Source: a virus. Taken from it: DNA of 64,000 nucleotides. Positions 1 through 64,000 of the stretch are shown piece by piece (within the stretch, counting starts at the first letter, position 1; each line of letters begins with the position of its first letter). The position numbers and the translations under genes are program-made. The notes beneath the pieces are model-generated. The model was not told the DNA's origin, ran no database searches, and worked only from the letters and a program-made list of their open reading frames with translations. The DNA lies in IMG/VR virus record IMGVR_UViG_3300037961_003440, positions 1-64,000 of that record. One strand, written 5' to 3'.

Positions 1-269
1 ATTATGAAAGCCAAATAATAGATGAGTTAAAAAAATTAAATAAATTTGTAGATTATGTAGGTAATAATGATTTTAAATCATCACTTAGGCGTTGGCTTAT
101 AACACAAGTAGCCGAGATAAGTATTACTAATGATGAAATATTTGATGAAAATTTTGACACCATAATAAGAGAGAGATTAAGTAAATTTAATTTAATAGAT
201 AACAATGTTATATTTTCAAGTACTGCCTTTTCGTTTTTAGTTAAATTAATTGACCAAAACCTTCCTTAA
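1..269 (+). CDS. Partial hypothetical protein (3' end, frame 3)
   Basis: Open frame from position 3 (YESQIIDELKK...) to TAA at 267-269. Confidence 0.7.
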   Translation, partial: YESQIIDELKKLNKFVDYVGNNDFKSSLRRWLITQVAEISITNDEIFDENFDTIIRERLSKFNLIDNNVIFSSTAFSFLVKLIDQNLP

Positions 270-275
270 TCAAAA

Positions 276-300
276 TTTATATATAGTTAATTAAAAAATA
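276..300 (+). promoter_or_regulatory. Putative late promoter TATATA-N5-TTAAAAAATA
   Basis: Intergenic; near-identical motif at 6483 and 28211. Confidence 0.5.
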
Positions 301-318
301 AATTATTGAGAGGGTTAT

Positions 319-789
319 ATGTGGGCTACTATACTTAAGGGTAAAGCCACATCTAAATATATTAAAAACTATGTGTATAAGCATGGTTTAACTGAAGAAT
401 TTTTACCAGCAGATTATATAATTCAAAATATAAAAGCGAAGGGTGGTAGACAATCCGGTAATTTTACACAGAATAGTATAGTACCAACTTTAAAGGCATT
501 AGTTAGAGATGGTTTAGCAGAATCAAAAAGGGAAAATAAATGGGATGGTAGTAGAAATAGAGAAGTTTTACTGTTTAAAAAATTACCAGAACCTTTAGTA
601 AAATCAAATTGGGAAGATACAGTAGATGAAATGGTTGGTATTAATACCGACTTTGAAGATATTTATAATACATTAGCAAAAAAATTCAAATTTAATGCAC
701 CATCAAGAAAGGAACTTAATGAATATTTATCAAATAATTATAAACTAACAAGTATGTGGGCAAATTTATGGAGTAGGGAAGAACAATGA
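319..789 (+). CDS. Hypothetical protein with N-terminal W-x-x-ILK tag, possible winged-helix fold
   Basis: Starts MWATILKG; GAGGG RBS; TLKALVRDGLAES resembles a wHTH helix. Confidence 0.75.
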   Translation: MWATILKGKATSKYIKNYVYKHGLTEEFLPADYIIQNIKAKGGRQSGNFTQNSIVPTLKALVRDGLAESKRENKWDGSRNREVLLFKKLPEPLVKSNWEDTVDEMVGINTDFEDIYNTLAKKFKFNAPSRKELNEYLSNNYKLTSMWANLWSREEQ

Positions 790-1097
790 CATGGAAAATA
801 ATATTAAAACAAATAAGAAGAGTAGACCGTAAAGGTGAAGAAATAAGTCAAACAAGAATGGCGGGCGGAAGTAAAGCCGATGATTTATTAGAAGTAGATG
901 AAAGAAACTTAGATGTAGATGAAACATTTGAAGATGTATATGATAGTAAAACTGATGATGAATTAGCGAGGGCTACTAAACAAGATATTATTACAGAAAT
1001 TGAGTATTATCTTAAAGGACTATCTAAGGAAAAATTAATTGATATTTTAGTTAGAACTAAAGGAGATATTAGATTAAAGGATGACCCATTTGAGTGA
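786..1097 (+). CDS. Acidic hypothetical protein, tagged (MTWKIILKQ)
   Basis: ATGA overlap with upstream gene; tag motif. Confidence 0.8.
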   Translation: MTWKIILKQIRRVDRKGEEISQTRMAGGSKADDLLEVDERNLDVDETFEDVYDSKTDDELARATKQDIITEIEYYLKGLSKEKLIDILVRTKGDIRLKDDPFE

Positions 1098-1857
1098 TTA
1101 TATGACTTCTCCAGATATTCAAGCATCTTTAGAAAATGCTGAAGAAATTGCAAAATTAACAGGCCGTTCAAAAGGTGATGTTATTGCAGATTTGCTTGAT
1201 GATGGTAAATTAAATAATTCTAATGCTCTAAAAGAAAATACTTCTGCTATTGATAGAGCAACAGAAATGGCTAACAAAACTCATAAATTATTAACTGCTT
1301 TAATCCCTATACTTATTTTATTATCAACAAGTGGTTTAGAATTAACAGGTATTATTGACCTTACTCCCGCAGGTAATGGTGATGATGATGAATGGTTTTG
1401 GGAAGATGAAGATGGTAATGAATATGATGATATGATTTGGGGTTGTACAAATGATGCGGCAGAAAACTATGACCCTGAAGCAAATGTTGATGATGGTTCT
1501 TGTATTCCGTTAGAAGAATGTGAACCATTATTTTATGATTACTATTTAGATAAAATTGCAAATACATCTTTAGAATTTACATATGATGTTGATGTTAATT
1601 GTGATGAGGTACAACAAGTAGAAGTACAGTTTTTAGTTTATGATATTAATGGTACATATGAAGAACCATTTAATTATTCAATAGATATATGGGATGTATA
1701 TAATGGAGATGCTGAATACAGAAATATGTCTTTAGGTAGTTTTACTAATGGTAGTTATGATGCATATGTTTATTTAATAAATGATGATAACATAGTAATA
1801 GACGAAATTATTTGGTATAATATTGAGTTAGAAGCAAGAACAGAAGATGAGGTATAA
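1081..1857 (+). CDS. Single-pass membrane protein with GCT-x-NY-x-DDGSC motif and acidic beta-rich domain
   Basis: Hydrophobic LLTALIPILILLST; GCTNDAAENYDPEANVDDGSC; start may be 1102. Confidence 0.75.
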   Translation: MTHLSDYMTSPDIQASLENAEEIAKLTGRSKGDVIADLLDDGKLNNSNALKENTSAIDRATEMANKTHKLLTALIPILILLSTSGLELTGIIDLTPAGNGDDDEWFWEDEDGNEYDDMIWGCTNDAAENYDPEANVDDGSCIPLEECEPLFYDYYLDKIANTSLEFTYDVDVNCDEVQQVEVQFLVYDINGTYEEPFNYSIDIWDVYNGDAEYRNMSLGSFTNGSYDAYVYLINDDNIVIDEIIWYNIELEARTEDEV

Positions 1858-1859
1858 TT

Positions 1860-2111
1860 ATGTGGAAAAATATATTAAAAGCAAAAGTACCTGCTGTAAA
1901 AACAAAGCAATATTATACCTATGTAAAATTTATTAAAAAAATTCTAAAAGATGAAGGTGGTGCTGCTGGTATGAAGAATTTTATAGAGGCTGGAAATAAA
2001 ATAGATGGCTTTGATGAAAAATATTTAAAATATGTTATTAGTGATGCAATAGACCATGATGATTGGTTGGCTGAACATGAACATGGAGATTATTATCTAA
2101 AGGAGGATTAA
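1860..2111 (+). CDS. Hypothetical protein, tagged (MWKNILKA)
   Basis: GAGGT RBS; tag motif. Confidence 0.8.
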   Translation: MWKNILKAKVPAVKTKQYYTYVKFIKKILKDEGGAAGMKNFIEAGNKIDGFDEKYLKYVISDAIDHDDWLAEHEHGDYYLKED

Positions 2112-2112
2112 T

Positions 2113-2376
2113 ATGTCTTGGGAAAATATTTTAAAAGGTAATGAAGTTTTTGTATTATATCAAACCTATGAAGTACACGCACGAGACCCTTATTATACAG
2201 TTGATGCTGATGATGTTGTTGGTATTTTTACTTCAAAAGATAAAATGGTAGAATATTTAGAAAGAAAAAATCTTGTTAAACCAAATACGGAAAGAAGTTT
2301 AGAAGGTATGTTATCAGAAGTTATGATGAGTTTTGCTATATACACCCTTGATAAACCAAAGGAGGGGTATGAATGA
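2113..2376 (+). CDS. Hypothetical protein, tagged (MSWENILKG)
   Basis: GGAGG RBS; tag motif. Confidence 0.8.
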   Translation: MSWENILKGNEVFVLYQTYEVHARDPYYTVDADDVVGIFTSKDKMVEYLERKNLVKPNTERSLEGMLSEVMMSFAIYTLDKPKEGYE

Positions 2377-2693
2377 CTTGGGAAGATATTTTAAAAAGAA
2401 AAAAGCGCAAATCAAAAAAGCGCAAACCTAAGAAAAAAGAAGATATGAGAGTAGGTCGTGTTTATCCTTCAGATAGAGCAGGTAAAAAAATTATGATGCT
2501 AACGCATGAGGGTAAAAAAATTCATGCAGGTGCTAAAGGATATGGTAATTATAAAGGAAAGGGAAAGAATAGAGGTGGGGGAACACATACTAATAAAAAA
2601 CGCAGGGCTAATTTTAAAGCAAGACATAACTGCGACCAATGTAAAGGTAGAATTACAACTCCTAAATGTTTAGCGTGTAAAAAATTGTGGTGA
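2373..2693 (+). CDS. Highly basic protein, tagged (MTWEDILKR), resembling a small basic family of marine and giant viruses
   Basis: KK...KKIHAGAKGY...RRANFKARH...LW pattern; K/R-rich. Confidence 0.75.
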   Translation: MTWEDILKRKKRKSKKRKPKKKEDMRVGRVYPSDRAGKKIMMLTHEGKKIHAGAKGYGNYKGKGKNRGGGTHTNKKRRANFKARHNCDQCKGRITTPKCLACKKLW

Positions 2694-2698
2694 TTATT

Positions 2699-3742
2699 TT
2701 GAATTGGGAGGATATAATTCAAAAGAAAAGCAAAGCCCGTAGAAGGAAGGGTGCTAAAAGAGCCAAGAAAAAAACAAGGCGTGATGGTAAATCTAAAGGA
2801 AAAAGAGATGCTTGTTATTATAAAGTTAGAAGGCGTTATAAAAAATGGCCTTCGGCTTATGCTTCAGGTGCATTAGTACAATGTCGTAAAGTAGGTGCTA
2901 AAAATTGGGGAAATTCTGTTAAAAAATCTGAATCAAAATGGATGACAGAATTATCAGCAGGTAAAAAAAAATTATTAAATGAGCAACCTTCTATTAAAGT
3001 AGAATTCCCCGAATTATCTTTTCCCGATAATGAATCTGAATTATCAGAAGTTATGAATATAAGAAGTAAATACGAAATGGACAAAGATGTTGAAAAGGAT
3101 TTAGACCAAAATAATAATCAAATGATGTTAGATATTGTAGGTGAAGAAGAATCAGATTGGGAACAATTTTTACAAGATATAAGAATTTACAATATTAAAT
3201 TAAAAATGCAATATAAAAGACCAAGACCATATGAAATTTCAGATAAATTAAATTCTATTACAGATACTGATGATACTCCTTCTTTTCCAAGCGGTCATGC
3301 TATGGAGGCTTATGCTTTAGCAGAAGTATTATCAAATGATTATCCTGAAAAAGAAGAAGAATTATTTAATATGGCTGAAGCGATTGCTTTATCAAGAGTA
3401 TTAATGGGTAATCATTTTCCAAGCGATATAGAAGCAGGTGAAAAAGTAGGATTAATATTTGCTAAAGCATATCTTAATAGTGATATAAATAAATCTTGGG
3501 AAGATTTTATATTTAAAGGGTGGGTTGATTGTTCTTCATGTGGTAAAGGAAAAAAGCGTAGACCGTGTGGTAGAAAAGATGCTTCTAAAGGACAAAAAAG
3601 AAGATGCCGACCAACTTGTTCAGCGTGTAAAGATTACAAAAGACGAGCAGGTAAAAGAGGAAAGAAAAAGAAAAGAAGAAAGGGAACTTTTAGTTTAGAA
3701 GATAAATATGGACTTCACGGTTGGTTTAAAAGGAGGGGTTAA
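2699..3742 (+). CDS. Multi-module protein: basic Cys domain + PAP2/haloperoxidase-family phosphatase + basic Cys domain; tagged (MNWEDIIQK)
   Basis: PAP2 motifs KMQYKRPRP, SFPSGH, SRVLMGNHFPSD; probable TTG start at 2699 after GGTGA. Confidence 0.85.
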   Translation: MNWEDIIQKKSKARRRKGAKRAKKKTRRDGKSKGKRDACYYKVRRRYKKWPSAYASGALVQCRKVGAKNWGNSVKKSESKWMTELSAGKKKLLNEQPSIKVEFPELSFPDNESELSEVMNIRSKYEMDKDVEKDLDQNNNQMMLDIVGEEESDWEQFLQDIRIYNIKLKMQYKRPRPYEISDKLNSITDTDDTPSFPSGHAMEAYALAEVLSNDYPEKEEELFNMAEAIALSRVLMGNHFPSDIEAGEKVGLIFAKAYLNSDINKSWEDFIFKGWVDCSSCGKGKKRRPCGRKDASKGQKRRCRPTCSACKDYKRRAGKRGKKKKRRKGTFSLEDKYGLHGWFKRRG

Positions 3743-3743
3743 T

Positions 3744-4475
3744 ATTTCATGGAAAGATATTCTTAAGTCTAATTATACTAATGTTAACGACTTTCAATTA
3801 TTTTTATCAGATGTATTTAATATTCCCAAAGAAGATAGTAAAAACATTAAAGCGTCACAAGGTCTTATGCAAGCAACAAGTATTGGAAAATTTATGAATG
3901 ACATTACTGAACAAGAATTTTATAGATTAATGAGTCTTGCTGAAGAAAAAAGGTATCAAGAATTAATTGATAATTTAGAAGAACTAAAAGAAAAATCAGT
4001 TAAACAAAGAAAAAGAGAATATAATCAAAGACCTGAAAGAAGGGCATATGAGAAGGAATATAGACAAAGACCGGAAGTTAGAGAGAAAAACATAGAAAGA
4101 GATAGGAAAAGATACCAAAAAATTAAAGAGAAAAGAGAAAAAGAAAGAAAAGAATATGAAGCAAGTCCTGAATATGCCCGAAAGAAAAAACAAAAAGAAA
4201 AAGAAAGGAAAGAAAAAGAGCGTGCTTATAAAAGGGCTTACAATCAAAGACCGGAAGTTAAAGAAAGAAATAGACAAAGAGCGAAAACACCAGAAGTTAG
4301 AGAAAGAAAAAGAGAATATGAGTCAAGACCTGAAGTTAAAGAAAGAAGAAGGCTATACAGGGAAAGACCGGAAGTTAAAGAAAGAAGAAAAGAATACAAA
4401 CGAAAATACTCAAAAACTTCTAAATATAAAAATTACATAAATCGAAAAAATCGTGAAAAGAGGGAGAAATTGTAA
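3744..4475 (+). CDS. Basic coiled-coil protein with RPEVKER repeats; tagged ([I/M]SWKDILKS)
   Basis: Track start is 3708, but GGAGG RBS and tag position point to ATT at 3744; about 6 RPE(V)-type repeats. Confidence 0.75.
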   Translation: MSWKDILKSNYTNVNDFQLFLSDVFNIPKEDSKNIKASQGLMQATSIGKFMNDITEQEFYRLMSLAEEKRYQELIDNLEELKEKSVKQRKREYNQRPERRAYEKEYRQRPEVREKNIERDRKRYQKIKEKREKERKEYEASPEYARKKKQKEKERKEKERAYKRAYNQRPEVKERNRQRAKTPEVRERKREYESRPEVKERRRLYRERPEVKERRKEYKRKYSKTSKYKNYINRKNREKREKL

Positions 4476-4801
4476 TGAGTTGGAAAGATATTCTCAAAGC
4501 AAAAAGAATCCCAAGAAAAAAAGGACAACCTGCTAATTCTAAAAAACATTCAGATTTATATACAGATGAAAATCCTAAAGGAACAATACATGGTTTAGGA
4601 TTTAAAACTGTAAAAGATGCAAAACGCTCAGTAGCAAAAATAAAAAGAAGTGATAGAACACACGCTCATAAAACTCAAGCGGCTATTGCTATGGAACAAA
4701 GAGCAAGAGAAATGGGTAAAAAAACTGCGGCAGGTATTTATAGGACTTTTATTAACCAACAAAAGAAAAAGACTAAAGAAAAAAGGAAGCGTAAAAAATG
4801 A
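4475..4801 (+). CDS. Basic protein, tagged (MSWKDILKA), conserved-looking SDLYTDENPKGTIHGLGF domain
   Basis: Tag motif; domain pattern recalled from marine virus hypothetical proteins. Confidence 0.8.
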   Translation: MSWKDILKAKRIPRKKGQPANSKKHSDLYTDENPKGTIHGLGFKTVKDAKRSVAKIKRSDRTHAHKTQAAIAMEQRAREMGKKTAAGIYRTFINQQKKKTKEKRKRKK

Positions 4802-4926
4802 AAGATTTTGTTTATTGTGGTCGCTGTTATGAAACTGATAAAGTTTATCCTTTTGGGTTTTGTAAAAAATGTTGGATTAAACACGGCAAACCTAAAGCGA
4901 TGAATGGTGATATAATTGCCCAATAA
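4798..4926 (+). CDS. 42-aa zinc-finger microprotein (not in ORF track)
   Basis: ATGA overlap; MKDFVYCGRC...FCKKCWIKHG, two CxxC pairs. Confidence 0.65.
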   Translation: MKDFVYCGRCYETDKVYPFGFCKKCWIKHGKPKAMNGDIIAQ

Positions 4927-5026
4927 AAATAAAGTTAGAAAGCCAATAAAAAGAAAAAAAGGAGAACCAAGTCAAAAATCTGAAAAGAAAAGACCTAATA
5001 AACCAAACTATCCGAGAAAGAGATGA
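4916..5026 (+). CDS. 36-aa basic microprotein (not in ORF track)
   Basis: GGTGA RBS then TTG; MPNKNKVRKPIKRKKGEPSQKSEKKRPNKPNYPRKR; fills the gap exactly. Confidence 0.5.
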   Translation: MPNKNKVRKPIKRKKGEPSQKSEKKRPNKPNYPRKR

Positions 5027-5030
5027 TAAT

Positions 5031-5342
5031 ATGTGGGAAAAAATACTCAAGTCTGAATTAATTAAAGTCGGTACTAATATGCAAGATGCTGACTTTTGGC
5101 TTATTAGAGTACATGATGCAAATACAGTAGGTAAGCCTGTTAAAGAATTTAAACCTCAATATATAGGAATTAAAATTATTGCTACTGATAAACTTGACCC
5201 ACAGTTTATGTATTATTGGTTTATGAATTTACAACAGAATCAAAAATATTGGTATCAAATGGCTATACCTGATTCAAGAGGAACATATCATATTAGAATA
5301 TCTGACCTTAAAGATTTAATTAAAAGGATAGTGGTACAATGA
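5031..5342 (+). CDS. Small protein, tagged (MWEKILKS), resembling a stand-alone type I R-M specificity (HsdS TRD-like) domain
   Basis: DADFWLIR...VGKP...IGIK...LDPQFMYY...HIRISDLK pattern; function tentative. Confidence 0.6.
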   Translation: MWEKILKSELIKVGTNMQDADFWLIRVHDANTVGKPVKEFKPQYIGIKIIATDKLDPQFMYYWFMNLQQNQKYWYQMAIPDSRGTYHIRISDLKDLIKRIVVQ

Positions 5343-6478
5343 ATTGGACAACCATATTAAAAAGGAAAAAGATGCACGCTAAAAATTTTAAAACATTTAA
5401 AAAAGTCTTAATAGAATTAGTAGAAGCGATGCCAAATGATGAAGTTTTTACTTTAAATACATTTGAAGTTAAAAGAGATTTGATTGAAAGATTAAAAAAT
5501 GAAAATTTACAAACAAATTCATTAGCAATATGGGAAAAAACGAGCATGGATAATTGGATTAAATCAGTTGGTAATAGGATAGTTTCAAATATGGAAAATG
5601 TAGATGTTGTTTCGAGAAATGATAGACAATACGGTAGACAAGTAGCATTCATAAAAAAGACAAATGATATTACTAAAAATTTAAAACTTGTAAAACCTGA
5701 AGTTTCTGGTAAAGTTAAAAGAAAGAAAAAGCCTCTACCAGATTTTGTAGAAGATGAAAAAGAAAAGCCTCCTGTTAATGAAGAAGAAATATCACCTGAT
5801 TGTTTAATGTACTATAAAAGAATTACAGTTTTGATTGTGGATTTTGTGACTATTGATATGCCTCAAATATTAAATAAGGCTTTAAAATTTGGTTATTGGG
5901 ATAAAACCGGCATTAATACTACATACAATTTTGAGCCGGATGCTAAAACAAAAACAGGAGGAAAATATCCAACACAGTCGTATGATTTTAATTATTATTT
6001 TAGCCCTACTGATAGTACTAATTATAAAGACCTTTTTTATGCGGCAGTTGATTTTACTTTTACTAAATCCGAAAATATACCAAGAAAAGATGCTTGTACT
6101 TTATTATGGTTAATTCATTCTGGTGGTTGGACACCTGTTATTAATGATTTAGATTGGTGGCCTCAAGGTATGCAATTGCAATTAAATACTTATGACAGTA
6201 TTGGATTAAAAAACGCTGGACTTGATTTACAAACTCAAATCATGACAGGTGGAAGCGATTTACCTTCTTTTGGAATTCAATTATATTTTTCTATTGTTAA
6301 GAAACAATATATAAGGTATAATAATTTACCAGATGAAATTAAAAAAGTTTTAACTGATATACATTTTGATGTGCGTAAAGAAACACGAGAATTATTTAAA
6401 AAGATACAAGATATTGCAGACGAATGGGTTAATTCAAATCCTGATTTTGCTAACAAATTTAGGCTTGATAATAAGTAA
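5339..6478 (+). CDS. Hypothetical protein, tagged (MNWTTILKR)
   Basis: 379 aa ORF; tag motif. Confidence 0.8.
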   Translation: MNWTTILKRKKMHAKNFKTFKKVLIELVEAMPNDEVFTLNTFEVKRDLIERLKNENLQTNSLAIWEKTSMDNWIKSVGNRIVSNMENVDVVSRNDRQYGRQVAFIKKTNDITKNLKLVKPEVSGKVKRKKKPLPDFVEDEKEKPPVNEEEISPDCLMYYKRITVLIVDFVTIDMPQILNKALKFGYWDKTGINTTYNFEPDAKTKTGGKYPTQSYDFNYYFSPTDSTNYKDLFYAAVDFTFTKSENIPRKDACTLLWLIHSGGWTPVINDLDWWPQGMQLQLNTYDSIGLKNAGLDLQTQIMTGGSDLPSFGIQLYFSIVKKQYIRYNNLPDEIKKVLTDIHFDVRKETRELFKKIQDIADEWVNSNPDFANKFRLDNK

Positions 6479-6482
6479 TTAA

Positions 6483-6506
6483 TATATAGTAGTTAAAAAA
6501 TAATTG
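6483..6506 (+). promoter_or_regulatory. Putative late promoter TATATA-N4-TTAAAAAATA
   Basis: Intergenic copy of the 276/28211 motif. Confidence 0.5.
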
Positions 6507-6523
6507 AATCAAAGGCGAAAGTC

Positions 6524-6775
6524 ATGTCATGGGAAGATACCTTACAAAAACAGTATCAAGGACTTAATAGTATTATTGATTTTATAGCAAGACAAAGAGA
6601 TATTTTAAAAGAAATGGAGGATTTAGCAAGGGAATCTTTTGGAACTTCGGGTGAAGAAACTAATATTCCTTTTGATGTAGATGAGGCTAAAGACTTACTT
6701 GAAGATTATGAAAAATTTGGTAAGAGTATTGAAAAGTTATTTCAACAAATGATTAGAAAAGGAGAGTTACAATAA
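6524..6775 (+). CDS. Hypothetical helical protein, tagged (MSWEDTLQK)
   Basis: Tag variant. Confidence 0.8.
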   Translation: MSWEDTLQKQYQGLNSIIDFIARQRDILKEMEDLARESFGTSGEETNIPFDVDEAKDLLEDYEKFGKSIEKLFQQMIRKGELQ

Positions 6776-6930
6776 TGACATGGGAAAAATATCTAAAGAG
6801 TATTACAAATAAAGATATTACTGATTGGGAAACAGCATTAAAAGCATTTACTGAAGAAGGTAAAAAGTTAGGTATGCCCTTAGATGTCATTGATTCTATT
6901 GTTAAGGCTTTAAGGAGAAATGAGGAATGA
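6775..6930 (+). CDS. 51-aa protein with two tag copies (MTWEKYLKS...DWETALKA); not in ORF track
   Basis: TAATG overlap upstream, ATGA overlap downstream, GGAG RBS. Confidence 0.8.
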   Translation: MTWEKYLKSITNKDITDWETALKAFTEEGKKLGMPLDVIDSIVKALRRNEE

Positions 6931-8198
6931 CATGGAAAAATATACTTAAAGAAGATGATGACGAACCACAAATTAAACCTGATGGTTCGGTTTTTATTCC
7001 TAATTATGGTTTTAAAAATAAACCTTTTAGGCAAGATAAACAGCCTATTGATAGAGATGAAGAGGGAAAAATTTTACCCGATGAATTAAGAGGAAAAAAG
7101 GTTGGACTTGTTAATTGGTTTAAAACAATAAAGGCAACTTTTCAAGAAATGCTACAAAATACAGGTTATATGGGTAGGAGAGGATTTCAAATATCATCTG
7201 CTGGTGCAAAACCTATGACTCAAGAATCAGGTGCTTCAAAACAGATAGAAATACTTGGTCTACAAATTGCTCAGGAAAATATTGAAACTATGTTAGAAGG
7301 GTATGTTAATTCTATTACTAAATATAGAGGTAAAGGTAAGCAATATCCTGCTGACCTTCCAGAAAATTTTAGTGACGAACAAAGAAGTATTCAAGGAATA
7401 ATGGGTTCTTCCGGCTATAATAGAATTATGGATGCAGGACTTAAATTTTCTGAAGAATTAATGTCGGGTATTTTTGATACTATGTATTTATCAGTAAGGG
7501 CTGAATATGATTCTCCCGATGATGAAGATAATCCACTTGAAGATGTAGACGAAAATGAGTTATTTGAAAAGGCTTCTAATGAACATATACAAGAAATTTG
7601 GTCGGCTCATGGTAATCAAATAACAACACAAGTTAGAAATTTAATTAATAACGCAGGTGAGTATTTAGACGATGTACTAAATGAAGGGGATAAATCTTTA
7701 TTCGATTTAGACGGTGATGGAACTAAAGATATTAATAATACAGATATAAAAAATAGTATTAAAAATACTTTACAACAAGCCTATTCTAAACCTGAAATGA
7801 CAGAATTAATAGCAACATTTACAGCAAATGTTAATTGGGCTTTTGTAATTAAATATGTAAAAGGCCAGCAGGATATGATGGAAAGTGAAGTTGCAGACCA
7901 AACTTCATATAAAGATTTAGGACAAGACCCAGATTTTGAAACAGAAATGGCTAATAGACCTGAAATAAAATATGGTGAAGAATATGGACAAGCAAGACGA
8001 AAATTTGAAGATGAATACAAATCTGACGATACTTACGGAAATGAATTCGACTGGTTTTCTATTTTATCTAAAGAATCAGCAACAGGAATGACTACTAATG
8101 CAGGTTTTACTCCAGCAGTACATAATTTAAGATTTGGTGAAAAACCTCCATGTGAAAGATGTAATGATAAAACTACCCCTTGTGGTTGTGATAACTGA
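6927..8198 (+). CDS. Acidic hypothetical protein, tagged (MTWKNILKE), second tag near C-terminus, Cys-rich tail
   Basis: Internal DWFSILSKE at 8049-8075; CERC...CGC. Confidence 0.85.
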   Translation: MTWKNILKEDDDEPQIKPDGSVFIPNYGFKNKPFRQDKQPIDRDEEGKILPDELRGKKVGLVNWFKTIKATFQEMLQNTGYMGRRGFQISSAGAKPMTQESGASKQIEILGLQIAQENIETMLEGYVNSITKYRGKGKQYPADLPENFSDEQRSIQGIMGSSGYNRIMDAGLKFSEELMSGIFDTMYLSVRAEYDSPDDEDNPLEDVDENELFEKASNEHIQEIWSAHGNQITTQVRNLINNAGEYLDDVLNEGDKSLFDLDGDGTKDINNTDIKNSIKNTLQQAYSKPEMTELIATFTANVNWAFVIKYVKGQQDMMESEVADQTSYKDLGQDPDFETEMANRPEIKYGEEYGQARRKFEDEYKSDDTYGNEFDWFSILSKESATGMTTNAGFTPAVHNLRFGEKPPCERCNDKTTPCGCDN

Positions 8199-9493
8199 TG
8201 AGTAAATTTGAAGGCACAGATTTTGATAATGTTGAACAAGGTTTAAACATTAAATCTATAAAAGGTGCTTATGCCGCATGGGAAAGAAGATGGAATAAAG
8301 GTAGTGCATGGGGAATTGTAGGCGGTAAAAAAGGTGAAGCAAAACCTGATACCGTTTTAGAAACAGTATTAAATCATGGTGATTCTACATATGCTCGTGA
8401 CCAAGCAAGAAGCACAGAAGGATTAGGAGTATTAATTAAAGCATTAAAAGAAGTTTTTGATGGTACTGTAATAGAAACAGCAGAAAAAGAAAAATTACAA
8501 GAAGCAATTGATGATATGTTAGGTGTTTTAAGAGAAGATAAATGGAATCCAAGAAATATACCTTTTAGAACTGTGGTTAGTTTTACTGAAACAGATGATG
8601 AACCTATTGTAGAAAGAGATACAGTTTATGGTCATTACAGAACAGAAGCATATAATGAATATGTTACATGGGCACTTGAAAATAAACCTAATTTTAATGG
8701 TCAATTAGCCGAAACAAAAAGTTCTTGGTATAATGAAAAAAAGGGTGAAGCAAAACCTCCACTTTGGCAAGCAATTACAGGAGAAGGAGAAACAGACTAC
8801 GGTAAAAATGGTTTATTAGCATTAGCAAGACAAGCATTAAAAGGTATTCAAAAAATTAAAATGCCTGATGGTACAAGAATTGCAGTTTTTAATAATTCAA
8901 AAGGGCCGATTCAATTAGCACAAATTAAAAGCGTACAAGAAAAAGTAATTGAAGTATTACAAAACCCTTCTATTTATCCGGCTGGTAAATCAAGAGCACC
9001 TATGAAAGATAGATTAAATGCCGCATTTACAAATGAAAGTTATGCTATTAGAAATAAAGAAGAAGCAGAACTTCTTAATTTTGCAAGAGGTTATGATAGA
9101 ATTGAGGGCATTGAAAAAATTAAAAGCATACAATTAAGATTTCCAACAAATAATATTGCATTAAATAAAACAATTAAAGAAGTACTAAAAATATTAGGTG
9201 AAGATATTAAAACCTATGAAACTCCAAAAGTTAATGAAGGTACTGCTAAACCGGGATTAATTTTGAAACAACAAGGTGAATTTCAAATAGATAAATTTGG
9301 TAGTCAAGTTTCAACATTAGATGAAATGCTACAAAAGAAAACGAGATGTTTTAAACCAAATTGTCCTTATGCTCAATATAGAGGTGGTAGTACTGAAGTT
9401 ACAGTTAAACAAACACAATCATGTTCTAAAAGAAACGAAAGAGGTTGTGCAGGAAATAAAAGTGGTGGAACACAAGGATGGAATAGGAGATAA
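8198..9493 (+). CDS. Hypothetical protein, possible virion protein
   Basis: 431 aa ORF; LILKQ and MLQKK before a Cys-rich tail. Confidence 0.8.
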   Translation: MSKFEGTDFDNVEQGLNIKSIKGAYAAWERRWNKGSAWGIVGGKKGEAKPDTVLETVLNHGDSTYARDQARSTEGLGVLIKALKEVFDGTVIETAEKEKLQEAIDDMLGVLREDKWNPRNIPFRTVVSFTETDDEPIVERDTVYGHYRTEAYNEYVTWALENKPNFNGQLAETKSSWYNEKKGEAKPPLWQAITGEGETDYGKNGLLALARQALKGIQKIKMPDGTRIAVFNNSKGPIQLAQIKSVQEKVIEVLQNPSIYPAGKSRAPMKDRLNAAFTNESYAIRNKEEAELLNFARGYDRIEGIEKIKSIQLRFPTNNIALNKTIKEVLKILGEDIKTYETPKVNEGTAKPGLILKQQGEFQIDKFGSQVSTLDEMLQKKTRCFKPNCPYAQYRGGSTEVTVKQTQSCSKRNERGCAGNKSGGTQGWNRR

Positions 9494-9498
9494 ATAAT

Positions 9499-9684
9499 AT
9501 GAGTTGGACAAATATACTAAAAAGAAAATTAACAGATAAGCAAAAGAAAATTGCTGAAGCGGCTGAACCTAAAGATGAAATTACAGGTGCAGATTTTAAA
9601 GCATTGGCTGAAAAAAATAAAAAAACTGTTACTCGTAAAGATAATAGAAAAAAAGGAAGAGGCGCATTTACAGATAGGGATTGA
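9499..9684 (+). CDS. Small basic protein, tagged (MSWTNILKR)
   Basis: LTDKQKKIA...ITGADFKAL; AGGAG RBS. Confidence 0.8.
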   Translation: MSWTNILKRKLTDKQKKIAEAAEPKDEITGADFKALAEKNKKTVTRKDNRKKGRGAFTDRD

Positions 9685-9689
9685 TTTAA

Positions 9690-10352
9690 ATGACAAGGAA
9701 AGTAAGAAAATCTTGTAAATTCTGTCAGCATGACGAGCGTGATGGATTAGAAGAAGATATACTTGCTGGAAATATTACTTGTGATGAATTAGATAAACAA
9801 AATAATTGGTGGTCAGGAACTTCAAAAAAACATATGCAAAATCATTTAGGGAGTTATCATGATAATTCAAATCCTTCATGTTCTTTATGTACGCACCCTA
9901 ATAGAGCAGAAATAGAAATTAGAATAGCAGAAGGCGAATTAAAATTATCCGAAGTCGCTGAAATGTTATCTTGTTCTGAAGCCCAAATACAATTACACAT
10001 GAAAAAACATTTGCAACCTATTGTTCAACAACATGGTGCTATGGAAGTAGCGAGAATGGATTTAAACGAAATAGATATATTATCAGGAAATGTAACTACA
10101 TTACAAAATAAAGTAAATGAGTTATTAGAAAATACTGATTTAGGTACAAAACAAATTGATTCATTAACAAAATTAGCAAAAGAAATTAGAGAATCTCTAA
10201 AGTATATGTTAGAATTTAAAGGACAATTGGTTCATAAAAGAGAAGAAACTGTTGTTGTTCAACAAGTTGAAATTATACAAAAAGTTTTAATAGAAAAATA
10301 TCCTGAAGTATGGACTGAGATTAGGGATAGTGTAGCGGAGAGATTACAATGA
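9690..10352 (+). CDS. Tandem Zn/HTH-repeat protein; candidate terminase small subunit
   Basis: Two CxxCxH...HxxxH repeats with HTH-like cores, then coiled coil; TerS role is inference. Confidence 0.5.
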   Translation: MTRKVRKSCKFCQHDERDGLEEDILAGNITCDELDKQNNWWSGTSKKHMQNHLGSYHDNSNPSCSLCTHPNRAEIEIRIAEGELKLSEVAEMLSCSEAQIQLHMKKHLQPIVQQHGAMEVARMDLNEIDILSGNVTTLQNKVNELLENTDLGTKQIDSLTKLAKEIRESLKYMLEFKGQLVHKREETVVVQQVEIIQKVLIEKYPEVWTEIRDSVAERLQ

Positions 10353-10606
10353 GTTGGAAAGATATAGTAAAAAGCAGAACCTATTTTACACGACCTGCTT
10401 CAATTGAAGAGGGTGGTAATGAACCTAACCCAAAAACAAAGGAAGATTATGCTCTTGAACAAATGTATAATATGTTAGAAAAAATCCAAACCACAATAGC
10501 AGTAGTAAGAACAATACCGTCTAATCCTGATAATATTGCTTATTTAAAATATCTAAAGGATGCCGAATCTGAATTAAAGAAACTGATAAGGAGGAAAGAA
10601 AAATGA
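10349..10606 (+). CDS. Hypothetical protein, tagged (MSWKDIVKS)
   Basis: Tag motif; ATGA overlap. Confidence 0.8.
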   Translation: MSWKDIVKSRTYFTRPASIEEGGNEPNPKTKEDYALEQMYNMLEKIQTTIAVVRTIPSNPDNIAYLKYLKDAESELKKLIRRKEK

Positions 10607-10911
10607 GTTGGAAAGATATTTTAAAATCTGTTGAAAGAATACCTTATCCTCCACCACAAATAAAACCAAATCCACCACCTCCACCAAAAGGCGACCCTAA
10701 TATGGAAGAATATAGAAATAGAAAATATCAAGGTGGAAAATTAGAATATGAGAATCCTTTTACAAGAAAATTCTTTATGGAACCGCAAAAGAGAAAAGAA
10801 GTTATGAATCAAATAAGAGAACTACAAAGGCAAATTGCTGAAAAGAAAAAAGAATTAGAAAGGTATTCGCAACAAGAAAGACAAGCAACAGGAATGTTTA
10901 GAAATGATTAG
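10603..10911 (+). CDS. Proline-rich/coiled-coil protein, tagged (MSWKDILKS)
   Basis: PYPPPQIKPNPPPPPK; tag motif. Confidence 0.8.
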   Translation: MSWKDILKSVERIPYPPPQIKPNPPPPPKGDPNMEEYRNRKYQGGKLEYENPFTRKFFMEPQKRKEVMNQIRELQRQIAEKKKELERYSQQERQATGMFRND

Positions 10912-10920
10912 GTGAATAAA

Positions 10921-11190
10921 ATGAGTTGGGAAGATATATTAAAAAATAGAAAACAAGTACCAGATAAAAAAATGAGAGATGCTATTGATAAGTTTGTAAA
11001 TAGTAAAGAAGGTAAAACTTCTATAAAAGAAGTAAATCAACATCTTCTAAAAAAGTTTGGTGTAATGGCTATGAAATCACCACCAAGAACAATAAGAACA
11101 TATTTATTTGGTTGGCATTCTGATAAAACAGAAGAATTTGACCCTAATACAATGAGGGCAGATGATTATTATTATGAATTAGAGGAATAA
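10921..11190 (+). CDS. Hypothetical protein, tagged (MSWEDILKN)
   Basis: GGTGA RBS places start at ATG 10921. Confidence 0.8.
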   Translation: MSWEDILKNRKQVPDKKMRDAIDKFVNSKEGKTSIKEVNQHLLKKFGVMAMKSPPRTIRTYLFGWHSDKTEEFDPNTMRADDYYYELEE

Positions 11191-11193
11191 ATA

Positions 11194-11439
11194 ATGGCTA
11201 AAAACGAAGTACAAGATATTAGATTAAATAATATTGAAACAAAGGTTGATAGACATGAATTATTATTAGATAAATTAGCGGATAATCAGTTAGAGTTAAG
11301 TACGAGATTAACGGAGTTAACATCATCAATGGAAGTGCAGAATCAATTAATCGGAGAAGGTTTTGATTTAATTAAAAAAGTAATTATAGGTTTAACAAGT
11401 TGTTTATCAGCAATATTAGTAGGTACACAGGTGATGTAA
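11194..11439 (+). CDS. Coiled-coil protein with C-terminal transmembrane segment
   Basis: Heptad pattern then VIIGLTSCLSAILVG. Confidence 0.75.
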   Translation: MAKNEVQDIRLNNIETKVDRHELLLDKLADNQLELSTRLTELTSSMEVQNQLIGEGFDLIKKVIIGLTSCLSAILVGTQVM

Positions 11440-11440
11440 A

Positions 11441-11803
11441 ATGGGTAAAAAAGAAAAATCATTTAATGATAAATTGGTAAATAAAACAGTATTGCCCGCT
11501 ATATATCTTTGGTTATTGGCTTCAGGTGCTGTTGTTTATACAGGTATTGTAAAACCTGATGTAGTACTAACTAATTTAGACGGTTTTATTGCACTAATAG
11601 CAATTATTGGGGGAATAGCCGCACCCGCATTTAATACTCTTCTTAGAACATGGGAGGCAGAACAAGCAAATGAAATTGTAGAAGTTCCTGCTGAATATGA
11701 ACATAGAAGAAGTTTAGAAGAAGCACAACATAAACATCAAATGTCTATGGAAGCAGAAAATAATACTCATAGTAACACTATGGAAACAATACAAGGTGAA
11801 TAA
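11441..11803 (+). CDS. Two-TM membrane protein (holin-like candidate)
   Basis: VLPAIYLWLLASGAVVYTGIV and GFIALIAIIGGIAAPAF. Confidence 0.7.
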   Translation: MGKKEKSFNDKLVNKTVLPAIYLWLLASGAVVYTGIVKPDVVLTNLDGFIALIAIIGGIAAPAFNTLLRTWEAEQANEIVEVPAEYEHRRSLEEAQHKHQMSMEAENNTHSNTMETIQGE

Positions 11804-11804
11804 A

Positions 11805-12194
11805 ATGACATGGAAAGATATATTAAAAATGCCAATGCCCACAAATGTAGGACAACAGCGAGATGAACGATATAGACAAAGAATAATTGATTATGAGGAA
11901 ATGACAATTGAACCTAAATTAACAGAATTTTTTGAAAGGCAACCATCAGAAACTGAACAAAAATTTGCTATAAAAGTAATTGGTGGCGATGTTGGTAGTG
12001 TTGACCGATGGTTTCCAAACGAAAAACCTGTACCTCTTTATGTTGTAGGAACTGAAACAACAAAAACATTGGGCGGTAATGCTGAATTTGTATTGAAAGT
12101 AATTGGAGAATTATACGATAAAGAAGGTTATCAAGTAACAAAAGACGGCACTAATAAGATATTAATACGACTTGAAGATGATGGAACAATATAA
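11805..12194 (+). CDS. Hypothetical protein, tagged (MTWKDILKM)
   Basis: GGTGA RBS places start at ATG 11805. Confidence 0.8.
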   Translation: MTWKDILKMPMPTNVGQQRDERYRQRIIDYEEMTIEPKLTEFFERQPSETEQKFAIKVIGGDVGSVDRWFPNEKPVPLYVVGTETTKTLGGNAEFVLKVIGELYDKEGYQVTKDGTNKILIRLEDDGTI

Positions 12195-12204
12195 GGTGAT
12201 TTAA

Positions 12205-12411
12205 ATGGTTAAAGAAGAAAAATTAAAAGACGCAGTAGAAGATGCAGAAGATGTAGTTGAAGATGTCTTAGATATAGCAGAAGATTTAGGACTTATTAGT
12301 GAAAAAAAGGCAGATAAAATTCTTGCTAAAGTAAAGCAATATAAGAAACAAATTCTTATTGCTATTCCTACTCTTGTAGCAGTAGTCCTATTAGTACAAT
12401 CTCAATTGTGA
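12205..12411 (+). CDS. Small tail-anchored membrane protein
   Basis: C-terminal ILIAIPTLVAVVLLV; GGTGA RBS. Confidence 0.75.
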   Translation: MVKEEKLKDAVEDAEDVVEDVLDIAEDLGLISEKKADKILAKVKQYKKQILIAIPTLVAVVLLVQSQL

Positions 12412-12420
12412 GGTTGTAAC

Positions 12421-14571
12421 ATGAGTTGGATTTCTATTTTAAAAGCAGATATTCCGCCTATTTCAGTAGGCGCATTAATGTCTAAATTTAGAACAGGAAA
12501 TTTACCAACCAAAGAAGAGATAAGTAAAGTTACAAATCAAGATTTACAAAATAAATATTTAGATTCTGTACTTACCAAATTAAAGGAACAATTTGAATCT
12601 TCTAAAGAAGGTAATGATATACCTGATTCTATTATATCGCAGATGATTAATGGTAAAAGAACAAAGGTTGCTTCAACAAGAGATGAGGCTTTTAAAATTA
12701 TAGAACAAAGATTAAATGACTTAAAAGAATTAACTACTGAAACACAAATAGCAAGCGAGGTAGGTTTTATAGAAGGTTTCAATGAGGTAGAAGGTAAGAA
12801 AACACCATTTGGTAGAACATACGGTGATTTAGTTTCTACTGAAGGTAAAACAAATCAAGAGTGGACTATTGAAACACTTAATGTTCTTTACGATATGATG
12901 GTTAATGAACCGTCTGTTGAGGTTTTATATGCTTTACATAAATTTATAGATGGAAGTACTAATGGTCAATTTAAAAGTGATACAAAGTGGTATAACAAAA
13001 TGGGATTAAATTCTATTGATAATCCTGACCCTAAATTTTTCCAAAATATATTTGATTTGAGATTAGAAGATGAAGTAACGGGCGGCCTTGATACAAGAGT
13101 GTTTGATTTCTTTACAGACAAATACAAATATACTGCTGAAGAAATGCAAAATATTACGGTAGTATCAGGTAAAGAAGATGATAAATACGGTAGAGCAAGT
13201 GAAAGAGTTAGAAGAGAAGGAACAACCGAAAGAAGTAAAATTATTGGTGATGCAAGAACAATGACTATTGGTGAAAAGGGTTCAGAAAGATTACCAACCA
13301 ATGATAATATTGCAAATATGATAAATGATTTAACTGAAAATAATTTTAAAGATTTGGTTTTAAATTTACAAAAGACAAATTCAGCCGAAGGTATATTTAA
13401 GAATATAAAAAATCAAAGTATAGGAATAGTCTATGATATGGCTTTTAAGAAACCGGGAATTGCACAATTAGTAAGAGATATACAAATAAGAAGAAAAGGT
13501 GATTCTGATTCCCAAAGAAAAAGAGATTTTTTAATAGATTGGACTATTAGTTATATTAATAGAAGAATAAATGAGGCAGATGATACTTTAAATATAGGTG
13601 GCTATGATTTATTTTCAACACAAAAATTAAATGAAAGAGATGATGAAGGTGAATTACTATATCCAAGAAGTAGTCCAGAATATAAAACTCATTATAAAAA
13701 TAAGTCTGAATTAAAAGATTGGATTATTAATAAAGTTAATGAAGGCGATGAAACTTGGTCTAAAAGATACAAAGATGATATTAGAAGAAAAAATCAAATG
13801 GATTCACAATTTAGAAAATTACCTGCCGAAGAACAAAAAGAAATACTTGCCGATAATCAAAAAATGAAAGAGTATTTTAATTTTCAAGGTAATACAGGCC
13901 CTGATTTTGTAGATTTAGCATATTCTTTTAATACTTCTAAAGGTGTATCAGATTTTATTGATTTGTTAGGAAAACCTATGAGTCGTTTTCAAAAAAATAT
14001 GTTAGCAGTAATGTATAATTCATATATAGATTTAGGTGTTGACGGCCAAGATAAAATAAATCAAATAATACCTATGGGTAATTTTAGAGGATATTTACCG
14101 ACAGGTAGATTATTTGCTGATGCTCAAGAGCAGACATTTTTAAAATCTATGAGAGCATTTTTTACTGTATTTAAAATGTCGCTACCAAGAGCAAAACTTA
14201 GTACTTTAAATGTAACCTTTTCCGCATTAGTAGCAGAATTCTTTGATAGGATAGATGAGTATTTTAGTGAGATAGATGATACATCAAGTGTTAATGACAG
14301 ATTGTATATTATGGAAGAAATATTAGAAGGTATAGGTCTTGAAGAAAACGCTAATACTTGGTTTAATACCAAAAATGATTTTGAAGAATTAGAATCAATA
14401 ATTGATAAATTAAGAGAAGAAGTCGAAGATGCAATACAGGCAAAACTTATTTCAAATATTCAAACTATTGCCGATGATACTACAAACAAGTACCCTAAGA
14501 TTAGAGAATATTTAATTAGGAAAAAATATCTAAAGCCATTTGTTCCCAAGAATGAGGGGGAGGAAGAATAA
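12421..14571 (+). CDS. Large hypothetical protein, tagged (MSWISILKA); candidate internal virion protein
   Basis: 716 aa; tag motif. Confidence 0.85.
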   Translation: MSWISILKADIPPISVGALMSKFRTGNLPTKEEISKVTNQDLQNKYLDSVLTKLKEQFESSKEGNDIPDSIISQMINGKRTKVASTRDEAFKIIEQRLNDLKELTTETQIASEVGFIEGFNEVEGKKTPFGRTYGDLVSTEGKTNQEWTIETLNVLYDMMVNEPSVEVLYALHKFIDGSTNGQFKSDTKWYNKMGLNSIDNPDPKFFQNIFDLRLEDEVTGGLDTRVFDFFTDKYKYTAEEMQNITVVSGKEDDKYGRASERVRREGTTERSKIIGDARTMTIGEKGSERLPTNDNIANMINDLTENNFKDLVLNLQKTNSAEGIFKNIKNQSIGIVYDMAFKKPGIAQLVRDIQIRRKGDSDSQRKRDFLIDWTISYINRRINEADDTLNIGGYDLFSTQKLNERDDEGELLYPRSSPEYKTHYKNKSELKDWIINKVNEGDETWSKRYKDDIRRKNQMDSQFRKLPAEEQKEILADNQKMKEYFNFQGNTGPDFVDLAYSFNTSKGVSDFIDLLGKPMSRFQKNMLAVMYNSYIDLGVDGQDKINQIIPMGNFRGYLPTGRLFADAQEQTFLKSMRAFFTVFKMSLPRAKLSTLNVTFSALVAEFFDRIDEYFSEIDDTSSVNDRLYIMEEILEGIGLEENANTWFNTKNDFEELESIIDKLREEVEDAIQAKLISNIQTIADDTTNKYPKIREYLIRKKYLKPFVPKNEGEEE

Positions 14572-17111
14572 TGGATATAGATAGTTTTGACCCTGAATTA
14601 AAAACCAAATTAGATAGAGCCGCAAGAATGTATAATAGAGGTAGAATTACTGATGAATATTTAGATACTTTACTTGGCGAGGTACAGACAGCATCTAACG
14701 ATAAAAAGTATAGGTTAGGCGAATTAAAAATATTGTTAAATAATATTACACAATACAAAGATGATAGAAAAGAAGTATTCAATCCCTTTGAGGGTCTTAT
14801 TAGTAATTTTGTAGTAGATGGAAAACCAGCAACCTCAATTACTGATTCAATGGTAACAAAAACAAATAGAGATAAATTTTTAGAAGCGGTTAATAATGCA
14901 AGAAAAATAAATGTTACTTTAGAAGCGGCAGAAAATAAAGATTTACTTATTAATGAGTTAAATGATGTTTTAAATAAAAAAACAGAAATAGGAAAAGATT
15001 TGTTAGATGATGAAGAAAAAAAAGCGATAGAAATACTAATTGAAAGATTATCTATAATTGATACTGAATCACCAAAAGGGATTGCAGAAATACCAGAATT
15101 TAAAACATTAGAATTATTAGAAAAATCTTTAGTAAGTGCAAGTGTAATATCTACTGAATCAAGAGAAAAATATTATGATTATTGGAAAGGTATAGAAAAT
15201 AAATTTATGGGCTTTGACTCATTTGTTGGTGCTGTTGATGAGGAAGCAAGAAGATTAGCACTTATAATTCAACAAAATTTAGGTAATAGAAACTTTGTAG
15301 AAGTAAAAGATGAAGCATCTGAAGTTTATAAAGATTTAAAAGAATTAACAACAAATGCATATTTACCTTCTTATATCATTAAATGTACTCCATTAAAAAT
15401 TAAAAGTGATGGCCCTGAAAATCAAGCATTAGAGTTATTTAGAGATTTTTTTAGTATGATAGGTAGAGAAATACCTGAACAATATAAACCAAAAAGAGAT
15501 GTAAAAGAAGCAGAAGCACAAATAGATGCTACCGCAAGACTTGATTATGATGCTGAAACAGGTAAAGAATCACCATCGTTTGACCCAACCGTAGCAGATG
15601 ATATTGTTGATGAAATAGAAAGCGCACAAAAAGAAATAGATGATGCTAAAATAGATAAATATACAGACCCTCTATTTGCTTTGTTAATTAGAAATAAAGA
15701 AACAAAAGGTGAATATGATGATAGTGTTATTGAAGAAGCAAAAAAGATTATCAAAAAAGAATTAACTTTTGAAACAATGGGCGCATTTCAATCAGACCTT
15801 GAAAAAATTATTAATGATGAATTAGATAATTACTTGACTAATTTTAAAGAAAGTAGAATGGTTCAAGCAAACGAATTTCACATACCTATGTTAGACGATG
15901 AATTGGCTAAGAAATATTTTGATATGTTAGAAGGTACTTTTACAGTAAGTTATTTTATTGAAGGGCAAATAAAAGAAGAAAATTTTAGGAAATATTCTGA
16001 GGCTATTAATTTTATTAATAAAGGTATGAGAAACTTTTTTACAAATCTTGGTAAATTTTTAAAATTAGTTAATGCAAAACAAAAAGTACCTGAAAGACCT
16101 AAAAGTAGAGGTGGTAAAGATACATTTGTACAATATTTAGGTGGTATTGTTAATTCATTGATGCCCAAAAAATCTAAGGTGGATTTAGAAAGGTTAGAAG
16201 AAATCCCAAAGGTTATGGAACTTATTTCAGAATTTCATGTTAAACCACTAACAAGTAATATGGTATTATTAGAAGATGTACCTGAATGGTTCACATCAAA
16301 AGAATTTAAAACATTCCCATCACTTGTTGCAAGTAGTAATGTAAATATGATTAGAAGGTCTATGAGCGAAGGTACAGAACCTATTGTAGAAGTTGATGAT
16401 TTAAACAAATTAAGTAAATTTTTAGATACAATTAAAAATCCCAATGAAATAGTTTATACAACAAGTATGAATAGTTTATTTTCAGATGCTCTTGATGCTT
16501 ATATCAAATTTTTTGCTGCTGTTGATACTGTTGTAGGCGAAGAATCTAATGAATTAGATGACATAATAGAAAGAACAGAAATATTATTTGGTGCAAGTTT
16601 GTATGATATTGCTTCGGCAACAGAATCTTCGCAAGAATTAGAAGAAATAATTTTTGAGGGTGAACCTTTATCTGTTTGGAATGATAAACAAAATGAATCA
16701 AATGTAAGTATAGAACCCTTAATATCTTTATTAAATTCTGATGAATGGGAAAATTATGTAAATACTTCAGGGTTAAAAATAAGAGGATTTAAATCAGCAA
16801 GCGACAGATTAACTAAAAAATTATTAGAAAGTGATATTAAATTAACTGGCCCAATAACCCATGCTATGTTAGAAGCAACAGATATTATTAGAAAAATGAA
16901 TGATAAAAAAATATATCATGCTAATTTAGATATTAGTGAAATAGATGATATAAAATATGTTTCTGATATGATTAAAAAAGAAAATAATATAGATTTATAC
17001 GGAATAGACATATATAATATTACTAAGAGTCAATCTTCTTTTAATGATATTGCTGAAACTTATGGGTTTTCTACTGAAATAATCTATAAAGTTAAGGGGA
17101 TGTTTAGGTGA
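14571..17111 (+). CDS. Large acidic helical protein with C-terminal HTH-like domain
   Basis: 846 aa; SFNDIAETYGFSTEIIYKVK. Confidence 0.8.
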   Translation: MDIDSFDPELKTKLDRAARMYNRGRITDEYLDTLLGEVQTASNDKKYRLGELKILLNNITQYKDDRKEVFNPFEGLISNFVVDGKPATSITDSMVTKTNRDKFLEAVNNARKINVTLEAAENKDLLINELNDVLNKKTEIGKDLLDDEEKKAIEILIERLSIIDTESPKGIAEIPEFKTLELLEKSLVSASVISTESREKYYDYWKGIENKFMGFDSFVGAVDEEARRLALIIQQNLGNRNFVEVKDEASEVYKDLKELTTNAYLPSYIIKCTPLKIKSDGPENQALELFRDFFSMIGREIPEQYKPKRDVKEAEAQIDATARLDYDAETGKESPSFDPTVADDIVDEIESAQKEIDDAKIDKYTDPLFALLIRNKETKGEYDDSVIEEAKKIIKKELTFETMGAFQSDLEKIINDELDNYLTNFKESRMVQANEFHIPMLDDELAKKYFDMLEGTFTVSYFIEGQIKEENFRKYSEAINFINKGMRNFFTNLGKFLKLVNAKQKVPERPKSRGGKDTFVQYLGGIVNSLMPKKSKVDLERLEEIPKVMELISEFHVKPLTSNMVLLEDVPEWFTSKEFKTFPSLVASSNVNMIRRSMSEGTEPIVEVDDLNKLSKFLDTIKNPNEIVYTTSMNSLFSDALDAYIKFFAAVDTVVGEESNELDDIIERTEILFGASLYDIASATESSQELEEIIFEGEPLSVWNDKQNESNVSIEPLISLLNSDEWENYVNTSGLKIRGFKSASDRLTKKLLESDIKLTGPITHAMLEATDIIRKMNDKKIYHANLDISEIDDIKYVSDMIKKENNIDLYGIDIYNITKSQSSFNDIAETYGFSTEIIYKVKGMFR

Positions 17112-17746
17112 AAGGAAAAAGAGAAGGAACATTTCCCGTACCTAACGGAGAAAAATTTGAAAATAATGGTGAAACTTTTACATTAGTTGGCCCAATAGAT
17201 GAAGCAACATTTATTAATATAGGAAATCGTTGGCCTAAAGCAAATAGAAGGCCAAGAAATAGAAAGGACAGCCCTTTTACATTCAAAGGAGAAGAATATT
17301 ATATTTGGATAATTGTAGATGAATTTGGTTATTATGTTGCTAAAGTTGCGGCAGTAGTATTAGATGATGTTATAGGTGATGCAGGTAGTTTTACTATTGG
17401 AGGTATGCCGAAACATCCTAAGATGTACGGAGTAGATTATAGAGGTAGAGGTTTTAATAAAATGTTAGATGAAAAAAGAATGCCTTTTATTAAAAATATA
17501 TCTGAATCTAAAAAAATACCAATTGTTCTTGATTTGTCAAATGATAATGAAAGTAGATTATCAAAGTATCAAAGCGATGGTTTTGAAATAGTTATGAATG
17601 CTGAAGAAAAACACCCCTATATTCCTGAAAAATATTATAATATATTAAAAGGTAAAAATAGAACTTATGCTATTTATGTTCCGGAGAGTTTGAAGGCAGA
17701 TGAAAATGCTATGAAGAAAGCATGGGATATAATAAAGGGTAGGTGA
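17108..17746 (+). CDS. Putative GNAT-fold acetyltransferase with C-terminal tag copy
   Basis: YRGRGFNKML resembles the acetyl-CoA binding motif A; ends MKKAWDIIKGR. Confidence 0.55.
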   Translation: MKGKREGTFPVPNGEKFENNGETFTLVGPIDEATFINIGNRWPKANRRPRNRKDSPFTFKGEEYYIWIIVDEFGYYVAKVAAVVLDDVIGDAGSFTIGGMPKHPKMYGVDYRGRGFNKMLDEKRMPFIKNISESKKIPIVLDLSNDNESRLSKYQSDGFEIVMNAEEKHPYIPEKYYNILKGKNRTYAIYVPESLKADENAMKKAWDIIKGR

Positions 17747-17751
17747 AGATA

Positions 17752-19167
17752 ATGGATTTACTTACAGAAATGGATTTAGAAATGTCTAAAGGTAATTTTC
17801 CTTATTTTTTTGAAAAGGTATTAGGTTATGAGTTAGCCGATTTTCATCAAGAATGGTTAGACCTTGTAAATAATACTTCACGCACAGTAATTATTTGTTC
17901 AAGAGACCACGGAAAATCTGTTTTCTTTCATTCATGGTGTGTTTATCAATTGTGTTTTCAAGAACCTCCATATCAAATGTTATACATTTCTTCAAACCAT
18001 AAACAAACAATGGTACATATGAAAGATATAGATAGAATGTTCACTAATATTCCTCAATTAAAGAAGTTTAAACCGAGAGGTGGTTGGGCTGTTGGGGCTA
18101 TGCGTTTAACTAATGGTAATGAAATATTAGAGCGTTCAGTAGGTTCTCAGATTCGTGGATTACACCCTCAAGAAATTATTATTGACGACCCTTTGAAAGA
18201 ATTTAGTATGACGGCTATTCAAAGAGTTACAGATTGGTTTTGGGGAGATATGATTCCTACACTTCACCATACCGCTTCTTTAAGAATGGTCGGTACTCCA
18301 TTTACATACACAGATATATTTGTTCAGTTAGAAGAAAACCCCGCTTATAATGTTGAGAGATACCCTGCAATTAAACAAGATGGTACAGCACTTTGGCCTA
18401 ATCGTTGGAGTTTAGAAATGCTTGAAGAAAGAAAGGTAGAAATAGGTTCTTCTAAATTTACAAGAGAATATCTTTGTGTACCTATTAGTACAAATACTAT
18501 GCTTTTTGCCCCTGATGCTATTAAAGCGTGTAAAAATCCCTATGCTTCGCTTGAGAGTGTTGCGAGAGAGGGTTTTCAATATTACATAGGATATGACCCT
18601 GCTATTTCTGCAAATGGTGATTATACTGTAATGATGGTCTTAGAGGTTGATGATAATATGAATAAGCAGGTTGTACATATGTTTAGAGCAAAGGGTCTTG
18701 ATTTCCGAGAACATATTAATCATATAATGGAATTATGTAGAAGATACCGACCTGAAATTGTTATGATAGAAACAAATACTTTTGCTAAGGCTTTTGCTAT
18801 GGAATTAAAAAATATATCCGATTTTCCTGTAAGAGAATTTACTATGAGTAGAAAGAAAAAAGAAGAGATTATTTTGAATTTACAAATGAATATAGATAAT
18901 GGAAAAATTGTTTTACCTACACAAAATATAAAATCTAAATCTGTAACAGATGCTATTGTACAAGAATTAGGTGCTTTTGGTATTAATGCACATGGTAAAA
19001 TTGAAGGTGTAGGCGCACATGATGATATTGTTATTGCTCTTGCTTTAGCAAATTACGCAACAAAAACATTCTCCGATACATTTTTAGATATAGATAGTGG
19101 TAGTCTGTTTAGTTCAGCCCCTAATACTCCGAGTAAGGGAGGTGGTTTTTATGGTATTAATCTTTAA
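17752..19167 (+). CDS. terL: Terminase large subunit
   Basis: Walker A SRDHGKS, Walker B IIIDD, GTP coupling motif, nuclease GYDPA and HDDIVIALALA; AGGTGA RBS before ATG 17752 (track start 17743). Confidence 0.95.
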   Translation: MDLLTEMDLEMSKGNFPYFFEKVLGYELADFHQEWLDLVNNTSRTVIICSRDHGKSVFFHSWCVYQLCFQEPPYQMLYISSNHKQTMVHMKDIDRMFTNIPQLKKFKPRGGWAVGAMRLTNGNEILERSVGSQIRGLHPQEIIIDDPLKEFSMTAIQRVTDWFWGDMIPTLHHTASLRMVGTPFTYTDIFVQLEENPAYNVERYPAIKQDGTALWPNRWSLEMLEERKVEIGSSKFTREYLCVPISTNTMLFAPDAIKACKNPYASLESVAREGFQYYIGYDPAISANGDYTVMMVLEVDDNMNKQVVHMFRAKGLDFREHINHIMELCRRYRPEIVMIETNTFAKAFAMELKNISDFPVREFTMSRKKKEEIILNLQMNIDNGKIVLPTQNIKSKSVTDAIVQELGAFGINAHGKIEGVGAHDDIVIALALANYATKTFSDTFLDIDSGSLFSSAPNTPSKGGGFYGINL

Positions 19168-20551
19168 ACAAGACGAAGATATTGATGTAGAAGAATTAGA
19201 ACAAGATGTTCAAGAAATTAAAAGGGTAGAAAATCAAAAAAGAATGTTAGATGAAAGTGTAAAACCTATTAAAGATAAAATAAAAAATAAGTTTAACAAA
19301 TCAGATATTAACAAATGGTTAGAAGGTCAATATGGAAATGAAGTAGACATACTAAAAGATATATCAAAAAATTTAGAAATTAATTTATCTGAAGCATCTA
19401 ATTATATTCAACAATTACCAATAGAACCAATTATAGCAGATAAAAATATACCTGACTTAGTTAAAGAATTAAGAGATATGAGAAGAACACTTAAGGGTGA
19501 ACAAAAAATAAAACTTACAAAGGGTATAGACCATTTGATTACTGCTTATGAAGATTATGTACAAAAATCCTTAGATACAATTTATTGGTTAAAACCTTAT
19601 CAATCTGGATTTAAAAGATTGGGATATAAACCTTCACATATAGAAAAATTACATAATATAAAAGATAATGAAACAAGAAAAAGTATTATAGAATTATGTT
19701 GTAAAATGTGGGAAAGCGATTTAGAATTAAAAACATTAGATTATGGTTATAGTTATTCTAAAAATTATTTATCGTTAAAAGAAAGTAGAAATGAATTAAG
19801 AAAAATACTAAAGGATATTCCCCATCAATCTATAAGAAAATCTAAAAGAGAAATGATAGAAAAAAGCGTAAAAGAAATTATTTGTAATAATCAAGGTTTA
19901 TCTTCAAATGAAATACATTCAAGGTTGTCATTAGGTCATTCAAAAATTTCAACACCACAATCAGTTTCTAAAATACTAATGAAAATGGGTGCTACTAAGG
20001 TAGACAATGAATATTATTTAGTTAAAAATTTAATTAAAAAAGATTTATATTCGTATGTAGCAGGTTTTATTGATTCTGATGGATATATTACAATGGATTC
20101 TTCATTAGCACCAAGAGTAGGTATGATTGCTACGGGTAAAAGAGGTAAAGCATTTTTTCAAGAATTAGAAAAAGAGTTAAAGTGTGGTAGATTACACTTA
20201 GACCAAAAGGTAGGAGAAAATAGTAGAAGCCAACATAGATTAAATTTTTACAGTCAAAACGATATAGCCACTATTTTAGAAAAATGTATTCCTCACTTAA
20301 GAATGAAAAAATCACAAGGCAAATTAATACAAGAGGCTATTAGAATTAAAAAGAATTACAAAAAAGAAGAGTGGGCTAAACCAAGACTACAAGAAATATT
20401 TAAACTAATTAAATATGAAAATTGGAAAGATTCAAGAGGACAGGGAGTTAAAGAATTTCAAAAATATGATATTGACCCCGAAGTAGTTGTTAAATACCAT
20501 GATAATTGTAAGATGCAATTGATGGATAGTATTGAAAGTGGGGTGGAATAA
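19151..20551 (+). CDS. Protein with C-terminal LAGLIDADG endonuclease-like domain and long helical N-terminal region
   Basis: YVAGFIDSDGYI at about 20054-20090; ILEKCIPHLRMKKSQ typical of LAGLIDADG domains. Confidence 0.8.
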   Translation: MVLIFKQDEDIDVEELEQDVQEIKRVENQKRMLDESVKPIKDKIKNKFNKSDINKWLEGQYGNEVDILKDISKNLEINLSEASNYIQQLPIEPIIADKNIPDLVKELRDMRRTLKGEQKIKLTKGIDHLITAYEDYVQKSLDTIYWLKPYQSGFKRLGYKPSHIEKLHNIKDNETRKSIIELCCKMWESDLELKTLDYGYSYSKNYLSLKESRNELRKILKDIPHQSIRKSKREMIEKSVKEIICNNQGLSSNEIHSRLSLGHSKISTPQSVSKILMKMGATKVDNEYYLVKNLIKKDLYSYVAGFIDSDGYITMDSSLAPRVGMIATGKRGKAFFQELEKELKCGRLHLDQKVGENSRSQHRLNFYSQNDIATILEKCIPHLRMKKSQGKLIQEAIRIKKNYKKEEWAKPRLQEIFKLIKYENWKDSRGQGVKEFQKYDIDPEVVVKYHDNCKMQLMDSIESGVE

Positions 20552-22191
20552 TGGGTCTAAGAGATTATTTGGGTAAGTTTGTTAGAAGAAAAACGCCTAA
20601 CCCTCTTGCTAAAGAAGTTTATAATTTAGGAATACAAGAGAAAAGAAATGTACAACATATTATTGGCCCTGTATTATACGATGTTGCTAATCAATCTACA
20701 ATAGTTAGGACTTGTATTACTCAATTAAAAACAGAAATTTTTAGAAGAGGTTTTAGTTGGGAAAAGGCTTTTTACAAAATTTGTGAAGATTGCGGAACAA
20801 AGCATGAAAAAGAAACTGATGCTTGTAGAAATTGTGGTAGTAAAAAATTAAGAGCACCTTCAAATCAACAAAAAATATATGCTGAAAAATTTTTTGGAGG
20901 ATATGTAAATTCTTCTGAACAAAAATTTATTGATGTGTTAAAAGAAGTAGAGGCTGATTTGAATATTGCTGACGATGCTTTTTTAATTTTAGTTAAAGAA
21001 TATTATTTAGATAACGAAGGTTGTGTAGCCTTACATAAAATAAAAGAAGTTTATAGAGGCGACCCATTAACAATGTACATAGATATAGATGAAGAAGGTA
21101 ATAGAGGTAGTTCTCATTATACTTGTTTAACTCATAGAGATGTTTATGAAACAGACCCAATAGCAAGTTGTCCTGAATGTGGTTCTAAATTACACCCTGT
21201 TCATTATATTAATAGAGTACATGGTAAAGACCAATACTTCGTAGAGGGTGAAGTTATGCATTTAAGTAAATATAACCCATCAAGACTTTATGGGTTTTCA
21301 CCTATTCTAACTTTATGGAGTCATATTACTACTCTAATTGCTATGGAAAATTATGTAAATACTTCTTATACAAAAGCAAGAGCACCAAGAGGTATTCTTG
21401 CTGTACAAACAAATAATATGGAATCGCTTGTAAAGTATTGGAAAGGAGTTAAAGAAAAGTTAGAGAAAGACCCACATTATATTCCTATCATGGGTATTGA
21501 AACAGATGGTGGTAGTAAGGGTAGTATTGAATGGGTACAATTTATGAATACTCTAAAAGAAATGGATTACATAAATGTAAAAGATGATTTAAGAGATAGG
21601 ATTGGTGCATTTTATGGTGTAAGTAAAATCTTTCAAGGAGATACATCAACAAGCGGTGGTTTAAATAATGAAGGTATGCAAATACTTGTAACTAATCGTT
21701 CTGTTGAGTTAGCACAAAATGTATATAATCAATATCTATTTCCATTCTTGTTGAAACAGTTTGGTATTACAGATTGGACATTAACATTACTTCGTTCAGA
21801 AGAAGAAGATAATGTAGCAGAATTAAGAAGAAGAGAAATTGAAATTAACCTTGCTACACAAATTAAAAATCTTGGATTTGAAGTAGATATGGATGAAGAT
21901 GGTAACTTTATTTATTCAAAGCCACCACCTAAAGAAGAAGAAAAACCTATGGGTGAAAATCAACCAGATAAAAAATTGGAAACTGACCCATATGCAGGAA
22001 CAGATATAGATGCAAGTCAATTAGGACAATTACAAGAACAACAATTATTAGGTTCTCAAGGTGGTCAAGGTACACCCGAAACAAGAAATAAACCTTCAAT
22101 GAGTATTGGGCCACCAAAACGAAATACAGGATTACCAAGAGAAGCAGCAAATAATAATGTAGATAGAAGAACAGAAAGAAGAGTTGGTTAA
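20551..22191 (+). CDS. Portal protein with zinc-ribbon insertions
   Basis: Position after TerL; YGFSPI, RAPRGIL, IGAFYGVS portal-like motifs; CEDC/CRNC and CPEC. Confidence 0.9.
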   Translation: MGLRDYLGKFVRRKTPNPLAKEVYNLGIQEKRNVQHIIGPVLYDVANQSTIVRTCITQLKTEIFRRGFSWEKAFYKICEDCGTKHEKETDACRNCGSKKLRAPSNQQKIYAEKFFGGYVNSSEQKFIDVLKEVEADLNIADDAFLILVKEYYLDNEGCVALHKIKEVYRGDPLTMYIDIDEEGNRGSSHYTCLTHRDVYETDPIASCPECGSKLHPVHYINRVHGKDQYFVEGEVMHLSKYNPSRLYGFSPILTLWSHITTLIAMENYVNTSYTKARAPRGILAVQTNNMESLVKYWKGVKEKLEKDPHYIPIMGIETDGGSKGSIEWVQFMNTLKEMDYINVKDDLRDRIGAFYGVSKIFQGDTSTSGGLNNEGMQILVTNRSVELAQNVYNQYLFPFLLKQFGITDWTLTLLRSEEEDNVAELRRREIEINLATQIKNLGFEVDMDEDGNFIYSKPPPKEEEKPMGENQPDKKLETDPYAGTDIDASQLGQLQEQQLLGSQGGQGTPETRNKPSMSIGPPKRNTGLPREAANNNVDRRTERRVG

Positions 22192-22192
22192 A

Positions 22193-22417
22193 ATGAATAA
22201 TAACATAATTAATAGAAAATTAGAAGAAGCAAGAGCAAAAATTGATAGCCTTAGAAAGAAGGTTAATCAAGAACCAAAAGAACCTAAGCAAACTGTAAAT
22301 ACAGTACCAGCAGGGGTTCAAGAACATCCACCTGTAAATAAAGGACAGAATGAACAAACAATTCCGGGTTTTATTACAGGTGGCCCAAAAATAAATAAGA
22401 AAATGAAGGAAGTTTGA
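22193..22417 (+). CDS. Small hypothetical protein
   Basis: Packed ORF; ATG 22193 (track start 22184). Confidence 0.7.
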   Translation: MNNNIINRKLEEARAKIDSLRKKVNQEPKEPKQTVNTVPAGVQEHPPVNKGQNEQTIPGFITGGPKINKKMKEV

Positions 22418-24921
22418 TTATGGAATCATCCGTTTTAGTATATAATTTACATAAAAGTCTTTATCAAAGACTTCTCTACGCTTTAGTAGATAGTAATATT
22501 ATTGCTAAGGCTATTACCGAAGAAGAAGTAAGAGTATTGTTAAGAACAGTAAGAGATGATACAAAAATAATTCAAGATTTAAAAAACTTTGATGGTGAAA
22601 AATTTAGAATGACTAAAAAAACACCCGTAGTATTAGAAAATTATTTTAGTACAGTAAAGAAAAATATTCTAAAAGAAATTCCTAATACTAATGAAGAAGG
22701 TAAGTATTTTGACCAACTTGACCCACAAGGAAAAATGCTTGCTCGACAAATTAAAAAGTTTTTAATCCCAAGATTAAAAGAAAGATACCCTGATAATAAT
22801 GAAGAAGAACAAGTATTATTAGATTATTTAAAATTAAAACATCCTGAAGAAACTATTACTAATATTAAAGACCAGATAGGTAAATACGAATCTGATTTAA
22901 AAATAGTTAGAGATAGAAAAAAAGAAATTGATGATAAAGAAAGAGCAGAAAAAGATGCTATTACAACTGAACAAATAAAAGCGAGTGAATTAGCATCTGC
23001 CGCAAGAAAAATACAAAGAGAAAAAGAAAAAGCAGAAAAAGAATCTTCTAAATCAGAATCTCAAAAATTACTTGATACTTGGACAAGAGAGGCAGTAAAA
23101 AGAAATGAAAGTTATAAATCATTTATGAGCCTTTTAAATTTAGTAGGTTCTTTATATACACCTTCTAAAGATAATATATTAAGACTAAAGAAGTTTTTAG
23201 ACGAAGAAAAAATTAGTGAAGAAGATAAAAACGCTTTAACTAAAATTTTAACTGAGTTAGAGAAAGAATTTAAAGAATCAAAAATAACAGCAAGAAATGT
23301 AAATATTTCTCCTTCGCAAATAGAATCAAAAGAATTAGGAATACAAATAGGTTCTTCTTCAACCTTTAATAGAAGTAGAGATGGAAAGAGAACAACAAGT
23401 ATTAAGATTAAATATGGTATTGATGAGACAAGAAAAATTAGCGACTTAAACTTTTTTAATACTTTTACTACTATTGATTTGACAAGAGATACATGGTTTA
23501 GTAATCCATACCTAAGAGAAATAGGTATGTATTGGGCTAATAAATCTGGTTTTTCAGACTCAGCAGAAGATTGGATTAATTTATCTAACGATAAAAAATA
23601 TGAATTTATTAATAAAATAAAAGATATTTTACCAGAATATCCAGATTTAAAAGTGGGTAAAAAGGCTAACATTAGTAGTTTAGTTACATTATATGTAGAT
23701 GTATGGGAAGATTATGTTGTAAATGAAGAAACAAAACCGGAAGATTTTGCATACTTTTTACAAGGAATAGGTAATGGATTAAGTAAAGATAATAGAGATA
23801 GTGCTGTTGGAGATTTTGGTAAATTAAGAATGTTCCAAAATGATATTTTACCTAAACTTATTAATGCTATTAAAAAAGGTGTTGTAGTAGATGAAAATAA
23901 TAATTTATCTTTTAATTTAGGGCCAAGATTTACTAAAATATTAAAAGCCTATGGTGATAAAAGAGAAGTTACATCAGTTATAGAAGATTTAATTGATATT
24001 GCTAAAGGTGAAGGACTAAGTAGTAAATATCAAGGTCGAGATGCAGATGAATTAACTGCTATTGAAGATAATATAATTAATATGTTAGAGCAAAAAATAG
24101 AAGGTGAAACTATGTTATCCTTTATTATTACAACTTTTATGAGATTGTATGACGAAAAAACAATACTTAGAAGATTGCTTAAATTAGAAAATACTGCTAT
24201 TGATGTTGAATTCCTTACACCTTCTGAAATTATATCAGAACCTAAAAATACAAAACCTAAAGAAAAATACGAAGGAAAAAGATTTGGAGTACCTAAAGGA
24301 AAAATTGCAGGCGCAAAAACAAGAGCATTTGTAGATAGAGAAACTAAAAGACTTTCTGAAGAAAAAGATGAAGAAGGTAACCCAAAATATACAGAACAAC
24401 AAATACATAGATTAGTAGGGTGGAAGGCTGTACCTTCTAAGAGATATAAAAGAGATGCAAATAACAAAATATTAAGAGATTCTGATGATAAACCAATAAT
24501 GGAAAATTATACAGATTATCAAAAATATGATAAGAAATTTTATAAAAATTTAGAGGAAACTAAAAAATCTCTCGATAATTTATTAGTAGTATTAGGTGAA
24601 CAAGATGACATTCTTATTAAGGAAGATGTTGGACTTATTTTAGAATCTCTAAACAAAAAACAAAAGAAAAAGATTAAGGCAATTTTAAATATCGCAGACC
24701 CCACAGAATACTTTGGGCACGATTTCCTTAAGTTGTCAGAATTAATTAGATTATTAAGAACATTAGGTGTAGTCAAAGGAGATAAAAAACTAAATAAAAA
24801 GGTTCTTAGATTAGATGATGAAAATATTAAAGTAGTTAAATTAGCAACAAGATTACGAAAAGATTATGAAAATTTGTATAGAGAATTAAGAGAAATGATA
24901 TATCCTAAAAGTGGTGAATAA
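22414..24921 (+). CDS. Large hypothetical protein in head module
   Basis: 835 aa ORF between portal and ligase. Confidence 0.8.
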   Translation: MIMESSVLVYNLHKSLYQRLLYALVDSNIIAKAITEEEVRVLLRTVRDDTKIIQDLKNFDGEKFRMTKKTPVVLENYFSTVKKNILKEIPNTNEEGKYFDQLDPQGKMLARQIKKFLIPRLKERYPDNNEEEQVLLDYLKLKHPEETITNIKDQIGKYESDLKIVRDRKKEIDDKERAEKDAITTEQIKASELASAARKIQREKEKAEKESSKSESQKLLDTWTREAVKRNESYKSFMSLLNLVGSLYTPSKDNILRLKKFLDEEKISEEDKNALTKILTELEKEFKESKITARNVNISPSQIESKELGIQIGSSSTFNRSRDGKRTTSIKIKYGIDETRKISDLNFFNTFTTIDLTRDTWFSNPYLREIGMYWANKSGFSDSAEDWINLSNDKKYEFINKIKDILPEYPDLKVGKKANISSLVTLYVDVWEDYVVNEETKPEDFAYFLQGIGNGLSKDNRDSAVGDFGKLRMFQNDILPKLINAIKKGVVVDENNNLSFNLGPRFTKILKAYGDKREVTSVIEDLIDIAKGEGLSSKYQGRDADELTAIEDNIINMLEQKIEGETMLSFIITTFMRLYDEKTILRRLLKLENTAIDVEFLTPSEIISEPKNTKPKEKYEGKRFGVPKGKIAGAKTRAFVDRETKRLSEEKDEEGNPKYTEQQIHRLVGWKAVPSKRYKRDANNKILRDSDDKPIMENYTDYQKYDKKFYKNLEETKKSLDNLLVVLGEQDDILIKEDVGLILESLNKKQKKKIKAILNIADPTEYFGHDFLKLSELIRLLRTLGVVKGDKKLNKKVLRLDDENIKVVKLATRLRKDYENLYRELREMIYPKSGE

Positions 24922-24923
24922 AA

Positions 24924-25151
24924 ATGAATGAAGAATTAACAATGTTATTAAAAGAATTAGTAGAGAGAGTAAAGACTTTAGAAACAACAGTATTTAATGC
25001 GGATAATGTATTACTAAAGGCTGGACTTGTAAAAGTAGATGGTGTTAAACCATCAATTCAGACAGCAAGTAGAGTACCAAGTGCTGATACTATTGCTAAA
25101 ATGGATTGGAAAGAAATAGACGAATTAGTTGTAAAAATGAGTGGTGAGTAA
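24924..25151 (+). CDS. Small protein resembling both ends of the scaffold (mini-scaffold candidate)
   Basis: C-terminal IAKMDWKEIDELV vs scaffold IAKM...MSWEELNDLV. Confidence 0.7.
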   Translation: MNEELTMLLKELVERVKTLETTVFNADNVLLKAGLVKVDGVKPSIQTASRVPSADTIAKMDWKEIDELVVKMSGE

Positions 25152-25152
25152 A

Positions 25153-25689
25153 ATGGAATGGGATAAAAAACAAGATGTAACTTTTGATTATAGTGTTCAT
25201 AGTCATGGTGATGATAGAACAACAGCAGTACTTACAACATTGGTAGAATTAGCAAATTTGATTTCTAATCATTTAGGTAGTAATATTGACCCTAATACAA
25301 AACCTACAACTCCAAGTCAAAAGAAAGGACAAAAAGTAGATGTTGTTAGATTAACTGCAAAGCCTATTGGTGTAGAACAAAATATTTCTAAAGGTTTTGT
25401 AAAGACAAGAAAAAATACAAGAGATTTTACAGGAAGTTCTATTTCTAAAGAAGAAGAAAAACAAGAAGAACTTAATGCAGAAAAATTACTTCCCCAATTA
25501 GGTGCTATCGCTGTTGGTGCTATGTCTGGAGGAAATGATAATGAAAAGAAGGCTATGAATCCTATGTCTACAAGTGAAGGAAAAGCATTACTTAATGCTT
25601 TACAAGAAACTGCTAATAAACTTAGAAAGTTTTTAATGACTTCAAGAGTAGATGCTGAACAAGCACAACAACCTACTGATATGAAGTAG
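25153..25689 (+). CDS. Hypothetical head-module protein
   Basis: GGTGA RBS; ISKG, ISKE, EKKA sites. Confidence 0.75.
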   Translation: MEWDKKQDVTFDYSVHSHGDDRTTAVLTTLVELANLISNHLGSNIDPNTKPTTPSQKKGQKVDVVRLTAKPIGVEQNISKGFVKTRKNTRDFTGSSISKEEEKQEELNAEKLLPQLGAIAVGAMSGGNDNEKKAMNPMSTSEGKALLNALQETANKLRKFLMTSRVDAEQAQQPTDMK

Positions 25690-25697
25690 GTGATTAA

Positions 25698-28199
25698 ATG
25701 GTTGTAACCGGAAGGATTGACCCTTTATCAAGGTCTATTAGATTACTTTATGATAAAGTTAGAATTGCATATCTTAGTGCAAGAGAAAGACCGAAAGATT
25801 ATAGAGATAATTGGGAAACAGTTATTGAAGATATGCAACAGTCTTGGGATAGCCCACAACCAATAGGTGATTTATTAAGAGATAAAATATCTGAATCTTT
25901 ATTATTTAGTGAAGAAGCAAAAGACCCTCAAGGTTCTAAAGCAAAAAGAATATATGAAACTCTAAAAAATATACAAAATGAAAAATCATTTTCTAAAGAC
26001 CCGTTTAGGAAAAAATACGGTTCTGAATTACCTAAAAAATTATTACAAAATAAACAATTGTATGCTATATTTTTACATTGGGTATATAGAACAGGTCGTG
26101 GTGCATTAGATAATTGGAAAGATTTTGGTAAATTAGAAGATAATTTTACTGAAGGTTATGTTGGTTTAGATTTAACTGACGGTGAAATCTTTGAATGGTT
26201 GGAAAGTAATTATGGTGAAGAAGTAGATGTTAAAAGATTAAAATCTAAAATGCAAGCCGCAAGAGAATTACTTTACGAAGTTTATACAAGTGAACATAGT
26301 CCGGCTGAATGGCAGGAATTAACTGATACTAAAAGAATATTAAAACAAGAAAAAGATACTCTTAATAATTTTATTATACCTAATAAACCAATGTATCGTA
26401 TATTTGAAATAGATGATATGAAAGAATTAAAAGGTTTTACTGGAGAATATATAGTACAAGAAAAATATGATGGTATGAGAATACAAATACATAAGAAAAA
26501 AGAAATTAAAGTATATTCATTTAATAATAGAGATATAACAAGTAAATTTGATAGACAAATAAAAATAATGCAGGATGAAAAATTCCCCGACTGTGTATTA
26601 GATGCAGAAGTCGTACTGTATGAAAATGATGAACCATTACATAGAGCAGATACTATATCATTTATTAATTCAAAAAATAATGATAGTAATTATGAATTGA
26701 AGGTTCATGTTTTTGATATAATGAGATTAAATGGTGAGCACATTTGGAAAAATAAACTTGAAGATAGGCTAACAGTTTTAATGGGCGAATTTACAAAATT
26801 ATCAGATAAGTATTTACAGTTCCCAAATAAATCTAATACAAGGTCTGCTGATTCTTTAGAAGAAATAGAAGAGTATGCAAAAGAAATTATGAATAATCCT
26901 ACATCGGAAGGTGTAATGATTAAAGATGCAAAGTCATCTTATATAGTAGGGAAAAAGAAAAATCCTAAGTGGGTTAAGTGGAAAAAGTTTGTTGATTTAG
27001 ATTTATTAGTATTAGATATAAGAAAAAATAAAAATGGAACATTTAGTTATACATTAGGTGCTGGCCCATTAGGTGATGAAGATTATAAACCAATACAAAG
27101 GTATGATAAAAGAGATTATTTAGTAGTAGGAAAGGCTCTAAATACAAAAATAAAATCTGAAATAGGTAAAATAATTAGAGTTAAAGTTGATGAAGTAAAG
27201 AAAACAAAAACAGGATTTTCTGTTTATAGTGCTAAAGTAATTGAAAAACCCGAAGTTACAGAACCTGAAAAAGTTATTACTCTTGAATTTTTATCTAAAG
27301 ATAATAAAAAGTCAGCATCAGATTATAATATAGAAGCACTTAAAAAATCATATGCTATTACTGATAATATACATGGTATAGTAGAATTAAATACATCTTA
27401 TGATACAGAAGGATTTGTTTTATCGGGATTTTATCAAGATAATTTAATGGCTAAAAATGCAATAATAGATATTGATATATGGAAAGAAGAATTGGCATCT
27501 ATATATAAAAAAGATAGTGGTAAATTAATGACGATTGTTTCCCAAATTGTACAAGAAGGAGAAATTGGTAAGAACGAATTACTAAGAAAGGTTAAATCAA
27601 AAGTACCTGATATAATAAAAAGAGTGTTTTCAGATAATAATATTGAAAAGTCCTTTTTTAATTATGTTAGAGAAAGAGGTGAAGCCTTTGGTGTTCTTTA
27701 TAATTCAAAAAGAAAAACTTTTTATTATGACGATAAAACTTTAGTTAAACTACCTGATGAAATAAATAAAGAAGATGAAGATGAATCCGAAACTTATGAA
27801 GTTTGGAAAAGAGAAGATGGTGATTTAAATTTTATTTATACTGCTAAAGGTAAAACATTTAGTTGGAGAATAGAACAAGATAATACTGAAGATATATATG
27901 AATTATTTGGAAAGGCTACTAAATATTTAGCAGAAGTAGATGATAAACCTGATAAACAAAAATTGTTAGATGAAGGTAAATTAGAATTAGGCGCACAAAG
28001 AGATGGTTATCATGAATATATATTAGATGGTAAAATGTATCAAGGTAAATTTCATATTAGAGTAGTACCTATAATGGAAGAAGATAAGTGGGTAGCATGG
28101 ACAGGATATGAAACTAAACCAACAGACAAAGATAGTGATGATGGTTTATGGGATATAGAACAAGATAAATATAAAAATATTACATTTTCTAATGAATAA
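25698..28199 (+). CDS. lig: ATP-dependent DNA ligase with N-terminal extension and degenerate LigD phosphoesterase-like C-terminal domain
   Basis: Motifs EKYDG, VLDAE, VFDI, EGVMIK, WVKWK. Confidence 0.9.
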   Translation: MVVTGRIDPLSRSIRLLYDKVRIAYLSARERPKDYRDNWETVIEDMQQSWDSPQPIGDLLRDKISESLLFSEEAKDPQGSKAKRIYETLKNIQNEKSFSKDPFRKKYGSELPKKLLQNKQLYAIFLHWVYRTGRGALDNWKDFGKLEDNFTEGYVGLDLTDGEIFEWLESNYGEEVDVKRLKSKMQAARELLYEVYTSEHSPAEWQELTDTKRILKQEKDTLNNFIIPNKPMYRIFEIDDMKELKGFTGEYIVQEKYDGMRIQIHKKKEIKVYSFNNRDITSKFDRQIKIMQDEKFPDCVLDAEVVLYENDEPLHRADTISFINSKNNDSNYELKVHVFDIMRLNGEHIWKNKLEDRLTVLMGEFTKLSDKYLQFPNKSNTRSADSLEEIEEYAKEIMNNPTSEGVMIKDAKSSYIVGKKKNPKWVKWKKFVDLDLLVLDIRKNKNGTFSYTLGAGPLGDEDYKPIQRYDKRDYLVVGKALNTKIKSEIGKIIRVKVDEVKKTKTGFSVYSAKVIEKPEVTEPEKVITLEFLSKDNKKSASDYNIEALKKSYAITDNIHGIVELNTSYDTEGFVLSGFYQDNLMAKNAIIDIDIWKEELASIYKKDSGKLMTIVSQIVQEGEIGKNELLRKVKSKVPDIIKRVFSDNNIEKSFFNYVRERGEAFGVLYNSKRKTFYYDDKTLVKLPDEINKEDEDESETYEVWKREDGDLNFIYTAKGKTFSWRIEQDNTEDIYELFGKATKYLAEVDDKPDKQKLLDEGKLELGAQRDGYHEYILDGKMYQGKFHIRVVPIMEEDKWVAWTGYETKPTDKDSDDGLWDIEQDKYKNITFSNE

Positions 28200-28208
28200 G
28201 GGTTATCC

Positions 28209-28230
28209 TTTATATACTTGTTAAAACATA
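28209..28230 (+). promoter_or_regulatory. Putative TATA-box late promoter of the capsid operon
   Basis: TTTATATA-CTTG-TTAAAACATA about 25 nt before ATG 28241 with no RBS, suggesting a leaderless transcript. Confidence 0.6.
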
Positions 28231-28240
28231 TAATATATCA

Positions 28241-29527
28241 ATGGCTTCTTTGCAAGTTAAACCTATTAGATTAGGTAACCATATTTCAAGCGGTTCAGAA
28301 TTTGCTGTACTAAAAGGTACAGGAAAGGACTTAGTTATTGCTGGATATGCATCTGTTGATGTTGTAGATAAACAAAATGATTTGATTACATTAAGTGCAT
28401 TAAACGAAGCCGCAGAAAAATTTATGAAAAGTGATTATAAAAATGTTATGATTACTCATTCAAATGTACAAGTGGGAGAAGTAATTGATTCTTACACAGA
28501 CACAAAAGGTAATTTGTTAAAGACAGGTTGCGACGATACAGGATTCTTTGTAGTTATTAAAATGAGGAACGATATTGAAAAAGCGAAAGAAGTAGCAAGA
28601 GATATTAAGAGAGGCAAACTTCGTTCATTTAGTATTGGTGGACAGGCTATTAATAAGCATAATGTTCATGACCCCGATATAGGAACATACAAAGAAATAG
28701 ATAAATTAGAACTCCATGAGATAACAATTTGTGAAGAAGGAATTAATCCTGAAGCCAAATTTGAAATCGTGAAGGAAAACAAAAATAAAGGAAGTGAAAA
28801 TATGACCGATGAAATAAGTAAAGCATTAGGCGAGTTTGAAGATATTGTTGCTCAACTACGAAATCAAATGATTTTGAAAGAAGAGGATGATGTTGAAGAT
28901 ATGAAAGATATGTCCGAAGAAATGATGGAAGATAGTAAAGAAGCAGTTTCTCCTGAAGAAAAGGCTTCGGAAATGTATAAAGAAGAAGAAGATGATACTA
29001 AAGAAGCAGTTTCTACTGAAAAGGATAAAGAAGCAAAAGCGGCAGATTCTATTGTTTATGGACATAATGCAACCGGACAAAAAATGGGTGAATCTAATCT
29101 AACAGGAAGATTTGATTCGGAATTTAGCGAATTTATCGCAAGAAAGTCCGATAGCATTTCTACTCTTGACCTAAGTGAAGAAAATATAGCAAAGGCTTAT
29201 GCTCAATTTAAGGCTGAACAAGAAGAAGCAAGAGCATACAATTTGATTAAGAATGAATTTGAAGCAAGATATAATGCCGAATTGAAGGCTGAATCAGATG
29301 CAATTGCAAAAGAAAACTATGATGCAAGTGCTGAAGTAGCGGCTCTAAAGAATGAGTTTGCAGAATTGCGTAAATCTCTTGAGTCAAATAATGAAGTAAT
29401 TGCTAAGGCAGTTTCTTCAACAAATGTTCCAACAGGACTATCTGATGATGTAATCGCAAAGATGAACAATATTAGTGAAATGTCATGGGAAGAATTGAAT
29501 GACCTTGTTAGTGAGGTACAAGGCTGA
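28241..29527 (+). CDS. HK97-type prohead protease fused to C-terminal scaffold
   Basis: IAGYAS, VDKQND, catalytic-like THSN and SFSIGG, HEITICEEGINPEA; acidic coiled-coil tail. Confidence 0.92.
   Translation: MASLQVKPIRLGNHISSGSEFAVLKGTGKDLVIAGYASVDVVDKQNDLITLSALNEAAEKFMKSDYKNVMITHSNVQVGEVIDSYTDTKGNLLKTGCDDTGFFVVIKMRNDIEKAKEVARDIKRGKLRSFSIGGQAINKHNVHDPDIGTYKEIDKLELHEITICEEGINPEAKFEIVKENKNKGSENMTDEISKALGEFEDIVAQLRNQMILKEEDDVEDMKDMSEEMMEDSKEAVSPEEKASEMYKEEEDDTKEAVSTEKDKEAKAADSIVYGHNATGQKMGESNLTGRFDSEFSEFIARKSDSISTLDLSEENIAKAYAQFKAEQEEARAYNLIKNEFEARYNAELKAESDAIAKENYDASAEVAALKNEFAELRKSLESNNEVIAKAVSSTNVPTGLSDDVIAKMNNISEMSWEELNDLVSEVQG
28802..29527 (+). CDS. Nested in-frame scaffold protein (MTDEISKAL...)
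   Basis: Preceded by AAAAATAAAGGAAGTGAAAATATG, nearly identical to the MCP initiation region. Confidence 0.7.
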   Translation: MTDEISKALGEFEDIVAQLRNQMILKEEDDVEDMKDMSEEMMEDSKEAVSPEEKASEMYKEEEDDTKEAVSTEKDKEAKAADSIVYGHNATGQKMGESNLTGRFDSEFSEFIARKSDSISTLDLSEENIAKAYAQFKAEQEEARAYNLIKNEFEARYNAELKAESDAIAKENYDASAEVAALKNEFAELRKSLESNNEVIAKAVSSTNVPTGLSDDVIAKMNNISEMSWEELNDLVSEVQG

Positions 29528-29563
29528 TTCTATTAGAATCAAAAAATAAAGGAAGTGAAAAAT

Positions 29564-30886
29564 ATGAGTTTAAAAATTAGAACAATAGCAGATTTAGAAA
29601 GAGCAACATACGGTTCTTGGGGCGGAAATAGTCTTATTAAGGCAAGTACAGGACAAACAGGTGGAGTAGGAGTTACAAGAGGTATTCATTCAGACTCTAA
29701 CCTTACCGCTTTTGGTGCTGATGCAAGTGGAAATGCAACACCAAATGCACTATATAACTTGGTATATGGTCAAAAAGTTTGGTCTATGCTAAACCGTGAA
29801 ATTAATGCATTCGCTATGCTACCTAAAAAGCCATATCAGTCAAGCGGCTGGAGAGTCATGATTGAAAGAGCAATTGGTGGACAAGGTGATTTGCTTAATA
29901 TTACAGGTGGAACAAATCAAAGCGGTATGACAGAAAATACAATTGGTGGTGTCGAAGAAAATGCTTCATTTACTACTAATGATGGAACAGAATTTGCCCC
30001 AATTGCACCAAAGTATGAAACACTATATGTTTCTCCTAAAACAATAGCACATCAATTTGAAGTTTCTGAATTGGCTGCGGCTATGGCTAAGATTGATGAT
30101 GGTATTGGTGATATTATGGCTGCTTATAGAGAAGAAGTTGGTGTAACACACGCTGAAATGATGAATCACATGGTTCTAACTCCATTGGAATCTAAGACTA
30201 ATGGTTCAGGTACTTATGTAGGTGCAAATAATCTAAAATCACTTTATGAGATTATTACTTCAAAGGCTGAATTAGAAGCGGCTGATAATGGAGGTCTATT
30301 TGCAGGTGCTCTACCAACACAAATGAAAACACTTTATGGAAAAGATAGAACCGCTACTGCTAATAATGCATGGATGGATGCTTTTGTTTCTTTTGGTGAT
30401 TATGCTTCAAGAAGGCCACTAACTCTTAACTTGCTAAATACTGCTCTAAGAGAATTGCAAATTCGTGGTGCTTCACCAAAGGTTATTCTAACAGGATATG
30501 ATACAATTCAAGCATTGGGTGAATTGCTACAATCTCAAGAAAGATTCATGGGAAGAACCGAAGTACTACCAACAGTAAATGGTATTAAGGGTGTAAAGGG
30601 TAGAGAAGTAGGATTTAAGGTTGCTACTTATCACGATATTCCTATTATTCCTTGTAAAGAAATGCAAAGCACAGGTTCAGGTTCAGGACTAAGTGATATA
30701 TTTATTCTTGATACAGACCATTTGCACTTTGCTACTTTGAAGCCAACAGAATACTTTGAAACAGGTATTGATTCAGGCGACCCATTTTCAGTAAATGGTC
30801 TAAAGAACAAGGGTATGTATCGTACCATTGGTGAAGTAGTTTGTACATATTTGAAAGCACAAGGAAAGATTACTAACCTATCTTGA
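29564..30886 (+). CDS. Major capsid protein (HK97 fold)
   Basis: Follows protease; FAMLPKKPYQSSGWRV, PKVILTG, YHDIPIIP, YRTIGE...QGKITNL pattern of archaeal tailed-virus MCPs. Confidence 0.92.
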   Translation: MSLKIRTIADLERATYGSWGGNSLIKASTGQTGGVGVTRGIHSDSNLTAFGADASGNATPNALYNLVYGQKVWSMLNREINAFAMLPKKPYQSSGWRVMIERAIGGQGDLLNITGGTNQSGMTENTIGGVEENASFTTNDGTEFAPIAPKYETLYVSPKTIAHQFEVSELAAAMAKIDDGIGDIMAAYREEVGVTHAEMMNHMVLTPLESKTNGSGTYVGANNLKSLYEIITSKAELEAADNGGLFAGALPTQMKTLYGKDRTATANNAWMDAFVSFGDYASRRPLTLNLLNTALRELQIRGASPKVILTGYDTIQALGELLQSQERFMGRTEVLPTVNGIKGVKGREVGFKVATYHDIPIIPCKEMQSTGSGSGLSDIFILDTDHLHFATLKPTEYFETGIDSGDPFSVNGLKNKGMYRTIGEVVCTYLKAQGKITNLS

Positions 30887-30916
30887 GGTTTTTAGTTAAT
30901 TAACAGGTGATTAAAA

Positions 30917-31474
30917 ATGACAAGTACAGTTACATTAGTAGCAGACCATTTAGGTTCTGATGCGCCAAGAGTTATGGGTACTGAATATGTTGTTGATGCA
31001 ATTATAGATGTTACAAGTTTTAACAGTTCTACAACTACAACAGGTACTTTTGACCATAATGAAAATACCTTTACTCGAACAACCGGTAATGCTTTACCTA
31101 CTTTAGTAGCAGGGCAAGGTATTACAATTAGTAATGCAGCAACAGGTGGAAATGATGGTGCTACAACAATTGTTTCAGTAGCAGGAAATGTAATTACTCT
31201 CGGTGCTGTTGCGGCAAGTGATACAGATGATGAAATTACATTTATTCTTGATTCTGAAGCAATAGCATATGCTAATTTTGGCCTTAGTACAGTATCTCAA
31301 GTAGAAATATTAGGACAGGAAAAACCGCTTCTTAATTGGAGAGTATCTTTGGGTACTGATGGAAATAGTGAAATTGCTGACCATTTAGTTTTGAGATGTT
31401 TAACTGCTTCATCAGGTGCTTTAGCAACAGGTGATTCAGGTACAATTAGAGTTAGATTGCATGGACAAATTTAA
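30917..31474 (+). CDS. Beta-rich structural protein (head decoration candidate)
   Basis: Immediately after MCP; T/G/A-rich. Confidence 0.65.
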   Translation: MTSTVTLVADHLGSDAPRVMGTEYVVDAIIDVTSFNSSTTTTGTFDHNENTFTRTTGNALPTLVAGQGITISNAATGGNDGATTIVSVAGNVITLGAVAASDTDDEITFILDSEAIAYANFGLSTVSQVEILGQEKPLLNWRVSLGTDGNSEIADHLVLRCLTASSGALATGDSGTIRVRLHGQI

Positions 31475-31484
31475 GGTGATTTAA

Positions 31485-31823
31485 TTGGTTAGAATTAGAT
31501 ACACTTTAGGTTTTGCCCGTCTATATGGTAAAGAATTTTATCAAAATGTATGGACTGAAGCAAATGCTCAAACAGTATTTAAAATTAGAAATGCTGTTGG
31601 TTGGGAAGTAGAAGGTGAAGAAACAGTTGAAACATTAGATGTTGTTGAAGAAACAGTTGAAGAAATTGTTGAAGAAACAGTAGAAGTTGTTGATGAAGTT
31701 GTTGATTTATCTACTTTAACAAAGAAAGAATTGCAGAAACTTTGTGATGAAAAGGGTCTTGAATACAAAGGCTTTGATAATAAGTCTGTTTTGATTTCTT
31801 TGTTATCTGATGAAGAAGAGTAA
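31485..31823 (+). CDS. Acidic linker protein with C-terminal HeH/SAP-like domain
   Basis: EETVE repeats; DLSTLTKKELQKLCDEKGL...KSVLISLL. Confidence 0.7.
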   Translation: MVRIRYTLGFARLYGKEFYQNVWTEANAQTVFKIRNAVGWEVEGEETVETLDVVEETVEEIVEETVEVVDEVVDLSTLTKKELQKLCDEKGLEYKGFDNKSVLISLLSDEEE

Positions 31824-31843
31824 TAAAAACTAATAATTAGATT

Positions 31844-31892
31844 TGAGTGAGTGTCGCTACTTTTATTAGTGGCGGCCTCTCTCATTTCTTTT
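31844..31892 (+). terminator. Hairpin plus T-tract terminator after the capsid cluster
   Basis: TGAGTGAGTGTCGCTA...TAGTGGCGGCCTCTCTCA-TTTCTTTT; GC-rich intergenic island. Confidence 0.6.
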
Positions 31893-31909
31893 AGCGATAG
31901 GTGTTTAAC

Positions 31910-32209
31910 ATGGGTAGAATTCAAACTTCAAGAATAACAGGCGATACAAATATAGTACCAACGGCTGAAAGTCCTTGTGTCTATAATGGAATTATTTTAA
32001 GTCCAACAGATACAATAAATGCAGCAATTACAGTATCTATTTATGCTGATAATACAGGTACAGGCACTACAAATTTAGTAATAAGATATGTATGTACTCC
32101 TTCATCTACTATTGAGTTTCATTATACAGATGGATTACTTTGTAGAAGCGGATTAAGAGTAGAATGTTCTTCATGGACTAATTTAGAAGCATTTGTTTTA
32201 CACTCTTGA
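31910..32209 (+). CDS. Small beta-rich structural protein
   Basis: AGGTG RBS then ATG 31910. Confidence 0.7.
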   Translation: MGRIQTSRITGDTNIVPTAESPCVYNGIILSPTDTINAAITVSIYADNTGTGTTNLVIRYVCTPSSTIEFHYTDGLLCRSGLRVECSSWTNLEAFVLHS

Positions 32210-32221
32210 GGGGTGTAAATA

Positions 32222-35200
32222 ATGGAAACAGAAGTCGGTGGATTTAGAGGTTTAGATAAATATCAAGATGGTTTTAAATGGAATGTTGATACAGCATTAG
32301 AATTTTTTTATCAATTTATTATACCTCAAGACCAATCTCATTCAGTAATACAAAGAAGAATTAGAGCGCAATTACTTCGTTGGGTTAGAAGTAGTAAAAA
32401 GTGGGAAACAAATCCTACTTTTAAAGATAATTGGGATGCTAATACATTTAATAGTATTAATAAACAAGCCTTAGATATTTTATTTAATACTAAATTAAGT
32501 GATTTAAATGCTAATAGATATTATCAAATTGTTGAAGGTAAAGAACCTAAAGAATTCAAATTTACCAATGATAAAATAGAAGCACTTTCAAAAGATGGAA
32601 ATACAATTGAATATGAAATTTCATATGGTAAAAACTTTAAGGCTAATCCAAAAGGTCTTAGAGTAGAAGATATGGAAGCATATAATCAAGCAAGAAATTT
32701 ATTGTTAAATTATGACTATCAATTTGAATTACTTAAAGCAAGATTTGAACAAACAAAATCAGAAAAGGTAAAGAAGGCTCTACAAGCAAAACTTAAAGAC
32801 TTAAATAAAGCAAAAGAAGATGCTGAAGTATTGTTTGAAAATGCTAAAAAAGATATGTTTAACGATAATATAACATTAAGACAAGTAATGAATAATGACC
32901 CTATTATTGAACAATTTTATTCTGCTGTTAGTTTAGAACCCCGTACTGAAGCAGAAAAAATAGCATTAGGTATATTAATAGAAACAGTAGAAAAAACCAT
33001 TGATAAAGATTTATATGAAACAAAATATAAATTTATAACAGGTAATGAATTAACCTATGAAGAATTTAAAAAAGAAGTAAGTGATAGAGAAGCAAAATAT
33101 TTAAAGATGCTACCATTACCTCTTCAAGTAGAAAATAAATTAACAGGTGTTAGTACAGACGAAGAAGAATTAGATATTAATATTAAATTAGAATCTTTAT
33201 TAGAAAAAACTATGCTAAATGAATTAGCAGAAGAAATTAAATATCCTATTGAGTTTAGTAATGAAGAAATAGACTCTATAAATGACAAAGAACAATTTAT
33301 AGAATTTATAAAAAGTAAAGATACACAGTTAGTTGTAAGTATGTTGGAAAGAGCAATTAATAATTGGAGTAAAGTAAATATTGAACCTCTCGTAAATGCA
33401 CAGGCAAAATTTACTATTGAAACAAAAAAATTAGAAGAAAGAGAACTCGATGATATTAGAGATAGACCTGTAAAGTTAAGCAAAGATTCAATTAAAGAAT
33501 TTATTATTTACCCCTTCGTAAATCAAAGTAATAGAACAAATCAAAATAAAATTGAAGTTAAATTGGATGAAATAGAAACTAATAAAACTAAATTTAAAAT
33601 TCCAATAGTATTTCCGAAAGCAGAAGTAGATTTTGAATCTGCCTATGCAAGAACAATAGGTGCTACTTCAAGAAATGTTATATCTTCAGAAGTTAATATA
33701 GATACAAAAAGAAAAAATGCGCCTGTAAAAGAAGGTAAAATAAAAATTAATTATGTTAGTAGAATATCTAATGAATTAGCAGAAGTGATACCGGGTATTA
33801 GTGGAGATTATCAATGGAAAATAATAAGAGATGTTTTAACTAATTTTTATAGAGCACAAAAAACAACTACTGAAGAAAGGCTACAAAATAAAGTTAAAAA
33901 ATATATTACTACTGATTTTATTGGTAAAATGGAAATGATTGGAGATATAATAACTACTGTTAAAAAACTTCAAGATGATAGGCTTGATAAAGGAGATATA
34001 ATTAATTTATCAGAATATGTGCCCTCGTCTTATTTTAAGAAAAACGGTTCATTTAAATTTACAAGAGATGAATTAAGAGATAAAGTAGTAAAGGAATTTA
34101 GCGAAAAACAAGCACAAAATTTTATTAATAAATTAACTAAATTTCAAAAATCTATGATGGCTATAATAGCCTTTGCAGAAGAAAATGAAGAAATTATTAA
34201 TTTAATAGATGAAGAAAATGATGACGGTAAAGATTTAACTACTGAAGAATTTGAAGAGAGAATGAAAAATGAATCTGCTAAATTAAGAGATAGACAAGAA
34301 TTACTTGAAGAAGCAGAAATGGAACAAAGAGATGAAGAAGGTCTAATGCAAGGTACAGAAGGTGAAACAGCCGGCCAACAAATGATGGTAGATGAATCAT
34401 TTGAAGATTTTGACGACTTAACAACAGGTAAAACCTTTGACTTAATGAAGGAAGAAGAATTTTTAGATGCTTTACAAGAAATGATAAAATTTCAATCTGA
34501 TGCCGATATATTAAATAATAGACTTACGCTTCTTAGGGCAGAATTAGAACAAGTAGAAAAAACAAAAGCGGTTAATATTCAGACTGATTCATTTAAAAAG
34601 ATACTAAATCAATGGGGAGAACTCGTAGGATATGATATGACACCTCTAAAAAATATAATTGATAATGAAATTGATGAAGAAAAAGATGATGAAGGCAATT
34701 TTGTTAATGAACAAACTAAAGTCAAAGAAAAAATTAAACAAGAAAGAACAAAAATAGAAAGTTATTGGAATGAAACAAGACAAAAAGATAAATTTAAAGA
34801 ACCAACTGAAACAGTAATACTTGCTCTTTTAGGTGAATTAGATTTAGAAAATGCTATTGTTGATGATTTGTATGATAATGTGTTATTTAATAATGGTAAA
34901 AATGGTAAAGTAGAAATGGAAATGAATAATTTTGAAGCACAAATTGATTATGCTAAAAATAGAATATTATTGAAGGGAGAAATAACTTGGGCATCAAAAG
35001 CAGAATCTTATGTAGGTTATAAAATACAAAGGGGTAGAACAAAATCTTTTAGAATGCCTATTGTTGTGGGTACAGGTTTATCTGATGCACAAAAGAAAAA
35101 AGTAGGTGGTAGAAGAGTAGCACCAACAGGTAGAGTACAAGATTTTAAATTAGCAGGAGAAAATACAGACCCAGATAGATTAGAATTTTTAGAAAATATA

Positions 35201-35239
35201 AAAAGTAGAACAAATGTATTAATGCAAGCGGTGAGATAA
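32222..35239 (+). CDS. Large acidic coiled-coil hypothetical protein
   Basis: 1005 aa ORF between head and adaptor genes. Confidence 0.8.
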   Translation: METEVGGFRGLDKYQDGFKWNVDTALEFFYQFIIPQDQSHSVIQRRIRAQLLRWVRSSKKWETNPTFKDNWDANTFNSINKQALDILFNTKLSDLNANRYYQIVEGKEPKEFKFTNDKIEALSKDGNTIEYEISYGKNFKANPKGLRVEDMEAYNQARNLLLNYDYQFELLKARFEQTKSEKVKKALQAKLKDLNKAKEDAEVLFENAKKDMFNDNITLRQVMNNDPIIEQFYSAVSLEPRTEAEKIALGILIETVEKTIDKDLYETKYKFITGNELTYEEFKKEVSDREAKYLKMLPLPLQVENKLTGVSTDEEELDINIKLESLLEKTMLNELAEEIKYPIEFSNEEIDSINDKEQFIEFIKSKDTQLVVSMLERAINNWSKVNIEPLVNAQAKFTIETKKLEERELDDIRDRPVKLSKDSIKEFIIYPFVNQSNRTNQNKIEVKLDEIETNKTKFKIPIVFPKAEVDFESAYARTIGATSRNVISSEVNIDTKRKNAPVKEGKIKINYVSRISNELAEVIPGISGDYQWKIIRDVLTNFYRAQKTTTEERLQNKVKKYITTDFIGKMEMIGDIITTVKKLQDDRLDKGDIINLSEYVPSSYFKKNGSFKFTRDELRDKVVKEFSEKQAQNFINKLTKFQKSMMAIIAFAEENEEIINLIDEENDDGKDLTTEEFEERMKNESAKLRDRQELLEEAEMEQRDEEGLMQGTEGETAGQQMMVDESFEDFDDLTTGKTFDLMKEEEFLDALQEMIKFQSDADILNNRLTLLRAELEQVEKTKAVNIQTDSFKKILNQWGELVGYDMTPLKNIIDNEIDEEKDDEGNFVNEQTKVKEKIKQERTKIESYWNETRQKDKFKEPTETVILALLGELDLENAIVDDLYDNVLFNNGKNGKVEMEMNNFEAQIDYAKNRILLKGEITWASKAESYVGYKIQRGRTKSFRMPIVVGTGLSDAQKKKVGGRRVAPTGRVQDFKLAGENTDPDRLEFLENIKSRTNVLMQAVR

Positions 35240-36318
35240 TGAGTATAATAAGACCTTCAGATACAGCAATAAATTCTTTAAATTATGATTCAGGAGTAGG
35301 TCATTATACCGATATGACAAAAATTTGTGATTTGTTAGGTATTGCGCCTTTTACATCAGATACAATTCCAACACTTGCTAATATAGGAGAATTAATTAGG
35401 TATGCTGAAGATTATATTGATGAATATACAAAACAATCTTGGCGACCATCTATTGTAGAAAATGAATTAAAAGATTTTTATTTAGATTTTCATAGAATGT
35501 ATAGATATAGTAGTGTTAGTTATACAGATTATGTCGGGTTTATTAGACTAAATAGAGAAGATGTAAGAAAGGTTTTAAGATTGGCCGCATGGAAAGGTGA
35601 TACTTGGGAAGAATTAGCAGGTGCTACTTGTAAAATTAATATTACTGATTTTACTAATATTACAAATATAGTATTACAATTACCAAATAACGGAACAACA
35701 TTTACTTTATTAACACACCCAACAGATTCAGGGAGTTTTAATAACCAATTTGGTAATACCACAACAGCACAAGAAATTGTATATTTAATTAACGAACAAG
35801 TACCATCTAATACGAGAGATTTTACAGGACAACATGGTAAAAAATCTCTAAATGGAATTAGTAAGTTTTTTTACGCATCTTTAGAAGATGATAATTCAAT
35901 TTTAATTTCTTCTTTGCTACCTTCTGATGATGGTAAAAATTGTACTATTACAGTTACAGGTACAGGTATTACAAAAGAAGATTTTACAGATAATGAAAAT
36001 GTTGGAAGGGATAATGATTGGTGGATAGAAAATCAAACAGGTACAGTTTTCTTTAAAAGTACATACCCTTTACAAGTTAAACATTCTTTAAAATGTACTT
36101 ACCAAACAGGAAAACAAACTGTTCCAGCAGTAATTACAGAAGCCGCTACAAAATTAGTTTGTTGTGAATTAATGTCATCAGATGATAATACAATTTTATT
36201 AGGTGAAAATAATAATTCAGGTTTAGATATTAAAACTAAGTTTGATACATATAGAGCCGATGTTGAGAAGATTTTAAATATGAAGAAACGCCTAATATAT
36301 TTGATAGATAGTGATTGA
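35239..36318 (+). CDS. Head-tail adaptor/connector protein
   Basis: IRYAEDYIDEYT and TYQTG..TVPAVITEAATKLV pattern of gp6-like adaptors; position. Confidence 0.75.
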   Translation: MSIIRPSDTAINSLNYDSGVGHYTDMTKICDLLGIAPFTSDTIPTLANIGELIRYAEDYIDEYTKQSWRPSIVENELKDFYLDFHRMYRYSSVSYTDYVGFIRLNREDVRKVLRLAAWKGDTWEELAGATCKINITDFTNITNIVLQLPNNGTTFTLLTHPTDSGSFNNQFGNTTTAQEIVYLINEQVPSNTRDFTGQHGKKSLNGISKFFYASLEDDNSILISSLLPSDDGKNCTITVTGTGITKEDFTDNENVGRDNDWWIENQTGTVFFKSTYPLQVKHSLKCTYQTGKQTVPAVITEAATKLVCCELMSSDDNTILLGENNNSGLDIKTKFDTYRADVEKILNMKKRLIYLIDSD

Positions 36319-36319
36319 T

Positions 36320-36541
36320 ATGCCTTTTATTACAAAAGAACAAGTAGAAAAAATAAGAACATTAAAAACTTCTATTGATTCTATTCGTAATAGAGTAATA
36401 GAAGAAAACGAAACTTTACAAGAAATTACTAAAGAATATTTAGGTGAAGGTTATGATGATAAAATTATGGCTAAAATAATTGAACAAGAAATAGATAAAG
36501 AAATTTCAGATAAATTAAGGAGGATTATATTTGGTGAGTGA
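36320..36541 (+). CDS. Small helical hypothetical protein
   Basis: Packed ORF in neck module. Confidence 0.7.
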   Translation: MPFITKEQVEKIRTLKTSIDSIRNRVIEENETLQEITKEYLGEGYDDKIMAKIIEQEIDKEISDKLRRIIFGE

Positions 36542-37154
36542 ATCAGGTTATCTTGTAGATTTATTAGATTCTAATTGGAATGATGCTATTACAGCATTAA
36601 ATACTACTAATGGTAATGGTACATTATTAGATGTTCATGCTGTACATCCAATTATTATGTCCACGAGTGATTTTACAACAGGAAGAACAGTAGATGCACA
36701 AGGTAGGTCAAGAGGTGGTAATAGAATTAATACTGCAAGTAAAAAAGAATCTACTAATCCTGATGGTTTTATTTATTCAAAAGATATTATAGTAATAAGT
36801 ACATCAAGTGCTTCTACTGAATATCCTACTTATGCTTATGATATTAGAAATGAAACCTTTACAATGTCTATTAGTATTAGAACAAGACAAGATGATAGAA
36901 TATTAAATGATAATACAAGAGTTAATCCTACAAGTAATTTTGGTAAAGAGAGAATCCGTAGCCTTTATTTACTTGTTAGATATATACTCGAACAAAGGAG
37001 AAGAGGTTGGTTTAAAACAGGCTCGCAAATTTATGAAAATATTAATTTGATAACTGTACAAGATAGAACAGATGCGAATGATAAAAAGAATAGAATTTTT
37101 GGATATAAAGTGAATGTTGTTATGAAACGATTAGCAATCCCCGTAGGTTGTTAG
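36531..37154 (+). CDS. Probable tail terminator/completion protein
   Basis: Directly upstream of tail tube gene; assignment mainly positional. Confidence 0.55.
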   Translation: MVSESGYLVDLLDSNWNDAITALNTTNGNGTLLDVHAVHPIIMSTSDFTTGRTVDAQGRSRGGNRINTASKKESTNPDGFIYSKDIIVISTSSASTEYPTYAYDIRNETFTMSISIRTRQDDRILNDNTRVNPTSNFGKERIRSLYLLVRYILEQRRRGWFKTGSQIYENINLITVQDRTDANDKKNRIFGYKVNVVMKRLAIPVGC

Positions 37155-37181
37155 GGAAAAGTAAAAAAACGGTGATAAAAA

Positions 37182-39443
37182 ATGGTAAGTACAGAAACAT
37201 GGATGGGTTCAGGACAATCAGTAACCTTAGCCCCAGAAAGCGAATTATTCTTAGGTTTTATGCCTTTAGGCCCAACTTTAGGAAGAACAGGAACGAACAA
37301 AGCACATCTAATTAAATATTCATTAGGATATGGTTTAGATGCAACAAATGTAACTCCAACATCAACAGCAAAATTTTCAGATTATTATGAGTTAGTTCCA
37401 GATTTATATACAGGATGTACTGCTGAATTTTATTATACCGATGATAGTTCTGCACCAACATTAAGATTTAGTGCTAATGTAGCGGGTAATGATGCAGATG
37501 CAATTTATTTTTCAGGTCAATTAAATGATTTTCCTTCATTATTTAATAATGATACAAATGCGACTACTGCTAACCCAAGAGGTTATATTATTTTAAAATC
37601 TAATGGTGCTGTAATTCCTGCACCTAATTCTTTTGAATTAATTGATAATTCACTTACACAACTTTCAACAGGTGATGCAACAATTACTAATGTTACAGGT
37701 AATGCACAAAAATATGTTGTAGGAGATATTATTAGAAGTTCTACCGGAGTAGAATTAGGAAGAGTTGTTAATTCAGGTACAGGCAGTTTAGGAACATCAA
37801 TTACTGAACCTACATCATCAACAACACATTTACATCTTATTACTAATTCATTAGCAACAGTTACAAGTTCAACAATCGCTTCAGTAAAAATTTGTACTAT
37901 TGTTACAAGTACAGATTTAACGGGTATATTAACAGCAGGTGATGAAGTAAGTAATCATGCTTCTGCCGCTACATCAAGTGTTGTAATGGGTAGAGTTATT
38001 ACAGTAGCATCAGATTCAATTAAAGTAGCATTAGACAATGCTAATCTTCAACCTACTAACGCAGACCAAATTTATTTAGGTAAATTACTACCATCATCGG
38101 GCAACACTCTTGATGCAATTTATAGAGTATCGCCAAGAATTTTGTCTAATAATTGGATTGGACTAACTAATTCTGTTGGTATTCCTCAAGTAGAAATGGA
38201 AACTAAACAGATGAATTTATCTTTAGCAGGTAGTAGAAATTACTCTTATCAATATAGAGGAATTGAAACAGCAGGTGCGGCAAGTCTTGATGTTAATTTA
38301 AATCACGGAACATGGCTTTATTACGCATTTGGTAAATTAGCAAGTGCATCTTCAACAGTTGTAGATACAGACCCTGCAACAAATCATTTTCAAAGAGCAG
38401 CAGATGGTAGTGATGTAAATAATGTAGCAATAGCACATCAGGTTTATGCAGGATATAATACAGACCCTGATAGAGATTATGATAGTCATTCACAAAACGG
38501 TAAATTCCATAGAGTATTAAAAGGTACAACAACAATTTGTCCTCCTTTGTTGCCTAATACGGGTATTGCTAAATTGACATTACCTAATGAACAACCAAAT
38601 GGTGTTAGTAGCAATTTGATTACTTATACCTTTGGAGAAAGAAATGATAATGAATTACCATCCTTTGCTTTAGAATTGTTAGTACAAAAGGGTAATGTAT
38701 TAGACGGTACAAATAAAACTTTGATGGTTGATAGAAATACATATAGTGAAAGTGTATATGCACAAATATATCCTAACTGTGTAGTTTCTGATATGTCTTT
38801 GTCTGCAAATGAAAATGAAGAAGTAAAGGTTACTTTAAATCTAAATACTAAGAGAGTATTTGAAGCACCTGCTGGTTATGTTGGTAAGTGTTATGATGCT
38901 ACTAATAATGATACTTCAGAATTTAAGAATTTGTTAAACTTTGGACAACAAACAGGAAATAACAGTAATATTGTTCAGTCATTCGTAGACCCATTCTTTT
39001 TCTCTAACGGTTCTATTACATTATTCGGACAAGAATTTATGAAAGTTAGTACCTTTAGTATTAGTCTAAATAACACATTGACTGACAAAAGATATGTTGG
39101 TAATTATAATAATCAAATTAAGTATTATGTACCCGGCCAAAGAACATACGAAGTTACATTTCAGGCTATGGTTACAGACAGAAGAATATTTGATGAATTA
39201 AGAAAACAAAGTCCACATCGTTTTAACTTAGGAGAAACTGCCGATGGTTCAAATGCTAAAATTGCTTTATCATTTACAAAACCAAATGGCGAATCTATAA
39301 GTTTAGAATTTGATGATTATATGATTAGTGCCGCTTCTTGGCCTATTCAAGATGATAGAGGCCCTGTAATGGTAGACTTTACTATTATGCCTATTAGAAC
39401 AGGAACAATTAATGCTTCAAGTCATTGGGTATTACAATCATAA
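37182..39443 (+). CDS. Major tail tube protein with large inserted domains
   Basis: LPSFALE, YPNCVVSDMSLS, PFFFSNGSITL, FSISLNNTL, GQRTYEVTF tube-like motifs; upstream of chaperone and TMP. Confidence 0.75.
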   Translation: MVSTETWMGSGQSVTLAPESELFLGFMPLGPTLGRTGTNKAHLIKYSLGYGLDATNVTPTSTAKFSDYYELVPDLYTGCTAEFYYTDDSSAPTLRFSANVAGNDADAIYFSGQLNDFPSLFNNDTNATTANPRGYIILKSNGAVIPAPNSFELIDNSLTQLSTGDATITNVTGNAQKYVVGDIIRSSTGVELGRVVNSGTGSLGTSITEPTSSTTHLHLITNSLATVTSSTIASVKICTIVTSTDLTGILTAGDEVSNHASAATSSVVMGRVITVASDSIKVALDNANLQPTNADQIYLGKLLPSSGNTLDAIYRVSPRILSNNWIGLTNSVGIPQVEMETKQMNLSLAGSRNYSYQYRGIETAGAASLDVNLNHGTWLYYAFGKLASASSTVVDTDPATNHFQRAADGSDVNNVAIAHQVYAGYNTDPDRDYDSHSQNGKFHRVLKGTTTICPPLLPNTGIAKLTLPNEQPNGVSSNLITYTFGERNDNELPSFALELLVQKGNVLDGTNKTLMVDRNTYSESVYAQIYPNCVVSDMSLSANENEEVKVTLNLNTKRVFEAPAGYVGKCYDATNNDTSEFKNLLNFGQQTGNNSNIVQSFVDPFFFSNGSITLFGQEFMKVSTFSISLNNTLTDKRYVGNYNNQIKYYVPGQRTYEVTFQAMVTDRRIFDELRKQSPHRFNLGETADGSNAKIALSFTKPNGESISLEFDDYMISAASWPIQDDRGPVMVDFTIMPIRTGTINASSHWVLQS

Positions 39444-39475
39444 GGTGTGGAAAATTATGTATAAGGTGAAATATT

Positions 39476-39844
39476 ATGGAACAAAAGAAAGTTTTAGGAG
39501 ATAAAAGTAAAATATTAGTAGGTGCAGAAGCAAAATTACATTATGTAAAAATAGAACCTGATAGTGATGAACATCTAAAGGTTTGGATTAAAGAGCCTAC
39601 TTATTTACAATTAGAGCAAGCACAAATGAAATTGTTTAATGTTGATGTAAATAGCAAAGATGTATCATTTGATATGAATGAAGTTTATAGATATTTATGG
39701 GATGCATTTGTACACAAAACAGAACCTGCTTTAACCGCTATTGATTTACTTAGGTTAAAGCCTTATGTTGGTTCACAGATTAAAGCAATACTTCCCGACC
39801 CATTTAGTTTAATGGAGGGGGATGATAATTTAAAAGAGAAGTGA
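39476..39844 (+). CDS. Tail assembly chaperone (G-like)
   Basis: Between tube and TMP; slippery heptamer at 3' end. Confidence 0.75.
   Translation: MEQKKVLGDKSKILVGAEAKLHYVKIEPDSDEHLKVWIKEPTYLQLEQAQMKLFNVDVNSKDVSFDMNEVYRYLWDAFVHKTEPALTAIDLLRLKPYVGSQIKAILPDPFSLMEGDDNLKEK
39829..39835 (+). other. -1 ribosomal frameshift site T TTA AAA
   Basis: X XXY YYZ heptamer in chaperone frame; -1 frame continues into the 39841-40050 ORF. Confidence 0.75.
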
Positions 39845-40050
39845 GAGTTGCTATTAGGTCAGGTAGAATATCTAACCCTAAAGTAGCATCAAGACTCTCG
39901 CTATATACTTTGGCTAAAGAATTACACATATCTCCAAAAGAGGTATTTGAATTACCATTTAGTTTAGTACAAGAATTATTGATGGTACACTCAGAAGTAG
40001 AATCGTATAAAGCAGATGAATTAGAAAAACAAATGAATAAAATAAAGTGA
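39841..40050 (+). CDS. Tail chaperone extension (T-like), probably expressed by frameshift
   Basis: -1 frame; LAKELHISPKEVFELP pattern of GT extensions. Confidence 0.7.
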   Translation: MRVAIRSGRISNPKVASRLSLYTLAKELHISPKEVFELPFSLVQELLMVHSEVESYKADELEKQMNKIK

Positions 40051-40054
40051 TACA

Positions 40055-42124
40055 ATGTCTGTTAAAGAAGATGCAGAAAAACTTGAACAAGTTTTTGATA
40101 ACTTAACTCAATCTATTCAAGATGCATCTAAGACATCAAACAAATTAAGAGATACATTTTTAGAATTGTCTAAATCTGGTACTGCGGCTGGAAATGCTTG
40201 GACTGTTATTTCTCGTTTAACTTCAGGTACAGGTTTTTGGAGAATACAAAATAGGGTTCGTGCTATTTCTAACTTTTTACAATTTCAAGATAAAAGAGCA
40301 GAAGCAATCGCTGAAAGTGAAAATAAAGCAATAGAAAGATTAGCAAAACAAGTTAAATTGAAAAAAGAAATTGACGGGGCACAAAGACTATTAGATAAAG
40401 TTATAATAGGTACTGCAACTGCGGAAGAAAGAGTTACATTTTATAAATCAGAACAATATAGATATTTAGAACAAACAATGGGTGGAACAAAGGCTTTACA
40501 AGAAATGACAGGTAGATTACAATATGCTTCAGAACAGTTATCTAAAACTGATGCTATTACATTACAAAATAGAGCAAGAAACTTTCAAAAAGAATTAGAA
40601 AGCCGACAATCATTACTAAATATAATTACTAATGGTAGAAAAGTAGATGCTGCATCTTCGGATTTACAATTAAAAAGATTTAAAAAATTATCAAAAGAGC
40701 AACAACAAAGTTATATGCAATATATAGATTTTTCAGAAAAAAGAAAAAGATATGAAGATGACCAAATTAAAGCACAAACAGAATTGTTAAATATAACAGG
40801 AACTTTAGCAACGGCTGAAGATGAACTTGCAAGGAAAAAAAGCGTACATCAATCAAAAATAGATTTAATAGATAAAGAGTTAAAAAAGGAAGATGGAGAA
40901 ACTAATGCAAGTAAAGTAGAAATTAGGAGACTTAATGAAAAAAGAGATGAAATGAAAAGAAAATTTGAAGAAGAAAATAAACCTCTTAAAGAAGAAATAG
41001 AAAAACAGAAAAAAGAAAAAGAATTTTTACAAAAAGAAACAAAGCGTCTTGGAGAAGAATTTGATGCTTCAGAACAAAACGCTAAAGATGCTAAAGCAAA
41101 ATTAAAGAAAGATAATATTGATGTTTCAATGAAAGATGGTGGAACAATAGAGAATGACCCTCAAAATCAAAATAGAGGTTTTAGAGAATTTCTTAAAAAT
41201 AGAATTCCGGGCGGTAAAAAAATTGATAAAGTTATAACAATGGCGATGGCGTTTTATGCTTTAAATAAAGCAGAAAAGATAGAAAAATTAAGAAATTTAG
41301 TAAGAGGTAGTTTAAGACTAATAACACGATTTTTAAGAGGCGTATTTATATGGTTGCCTCTTTTAATTTTTGGGTTAATGGCTCTAAAACAAACAGGTTT
41401 ATTTGATGTAATAATAAATTTTGCGAAAACTGCGGTTAGGGTTGGTTATAATATATTTCAAGGTATTCTTGAAATAGGTGTAATAATAGGAGAAATATTT
41501 GGAAACGCTCTTAATTTTATTGATGCGTTATTTAATGGTGATAGCGGAGATGCGTGGAATGCTCTTAGTACTTTATTTATGTCGGTACTGGATTTAGTAG
41601 GTAAATTATTTGAATTTATATTTATAGATGTATTATGGGGATTAATATCAGGTTTCTTTGTTGGTTTATTTGGTAAGTATTTTGCAGAAGCCGATTCAAA
41701 ATTTTCTGCTATTGTTAAAGCAATATCTGATATAGGACTTGTAGTACTTGCTATTAAAGTAGCATTATTATTATTACCTACAAGTCTACCACTTGCTATT
41801 GCAGGTGCTATTGTAACTGCCTTTATCGGAGGGGGAATAAGAGATTTATTATTTAATCTTGTAGGTATGGCTGATGGTGGTTTAGTAACTAAATCATCAC
41901 CTTATTTAGTGGGTGAAAGAGGGCCTGAAATAGTTAATCTAAAAGCAGGAGATTATGTAACACCTAATCATAAAATACCAACAGGTTCAACTACTAATAT
42001 TACAGTAAATGTAAATGGTAGATTAGGCGCATCTGATTCTGAATTAAATGATATAGCAAATAAATTAAGTAGAAAAATATCTTTAGAAATGAATAGAACC
42101 AACCCAACAGGAGTTTATAGGTGA
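40055..42124 (+). CDS. Tail tape measure protein
   Basis: Coiled coil, hydrophobic segments, C-terminal GMADGGLV...LVGERGPE motif. Confidence 0.88.
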   Translation: MSVKEDAEKLEQVFDNLTQSIQDASKTSNKLRDTFLELSKSGTAAGNAWTVISRLTSGTGFWRIQNRVRAISNFLQFQDKRAEAIAESENKAIERLAKQVKLKKEIDGAQRLLDKVIIGTATAEERVTFYKSEQYRYLEQTMGGTKALQEMTGRLQYASEQLSKTDAITLQNRARNFQKELESRQSLLNIITNGRKVDAASSDLQLKRFKKLSKEQQQSYMQYIDFSEKRKRYEDDQIKAQTELLNITGTLATAEDELARKKSVHQSKIDLIDKELKKEDGETNASKVEIRRLNEKRDEMKRKFEEENKPLKEEIEKQKKEKEFLQKETKRLGEEFDASEQNAKDAKAKLKKDNIDVSMKDGGTIENDPQNQNRGFREFLKNRIPGGKKIDKVITMAMAFYALNKAEKIEKLRNLVRGSLRLITRFLRGVFIWLPLLIFGLMALKQTGLFDVIINFAKTAVRVGYNIFQGILEIGVIIGEIFGNALNFIDALFNGDSGDAWNALSTLFMSVLDLVGKLFEFIFIDVLWGLISGFFVGLFGKYFAEADSKFSAIVKAISDIGLVVLAIKVALLLLPTSLPLAIAGAIVTAFIGGGIRDLLFNLVGMADGGLVTKSSPYLVGERGPEIVNLKAGDYVTPNHKIPTGSTTNITVNVNGRLGASDSELNDIANKLSRKISLEMNRTNPTGVYR

Positions 42125-42128
42125 TTAA

Positions 42129-42881
42129 ATGACAATATACAATACTAATTATATTTCAGATGCTATGTCAAGTGCTGATAGTACTAAACCAATGCACCAT
42201 GTTTTTTTAAATCTAAAAGCAAGAAATGATGACCATACAGGAAAAAATTTTGAAACAAACAGAATAGGTTTAAAATGTGAATCTGTAAGTATTACTACTT
42301 CAAGAACAGTACCTTCTATACCAATTCCCGGTGTTGGTGTAGTTACAGGTGAATCACAATCAATAGGATTAGATTTGGGTATGGCTACTAAATCAATAAA
42401 TTTATCAGGTATAATTACTAATCAAATAATAAGTAAATCATTTGATGATGTAGAAGGTTCAGAACCTGAAAATCCAACAGTAGAAATGACAGCATTTGAA
42501 ATAGGTCAATTGCTACACGCATATGTAGATTCATCAGGTTTTCAAAAACATCAATCTATGAATGAATTAATTATATTAATTCCAAGTAGAGTTAATCATC
42601 AATTTCAATATCATACGGGATTACCTGAAGCAACAGGGGGTTCTTTATCACCTATTGAACATTTACCTTTAATACCATTTACATATAAAACAAGAAATCA
42701 AGATAATAAAGGTACAGTATATGGTGCTATACCTGACCATTCTAATTTTCCTAAACCAATACAAGATACAGAAGAAGTAGAAGGTCTTAGAGGTTTTATT
42801 AGAAGTTTTAATTGTCAAATAACTGCTGGTGTACCATATTTGACATTTACTTTAGATTTTGAAGTTGCATTTATAATTTAA
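42129..42881 (+). CDS. Probable distal tail (Dit-like) protein
   Basis: Immediately after TMP; TKSINLSGII and FTLDFEV beta patterns. Confidence 0.6.
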   Translation: MTIYNTNYISDAMSSADSTKPMHHVFLNLKARNDDHTGKNFETNRIGLKCESVSITTSRTVPSIPIPGVGVVTGESQSIGLDLGMATKSINLSGIITNQIISKSFDDVEGSEPENPTVEMTAFEIGQLLHAYVDSSGFQKHQSMNELIILIPSRVNHQFQYHTGLPEATGGSLSPIEHLPLIPFTYKTRNQDNKGTVYGAIPDHSNFPKPIQDTEEVEGLRGFIRSFNCQITAGVPYLTFTLDFEVAFII

Positions 42882-42893
42882 GGAGAATATATT

Positions 42894-44249
42894 ATGACAG
42901 TTAGTGCTTATGTTGATGAAGGAAAATGTTTAGTTTTTCCTACAATGTGCGATGCATATATTCACTTAGAATATGCTAAACATAATATGAATACAAATAA
43001 TGGATTGTGGAATATTAATGGTTCTTTTACAGGTCAATTTATTATTAAGCCTTATGATGTAAATGGTTATGGTGATAATACAGGCCAAACAAATAAAGAT
43101 TTAGTAGCAAATGGTGGGGCAGGAAATATTACAAATAAAAAAACAATGCCAGCAATTGCTGATGGTGCAAAAGATAGTTTTGCTGCTCATGTTTTTAGAA
43201 ATAATCAAGCCGAAAAATATTTACCAAATAGAGAAAGATATTTGGCTAAAGATATGACTGGTCAAATAATAAATAATAATCCGCATGAAATGTGTTTGTT
43301 TCATAATAACAATATAACTGTCAATTTAGTTAATACTACTGACCATAATCAAAATAATCCTGCTGAATATAAAGTACAATTTAAATTAACCATAGATGGA
43401 ACAGAAACAATATTGGAATCAACTAATGTATTTACAAGTAGAAAATATCATTATTCTGATGTTTCTAAAGTTAGAAATCAAGTTATATCTGATGGTTCTA
43501 CTGTAACTGTATTTGATGATTATCATTTGCAATTTGTTTATGACAAATATAAAATTATAGGAAAAGAGGCAGGACAACCACCTCATTCATTAATAGGTAA
43601 TGAATACAAAGAAGGATATACAATAAAATTTACACCGGGAAATACACCAACTTCTGAATTTAATACAAATTTAAATCAAGCAGGAATTGTAATAAATGAC
43701 CCTACGGGTAATCAACCAACTCCTTTTGAATCTATACCTATTGGAACAGAAATGTTCACCGAAGATGGAATATCATTAGGTAAAGTAATGATGGTTATTC
43801 CTAAAGCACCTCCTATTTTCCCAAATCATGCTATTGCATTTCACCCCCTTCCGGCAGGTTCTACAATACCAATTTTAAGAGATGGTGCTAAAATTTATAC
43901 TGCTATTCACCGTGAGCCAATGTATATTCATACCACTACGCATATTTCTGTTGCTTATGAACAAACTACAAGAAGAATGAGTATATTCGCAAATGGTATA
44001 GAAGTGGCTACTACAACACACGATTCTACAACAGGTAGTTTTTCTTTAGATGCAAGTGATGTATATATTGGTCAAAATGCTACTTTAGCATATCCTAACG
44101 ATAGAAAAACACAATTTATGGGTGAGTTAGACAGTATATTATTTACTGATACATATATGACTAATTATACGCATTTATTTAATCCTGTTGCGCCATACCA
44201 AAATATAATGCTTTATTACGATTTTAGTGAGGGGAGAGATAATGGTTAA
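42894..44249 (+). CDS. Tail protein with LamG/concanavalin-like domain
   Basis: HISVAY...SIFANG...VYIG...FMGELD...LYYDFSEG. Confidence 0.7.
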   Translation: MTVSAYVDEGKCLVFPTMCDAYIHLEYAKHNMNTNNGLWNINGSFTGQFIIKPYDVNGYGDNTGQTNKDLVANGGAGNITNKKTMPAIADGAKDSFAAHVFRNNQAEKYLPNRERYLAKDMTGQIINNNPHEMCLFHNNNITVNLVNTTDHNQNNPAEYKVQFKLTIDGTETILESTNVFTSRKYHYSDVSKVRNQVISDGSTVTVFDDYHLQFVYDKYKIIGKEAGQPPHSLIGNEYKEGYTIKFTPGNTPTSEFNTNLNQAGIVINDPTGNQPTPFESIPIGTEMFTEDGISLGKVMMVIPKAPPIFPNHAIAFHPLPAGSTIPILRDGAKIYTAIHREPMYIHTTTHISVAYEQTTRRMSIFANGIEVATTTHDSTTGSFSLDASDVYIGQNATLAYPNDRKTQFMGELDSILFTDTYMTNYTHLFNPVAPYQNIMLYYDFSEGRDNG

Positions 44250-47200
44250 TGTAGAATATAATTCAACCATAATACCATTAAATGTTGGTGTTCCGCTTCT
44301 TAGTCCTGTTTCAACATGGCCTCATACTTCAGGTACTTATAGCGATACGGGTTCTACAATTAAAAGTGCTTTTTATAATGTAAGTCAAAATCCAAGAATA
44401 ATTATTAAAAATACATATGTTGGAAAAAGTATTAATTGTTATGAAATACACAATTCTCCAGATACACCTTTATCGAGTGTTGCTTCAAATGTTTTTGAAG
44501 TTAAAAATATACAACGCTCAGGTGGTTTTAGTACTTCGGTATTAAATAGAGTCTATCCTTTTAATTTAAATCTTGAAAGTTATTTAGAAGTAAGTGCCGC
44601 TACAAAGGGAAATAGAATTTGTTTAGAAGGACAAGGTGCATTAACAACATTAATTAGTGGTTCTACTTTAGATACAGCAAGTGATTATTTTGTTGTAATA
44701 AATGCAGATGACCCTTTAAATCATCATATTGCTAAAATTACAGAATTACATACTTATGAAGTATTTGGAGATGGTTTTGATTTTGAACCTGCTTATCATA
44801 AAGAAGTTCCAAAAGGTACTAAAATTAGTATATATAAAGGCCCAGATTCAACTGATACACATATAGTAGCAGTAGGTTATGGATTATTAGGAGATTCTAC
44901 AACAAGTGATGAAAGACACGATAGTTATGTAGAAGTTAGTAGACCAACATTTTATTTTTACGAAGATAGATGCGATGTAAATAAATTACTCGGAGATACA
45001 AAATATAAAGTTACTAAAACTTCAGCACACGGTTCAGGTGACCCATTTACCGGAGGTAGTTTAACTTTTGATTTTGGTAAAAAACAATCAACAGCACATA
45101 GTTTATTTCATTTAACAACACCAGATTTACATAAGTTTGGTTCTTCTATATGTTTTAAAACCACATCTTCACACGGTAATTTTATTCAAGATAAATCAAG
45201 ATATAGTCAATTTGGTTTATTAAAAGATAATTTAAAAATAAACGATGAAACTATAACACAAGCATCTGGAGTAATGAAACAAAGAATAGTATCTAATGGT
45301 GCAGTAGAAGTTTATAATAACCCTAATATAGATTATATATGGAATACACAACCACATTCAGAAACATATGATACAAGTTTAGGTGAATGGGATAAATGTT
45401 TTAAAAATATAAATAGAGATGGACATCATTTAACAACAGGTTTAAGTAAAGAATCTTATGATTCTAATATTAAAAGATATGTTGAATATGAAAATTCTGA
45501 TACAAAAAATAACGCAATACCTCAAGTATCTAATATAGATATATATGAATCAATAGTTAGTGTTGGTAATTTTATTGAGGTAAATATACCTGACCCTAAT
45601 AGAATAGTAGATTTAAAAATAAAACCATATGATAAAGTATCTTTAAGAGAACAATTAGATGATATTGATTATGAAGGAAGAATGAGCATACCTTTAATTG
45701 GTAATGCTAACTCAAGTACAACAGGTTGGAGTTTAACAATAAAAGGGTTAAGTCCAAATCAAGACTTAAGAACAATATGGGGAAGTTCAGATGTTGCCGC
45801 TTTAAATCCAGATGGAGTAGCGCATAGTGATAATTTAAATAAATTAAGAATAAAAAATATTATTTTTATGGGAGATTTTAATTCTGCACCGGTTCAGGGT
45901 GATGATGGTTATGAACAAGTATTTACTATTACACATAGAAGAAATGTAAATACAGATGCTACTTGGGTAGTTTGTACAGGTAATTGGTCTTTAGAAGATT
46001 TTGTAAATGAAACTGCCTTTGTTTATACTTACAATGGTAGAACTAAATTATTTAATACTAATGTACAGATAGATACAGAATGGGATGGTACTAATTTAAA
46101 AAGAGATGGTAATATAGTCGGAATTAATGATTCTTATTTATCTAATACAGAATTTTTTGTTAGAGATAGAGATTTAACGGGTTTTAGAATACCAATAAAA
46201 TATGGTGACAAAAATTTAAATTATCTTAAACCTTTATATGATGATTATGATTGTTATCAAATTAAAACTACCGTAAGAGGGAATAATAGCATTGTTAATG
46301 TACCTAATTTATATGAATATATTAATGGTAATATTATATATGATAATAAACTATTTGAAGGAAATGTAGAATATCTGGAAGATGAAATACAACCAAGCGG
46401 TATATTACAATATAAATTTAAAGGAAGAGATAGAGTTTCTGATGTATTAGATATTGTAGTTAATCATAATTTTACTCATACTTCAGATTATATTTACACA
46501 ACTAATAATCCTACTAATGATTTAACTACTGTAATATTTAATTCAAATGCAAATACAGTAAATATAAAAGATTTTGATTATGGAGATACCGTAATTAGTT
46601 TATTTAGTTTTGATTCTATTATTAGCACTCAAACCAATATAGAAGTAGGAGATACATTATTTTGTAATATTAATGGAAAGTGTAGATTAATAGGTATAAT
46701 ACAAAGTATTTCAGGAGAAACAGCAGTATCAGGTACTTATTGGAATGGTTCAACAAGAACGGCTATTCCTCAACCTAATAATGGGTATAATATTACTTTA
46801 ACAGAAGCAACAAATTACTCTTCTAAAAATAAAACCTACGGTGCAGATAATTTAAGAGTTAGTAAAAAGACTACTTCTTTAGGAAAGGCTTTATCTTCTA
46901 ATTTATCTAATAATATAAGACCTACTTCATTAGAAGGTTGTTCAAACAAAGGACTATTATTTGTTGACGGTAATAGTATAAATTTAACAAGTGGAGAAAA
47001 AATAGAAAAATTAAGCAATTTATCTGCTATTGATTCAGAATTTTCTCAAGGTTTTCCTATTTCAAATATAAAAGGTAATGAAATAAGTGCAAATTTACCA
47101 GATTATAAATTTAACATAACCACAGATATTAATGAAAATATTATTAAAAAGTATGATACTATAAGTAGTCCGACAGAAATGGGAGTATTAAAAATAGAAG

Positions 47201-50200
47201 CATTAGAAAATAAACTATCGCTTATTACTTTAGCACCAATTTTTCCTGTTGTATTAGCAAAGACAGCCGAAAATACATTAGACACTACTTTAACAAATTC
47301 ACAAGGATTATATTTTGTAAATACACAGGGGTTATCTAATGGAGGATTTTTACATTATCTTAGTAGTGAAACTAATAATAACGGGGCATCTAAAACCTTT
47401 ACAAATCCCGGATATATTGATGACCCAACAGATGTAGATGGTATAGATTATAGACTTGAAGATAATTATGGTACATTTATATGGAGATATATTGGTCTAC
47501 AAGAATCAGATAGCACATTGGTTTGGAATAATGCTATGATAGATAGAGTTTGGAATGTTAAATATAGCCAAACAAATAGAGAATTAAATCATATGTATGG
47601 AAATAAATCTCCTATTAATGGTTATGCTTCTGCTGTTAGAATAGAATATGATGGAGTAGTTAGAAATTGGGATTATCAATCAGTAATAACACAAGCATGG
47701 TTAAAGCAAAATTCACCTGAAGGTAGAGAAGGATTTTATAATATTGAAGGTTCAAGATTTTGGGATATTCTTAAAATGCCTAATGAAATTAGAAATCAAA
47801 TTGCAGGTTTTGGTTTAGTGCTTAACCCAACATATGCGTTTAGAGAATCAAGTCTTAGAAGTTATTATCCTAAACTTTCTACAAGAATAGGTTTTCCCGG
47901 AGATTTAATTAACAATTTAACAGGTACATATTATCAGTATAGAGAAAATTATGAAGCATTTGATAAAGGTATAGAAAACTTTTATTTATTTTCAACAGGA
48001 GATATATATCCTGATAGTTATAAAAGAACAAATAGTATAGGTTTTACAAATAGAAATTTGTCAGATTATGGTATTATTTTTAAATCAAAGGGTGTTAAAG
48101 GCAATACTATAATAGAACATAGTAATTATAAAGGTACAATAGTAGATACATTAGAAAGTGACACAAGTTATGAAATAATGCCTATAAATAATTCTAATAA
48201 AAATACTTCTGAATTAAAAAGAATGGGTTTAATGAGATTAATAGAGGTAACCTATGATTGGCATTTTAATGAAGTAGATTATGAAAATTTAGATGATATA
48301 GTAAAATCAAGAAAATCAAGATTTACAACTGAAATAAAACCATTAGGTGATTATGTAGAGTTTTTTCCGGGCGAAATAGATATGTTAAAAACATCTTTTG
48401 GTAATCCAAAAGTAATAGGTTTTAGTATAGATGGTTCTACACAAGCAAATGGAGAATATACTGAATCAGGGTCACTTAACGGTAGTGCTTTACCATATTA
48501 TATTATAGAAGAAGGTTCAACAACAATTCCAAACACAGTATCAGGGGTAATGGACTTTTTTAAAATATATACAGATTATGATAATTTTGATACAGGTTCA
48601 ACTAATTTACTTGGTACTTATCAAGCCCAAATTTTAGGATTAACAAATATTGAAGGTGGTTATAGAACAGTCAATACAGGGCCTAATCAATTAAGATTAC
48701 AAGGTTCTTGGCATACAGAAACAGGTATATTAGCAGGTAATTTAGCATCAAGTGTTACACAACAACCTATTGGTGGTACTGTTGGTACTTATACTGCTGT
48801 TGTTACTACAACAAATAATACCAATAGAGCAAGAGGATTTATTTGTGATATTACATTAGATTCACCAACTAATGTATCATCTATAGTATTTCATGAAGAA
48901 TCAAGTAGCGTATTTATTGGTAAGAATATACATTATAAAGGTGCTCATTATCAAGCAGGAGATACTGTTACAATTGCTGGTTCTGCTGTGGGTTCTTCGC
49001 AAGACATTATTATTACCCTACAAAATTCCGATTTAACTACCGAACATAGAATATATTTATTTCAAACCGGTCAAGCATCTGGGCAAAATAATAATGCACT
49101 AAATTATGAAGATGTAATTACAGGTACTAATATTAAAAGATGTGATTATACCGGTTTATTAAAAATGACAGCAGATGGACAAGATGAGCCTCAAGATATA
49201 CATTCTTATGAAGTAAGAACAAATGAAGGTGATTTTATTGCTAATAGTATTGCATATACAGGATTAAGAGCAGAAAACTATTTCTTTAACTATACTACAA
49301 TTTTAGGTGCATTAGATAATGATGATGGATTTTATAAAGGAGTATATGAAGATACAGCAATAACTACTCAGACTGATGCAGAAAAACAAAAGGGGTATCA
49401 TATATTTATTCCTTATCATGTAACAGGGGGAAGCAGAAATAATTTACATGAATCTGTTGGTGCATTACCATTAAAAAGAGGTACGCCTATAAGATTTGGT
49501 AGTCTATTACCTTTTTCACAAGGCGTAGATGTAGATTTAAGAAGTACACAAGGTAACACAACAAAATCTTTATCAAGAGTTATAGATGCATTTTCTGAAT
49601 GGGATGATGGAACACAAACTGCAAATACAAGACCTGTTGGTTATGCACCAAGTCATTTATATACAGATACTATGTTAGTTATTAAAAGATTAAAAGCACA
49701 TAATCATTCAATGCTTGGACAATCAAAAGGTTTTCCTATGCAAAATGCTCATATTTATGGCGATACAACTTCTATTAACACTAAGATAAATACAGAAGAA
49801 ATTTATAATGGTTCTACAATACCAAACTTACATTTATCTTTTTGTTTTACAGATTCACAATCTTCATTCCCTTCAATTTTATACGCTTATAATTTTACAG
49901 ATGTATCACAATACCCTAATAGAACAACTTATGGTTTTGAATCTACGGGTACTCAGGCATATGGTTCTGTATCAACAAATAACCATAGATTTTTATCTTC
50001 AACAGGAGGTAGAAATGTAGTAGATGATAGAGGAAATGATTTATTGGATAAATCAGACCAAATATACGGGGCAGAAATTTTATTTAAATTAAATTTATCT
50101 TTACTTGCCAGCAATGTATCAGTTATAGAATTAGATAATTTATCTCAAACAAGTGGAAGTTTAACACTTAATGCTAATGGCTCTACTACAAATGGTAGAG

Positions 50201-52008
50201 CAGTAATTAAAATTGAACAAGTAGATATTGCATCTGAGGATGGTTTTTCTACAAATAATGCAGGTACATTAGTTAATGTAGATGTGTCCTCATCTTTTAA
50301 TAAGATTAATCAATGGGTTAATTTTGTTAATGATTTAACAGGTCATTATTTAGTTTCCGAACAAGATTTATCTAATAATGATATTCCTTTGTATATACAC
50401 TCAAGAAGAAATGATGTACAAGAATCTACGGCAAATCTTATACATCAAGTTATTAGCCATAATATTAATCATAACGGTACTACAATAACACATTATATAG
50501 AAATAGATAATGTTCCTTATTCAAATGGTTCTCATCAATTATATAATATGTATAGAGTTATGAGAATAGCAAAGGACTGTACTTTTGATTTTACCCCTAA
50601 TGATGTAGAAATGTATAAATTATCAAATAGATTTACTCGTATGCCAGCAGAAAATAAATGTTATACATTAGTAGGAAATTCAAATATTTTTCCTCATCGT
50701 GGTGCAGCAAGTACAAATTTAACAGCGTGTAATGAAGCAGTATTATCTATGTATGTAGGTTTAGATGTAGATGGAAAACCTAATTCAGATTATATTGTTA
50801 AAAGAGTTAATAATAGTTTTGCTACTGTTGATGGTAATAATAATACATTTATTAAAAATAAATCTTATAATTGTTTAGTTACAGATGGGATAACAGATTT
50901 AAATAAAGATTTATTATTTACAGGTGACGGTAGCCTTTCAAACCCCGATAGAATTGTATTTTCAGGTCAAATGAAAAATTTAAAAGGTATAGTTTCAATA
51001 GGTGAAGCATTTTCAGTAACTACTCAAAGAAATCCAATAAACAATACTGTTAAAAGATGTAATATAGCAAGCACAGTAGATATAGTAGAAGAAGTAGATG
51101 AGATAACAAATACTATATTAGAAACTAATAATATACAATTTAATCCAGAATATAATGTTACAAATGATTTATATTACATAGGTAACAATTACATAGGTAA
51201 TAATGCCTTTTCAGTTATTAATAGATTATTAAATTATAAAAATAAAAGATTATATATTGATGGAAGAAATATAAAAGGGTTAGATAATATTCCTGACGAA
51301 TGGAAAACTAATATAGTTTTATCAGAAAATGATGTTGATTCTCAAGTTAGCAATATTAAAAGAATACAATCTACATTTGATTTCTTTAATCATGTAGTAG
51401 TTTATGGTGATGGAGTAAAAGGTACTGGTAGAAATAGACAATCAATAAAAGAAACTGATAGAACAATAACTAAGGAAATAACAGACTTAACAATAAAAAC
51501 ACAAAAGGCCGCAGATGATTTAGCAATATCAACAGTAGAAACTCTTGATTCATTAAATAGTCAAGTAGAATTTCAAATACCCAGATTTAAAATACCATAT
51601 CTAAAGGCCGGTCATATTATTACATTAGATTATCCTACTCAAAAAATACCAACAAATTTTTATCAAGTCTTAGAAATACAAACTATATTTGGACAATTGC
51701 CTAAAGTTATATTAGGTAAGTATAGTCAATCTTTAGCAGGAGTATATACAGATATTATAATTAAAAATCAAGAAACAGATGGTCAATTGAGGGGAGATAA
51801 TTTTACTGATGAAACAGCAAATGTTTCCGAAGATGATGATTCCTTTATTCAACCAATGAAACTAAAAATAACTAAAACAACAACGGCATCAAGTTCTAAT
51901 AGTACAATAGGGTTTAATAACCTAATAGGGTTTAACAGTAGTGTAGGGTTTGTTTCTACATCATCAAGTAGCCAAGAAGTAATATTAGATGAGGACTTAA
52001 CGGGGTGA
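44242..52008 (+). CDS. Giant tail tip/central fibre (hub) protein, about 2590 aa
   Basis: FEGNVE...FKGRD and FNHVVVYG...LKAGHIITL hub-like motifs; position; GAGGGGAG RBS before ATG 44242. Confidence 0.75.
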   Translation: MVNVEYNSTIIPLNVGVPLLSPVSTWPHTSGTYSDTGSTIKSAFYNVSQNPRIIIKNTYVGKSINCYEIHNSPDTPLSSVASNVFEVKNIQRSGGFSTSVLNRVYPFNLNLESYLEVSAATKGNRICLEGQGALTTLISGSTLDTASDYFVVINADDPLNHHIAKITELHTYEVFGDGFDFEPAYHKEVPKGTKISIYKGPDSTDTHIVAVGYGLLGDSTTSDERHDSYVEVSRPTFYFYEDRCDVNKLLGDTKYKVTKTSAHGSGDPFTGGSLTFDFGKKQSTAHSLFHLTTPDLHKFGSSICFKTTSSHGNFIQDKSRYSQFGLLKDNLKINDETITQASGVMKQRIVSNGAVEVYNNPNIDYIWNTQPHSETYDTSLGEWDKCFKNINRDGHHLTTGLSKESYDSNIKRYVEYENSDTKNNAIPQVSNIDIYESIVSVGNFIEVNIPDPNRIVDLKIKPYDKVSLREQLDDIDYEGRMSIPLIGNANSSTTGWSLTIKGLSPNQDLRTIWGSSDVAALNPDGVAHSDNLNKLRIKNIIFMGDFNSAPVQGDDGYEQVFTITHRRNVNTDATWVVCTGNWSLEDFVNETAFVYTYNGRTKLFNTNVQIDTEWDGTNLKRDGNIVGINDSYLSNTEFFVRDRDLTGFRIPIKYGDKNLNYLKPLYDDYDCYQIKTTVRGNNSIVNVPNLYEYINGNIIYDNKLFEGNVEYLEDEIQPSGILQYKFKGRDRVSDVLDIVVNHNFTHTSDYIYTTNNPTNDLTTVIFNSNANTVNIKDFDYGDTVISLFSFDSIISTQTNIEVGDTLFCNINGKCRLIGIIQSISGETAVSGTYWNGSTRTAIPQPNNGYNITLTEATNYSSKNKTYGADNLRVSKKTTSLGKALSSNLSNNIRPTSLEGCSNKGLLFVDGNSINLTSGEKIEKLSNLSAIDSEFSQGFPISNIKGNEISANLPDYKFNITTDINENIIKKYDTISSPTEMGVLKIEALENKLSLITLAPIFPVVLAKTAENTLDTTLTNSQGLYFVNTQGLSNGGFLHYLSSETNNNGASKTFTNPGYIDDPTDVDGIDYRLEDNYGTFIWRYIGLQESDSTLVWNNAMIDRVWNVKYSQTNRELNHMYGNKSPINGYASAVRIEYDGVVRNWDYQSVITQAWLKQNSPEGREGFYNIEGSRFWDILKMPNEIRNQIAGFGLVLNPTYAFRESSLRSYYPKLSTRIGFPGDLINNLTGTYYQYRENYEAFDKGIENFYLFSTGDIYPDSYKRTNSIGFTNRNLSDYGIIFKSKGVKGNTIIEHSNYKGTIVDTLESDTSYEIMPINNSNKNTSELKRMGLMRLIEVTYDWHFNEVDYENLDDIVKSRKSRFTTEIKPLGDYVEFFPGEIDMLKTSFGNPKVIGFSIDGSTQANGEYTESGSLNGSALPYYIIEEGSTTIPNTVSGVMDFFKIYTDYDNFDTGSTNLLGTYQAQILGLTNIEGGYRTVNTGPNQLRLQGSWHTETGILAGNLASSVTQQPIGGTVGTYTAVVTTTNNTNRARGFICDITLDSPTNVSSIVFHEESSSVFIGKNIHYKGAHYQAGDTVTIAGSAVGSSQDIIITLQNSDLTTEHRIYLFQTGQASGQNNNALNYEDVITGTNIKRCDYTGLLKMTADGQDEPQDIHSYEVRTNEGDFIANSIAYTGLRAENYFFNYTTILGALDNDDGFYKGVYEDTAITTQTDAEKQKGYHIFIPYHVTGGSRNNLHESVGALPLKRGTPIRFGSLLPFSQGVDVDLRSTQGNTTKSLSRVIDAFSEWDDGTQTANTRPVGYAPSHLYTDTMLVIKRLKAHNHSMLGQSKGFPMQNAHIYGDTTSINTKINTEEIYNGSTIPNLHLSFCFTDSQSSFPSILYAYNFTDVSQYPNRTTYGFESTGTQAYGSVSTNNHRFLSSTGGRNVVDDRGNDLLDKSDQIYGAEILFKLNLSLLASNVSVIELDNLSQTSGSLTLNANGSTTNGRAVIKIEQVDIASEDGFSTNNAGTLVNVDVSSSFNKINQWVNFVNDLTGHYLVSEQDLSNNDIPLYIHSRRNDVQESTANLIHQVISHNINHNGTTITHYIEIDNVPYSNGSHQLYNMYRVMRIAKDCTFDFTPNDVEMYKLSNRFTRMPAENKCYTLVGNSNIFPHRGAASTNLTACNEAVLSMYVGLDVDGKPNSDYIVKRVNNSFATVDGNNNTFIKNKSYNCLVTDGITDLNKDLLFTGDGSLSNPDRIVFSGQMKNLKGIVSIGEAFSVTTQRNPINNTVKRCNIASTVDIVEEVDEITNTILETNNIQFNPEYNVTNDLYYIGNNYIGNNAFSVINRLLNYKNKRLYIDGRNIKGLDNIPDEWKTNIVLSENDVDSQVSNIKRIQSTFDFFNHVVVYGDGVKGTGRNRQSIKETDRTITKEITDLTIKTQKAADDLAISTVETLDSLNSQVEFQIPRFKIPYLKAGHIITLDYPTQKIPTNFYQVLEIQTIFGQLPKVILGKYSQSLAGVYTDIIIKNQETDGQLRGDNFTDETANVSEDDDSFIQPMKLKITKTTTASSSNSTIGFNNLIGFNSSVGFVSTSSSSQEVILDEDLTG

Positions 52009-52012
52009 TAAA

Positions 52013-52348
52013 ATTTTAACAGAAACAGGCAAAGCAAAAATAAGAGATTTAATTAGTGCTGAATTTAATACAATGAAAATAGGTACAGGTGGAGATAGTA
52101 CTAATCCTATGGCTACCGATTTAGATTCACCATTAGCAAGTACAACTGCTACAAAAGTTAGTACAGGGCAATCGGCATTAGATTTTATAGGTACATTTTC
52201 AGGTGCAACAATAGCAGGTCAAACAATTAAAGAAATGGCTATTTTTAATTCAGCAGGTATTATGTTGAGTAGAGTCAGTTTTAATCCTATTGGCCCATTT
52301 ACAGCATCAGATTCAATAGAATTGGTTTTTACATTAGAGGTGAATTAA
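52013..52348 (+). CDS. Small tail/collar protein
   Basis: (I)LTETGKAKIRDLI...KIGTG...IKEMAIFNSAGIMLSR; track start 52073, probable ATT start 52013. Confidence 0.7.
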   Translation: MLTETGKAKIRDLISAEFNTMKIGTGGDSTNPMATDLDSPLASTTATKVSTGQSALDFIGTFSGATIAGQTIKEMAIFNSAGIMLSRVSFNPIGPFTASDSIELVFTLEVN

Positions 52349-52349
52349 A

Positions 52350-54608
52350 ATGGTAGATTATGCAAATCAAGATAAAATAACATCCTTAAGCGCAGCAAGT
52401 ACAGATGGAATAACAGATGGTGTAGACCATCTTCATAGCGGTATAATTAAAGTATTGTCAAAAATAAATAAAGGTAATTATATTGCAGAATATGGTTCTT
52501 CTGTATTTCAACAAATAGCAGGTAGTAGCAGAACCAAATTTAAATTTAATGGTGATATAAAATATGTTAGAGATGGAAGAATATATGTTGGTACTCCGAC
52601 TGAGGTTGAATTAACTTCAGACCCTAATGCGTCAAATGATAGGTATGATTTAATTGTGATTTCAGGTTCAGCATTAGCAGTTAGAACGGGTAATGATAAT
52701 TCTACACCCGTTGTACCGGATTTACAAAATGATGATATTCCCGTTGCTTTGATAAAGGTTGTTGGTGGTTCAAGTGCAAATGCGACAGATAGACATATTC
52801 AACTATATGGATATGACAAAACTACTTTTGCTCAATCTATACAAAAGTTATACAACAATGTTGGTACAGAATCTGCGACATTAGAAGCAAATGGAGATGT
52901 ATCATTAACAGGTAGTTTAATCGTAGGAAGTAATATTATCAAAGCATCAGACTCAGGAAGCACAATTACGATGGACACCAACGATAATGTAACCATTGGG
53001 AACAACTTAACAGTAGGGAATGACTTAACTTTAGGAAATAATGTAATTAGAGCATCCGATGGAGGAACAGTAATTACAACAGATACAAGTAGTAATGCAA
53101 CTATCATTAATAACTTAACAGTAGGTGGCGATTTACTTGGGCCGGTTAATGGTACATTTAATATTGCTTCAATGCAAAGTATGGTGTTTAAAGTAGATAC
53201 TCAAAATAATCGTAATGATACTTGGGCTTTTATGAATGGGGCAGGTGCTACGGTTGTTTCAATTGATGAAGTAGGTAATGTAAGTATGAACCATTTAGAT
53301 GTCAAGGGAGGTATTATTGATTCGTCGGTAACAGGAACAATAACTATGCAACAACATACAGTACTTAGTAATGGCCTTACTGTTACACCAAGTAGACCAA
53401 TTACAAATCAAGGTTATAGAGAAACCGTAGCAAGTAAATATATGGCTTTAACGGCTAATTCTAATTCAACTTCCGGTACTGTCATTCCTGATGGTAATCC
53501 AAATGCTTTACCGATAAATAGTACGGATTATGTTATAAGGCAAAATCTTATGGAAGCGATACAATATCCTTTAGATTGCTTAAAAGAAGTATATTATTTA
53601 GGTACGAATGAAGATGACCAAGTTGCTATGATTAATACTTTATCAAGCGGTTTATATTCAGGAGGTTCAAGTGACCCACTTTTTGAAATGAATATAGGTT
53701 TAACAGCAACAAATTTTCAAAATAATAATGGGTTATATGGTAGCGGTGGATTTGTATGTTTAGCAACAGACCCGCTTTCTGGTGGTGTAACGGATTTTGA
53801 AAATAGAAAAATTACATTAGTAAATACCAGTAATACACCTGTTTATATATTTACTTATTTAGGTATAGGGGAAGAAGGCTTCAATAAAATGATTGCACCG
53901 CTTTTTGGTAAGGGTATTTTTACACAAAATAGATTGAGTGGTTTGACAGCCATGAATTGTGTTAATTTACAATCTATGCTACATACTCAAATATTAAATA
54001 CAATAACACAAGCCCCACATAGTCTAACATTTTATACAGGTGGTGGAGGCAGTACACTTAACGTACTTGATGCTTATGTTTTAAAACCAACAGAAAGTGT
54101 TACATTACAAAACTTTAGCGTTGATACTGAAAATCCTGAAGATGAAATGATGCATCATCATGGATTTATGAGTAATCAAATAATCTCTCAATTTTATAAT
54201 CCACCAATTTCAGGTAATAGTGGGCCGCTTCATTATTGGATGCCTATTGCTAATGCAACAAATACTATAACAAGTAAAGTATTGTATAATGGTGTACACG
54301 ATAGTATATTTCCTCATGTTGCACAATCAGGTTATACAATACATTCAGCAAAAGTAGGCGGTAGTTCAATTAATTTACCACCTCATGCACCTCAAGGAAC
54401 ACAATATTTTGTTTATGCTGAAACAGCAACTGTTGTAATATGTGCTAATCCAAGTGGAGGACATTCAATAGAAACTGCTGGTATTGCTTCACAAGATGTT
54501 TTTACTAACTCTACCGCAACAACAACAGGACAATCAGATACATTAGCGGCAGGTGAAATGGCAACTTATGTTAAATTGGCTGCTAACAAATGGTTAAAGG
54601 TGGGTTGA
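52350..54608 (+). CDS. Tail fibre protein
   Basis: DRYDLIV...PVVPDL...VALI N-terminal anchor pattern; tandem GNNLTVG/ASDxG repeats. Confidence 0.75.
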   Translation: MVDYANQDKITSLSAASTDGITDGVDHLHSGIIKVLSKINKGNYIAEYGSSVFQQIAGSSRTKFKFNGDIKYVRDGRIYVGTPTEVELTSDPNASNDRYDLIVISGSALAVRTGNDNSTPVVPDLQNDDIPVALIKVVGGSSANATDRHIQLYGYDKTTFAQSIQKLYNNVGTESATLEANGDVSLTGSLIVGSNIIKASDSGSTITMDTNDNVTIGNNLTVGNDLTLGNNVIRASDGGTVITTDTSSNATIINNLTVGGDLLGPVNGTFNIASMQSMVFKVDTQNNRNDTWAFMNGAGATVVSIDEVGNVSMNHLDVKGGIIDSSVTGTITMQQHTVLSNGLTVTPSRPITNQGYRETVASKYMALTANSNSTSGTVIPDGNPNALPINSTDYVIRQNLMEAIQYPLDCLKEVYYLGTNEDDQVAMINTLSSGLYSGGSSDPLFEMNIGLTATNFQNNNGLYGSGGFVCLATDPLSGGVTDFENRKITLVNTSNTPVYIFTYLGIGEEGFNKMIAPLFGKGIFTQNRLSGLTAMNCVNLQSMLHTQILNTITQAPHSLTFYTGGGGSTLNVLDAYVLKPTESVTLQNFSVDTENPEDEMMHHHGFMSNQIISQFYNPPISGNSGPLHYWMPIANATNTITSKVLYNGVHDSIFPHVAQSGYTIHSAKVGGSSINLPPHAPQGTQYFVYAETATVVICANPSGGHSIETAGIASQDVFTNSTATTTGQSDTLAAGEMATYVKLAANKWLKVG

Positions 54609-54609
54609 T

Positions 54610-55476
54610 ATGGATTTTCTTTTTACTAATTTAAAAAAGGGTACAAAGATTCGTAAAAAAAGATTAGCAGGTGGAGGTGGAGGTGGAGGTGCTCAAACAC
54701 CATCTACTAAATTACCCCCACCAACTAATATACCTATAAATTATCAGTTTTATTTAGGAACACCCGGTTCTAATGTTTATCCTGCAATTCATTTTACTTT
54801 TGTTAGTTTTGCACAAAATACTGTTTCAATAAGTACAGAAAACTTTGATACTTATACAGATATTACTTCTATGTCAGTAAATCCACCAACATCAAATCCT
54901 AATAATCCAATATCTCTTGTTCCAGAAACGACATATCAACAAGAAATATCAGTACCTGTTGCAACTGCTAATTCAAATATGGGTCATTCAGCAGGAATAG
55001 AAATAATCATTGGTGCTTTATTTAAGTTTAATCAATCTTATTCTCCTACACATTATTATGATTATGAATTAACAATTGTTTCTCAATCATTATCAAACGG
55101 TGCAACACTTAATGGTTTTGCAAATAGTAATGTACAAGGGCCAGCATCTACTATTCCTAATACTACTAATTGGCCGGCAGGTGGTAAAAGTGGTTGGTTT
55201 ATAGACCCATTTTTAACACAAAGTAATCAAACACCAGATACAGGTATTTACGGACAAAATTATAGTTTTATATTTGCTAATCCACCGTCTGTAACTAATG
55301 CTAATTGTCCAAGATTATTTATATTATATGGTGGTGGTAAAGGTTCTCAATTACCAATGCAAGTAGGAGACACATTCACTTTAAATTTAAAGGCTGGGTT
55401 AGATTTTAATGCTAATTATCCAAGTTCAACAACACCAATTTTTTATAATCATAGGATAGTGGTTACTTTAGTATAG
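54610..55476 (+). CDS. Putative receptor-binding or fibre-associated protein with poly-Gly linker
   Basis: GGGGGGG after a basic N-terminus; P/T/N-rich beta domain. Confidence 0.6.
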   Translation: MDFLFTNLKKGTKIRKKRLAGGGGGGGAQTPSTKLPPPTNIPINYQFYLGTPGSNVYPAIHFTFVSFAQNTVSISTENFDTYTDITSMSVNPPTSNPNNPISLVPETTYQQEISVPVATANSNMGHSAGIEIIIGALFKFNQSYSPTHYYDYELTIVSQSLSNGATLNGFANSNVQGPASTIPNTTNWPAGGKSGWFIDPFLTQSNQTPDTGIYGQNYSFIFANPPSVTNANCPRLFILYGGGKGSQLPMQVGDTFTLNLKAGLDFNANYPSSTTPIFYNHRIVVTLV

Positions 55477-55484
55477 GTGTTATT

Positions 55485-55628
55485 ATGGGTTATTGTTTAG
55501 CAAATTATTGTTTTACGGGCTATGAAATAACTATTTTAATAATATTAGAAATATTATTTTGGGCTGGATTAGGTTTTTTTGGGATGAAAAAGATAAAACG
55601 CAAAATTAAAAAAATACCTAAAAATTAA
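55485..55628 (+). CDS. 47-aa single-TM membrane protein (not in ORF track)
   Basis: AGGTG RBS; ITILIILEILFWAGLGFFG followed by KKIKRKIKK. Confidence 0.7.
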   Translation: MGYCLANYCFTGYEITILIILEILFWAGLGFFGMKKIKRKIKKIPKN

Positions 55629-55646
55629 AAATTGCGATTTTTGCAT

Positions 55647-55687
55647 AAAAAAAAACGAGGCATGGCCGAAAAACCGACCATACCCCG
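55647..55687 (-). terminator. Intrinsic-type terminator ending the replication arm
   Basis: Minus strand CGGGGTATGGTCGG-TTTT-TCGGCCATGCCTCG-T9; 14 bp stem with G-U pairs. Confidence 0.8.
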
Positions 55688-55708
55688 AAATTTTATACTC
55701 AATTTATT

Positions 55709-56314
55709 TTACCAATTTACTTGCAACTCACCAAATATACTTTTTTCTTCATCAAAGTATTTAACTACACCATTATCTTGTCCATATTTCCACAAATCAT
55801 ATGTCAATTGTGAATCTTTTAAACAATAATCTACCACATCATCATAATCTCCTGCTTTCCATTTTACCACAGAATCAATACTACTCATATTTTTCTGGTC
55901 ATCTATGGTACATTTAACTAAATTATCTAAATGAATTCTTTTACCATGTTCTTTTAATAAATAAGCACTTGTATCAATACATCTATTTGACTTATCTTCT
56001 AAAAATTTTCTTACAATATAAATATCCATAGAATCTCTAAGAACAGGTAAATCAAAAGCGTTAATATTATGCCCTAATAGAATTCCTCCTTTTTGGAAAT
56101 GTTCGTCTAAATCAAATTTAAACTCTCTTAATTCTTTAATTATAACAGTAGTATCTTTTTTTAAGTCTTTAAGAGGTTCATCTACATATATTACCCCATT
56201 ATTTCCATCCCATGTTGTAATACAAGCAACTTTGAATAGGTGAGTATTACCCCAACCTCCAATCTCATAACTTAAGTTTTTAGTTTCTATATCAAACGAT
56301 AATACATTACTCAT
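55709..56314 (-). CDS. DEDD-family 3'-5' exonuclease (RNase H-like)
   Basis: SFDIET, GHNINAFDLP, YCLKDS. Confidence 0.85.
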   Translation of the reverse strand: MSNVLSFDIETKNLSYEIGGWGNTHLFKVACITTWDGNNGVIYVDEPLKDLKKDTTVIIKELREFKFDLDEHFQKGGILLGHNINAFDLPVLRDSMDIYIVRKFLEDKSNRCIDTSAYLLKEHGKRIHLDNLVKCTIDDQKNMSSIDSVVKWKAGDYDDVVDYCLKDSQLTYDLWKYGQDNGVVKYFDEEKSIFGELQVNW

Positions 56315-57833
56315 CTTCTTTCACCTTTAATTTTACATAAGTCTGTGATTTTCTTAATTCTTCAAAAATATGTTTTACACTTTGCCAATGACGATAAAAT
56401 TTATTTCTACCACATTGTTCATTTTTTCTGAAGGATTCAATCATCAACTTCTTATCTACCCAACCATCTGTACCATTAACTTTAATCTTTGGGTTCGTTG
56501 AGTTATAAGCCGCAATATACATCTTCTCATTATTTTTATCAGAAAACCTTTTTGGTCTTTTCTTTAGTTTTTCTGTGAACCAACTTGTTATAGAATCAAA
56601 AGATTCATCTGTTAATTGTCTACCTTGTTTAATATGCTTTGCTGTAATCTTACTACTTCTTTCTGATATAGCACATAAAGCGGCCGCAATAGAAATGTTA
56701 TTAATCATATTCATTAAAAAGGTATTTAGTGCTTCATAAATATTATCATCAAAAGTATTCATATATTTCTTCATACCTCTCCATACATTCTTTAATGCTT
56801 TTTGACCATCATCTGTCCATTCAATAACTTTTCTTTTATCTCCATCAACAGCATCTAATCTATCTTGAACCCATCTATAAGTATTATAAAGCATCTCAGA
56901 AAATTCTTCATGATAAACTGCTGAACCATCTTCATCTTCTAAAATTTCTCCAACCATATCAATATAATCTTCTTCCATTTGTGCTCTTAAAGATTCAGGT
57001 ACATCTCTAACATAAAGCCACATTCTTTGGAATACACCTTTTGTTAAAATAACTTTTTCTAATCCTTCAGGTGGTAATGTCGTAGCCCACAAACTTCTTT
57101 GTGAATCAACAACTAAATCTCTACCCCATTCGGTTAGTCTTTTCTTAATTAAATGGCTCTTAGAATCTAAACGATTCATAAACTTTTGAAACAGCATAAC
57201 TGTTTCTTGTTTATGTTGTGATTCTTTAAATATACCAGAATGTTCAAACTCATCAAAAGCAATAATACCACTACCATAAAGGCTACCAAAAATGGTTAAA
57301 TCAATAACTTTAGGTATATCGTATTCGTCATCATCTCTTGCTTGTTGTCTATCATAGTCAGGATTATCTACATTTATTTTCATTGTTCCTAATAATGCTT
57401 GGTCTGTAAAACTATCAGGATTATTTAATGTAAATTGTCTAACTCCCGATAATGGTAAATTATTTCTTGTTGTAGGGTATGCGTTAATTAATTCAAAGGT
57501 TCTTTCCCATACAGGTTCAAGAAAATCAAACATAGTAGTCTTTCCACTTCTTGAAGTTTGAATCCAACAGTAATGGATTCTTGGGTCAAGCGTTAGTCTA
57601 CCAATTGGTACTCTAACTATATCTTTTAATATTTGTCCTAATGTTACAAAATATGACATCGTTGCTGAATAATCATTGTAAAGAGAAAACTCTCCTACTA
57701 CATTTTTCCATCTAATAGCATCTTTAGGTAATTCAATTTTCTTTGAGCGTATTACCTCTAAACTACTATTATCATTTACTTTTGCTAACGCATCATATAA
57801 TTCCCATTCATCTACATTTAAATCTTCAGCCAT
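56307..57833 (-). CDS. AAA+ ATPase, MCM-like replicative helicase candidate
   Basis: Walker A TSRSGKT, Walker B IIAFDE, GVFQR Arg-finger-like motif. Confidence 0.65.
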   Translation of the reverse strand: MAEDLNVDEWELYDALAKVNDNSSLEVIRSKKIELPKDAIRWKNVVGEFSLYNDYSATMSYFVTLGQILKDIVRVPIGRLTLDPRIHYCWIQTSRSGKTTMFDFLEPVWERTFELINAYPTTRNNLPLSGVRQFTLNNPDSFTDQALLGTMKINVDNPDYDRQQARDDDEYDIPKVIDLTIFGSLYGSGIIAFDEFEHSGIFKESQHKQETVMLFQKFMNRLDSKSHLIKKRLTEWGRDLVVDSQRSLWATTLPPEGLEKVILTKGVFQRMWLYVRDVPESLRAQMEEDYIDMVGEILEDEDGSAVYHEEFSEMLYNTYRWVQDRLDAVDGDKRKVIEWTDDGQKALKNVWRGMKKYMNTFDDNIYEALNTFLMNMINNISIAAALCAISERSSKITAKHIKQGRQLTDESFDSITSWFTEKLKKRPKRFSDKNNEKMYIAAYNSTNPKIKVNGTDGWVDKKLMIESFRKNEQCGRNKFYRHWQSVKHIFEELRKSQTYVKLKVKEDE

Positions 57834-58516
57834 TAATATCTCACTTCCTTTTCTTCATTTAATGCCTTTAAAATATTTTCAGCAGTTTTATTTCCTATGC
57901 CTTTTATTTTAATAATATCTTTATTATTAGACATTGATATTTCTGCTATACTTCCAAAGGTCTTTAATAGGGCTTTTGCTTTTTCTACTGAAACACCCTG
58001 TATTTCAGAAAGCACATCTACTCTTACATCATCTGTTTTTATTTTCTTAGGTAATTCTTTGTGTATAATTAAATTTTTATCTATATGTTCTGTTGTTGCT
58101 AATATAATATGAGCCGCAGTTCTATAACTATCTACCCATATAGGTTTTACATCTGTATGTAATGCTATTGAAGTTAAAGCACCAACAAACATTTTCTTTA
58201 GTTTTGTTCTCCATGAGGTTGAATTATAATTTGTTCTATGTAAATATTCTATTGCGTCATCTAATGTTCCGTATATTAGTATTATGTTTTTATTGTAAGT
58301 TCTATCCATATTATCTAATTGATTAAATATTCTTTTGTTTCTTATAGATTGTAAAAAGTCTGCGGCTGATTTTGCTTCTATACAACAATCACCAACAATA
58401 TAATCACCAATCTCTAACCATTTCTTTTCTGTTTCTATTTTTGCTTTTTTTGCTATTGTTTCTAATGTTCTACTTAACTGTGAGTTTTCTCTACTATCAA
58501 TTATTATCATGACCAT
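57833..58516 (-). CDS. ERCC4/XPF (Hef-like) nuclease with HhH repeats
   Basis: IIIDSRE, LEIGDY, IEAKS, IKGIGNKTA. Confidence 0.9.
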   Translation of the reverse strand: MVMIIIDSRENSQLSRTLETIAKKAKIETEKKWLEIGDYIVGDCCIEAKSAADFLQSIRNKRIFNQLDNMDRTYNKNIILIYGTLDDAIEYLHRTNYNSTSWRTKLKKMFVGALTSIALHTDVKPIWVDSYRTAAHIILATTEHIDKNLIIHKELPKKIKTDDVRVDVLSEIQGVSVEKAKALLKTFGSIAEISMSNNKDIIKIKGIGNKTAENILKALNEEKEVRY

Positions 58517-59558
58517 ACCTCCAACACTTTCCTATACAAAGTCCTTCTTCAATTAAAGTATTACAATTAGGTGACATATATCTTCCATCTACAATAAAAC
58601 TAACGTGTTTTTTTGTTTCACTTGAATTATAATCAATCCATGTATCTTCATTAGAAGCGATTGTTTTTATTTCATGTTCTATTAATGCCTTAATATCATT
58701 TAAAGCATTACCAGATAAATTTCTTGGTTTAATATCTAAGTTTTCTTTTACAATAACAAGTTCAGATAAAAACTCATTATACCATTGTACTAATAAAACT
58801 CTTGCTCTATGATTAGGATTTTCAGCCATTACTGCATTTTTTAAACAAGGTAATATTGGTAAATCACCCGGACTATCAACACTATCAATTTCTATATCAG
58901 CAGTTTCCATTTTTTTAACTTTAGGCCAATTAACTAATTTATTACCATAATAAATAGGTTTTATATTTCTTTTACCTTTCTGAGAGAGTTTATATATACT
59001 GGGCAATCCATTTAATAAATCATCATGTGTAATAGGAATACACCAACGGTTTGCTTTTAAATGAAAAGTATTTTGTATTCTTCTAAGTCTACTTGTATTA
59101 ATAACAACAGTATCAAGATAAGGACTTTTATTTACAACATCATAACATATATTAAAAAAGGCTTTAATTTGTCTAAATGATTTTGCTATATTACCATATA
59201 CAAATATATGAAATCCTCTACCAGAAAAAGATATATTATGTTTGTAATCTTTTTCTAATAACCAATTGTGCATTTTTAATACATCTTGATACAATTCGGG
59301 CATGGATTTTTCATTACCATGTGCATCAAAATCTAAAAATATCCTGTCAAGAATAATAGAATATTCTAAACCTCTATTACTTGTAAAGTGTTCATAATTA
59401 TAAACGGATGTAAATAAATTCATTTTACCGTTATACATATTAATAAAGTCTTTATATTCCTTTTCATTTTTAACTACAATTCTTCCCGCTTCTCTTGCAT
59501 TATTTCTTAGACTCCCTGCCCACATTTCTCTCGGAAAATACATATTTATCACCTTCAT
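58497..59558 (-). CDS. Archaeo-eukaryotic primase, PriS catalytic domain fused to PriL Fe-S domain
   Basis: FLDFD, SGRGFH, RLRR; LPCL...NH..R...PNC..L...GLCIGKC. Confidence 0.85.
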   Translation of the reverse strand: MKVINMYFPREMWAGSLRNNAREAGRIVVKNEKEYKDFINMYNGKMNLFTSVYNYEHFTSNRGLEYSIILDRIFLDFDAHGNEKSMPELYQDVLKMHNWLLEKDYKHNISFSGRGFHIFVYGNIAKSFRQIKAFFNICYDVVNKSPYLDTVVINTSRLRRIQNTFHLKANRWCIPITHDDLLNGLPSIYKLSQKGKRNIKPIYYGNKLVNWPKVKKMETADIEIDSVDSPGDLPILPCLKNAVMAENPNHRARVLLVQWYNEFLSELVIVKENLDIKPRNLSGNALNDIKALIEHEIKTIASNEDTWIDYNSSETKKHVSFIVDGRYMSPNCNTLIEEGLCIGKCWRYGHDNN

Positions 59559-59627
59559 GTATTGAACAAAATAAATTATTAGTGTTAGTTAATTCGGCCT
59601 TACAGCCTTTAACCTTACACCTTTTAC

Positions 59628-60110
59628 TCATTCCATTCCTCTCTCTTTCAATTCACTATCACTTAATTGTTTAGTATCTGCTTTTATTCTATCTTTTAAA
59701 GTCATTATCTTTTCATTTTCGTTAGAACCGTCTTTAGGTCTTTCCAACTCTCTTTCCAATTCTTCTTCCATTTCTTTATTAATTTCTTCAATTGGTTCAT
59801 CATTAAAATTCACCGTCGCTGTTTTTAAATACAAAGATAGTTTTGCGGTAATCCATTCCTCTACTCTATCAAATGTTGTATTATATATTGCTTTAGCAAA
59901 AGACATTTGACCTTTTGGTAATTCTGTATCACAGATAATATAATATTTAGTTTCTATATCCATGTCAGATATTAATTCTCTTGCTAATTCTGATACAATA
60001 TCTTGTTTATTAATAATATCATTTAAAGTCCATTGTCTTTCCATTATTTTATTTTCTATTATACCGCTTTCATAAAATGTTTGACCTGCATTATTAGAAC
60101 CAATCGTCAT
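59628..60110 (-). CDS. Hypothetical protein
   Basis: GGAGG RBS favours ATG 60110 over track start 60155. Confidence 0.7.
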   Translation of the reverse strand: MTIGSNNAGQTFYESGIIENKIMERQWTLNDIINKQDIVSELARELISDMDIETKYYIICDTELPKGQMSFAKAIYNTTFDRVEEWITAKLSLYLKTATVNFNDEPIEEINKEMEEELERELERPKDGSNENEKIMTLKDRIKADTKQLSDSELKERGME

Positions 60111-60972
60111 TTTGACTTCCTCCATCTGCCGCTTCACAATGGTCATAATGTCCACAATGAATACATTTTTTATAGAAATAAGATGCTTTCCATTCTTGTT
60201 CTAAATATGATTCAATTAACTTTTCAAATGAAGCCTTAACTGCGGTTTCAGAACGCTTAGAAACTTTTTCAGCATATACATAATTACTTGCTGGATAATA
60301 CCAAGCCCAATGAGTAAAAGGAATATCAGGGTCTAATCCTAATTTTCTAATTTGTTCGGGGTCAGCATTTTCAAATAGTATTTTATAAAACGCCATTTCT
60401 TTTCTCATAACTGTTTTCTTAGTATCTTTCCAAGCACCTGTTTTTAATTCCATAGGTATATATCCTCCATCTTCAAAAAATAGTCTATCAATAATACCTT
60501 GCAAGTGTACTTCAATACCTGATTCAGTAGTGTACTTTGCATCTAACATTATTTCATTTCCAATAGGAATAAATGTATCAAGAGTTTCTTCTTGATGACA
60601 TTCAATAAACCTTTCAGTATTATAAGCAGACATAGCCGTGTATAAATCTTCATAATCTTCTTTATCTGTTTCGGGGTAAAGACTTCTAAAATGCTTTTGT
60701 AATTTCATAGGTTCTTCTATAAATTCTAACGCATCATCAATCTTTACAATTTTCCAAAACTCTTCTTGGGCATTATGTACAATTGTACCTTTAATCATAG
60801 CAGGACTTGTTTTTTGTTTTATATCGTCAATATATCCATACTTATAATTAAGGTTACAAAAGCCATAACTACCAATAGAAGATTTTGTAATCTTTAATAT
60901 AGGCGGTTTTCCATCTGTATTTCCTTCCCATTTATATGTGTATTCTCCATTTTCTTTTCTCATTCTAAACAC
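60094..60972 (-). CDS. Cas4-like PD-(D/E)xK exonuclease
   Basis: N-terminal Cys, GTIVH, GIIDRL...ELKTG, C-terminal CIHCGHYDHC. Confidence 0.85.
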   Translation of the reverse strand: MFRMRKENGEYTYKWEGNTDGKPPILKITKSSIGSYGFCNLNYKYGYIDDIKQKTSPAMIKGTIVHNAQEEFWKIVKIDDALEFIEEPMKLQKHFRSLYPETDKEDYEDLYTAMSAYNTERFIECHQEETLDTFIPIGNEIMLDAKYTTESGIEVHLQGIIDRLFFEDGGYIPMELKTGAWKDTKKTVMRKEMAFYKILFENADPEQIRKLGLDPDIPFTHWAWYYPASNYVYAEKVSKRSETAVKASFEKLIESYLEQEWKASYFYKKCIHCGHYDHCEAADGGSQNDDWF

Positions 60973-61001
60973 CTTTTCTATATTTTTATTTGGGAGGATT
61001 T

Positions 61002-61475
61002 TTATTTCGCTTTTTTTAGTTCGTCAATTAATTGACTTGCCCCCTGTCGGGTAAGCCCTTCAGGTATATCTCCACCCAATTTTTTGATATACTTGATTTG
61101 ATTATCTGTTGGTTCTTTATCTGCATTTTCTTTAGATACTCTTGAAGTAGCACCTTCTAAATTAGTTCTTAACATAGAAGCAGTAGTTAAATCATGACAC
61201 GCTTTACATAATTCAACAACATTAGACCTTGCACTAATTAAGTGAAGTAGTCCTTCTTTTTTACATTTATGTTGAGATATTATATGATGCCATTCAGTAT
61301 ATCCATCTTCAGGGGCTTCTAAACAAATACTACAAATGCCTGTTTTAACCCAAAGATTTTCTTCTTCAAGTTGTAACTTAGCAATTTTTTCTTCAGCCTT
61401 GTTATACTTTTCTTCCAACCTATCCATTTCATTCTTCAATTTTTGTATTTCCTTAATATTACTTTTTTCTCTCAC
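61002..61475 (-). CDS. HNH endonuclease-like protein
   Basis: CSIC...EWHHII...NVVELCKACH. Confidence 0.8.
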   Translation of the reverse strand: MREKSNIKEIQKLKNEMDRLEEKYNKAEEKIAKLQLEEENLWVKTGICSICLEAPEDGYTEWHHIISQHKCKKEGLLHLISARSNVVELCKACHDLTTASMLRTNLEGATSRVSKENADKEPTDNQIKYIKKLGGDIPEGLTRQGASQLIDELKKAK

Positions 61476-61476
61476 A

Positions 61477-63879
61477 TTACCACCAATTATCTAATGTTGT
61501 TTGTCTGCCGTCATTGGCTATCGCTGATAAATCCCACCTTAGAGATTCGTATATTAAACTGACTTTCTTATTTATTTCAGAATCGGCCAGCCTAACCCAA
61601 TTTATCGGAAAGTTATCTATAACTTCCTCCAATTTTTTAAATGCAATATAATCCACATTTCTTATTCTTCCCTTAGTTTCATACTGTCTTGGGAAGTTCT
61701 TAATACCTTTGTTATCTACATTGTAATAATAATAACTATCACCTACATTTATTGTTCCTATTTCTTGATTGTAAAACAGAACACCTGCTGAACCACCTGC
61801 AATAGAATCATATTCGTCTAATGGTCGTCTTAATCTACTTTGTTTGATAACTGATGAGGATTTATATTTACCACCTTTTACTAATTTGTACATGGCTTTA
61901 GCATACTTAGTTACTTCTTCTTCGGTTTTACCTAAAGCAACCATTTTTAATATTTTAGATTGTACTTCTTTTGCTAACTTAGTTTCATTTGATTTCTTCA
62001 TTTCAAAACCCATAACAAAGAATTCATCTTCTATATCCTTTCCATCTTTCCAAGAAAGATAACCACAATAACGATTCTTTTTCTTAGATAGGAAAAATGA
62101 TTTTGCATATTTTTCAAATTCTAATACAACATGATTATTAAATACTTCATTTTGAATATAGTCATTTAATTTTTTACAAAGAAGCGTAGCATCTGATGTA
62201 TCTTTTACTTTTACAAATATAGAATCAGTATGTCCATAAATTACTTCATAACCTAATTCTATTGATTTAAATGCTACACTTCTCATCGCTTCTCTTGCAC
62301 TTGCTGTAATTGCTTGAGCCATTTCCATATCTCCCCAACCATAACCGTCTTTTGCTAATACTCCATATAAAGCATTTACACCACGCTTAGTAGCCATTTG
62401 TGCTGAATCCCATTTACGATATTCATCATCATTTTTAGCATTCTTTCTTTTGGTTTTATATTCATCACGCATTTTCATTAGTGTTAAAACTGCTTGAGGC
62501 AAGATACCAATATTATCTTTACAGAATGATACACTTGGTTTTTCTCCTTTCCACTCAACTAAATTTTTAGGCATAGAAAAATAAACATTATGTCCATCAT
62601 CGCTAATAGTTTTTGTTTCCCATGAGATATTTCTTGCGGCCATCATACTTGGATATAGAGATTTGAAATCAAATACAGCAACATTTTCATGTAATCCAAA
62701 AGTTTCTTCTTCTTCAGGATTCATTACGAAAGCCGCTTCATATTTAGTTTTCATACCCTTCATACCTGTTGGTGCTTTCCAATTAGAATGTCGCATAAAA
62801 TATGCCGCACCCATTTGTGAATTATGAAATACACATTCAAAAGGACAAATAAATAGATGTTGTAGAGCAATATCATTTTCACTAATATTCATTTCATTGT
62901 CCATTCTAACCATCAATTCTACATCTACTCGGTTATACTCAAGGAATACTTCAGTATCTTCTAACCATGAGCGTCTAAAGAAATCATCATCTGTAAATTT
63001 AGCATTTGTTCTTTTCTTACCTGCATCTTCACCAAGTAATCTTTTAGAACAATAATCTAATTTAAGAGAAGGAAGTGTACCTCTTTGTGAGTCAAGCCAT
63101 AGTCTTTCAAAACGAGTCATCAAACAATAAGTAATTCTTCCCTTGATTGGTTGTGAAGTATTTGTATATTTAATATTATAAATTCTGTTATGAGATACGC
63201 CTCTAACTTCTCTATGTGGTGATAATTTTTGAGGATTGATTTTGTTTTCTAACAACCTACTAATAATTGTAGGTATATCAAAACCTAATACATACCAACC
63301 TATAATCATGTCAGGGTCTTTATCTTCTACAAATTTAACAAAAGCATTTAACATATCTTCTTCATCATCATAAACTAATACGTCTTTATAATAAGGTAGA
63401 GGTTCAATAGGAAAATGAGTCATTACATAATAGTATTCATCGTATGAATCATAAAATGTAATTGCATTTATTTGTCCATCATATCTTCCACCAACCTGTG
63501 TTTCAATATCAAGATACCATTTTCTTAAATTATATTGAGGTATAGATTCCATATTATCATTAGTATATTTTCTTGCTAAACCTATATCGGCTTCATAAGT
63601 TTTAATCCAATTATTCTTAGCATTATGAAAATCACCAACTGTTTCAAAAGAAACTTTTGTTAAAGGTTTATTATCAAGAGAAACCCAATCGCCAAATGTA
63701 TATGTTGGTTTTATTCTATTATTAGAATACTTACTTGATGAAGCAATATACTCAGGCATATCATCATTTCTATCAATAAAAAGATATGGTTTAAAATTAG
63801 TAATAGTTTTATTAACTCTTTTATTATCACTATCTCTCCAACGCATTTCAATGTTATTTTTTACTTCACTAATAATCAT
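61477..63879 (-). CDS. polB: Family B DNA polymerase
   Basis: ExoI LDIET, DFKSLYPS, KRGVNALYG, YGHTDS, KKNRY. Confidence 0.95.
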   Translation of the reverse strand: MIISEVKNNIEMRWRDSDNKRVNKTITNFKPYLFIDRNDDMPEYIASSSKYSNNRIKPTYTFGDWVSLDNKPLTKVSFETVGDFHNAKNNWIKTYEADIGLARKYTNDNMESIPQYNLRKWYLDIETQVGGRYDGQINAITFYDSYDEYYYVMTHFPIEPLPYYKDVLVYDDEEDMLNAFVKFVEDKDPDMIIGWYVLGFDIPTIISRLLENKINPQKLSPHREVRGVSHNRIYNIKYTNTSQPIKGRITYCLMTRFERLWLDSQRGTLPSLKLDYCSKRLLGEDAGKKRTNAKFTDDDFFRRSWLEDTEVFLEYNRVDVELMVRMDNEMNISENDIALQHLFICPFECVFHNSQMGAAYFMRHSNWKAPTGMKGMKTKYEAAFVMNPEEEETFGLHENVAVFDFKSLYPSMMAARNISWETKTISDDGHNVYFSMPKNLVEWKGEKPSVSFCKDNIGILPQAVLTLMKMRDEYKTKRKNAKNDDEYRKWDSAQMATKRGVNALYGVLAKDGYGWGDMEMAQAITASAREAMRSVAFKSIELGYEVIYGHTDSIFVKVKDTSDATLLCKKLNDYIQNEVFNNHVVLEFEKYAKSFFLSKKKNRYCGYLSWKDGKDIEDEFFVMGFEMKKSNETKLAKEVQSKILKMVALGKTEEEVTKYAKAMYKLVKGGKYKSSSVIKQSRLRRPLDEYDSIAGGSAGVLFYNQEIGTINVGDSYYYYNVDNKGIKNFPRQYETKGRIRNVDYIAFKKLEEVIDNFPINWVRLADSEINKKVSLIYESLRWDLSAIANDGRQTTLDNWW

Positions 63880-63888
63880 AATATCACC

Positions 63889-64000
63889 TTAATATAATCC
63901 ATGAGGTTTTGCTTCTAATTGTCCTGCTTGTGTAACTCTACAAAATGTTGCTTTAGTTTGAAAATCAGTAATAGTATGTGCGCCTACATAACTCATAGAG
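63889..64000 (-). CDS. C-terminal fragment of IMP dehydrogenase/GMP reductase family protein
   Basis: SMSYVGAHTITDFQTKATFCRVTQAGQLEAKPH matches the IMPDH C-terminal pattern SYxGA...F.R.T.AG..E..PH; only 36 aa visible. Confidence 0.7.
   Translation of the reverse strand, partial: SMSYVGAHTITDFQTKATFCRVTQAGQLEAKPHGLY

Follow-up and report, generated by a model that had tools for sequence, protein, structure and literature searches.

A short N-terminal peptide on otherwise unrelated magrovirus proteins is a candidate capsid-addressing signal

Twenty-one genes of a magrovirus, an archaeal virus of the ocean, encode the same short N-terminal leader, and head-building genes adjoin them. From sequence comparison, we judge it somewhat probable that this leader is an addressing peptide by which a rapidly changing repertoire of soluble proteins is loaded into the capsid. 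The terminal peptide would dock small soluble proteins on the inner face of the assembling procapsid by the same kind of contact as that of the C-terminal tail of the protease-scaffold, and the docked proteins would be enclosed with the DNA. The S78 prohead protease would remove the tag after its Lys, and the enclosed proteins would enter the next host cell with the DNA, as T4 internal proteins do; the cargo may serve in host takeover or anti-defence. An earlier note on this DNA had proposed a packaging tag plus cleavage site. Capsid addressing gained comparative support from a match to the scaffold tail, from gene packing and from the paucity of membrane segments, and cleavage fared less well.

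Tagged genes and their distribution

The genome is a single contig of 94,364 bp, and the window, the whole stretch of DNA that was analyzed, comprises its bases 1-64000. The leader has the consensus M-[STN]-W-x-[DN]-[IV]-[LI]-K, typically eight residues of the form M-S-W-x-D-I-L-K. It opens all 19 of the open reading frames (ORFs) to which the earlier note had assigned it, and two further tagged genes of the same genome start outside the window, at 91658 and 92709. At least the first 50 bases of the genome are found again at 94008, and because of this terminal redundancy the C-terminal end of the 92709 gene is seen at 3-269. The tagged genes of the window are as follows.

3..269, + strand: 5'-open ORF, C-terminal end of the tagged gene of about 522 aa from 92709 (tag at residues 8-13)
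319..789, + strand: tagged ORF, 156 aa, MWATILK; decayed internal relic SNWEDTV
786..1097, + strand: tagged ORF, 103 aa, MTWKIILK; acidic
1860..2111, + strand: tagged ORF, 83 aa, MWKNILK; homologue in one relative fused behind another tagged module
2113..2376, + strand: tagged ORF, 87 aa, MSWENILK
2373..2693, + strand: tagged ORF, 106 aa, MTWEDILK; very basic, pI 10.7; weak DUF5754 match
2699..3742, + strand: tagged ORF, 347 aa, TTG start, NWEDIIQK
3744..4475, + strand: tagged ORF, 243 aa, ISWKDILK; K/R/E-rich, repetitive
4475..4801, + strand: tagged ORF, 108 aa, MSWKDILK; pI 10.9
5031..5342, + strand: tagged ORF, 103 aa, MWEKILK
5339..6478, + strand: tagged ORF, 379 aa, MNWTTILK
6524..6775, + strand: tagged ORF, 83 aa, MSWEDTLQK; opens the gap-free string toward terminase and portal
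6775..6930, + strand: tagged ORF, 51 aa, MTWEKYLK; in relatives fused to the family of the next gene (6927)
6927..8198, + strand: tagged ORF, 423 aa, MTWKNILK; tag-like DWFSILS close to the C-terminus
9499..9684, + strand: tagged ORF, 61 aa, MSWTNILK; basic
10349..10606, + strand: tagged ORF, 85 aa, MSWKDIVK
10603..10911, + strand: tagged ORF, 102 aa, MSWKDILK
10921..11190, + strand: tagged ORF, 89 aa, MSWEDILK
11805..12194, + strand: tagged ORF, 129 aa, MTWKDILK; family of 9 tagged relatives
12421..14571, + strand: tagged ORF, 716 aa, MSWISILK; overlap with the next gene; string continues gap-free to terminase

The leader is carried by 21 of the roughly 30 genes of the tagged stretch. Together they encode 4,331 aa, a lot for a single capsid to hold, which counts against capsid loading. 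Outside the tagged stretch, no ORF on either strand of the whole genome begins with the motif; the chance expectation, by rough estimate, is <0.1 N-terminal matches per genome. The start codon of ORF 2699 (TTG) is uncertain, as is that of ORF 3744, which could be ATT 3744 (GGAGG 8 nt upstream) or ATG 3708, the latter placing the tag at residues 14-19. ORF 2699 is laid out as a basic module, a PAP2 phosphatase domain, a relic tag (KSWEDFIFK) and a Cys-rich basic module; relatives encode each outer module as a tagged gene of its own.

A motif scan of magrovirus contigs in IMG/VR found the tag throughout the lineage, on 620 ORFs. When the tags were stripped and the bodies compared by BLAST, 338 families resulted, 250 of them singletons, so that the claim that the tagged genes are otherwise unrelated was essentially borne out; a few genes of the window are linked through fused relatives. 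Five complete relatives had 10-16 strict tags each, all on a single strand, compared to 0 matches in each for the reversed pattern. There was no enrichment in 401 Thermoplasmatota genomes, which had 0-5 scattered matches each, or about 1 per 4 Mb versus 1 per 7 kb in the virus. The tag is therefore not a host signal and is specific to the virus lineage. No paper describing it was found in a literature search.

A second magrovirus lineage, with a protease 40% identical, had no match to the M-S-W-x-D-I-L-K-type pattern. It possesses a tag dialect of its own, F-[DE]-x-A-W-x-x-L-K, which shares the aliphatic-L-K ending and follows the same peptide logic with other codons, at a G+C content of 54%.

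Gene order

Every intergenic gap from 6524 to 28199 is <20 nt, which places 13 tagged genes in one string with terminase and portal. Among 616 tagged genes of the lineage, 82% overlap the upstream gene or start no more than 12 nt from it, and the interval between portal and protease in relatives also holds tagged genes. The array begins beside a divergent control region, a position that we counted against capsid loading. One fused module lies 3' of the portal:

24604..24918, + strand: C-terminal part (about 105 aa) of an 835-aa protein; junction relic QDDILIK, Trp lost

Its counterpart is a separate tagged protein of about 113 aa in at least 15 relatives. Tag copies that fusion has made internal decay in this way, which indicates that an intact motif is needed only when terminal; a few full tags were found at extreme C-termini. 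Tag-only scars also occur, as do module fusions and splits at tag borders.

Likeness to the protease-scaffold tail

Residues 1-6 of the tag (M-S-W-x-D-I) specifically match the conserved C-terminal tails of two proteins, the protease-scaffold fusion and a small head-module protein:

29480..29524, + strand: C-terminal tail MSWEELNDLV... of the protease-scaffold fusion (28241-29527)
25098..25148, + strand: tail KMDWKEIDELV... of a 75-aa head-module protein (24924-25151), a second family with a scaffold-type tail

M414 and W416 of the protease-scaffold tail were invariant among 10 relatives, and a poor AlphaFold model (pLDDT 47) predicts a helix at 416-427. A scoring matrix built from tag residues M-S-W-x-D-I only was applied to 250,726 internal positions in 963 ORFs from 80 loci picked by protease homology. 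There were 64 non-tag matches, and 61 of these were the C-terminal tails of the two head-module families. In tag-selected loci, the tail pattern lay within 20 residues of the C-terminus in 37 of 39 occurrences. Protease-scaffold relatives with as little as about 35-40% identity retain the scaffold tail; the Lys of the tag is not conserved there. Despite its different tag, the second lineage keeps a scaffold tail of the form M-S-W-[DE]-E-[VI]-H, which limits the argument from mimicry to the first lineage. Since tag and tail fail to co-vary, their likeness beyond a shared W-x-x-aliphatic helix could be partly due to chance.

Candidate cleavage site and signals other than capsid addressing

Removal of the tag after its Lys is suggested by a conserved L-L-K close to the N-terminus of the capsid protein, the sole candidate cleavage site outside the tags:

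29627..29641, + strand: candidate maturation site N-S-L-I-K, residues 22-26 of the capsid protein (from ATG 29564)

In the capsid protein of relatives, the Lys is invariant and the L-L near-invariant, with L-L-K about 26-35 residues from the N-terminus; the corresponding sequence of the second lineage is E-L-L-K-A. Two protease motifs, F-x-I-L-K and F-D-I-L-K, were also considered as cleavage sites and rejected; they lie within the Pfam S78 domain, are probably elements of the fold and are thus not independent sites. The motifs could not be placed on AlphaFold models, whose quality was too low for both the protease-scaffold (pLDDT 47) and the capsid protein (pLDDT 36).

The tag could instead be a processing signal only, a propeptide ending in aliphatic-L-K that is cut in the cytoplasm by S78 or a host protease, activating or timing the proteins with no packaging. 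The Lys occurs in 94% of tags, the ending is found in both dialects, and the capsid protein N-terminus conserves that ending in both lineages. We nevertheless regard this explanation as unlikely, given that prohead proteases of the S78 family are known to work inside the procapsid, that the motif is not enriched in host genomes, and that neither the invariant Trp nor the likeness to the scaffold tail would be explained. A cut after the Lys of a C-terminal tag would free no protein, so those copies would serve nothing.

It is quite unlikely, in our estimation, that the tag addresses a hub other than the capsid, either as a recognition site or acceptor Lys for a ThiF/E1 ubiquitin-like system or as a degron or chaperonin-binding peptide that sets the lifetime of takeover proteins. 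The conserved Lys stands at a fixed distance from the hydrophobic pair, and acidic residues are mildly enriched at Lys+2 (30% versus about 17% at later positions). A ThiF/E1-like gene was found in five of five complete tag-bearing relatives tested; its presence in every one makes the co-occurrence uninformative. The tagged genes, however, are on the head-assembly arm and in the head module, away from E1, and this explanation does not account for the specific match to a scaffold tail in which the Lys is not conserved.

Solubility of the tagged proteins

By the Kyte-Doolittle scale with a 19-residue window, a hydrophobic window of the membrane type was found in 1.2% of tagged versus 5.6% of untagged array ORFs (p = 4e-4). 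No tagged protein in the genome exceeded 1.25, and the four membrane proteins of the array (1081, 11194, 11441 and 12205; windows of 1.9-2.25) are untagged, as the earlier note had observed. The carriers of the tag are soluble. The pI is above 9 in 40% of them, and few recognizable domains were found (GNAT, CCA-adding enzyme, PAP2 and pentapeptide repeats).

A short amphipathic helix that binds a membrane or interface, bringing proteins to the host membrane or the assembly site, is very unlikely as an explanation of the tag. W, I and L do fall on one helix face, and frog dermaseptins, which are membrane-active helices, open with A-L-W-K-D-I-L-K; eight residues, however, are too short for stable membrane binding, no amphipathic pattern is conserved beyond the Lys, many carriers are small and highly basic or acidic, and the tag is absent from the real membrane proteins of the array.

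Selection on the peptide

Codons for Ile, Leu and Lys in the 620 tags are used about as in the protein bodies, and all six Leu codons occur, which indicates selection on the peptide. The earlier reading of the codons as protein-level selection thus held for these residues and failed for the Ser of residue 2: AGT accounts for 89% of its codons, compared to 29% of the Ser codons in bodies. In 78% of tagged genes base 4 is A, and an ATGA overlap with the upstream stop occurs at 36% of their starts; nucleotide-level constraints thus account for part of the preference for S, T or N at residue 2. The Trp is invariant, and no position downstream of the tag Lys is conserved. The tag is selected as a peptide. 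That its 24 bases are instead an element for translation initiation or coupling, or a recombination site for cassette shuffling, with a functionless peptide, is highly improbable: the ATGA-shaped residue 2 and the cassette gain and loss suggested by scars, fusions and splits at tag borders would fit, but the Ile, Leu and Lys codons are free, the second lineage keeps the peptide logic with different codons, and 24 bases so variable would probably be a poor substrate for homologous recombination.

Comparison with known systems

C-terminal capsid-docking tails are found on the P22 scaffold and herpesvirus UL26/UL26.5, and the HK97 gp4 maturation protease reportedly has one as well. A conserved short helix, M-[SD]-W-x-[DE]-[IVL]-[HN]-x-[LM], closes both the magrovirus protease-scaffold and the head-module protein, in the position where the coat-binding signal of known scaffolds sits. 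Unlike these tails, the tag is N-terminal and is on non-scaffold proteins; capsid binding is putative for both magrovirus peptides. Encapsulins, whose shell has the HK97 fold, and bacterial microcompartments use short, terminal, amphipathic peptides (cargo-loading and encapsulation peptides, respectively) to dock unrelated enzymes inside a protein shell. Those shells are genome-free and non-infectious, and their peptides are unrelated to the tag in sequence and are not removed.

In phage P1, an N-terminal packaging signal brings the anti-restriction protein DarB, and a reporter, into the capsid, and no consensus has been reported for the N-termini of the Dar proteins (PMC9024508). The signal is N-terminal in both viruses, but a single consensus covers all candidate cargo of the magrovirus. 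The T4 capsid-targeting sequence (CTS) is an N-terminal propeptide of 10-20 aa on diverse internal proteins and is removed by gp21 (PMC7411985, PMC3012670). As with the CTS of IPI-IPIII and Alt, the tag is a short N-terminal peptide that is the sole common feature of diverse, small and often basic proteins. In both viruses the genes go with head genes, those of T4 being variable among T-even phages; the cargo presumably comprises proteins for anti-defence or host takeover that arrive with the DNA, and removal of the peptide by the prohead protease is proposed. The two peptides show no sequence resemblance by eye. The T4 protease is of the gp21 type and cleaves after Glu, and the T4 scaffolding core is a distinct entity, whereas the magrovirus has an S78 protease-scaffold fusion with a proposed cut after Lys. 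The magrovirus system, proposed from sequence, also differs from T4 in having an archaeon as host and in its far larger scale: this genome has 21 such genes, and at least 338 body families carry the tag, compared to a handful in T4.

The tagged genes and their products

The record is a single-contig virus genome of 94,364 bp with a G+C content of approximately 30%. At least its initial 50 bases recur at 94008; this repeat of the contig start (window 1-50) near the end (94008-94364) indicates terminal redundancy or circular assembly, with the join inside a tagged gene. The features needed here are as follows.

Features of the record, by position
270-318, 6479-6523 and 28200-28240: TTTATATA-like (TATA-like) boxes, before the gene at 319, the gene at 6524 and the protease gene
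17743: terminase, downstream of the tagged array
20551: portal, downstream of the tagged array
24924-25151: small head-module protein, 75 aa, with a tail (KMDWKEIDELV...) as in the protease-scaffold
25698: ATP-dependent ligase, within the head module
28241-29527: fusion of an S78 prohead protease with a long helical C-terminal region (protease-scaffold)
29555: capsid protein, SU10/HK97-type
92709: tagged gene in which seven residues precede the tag; the 5'-open ORF 3-269 is the C-terminal end of this gene

Magroviruses rank among the most abundant surface-ocean viruses. The gene layout, including a ligase in the head module, matches that described for these uncultured viruses, whose hosts are marine group II archaea and whose genes mostly lack a known function (PMC5434244). 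HVTV-1 and HCTV-5, two viruses of haloarchaea, have capsid proteins with 26-28% identity to that of the window genome.

The earlier note had reported 19 ORFs that begin with one short leader (the tag, M-S-W-x-D-I-L-K in its eight-residue form), and all 19 did so. Two further tagged genes were located at 91658 and 92709, and the end of the latter is visible at the start of the contig because of the terminal redundancy. In total, 21 of the approximately 30 genes on the stretch are tagged, and their products sum to 4,331 aa. The same note had described the four membrane proteins of the array and the replication genes as untagged; these four proteins indeed lack the tag, and the motif starts no other ORF in the genome on either strand. 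A GGAGG-like site was present 6-9 nt upstream of the start in every tagged gene. The start remains uncertain for ORF 2699 (TTG) and ORF 3744 (ATT at 3744 or ATG at 3708). For ORF 3744-4475, which encodes mostly K/R/E-rich repeats of the type RPEV[KR]ER, the likely start is the non-ATG codon ATT, which has a strong ribosome-binding site.

Membrane-like segments are rarer among tagged proteins, being found in 7 of 599 tagged ORFs versus 14 of 249 untagged array ORFs (p = 4e-4), and the highest 19-residue hydropathy of any tagged protein in the window genome was 1.25. The hydrophobic core after a charged N-terminus that would mark a Sec, Tat or archaeal class III signal peptide was not found in tagged proteins, and pI was above 9 in 40% of them. 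Named domains were few (GNAT, CCA-adding enzyme, PAP2, pentapeptide repeats and metallopeptidase), and when 100 tagged representatives were scanned against Pfam and PHROGs, hardly any received a name. A terminase match among these representatives was rejected as an internal-Met artefact, and tape-measure and tail matches were judged to be chance, as single matches on non-magrovirus contigs. No relatives of the 716-aa tagged protein were found by IMG/VR locus search, tblastn of a phage collection, or the ESM Atlas.

Distribution of the tag in viruses and hosts

We searched IMG/VR with a degenerate 24-base tag pattern and obtained more than 119 matching stretches, many on contigs of 90-96 kb. 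Most tag-bearing loci were magroviruses, with terminase and portal approximately 57-64% identical over full-length matches and capsid protein approximately 46-52% identical. These loci contained 620 unique tagged ORFs with a median length of 108 aa, and their logo was M-[STN]-W-[KEFQ]-[DNE]-[IV]-[LI]-K, with no conservation beyond the Lys. When the tag was removed, the remaining bodies fell into 338 BLAST families, 250 of which were singletons. One feature of T4-type systems, a short N-terminal peptide common to unrelated proteins of one virus, was observed here. Five complete relatives (92-96 kb) carried 10-16 strict tags each, all on one strand except for one match containing a stop codon, and a reversed-pattern control gave 0 matches in the same genomes.

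The 401 Thermoplasmatota genomes had 0-5 scattered matches each, or approximately 1 per 4 Mb versus 1 per 7 kb in the virus, and the motif was not enriched at gene starts in any way that would suggest a host-encoded signal. Cellular genomes generally had single scattered matches per contig among the matches listed. The tag thus belongs to the virus lineage and is not a host signal. Its occurrence is solid and lineage-wide.

Selection on the peptide

The codons of the 620 tags from the window genome and its relatives were compared with the codons in the bodies of the same proteins. Usage for Ile, Leu (six codons) and Lys was like that of the bodies, and these positions are therefore selected as amino acids. 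In contrast, Ser at residue 2 was AGT in 89% of tags versus 29% in bodies. Of the tagged genes, 78% had A as their fourth base, and in 36% the start overlapped the upstream stop as ATGA; taken together with the AGT excess, these data indicate that the preference for S, T or N at residue 2 is partly an effect of gene overlap. Protein-level selection, which the earlier note had drawn from codon choice, thus holds for Ile, Leu and Lys but not for the AGT-biased Ser. The alternative that the tag is a nucleic-acid-level signal is contradicted by these codon data.

Gene order, fusions and relic tags

No intergenic gap reaches 20 nt across 6524-28199, and 13 tagged genes therefore lie in one string with the terminase, portal and ligase. 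Relatives also have tagged genes directly behind the portal and immediately before the protease. Intergenic gaps of at least 40 nt were surveyed for boxes from the array start to the capsid gene; the three boxed gaps are possible promoters, which would divide the arm into a few long operons.

The 835-aa protein encoded after the portal (22414-24921) looks like a fusion of modules. At least 15 relatives encode its C-terminal 105 aa or so as a tagged protein in its own right, and the fusion point in the window genome has a relic tag without the Trp. Residues 80-88 or thereabouts of this protein read KKNILKE, also tag-like minus the Trp. Other fused relics have decayed, to SNWEDTV in ORF 319 and KSWEDFIFK in the PAP2 protein, and the intact motif therefore matters only at the terminus. 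The PAP2 protein (2699-3742) has a phosphatase domain without membrane segments, flanked by two basic modules that are separate tagged genes in relatives; its relic is at the second junction.

Full tags were also seen at extreme C-termini in three IMG/VR loci (L070, …SWRDILKVN; L110, …SWEEILKC; L374, …FRDAWSVLKS), each shortly upstream of the next tagged gene. They could be either working tags or scars of deleted cassettes. The 212-aa ORF at 17108-17746, just before the terminase, ends in …KKAWDIIKGR, and this tag-like W-x-I-I-K may be due to chance.

Resemblance to the protease-scaffold tail

The coat-binding signals of HK97, P22 and herpesviruses are located at the C-termini of their scaffolds or maturation proteases. 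In 16 relatives the C-terminus of the protease-scaffold was M-[SD]-W-x-[DE]-[IVL]-[HN]-x-[LM], with M414 and W416 invariant in the alignment. This tail was kept in protease-scaffold representatives down to approximately 35-40% identity and, judging from these sequences, is old. The same C-terminal tail recurs in a small protein (65-100 aa) whose gene lies between those of portal and protease, and which may be a second scaffold-like protein.

We tested the resemblance without bias in 80 loci selected by protease homology alone, comprising 963 ORFs and 250,726 internal positions, using a scoring matrix built from tag residues M-S-W-x-D-I only and a cut-off of more than 9 bits. There were 64 non-tag matches above this cut-off, and 61 were the C-terminal tails of the two families. 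The tail was present in 59 of the 80 loci and the small tail-bearing family in 43. In the loci collected by the tag, 37 of 39 occurrences of the tail pattern, in the two families, were within 20 residues of the C-terminus. The protease-scaffold and the capsid protein were modelled with AlphaFold from alignments of 10-11 sequences, but both models were too poor to locate the I-L-K or L-L-K motifs in the folds; the protease-scaffold model (pLDDT 47 overall) has short C-terminal helices at 402-409 and 416-427 with pLDDT 66-77. HVTV-1, whose capsid protein is 28% identical, is the nearest relative in culture; no comparable tail or leader was found in its head module, and it is too distant to inform on the tag.

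Candidate cleavage site

At approximately residues 22-35 of the capsid protein there is a near-invariant N-x-L-L-K and, directly after it, a small residue (N-S-L-I-K-A in the window genome). Its L-L-K resembles the I-L-K of the tag, and the aliphatic-L-K ending of a second tag dialect matches as well. On sequence grounds the capsid-protein motif could be a maturation site, and removal of the tag by cleavage after the Lys, as proposed in the earlier note, is plausible. The protease itself has conserved I-L-K motifs (F-x-I-L-K at residues 21-25 and F-D-I-L-K at residues 174-178), which were dropped as cleavage sites because both fall within the region matched by Pfam S78; strands of the protease fold are the likelier interpretation.

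A second tag dialect

In a sister magrovirus lineage (L321-L395), the protease-scaffold was 40% identical and the G+C content was approximately 54% in L392. The tag pattern of the window lineage was absent from five sister-lineage records of 86-107 kb. Instead, F-x-x-A-W-x-x-L-K occurred 3-6 times per record as a strict match, with nearly all copies on the same strand, and the control for this pattern gave 0. This second dialect, F-[DE]-x-A-W-x-x-L-K, is at the N-termini of unrelated proteins, with one copy C-terminal. The sister-lineage capsid protein retains E-L-L-K-A, and M-S-W-[DE]-E-[VI]-H is preserved in the tails of both the scaffold and the small protein.

The aliphatic-L-K common to both dialects, together with the capsid-protein site, modestly favours a shared protease site. 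The part before this ending differs while the scaffold tail is constant, and therefore tag and tail do not co-vary. The tag matches the tail motif in the window lineage (61/64), whereas only W-x-x-aliphatic is shared in the second lineage. The argument that the tag docks to the capsid by mimicking the tail thus comes from the window lineage alone, beyond a shared W-x-x-aliphatic helix.

Interpretation and comparison with known systems

The earlier note had proposed a packaging signal that loads variable cargo into the head. The best-supported reading of these sequences is that the tag is a capsid-addressing peptide, which we hold with slightly better than even confidence; by analogy, delivery of the tagged proteins into the host would be plausible. 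Less probable alternatives are that the tag is a cytoplasmic processing signal or that it is linked to the ThiF/E1-like system of the virus. A short ThiF/E1-like gene (open frame of approximately 185-245 aa) was present in all 5 complete relatives tested, with stop codons within the match in 2 of them; given its presence in all 5, co-occurrence speaks neither for nor against such a link. A short membrane-binding helix is contradicted, as the tag is too short and the nature of its carriers speaks against it. The dermaseptin start A-L-W-K-D-I-L-K resembles the tag, but the likeness is most probably coincidental and due to amphipathic design.

A broader proposal, to which we give a little less than even credence, is that magroviruses have an evolvable address code with lineage dialects, by which interchangeable proteins from hundreds of families are packed into the capsid, genes joining by way of the leader at the cassette border. 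The tag was undescribed in the main magrovirus papers and in a full-text search for the motif letters. One eight-residue leader groups approximately one-fifth of the head-arm genes into a single functional class and offers an entry point to hundreds of orphan protein families. If capsid addressing is correct, no earlier description of such a system in an archaeal virus would exist, and the cargo set would be by far the largest known; proteins for host takeover and anti-defence in the uncultured Poseidoniales would probably make up much of it. Chosen proteins could also be loaded into HK97-type shells by means of the tag.

We know of no sequence resemblance between the tag and the T4 capsid-targeting sequence, and the tag is therefore treated as an analogue and not a homologue. 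That sequence, present on diverse internal proteins, is the closest known system (PMC7411985, PMC3012670), followed by the N-terminal signal of phage P1 DarB (PMC9024508). If the tagged proteins are packaged, the magrovirus arsenal would greatly exceed whatever is known from T4 or P1.
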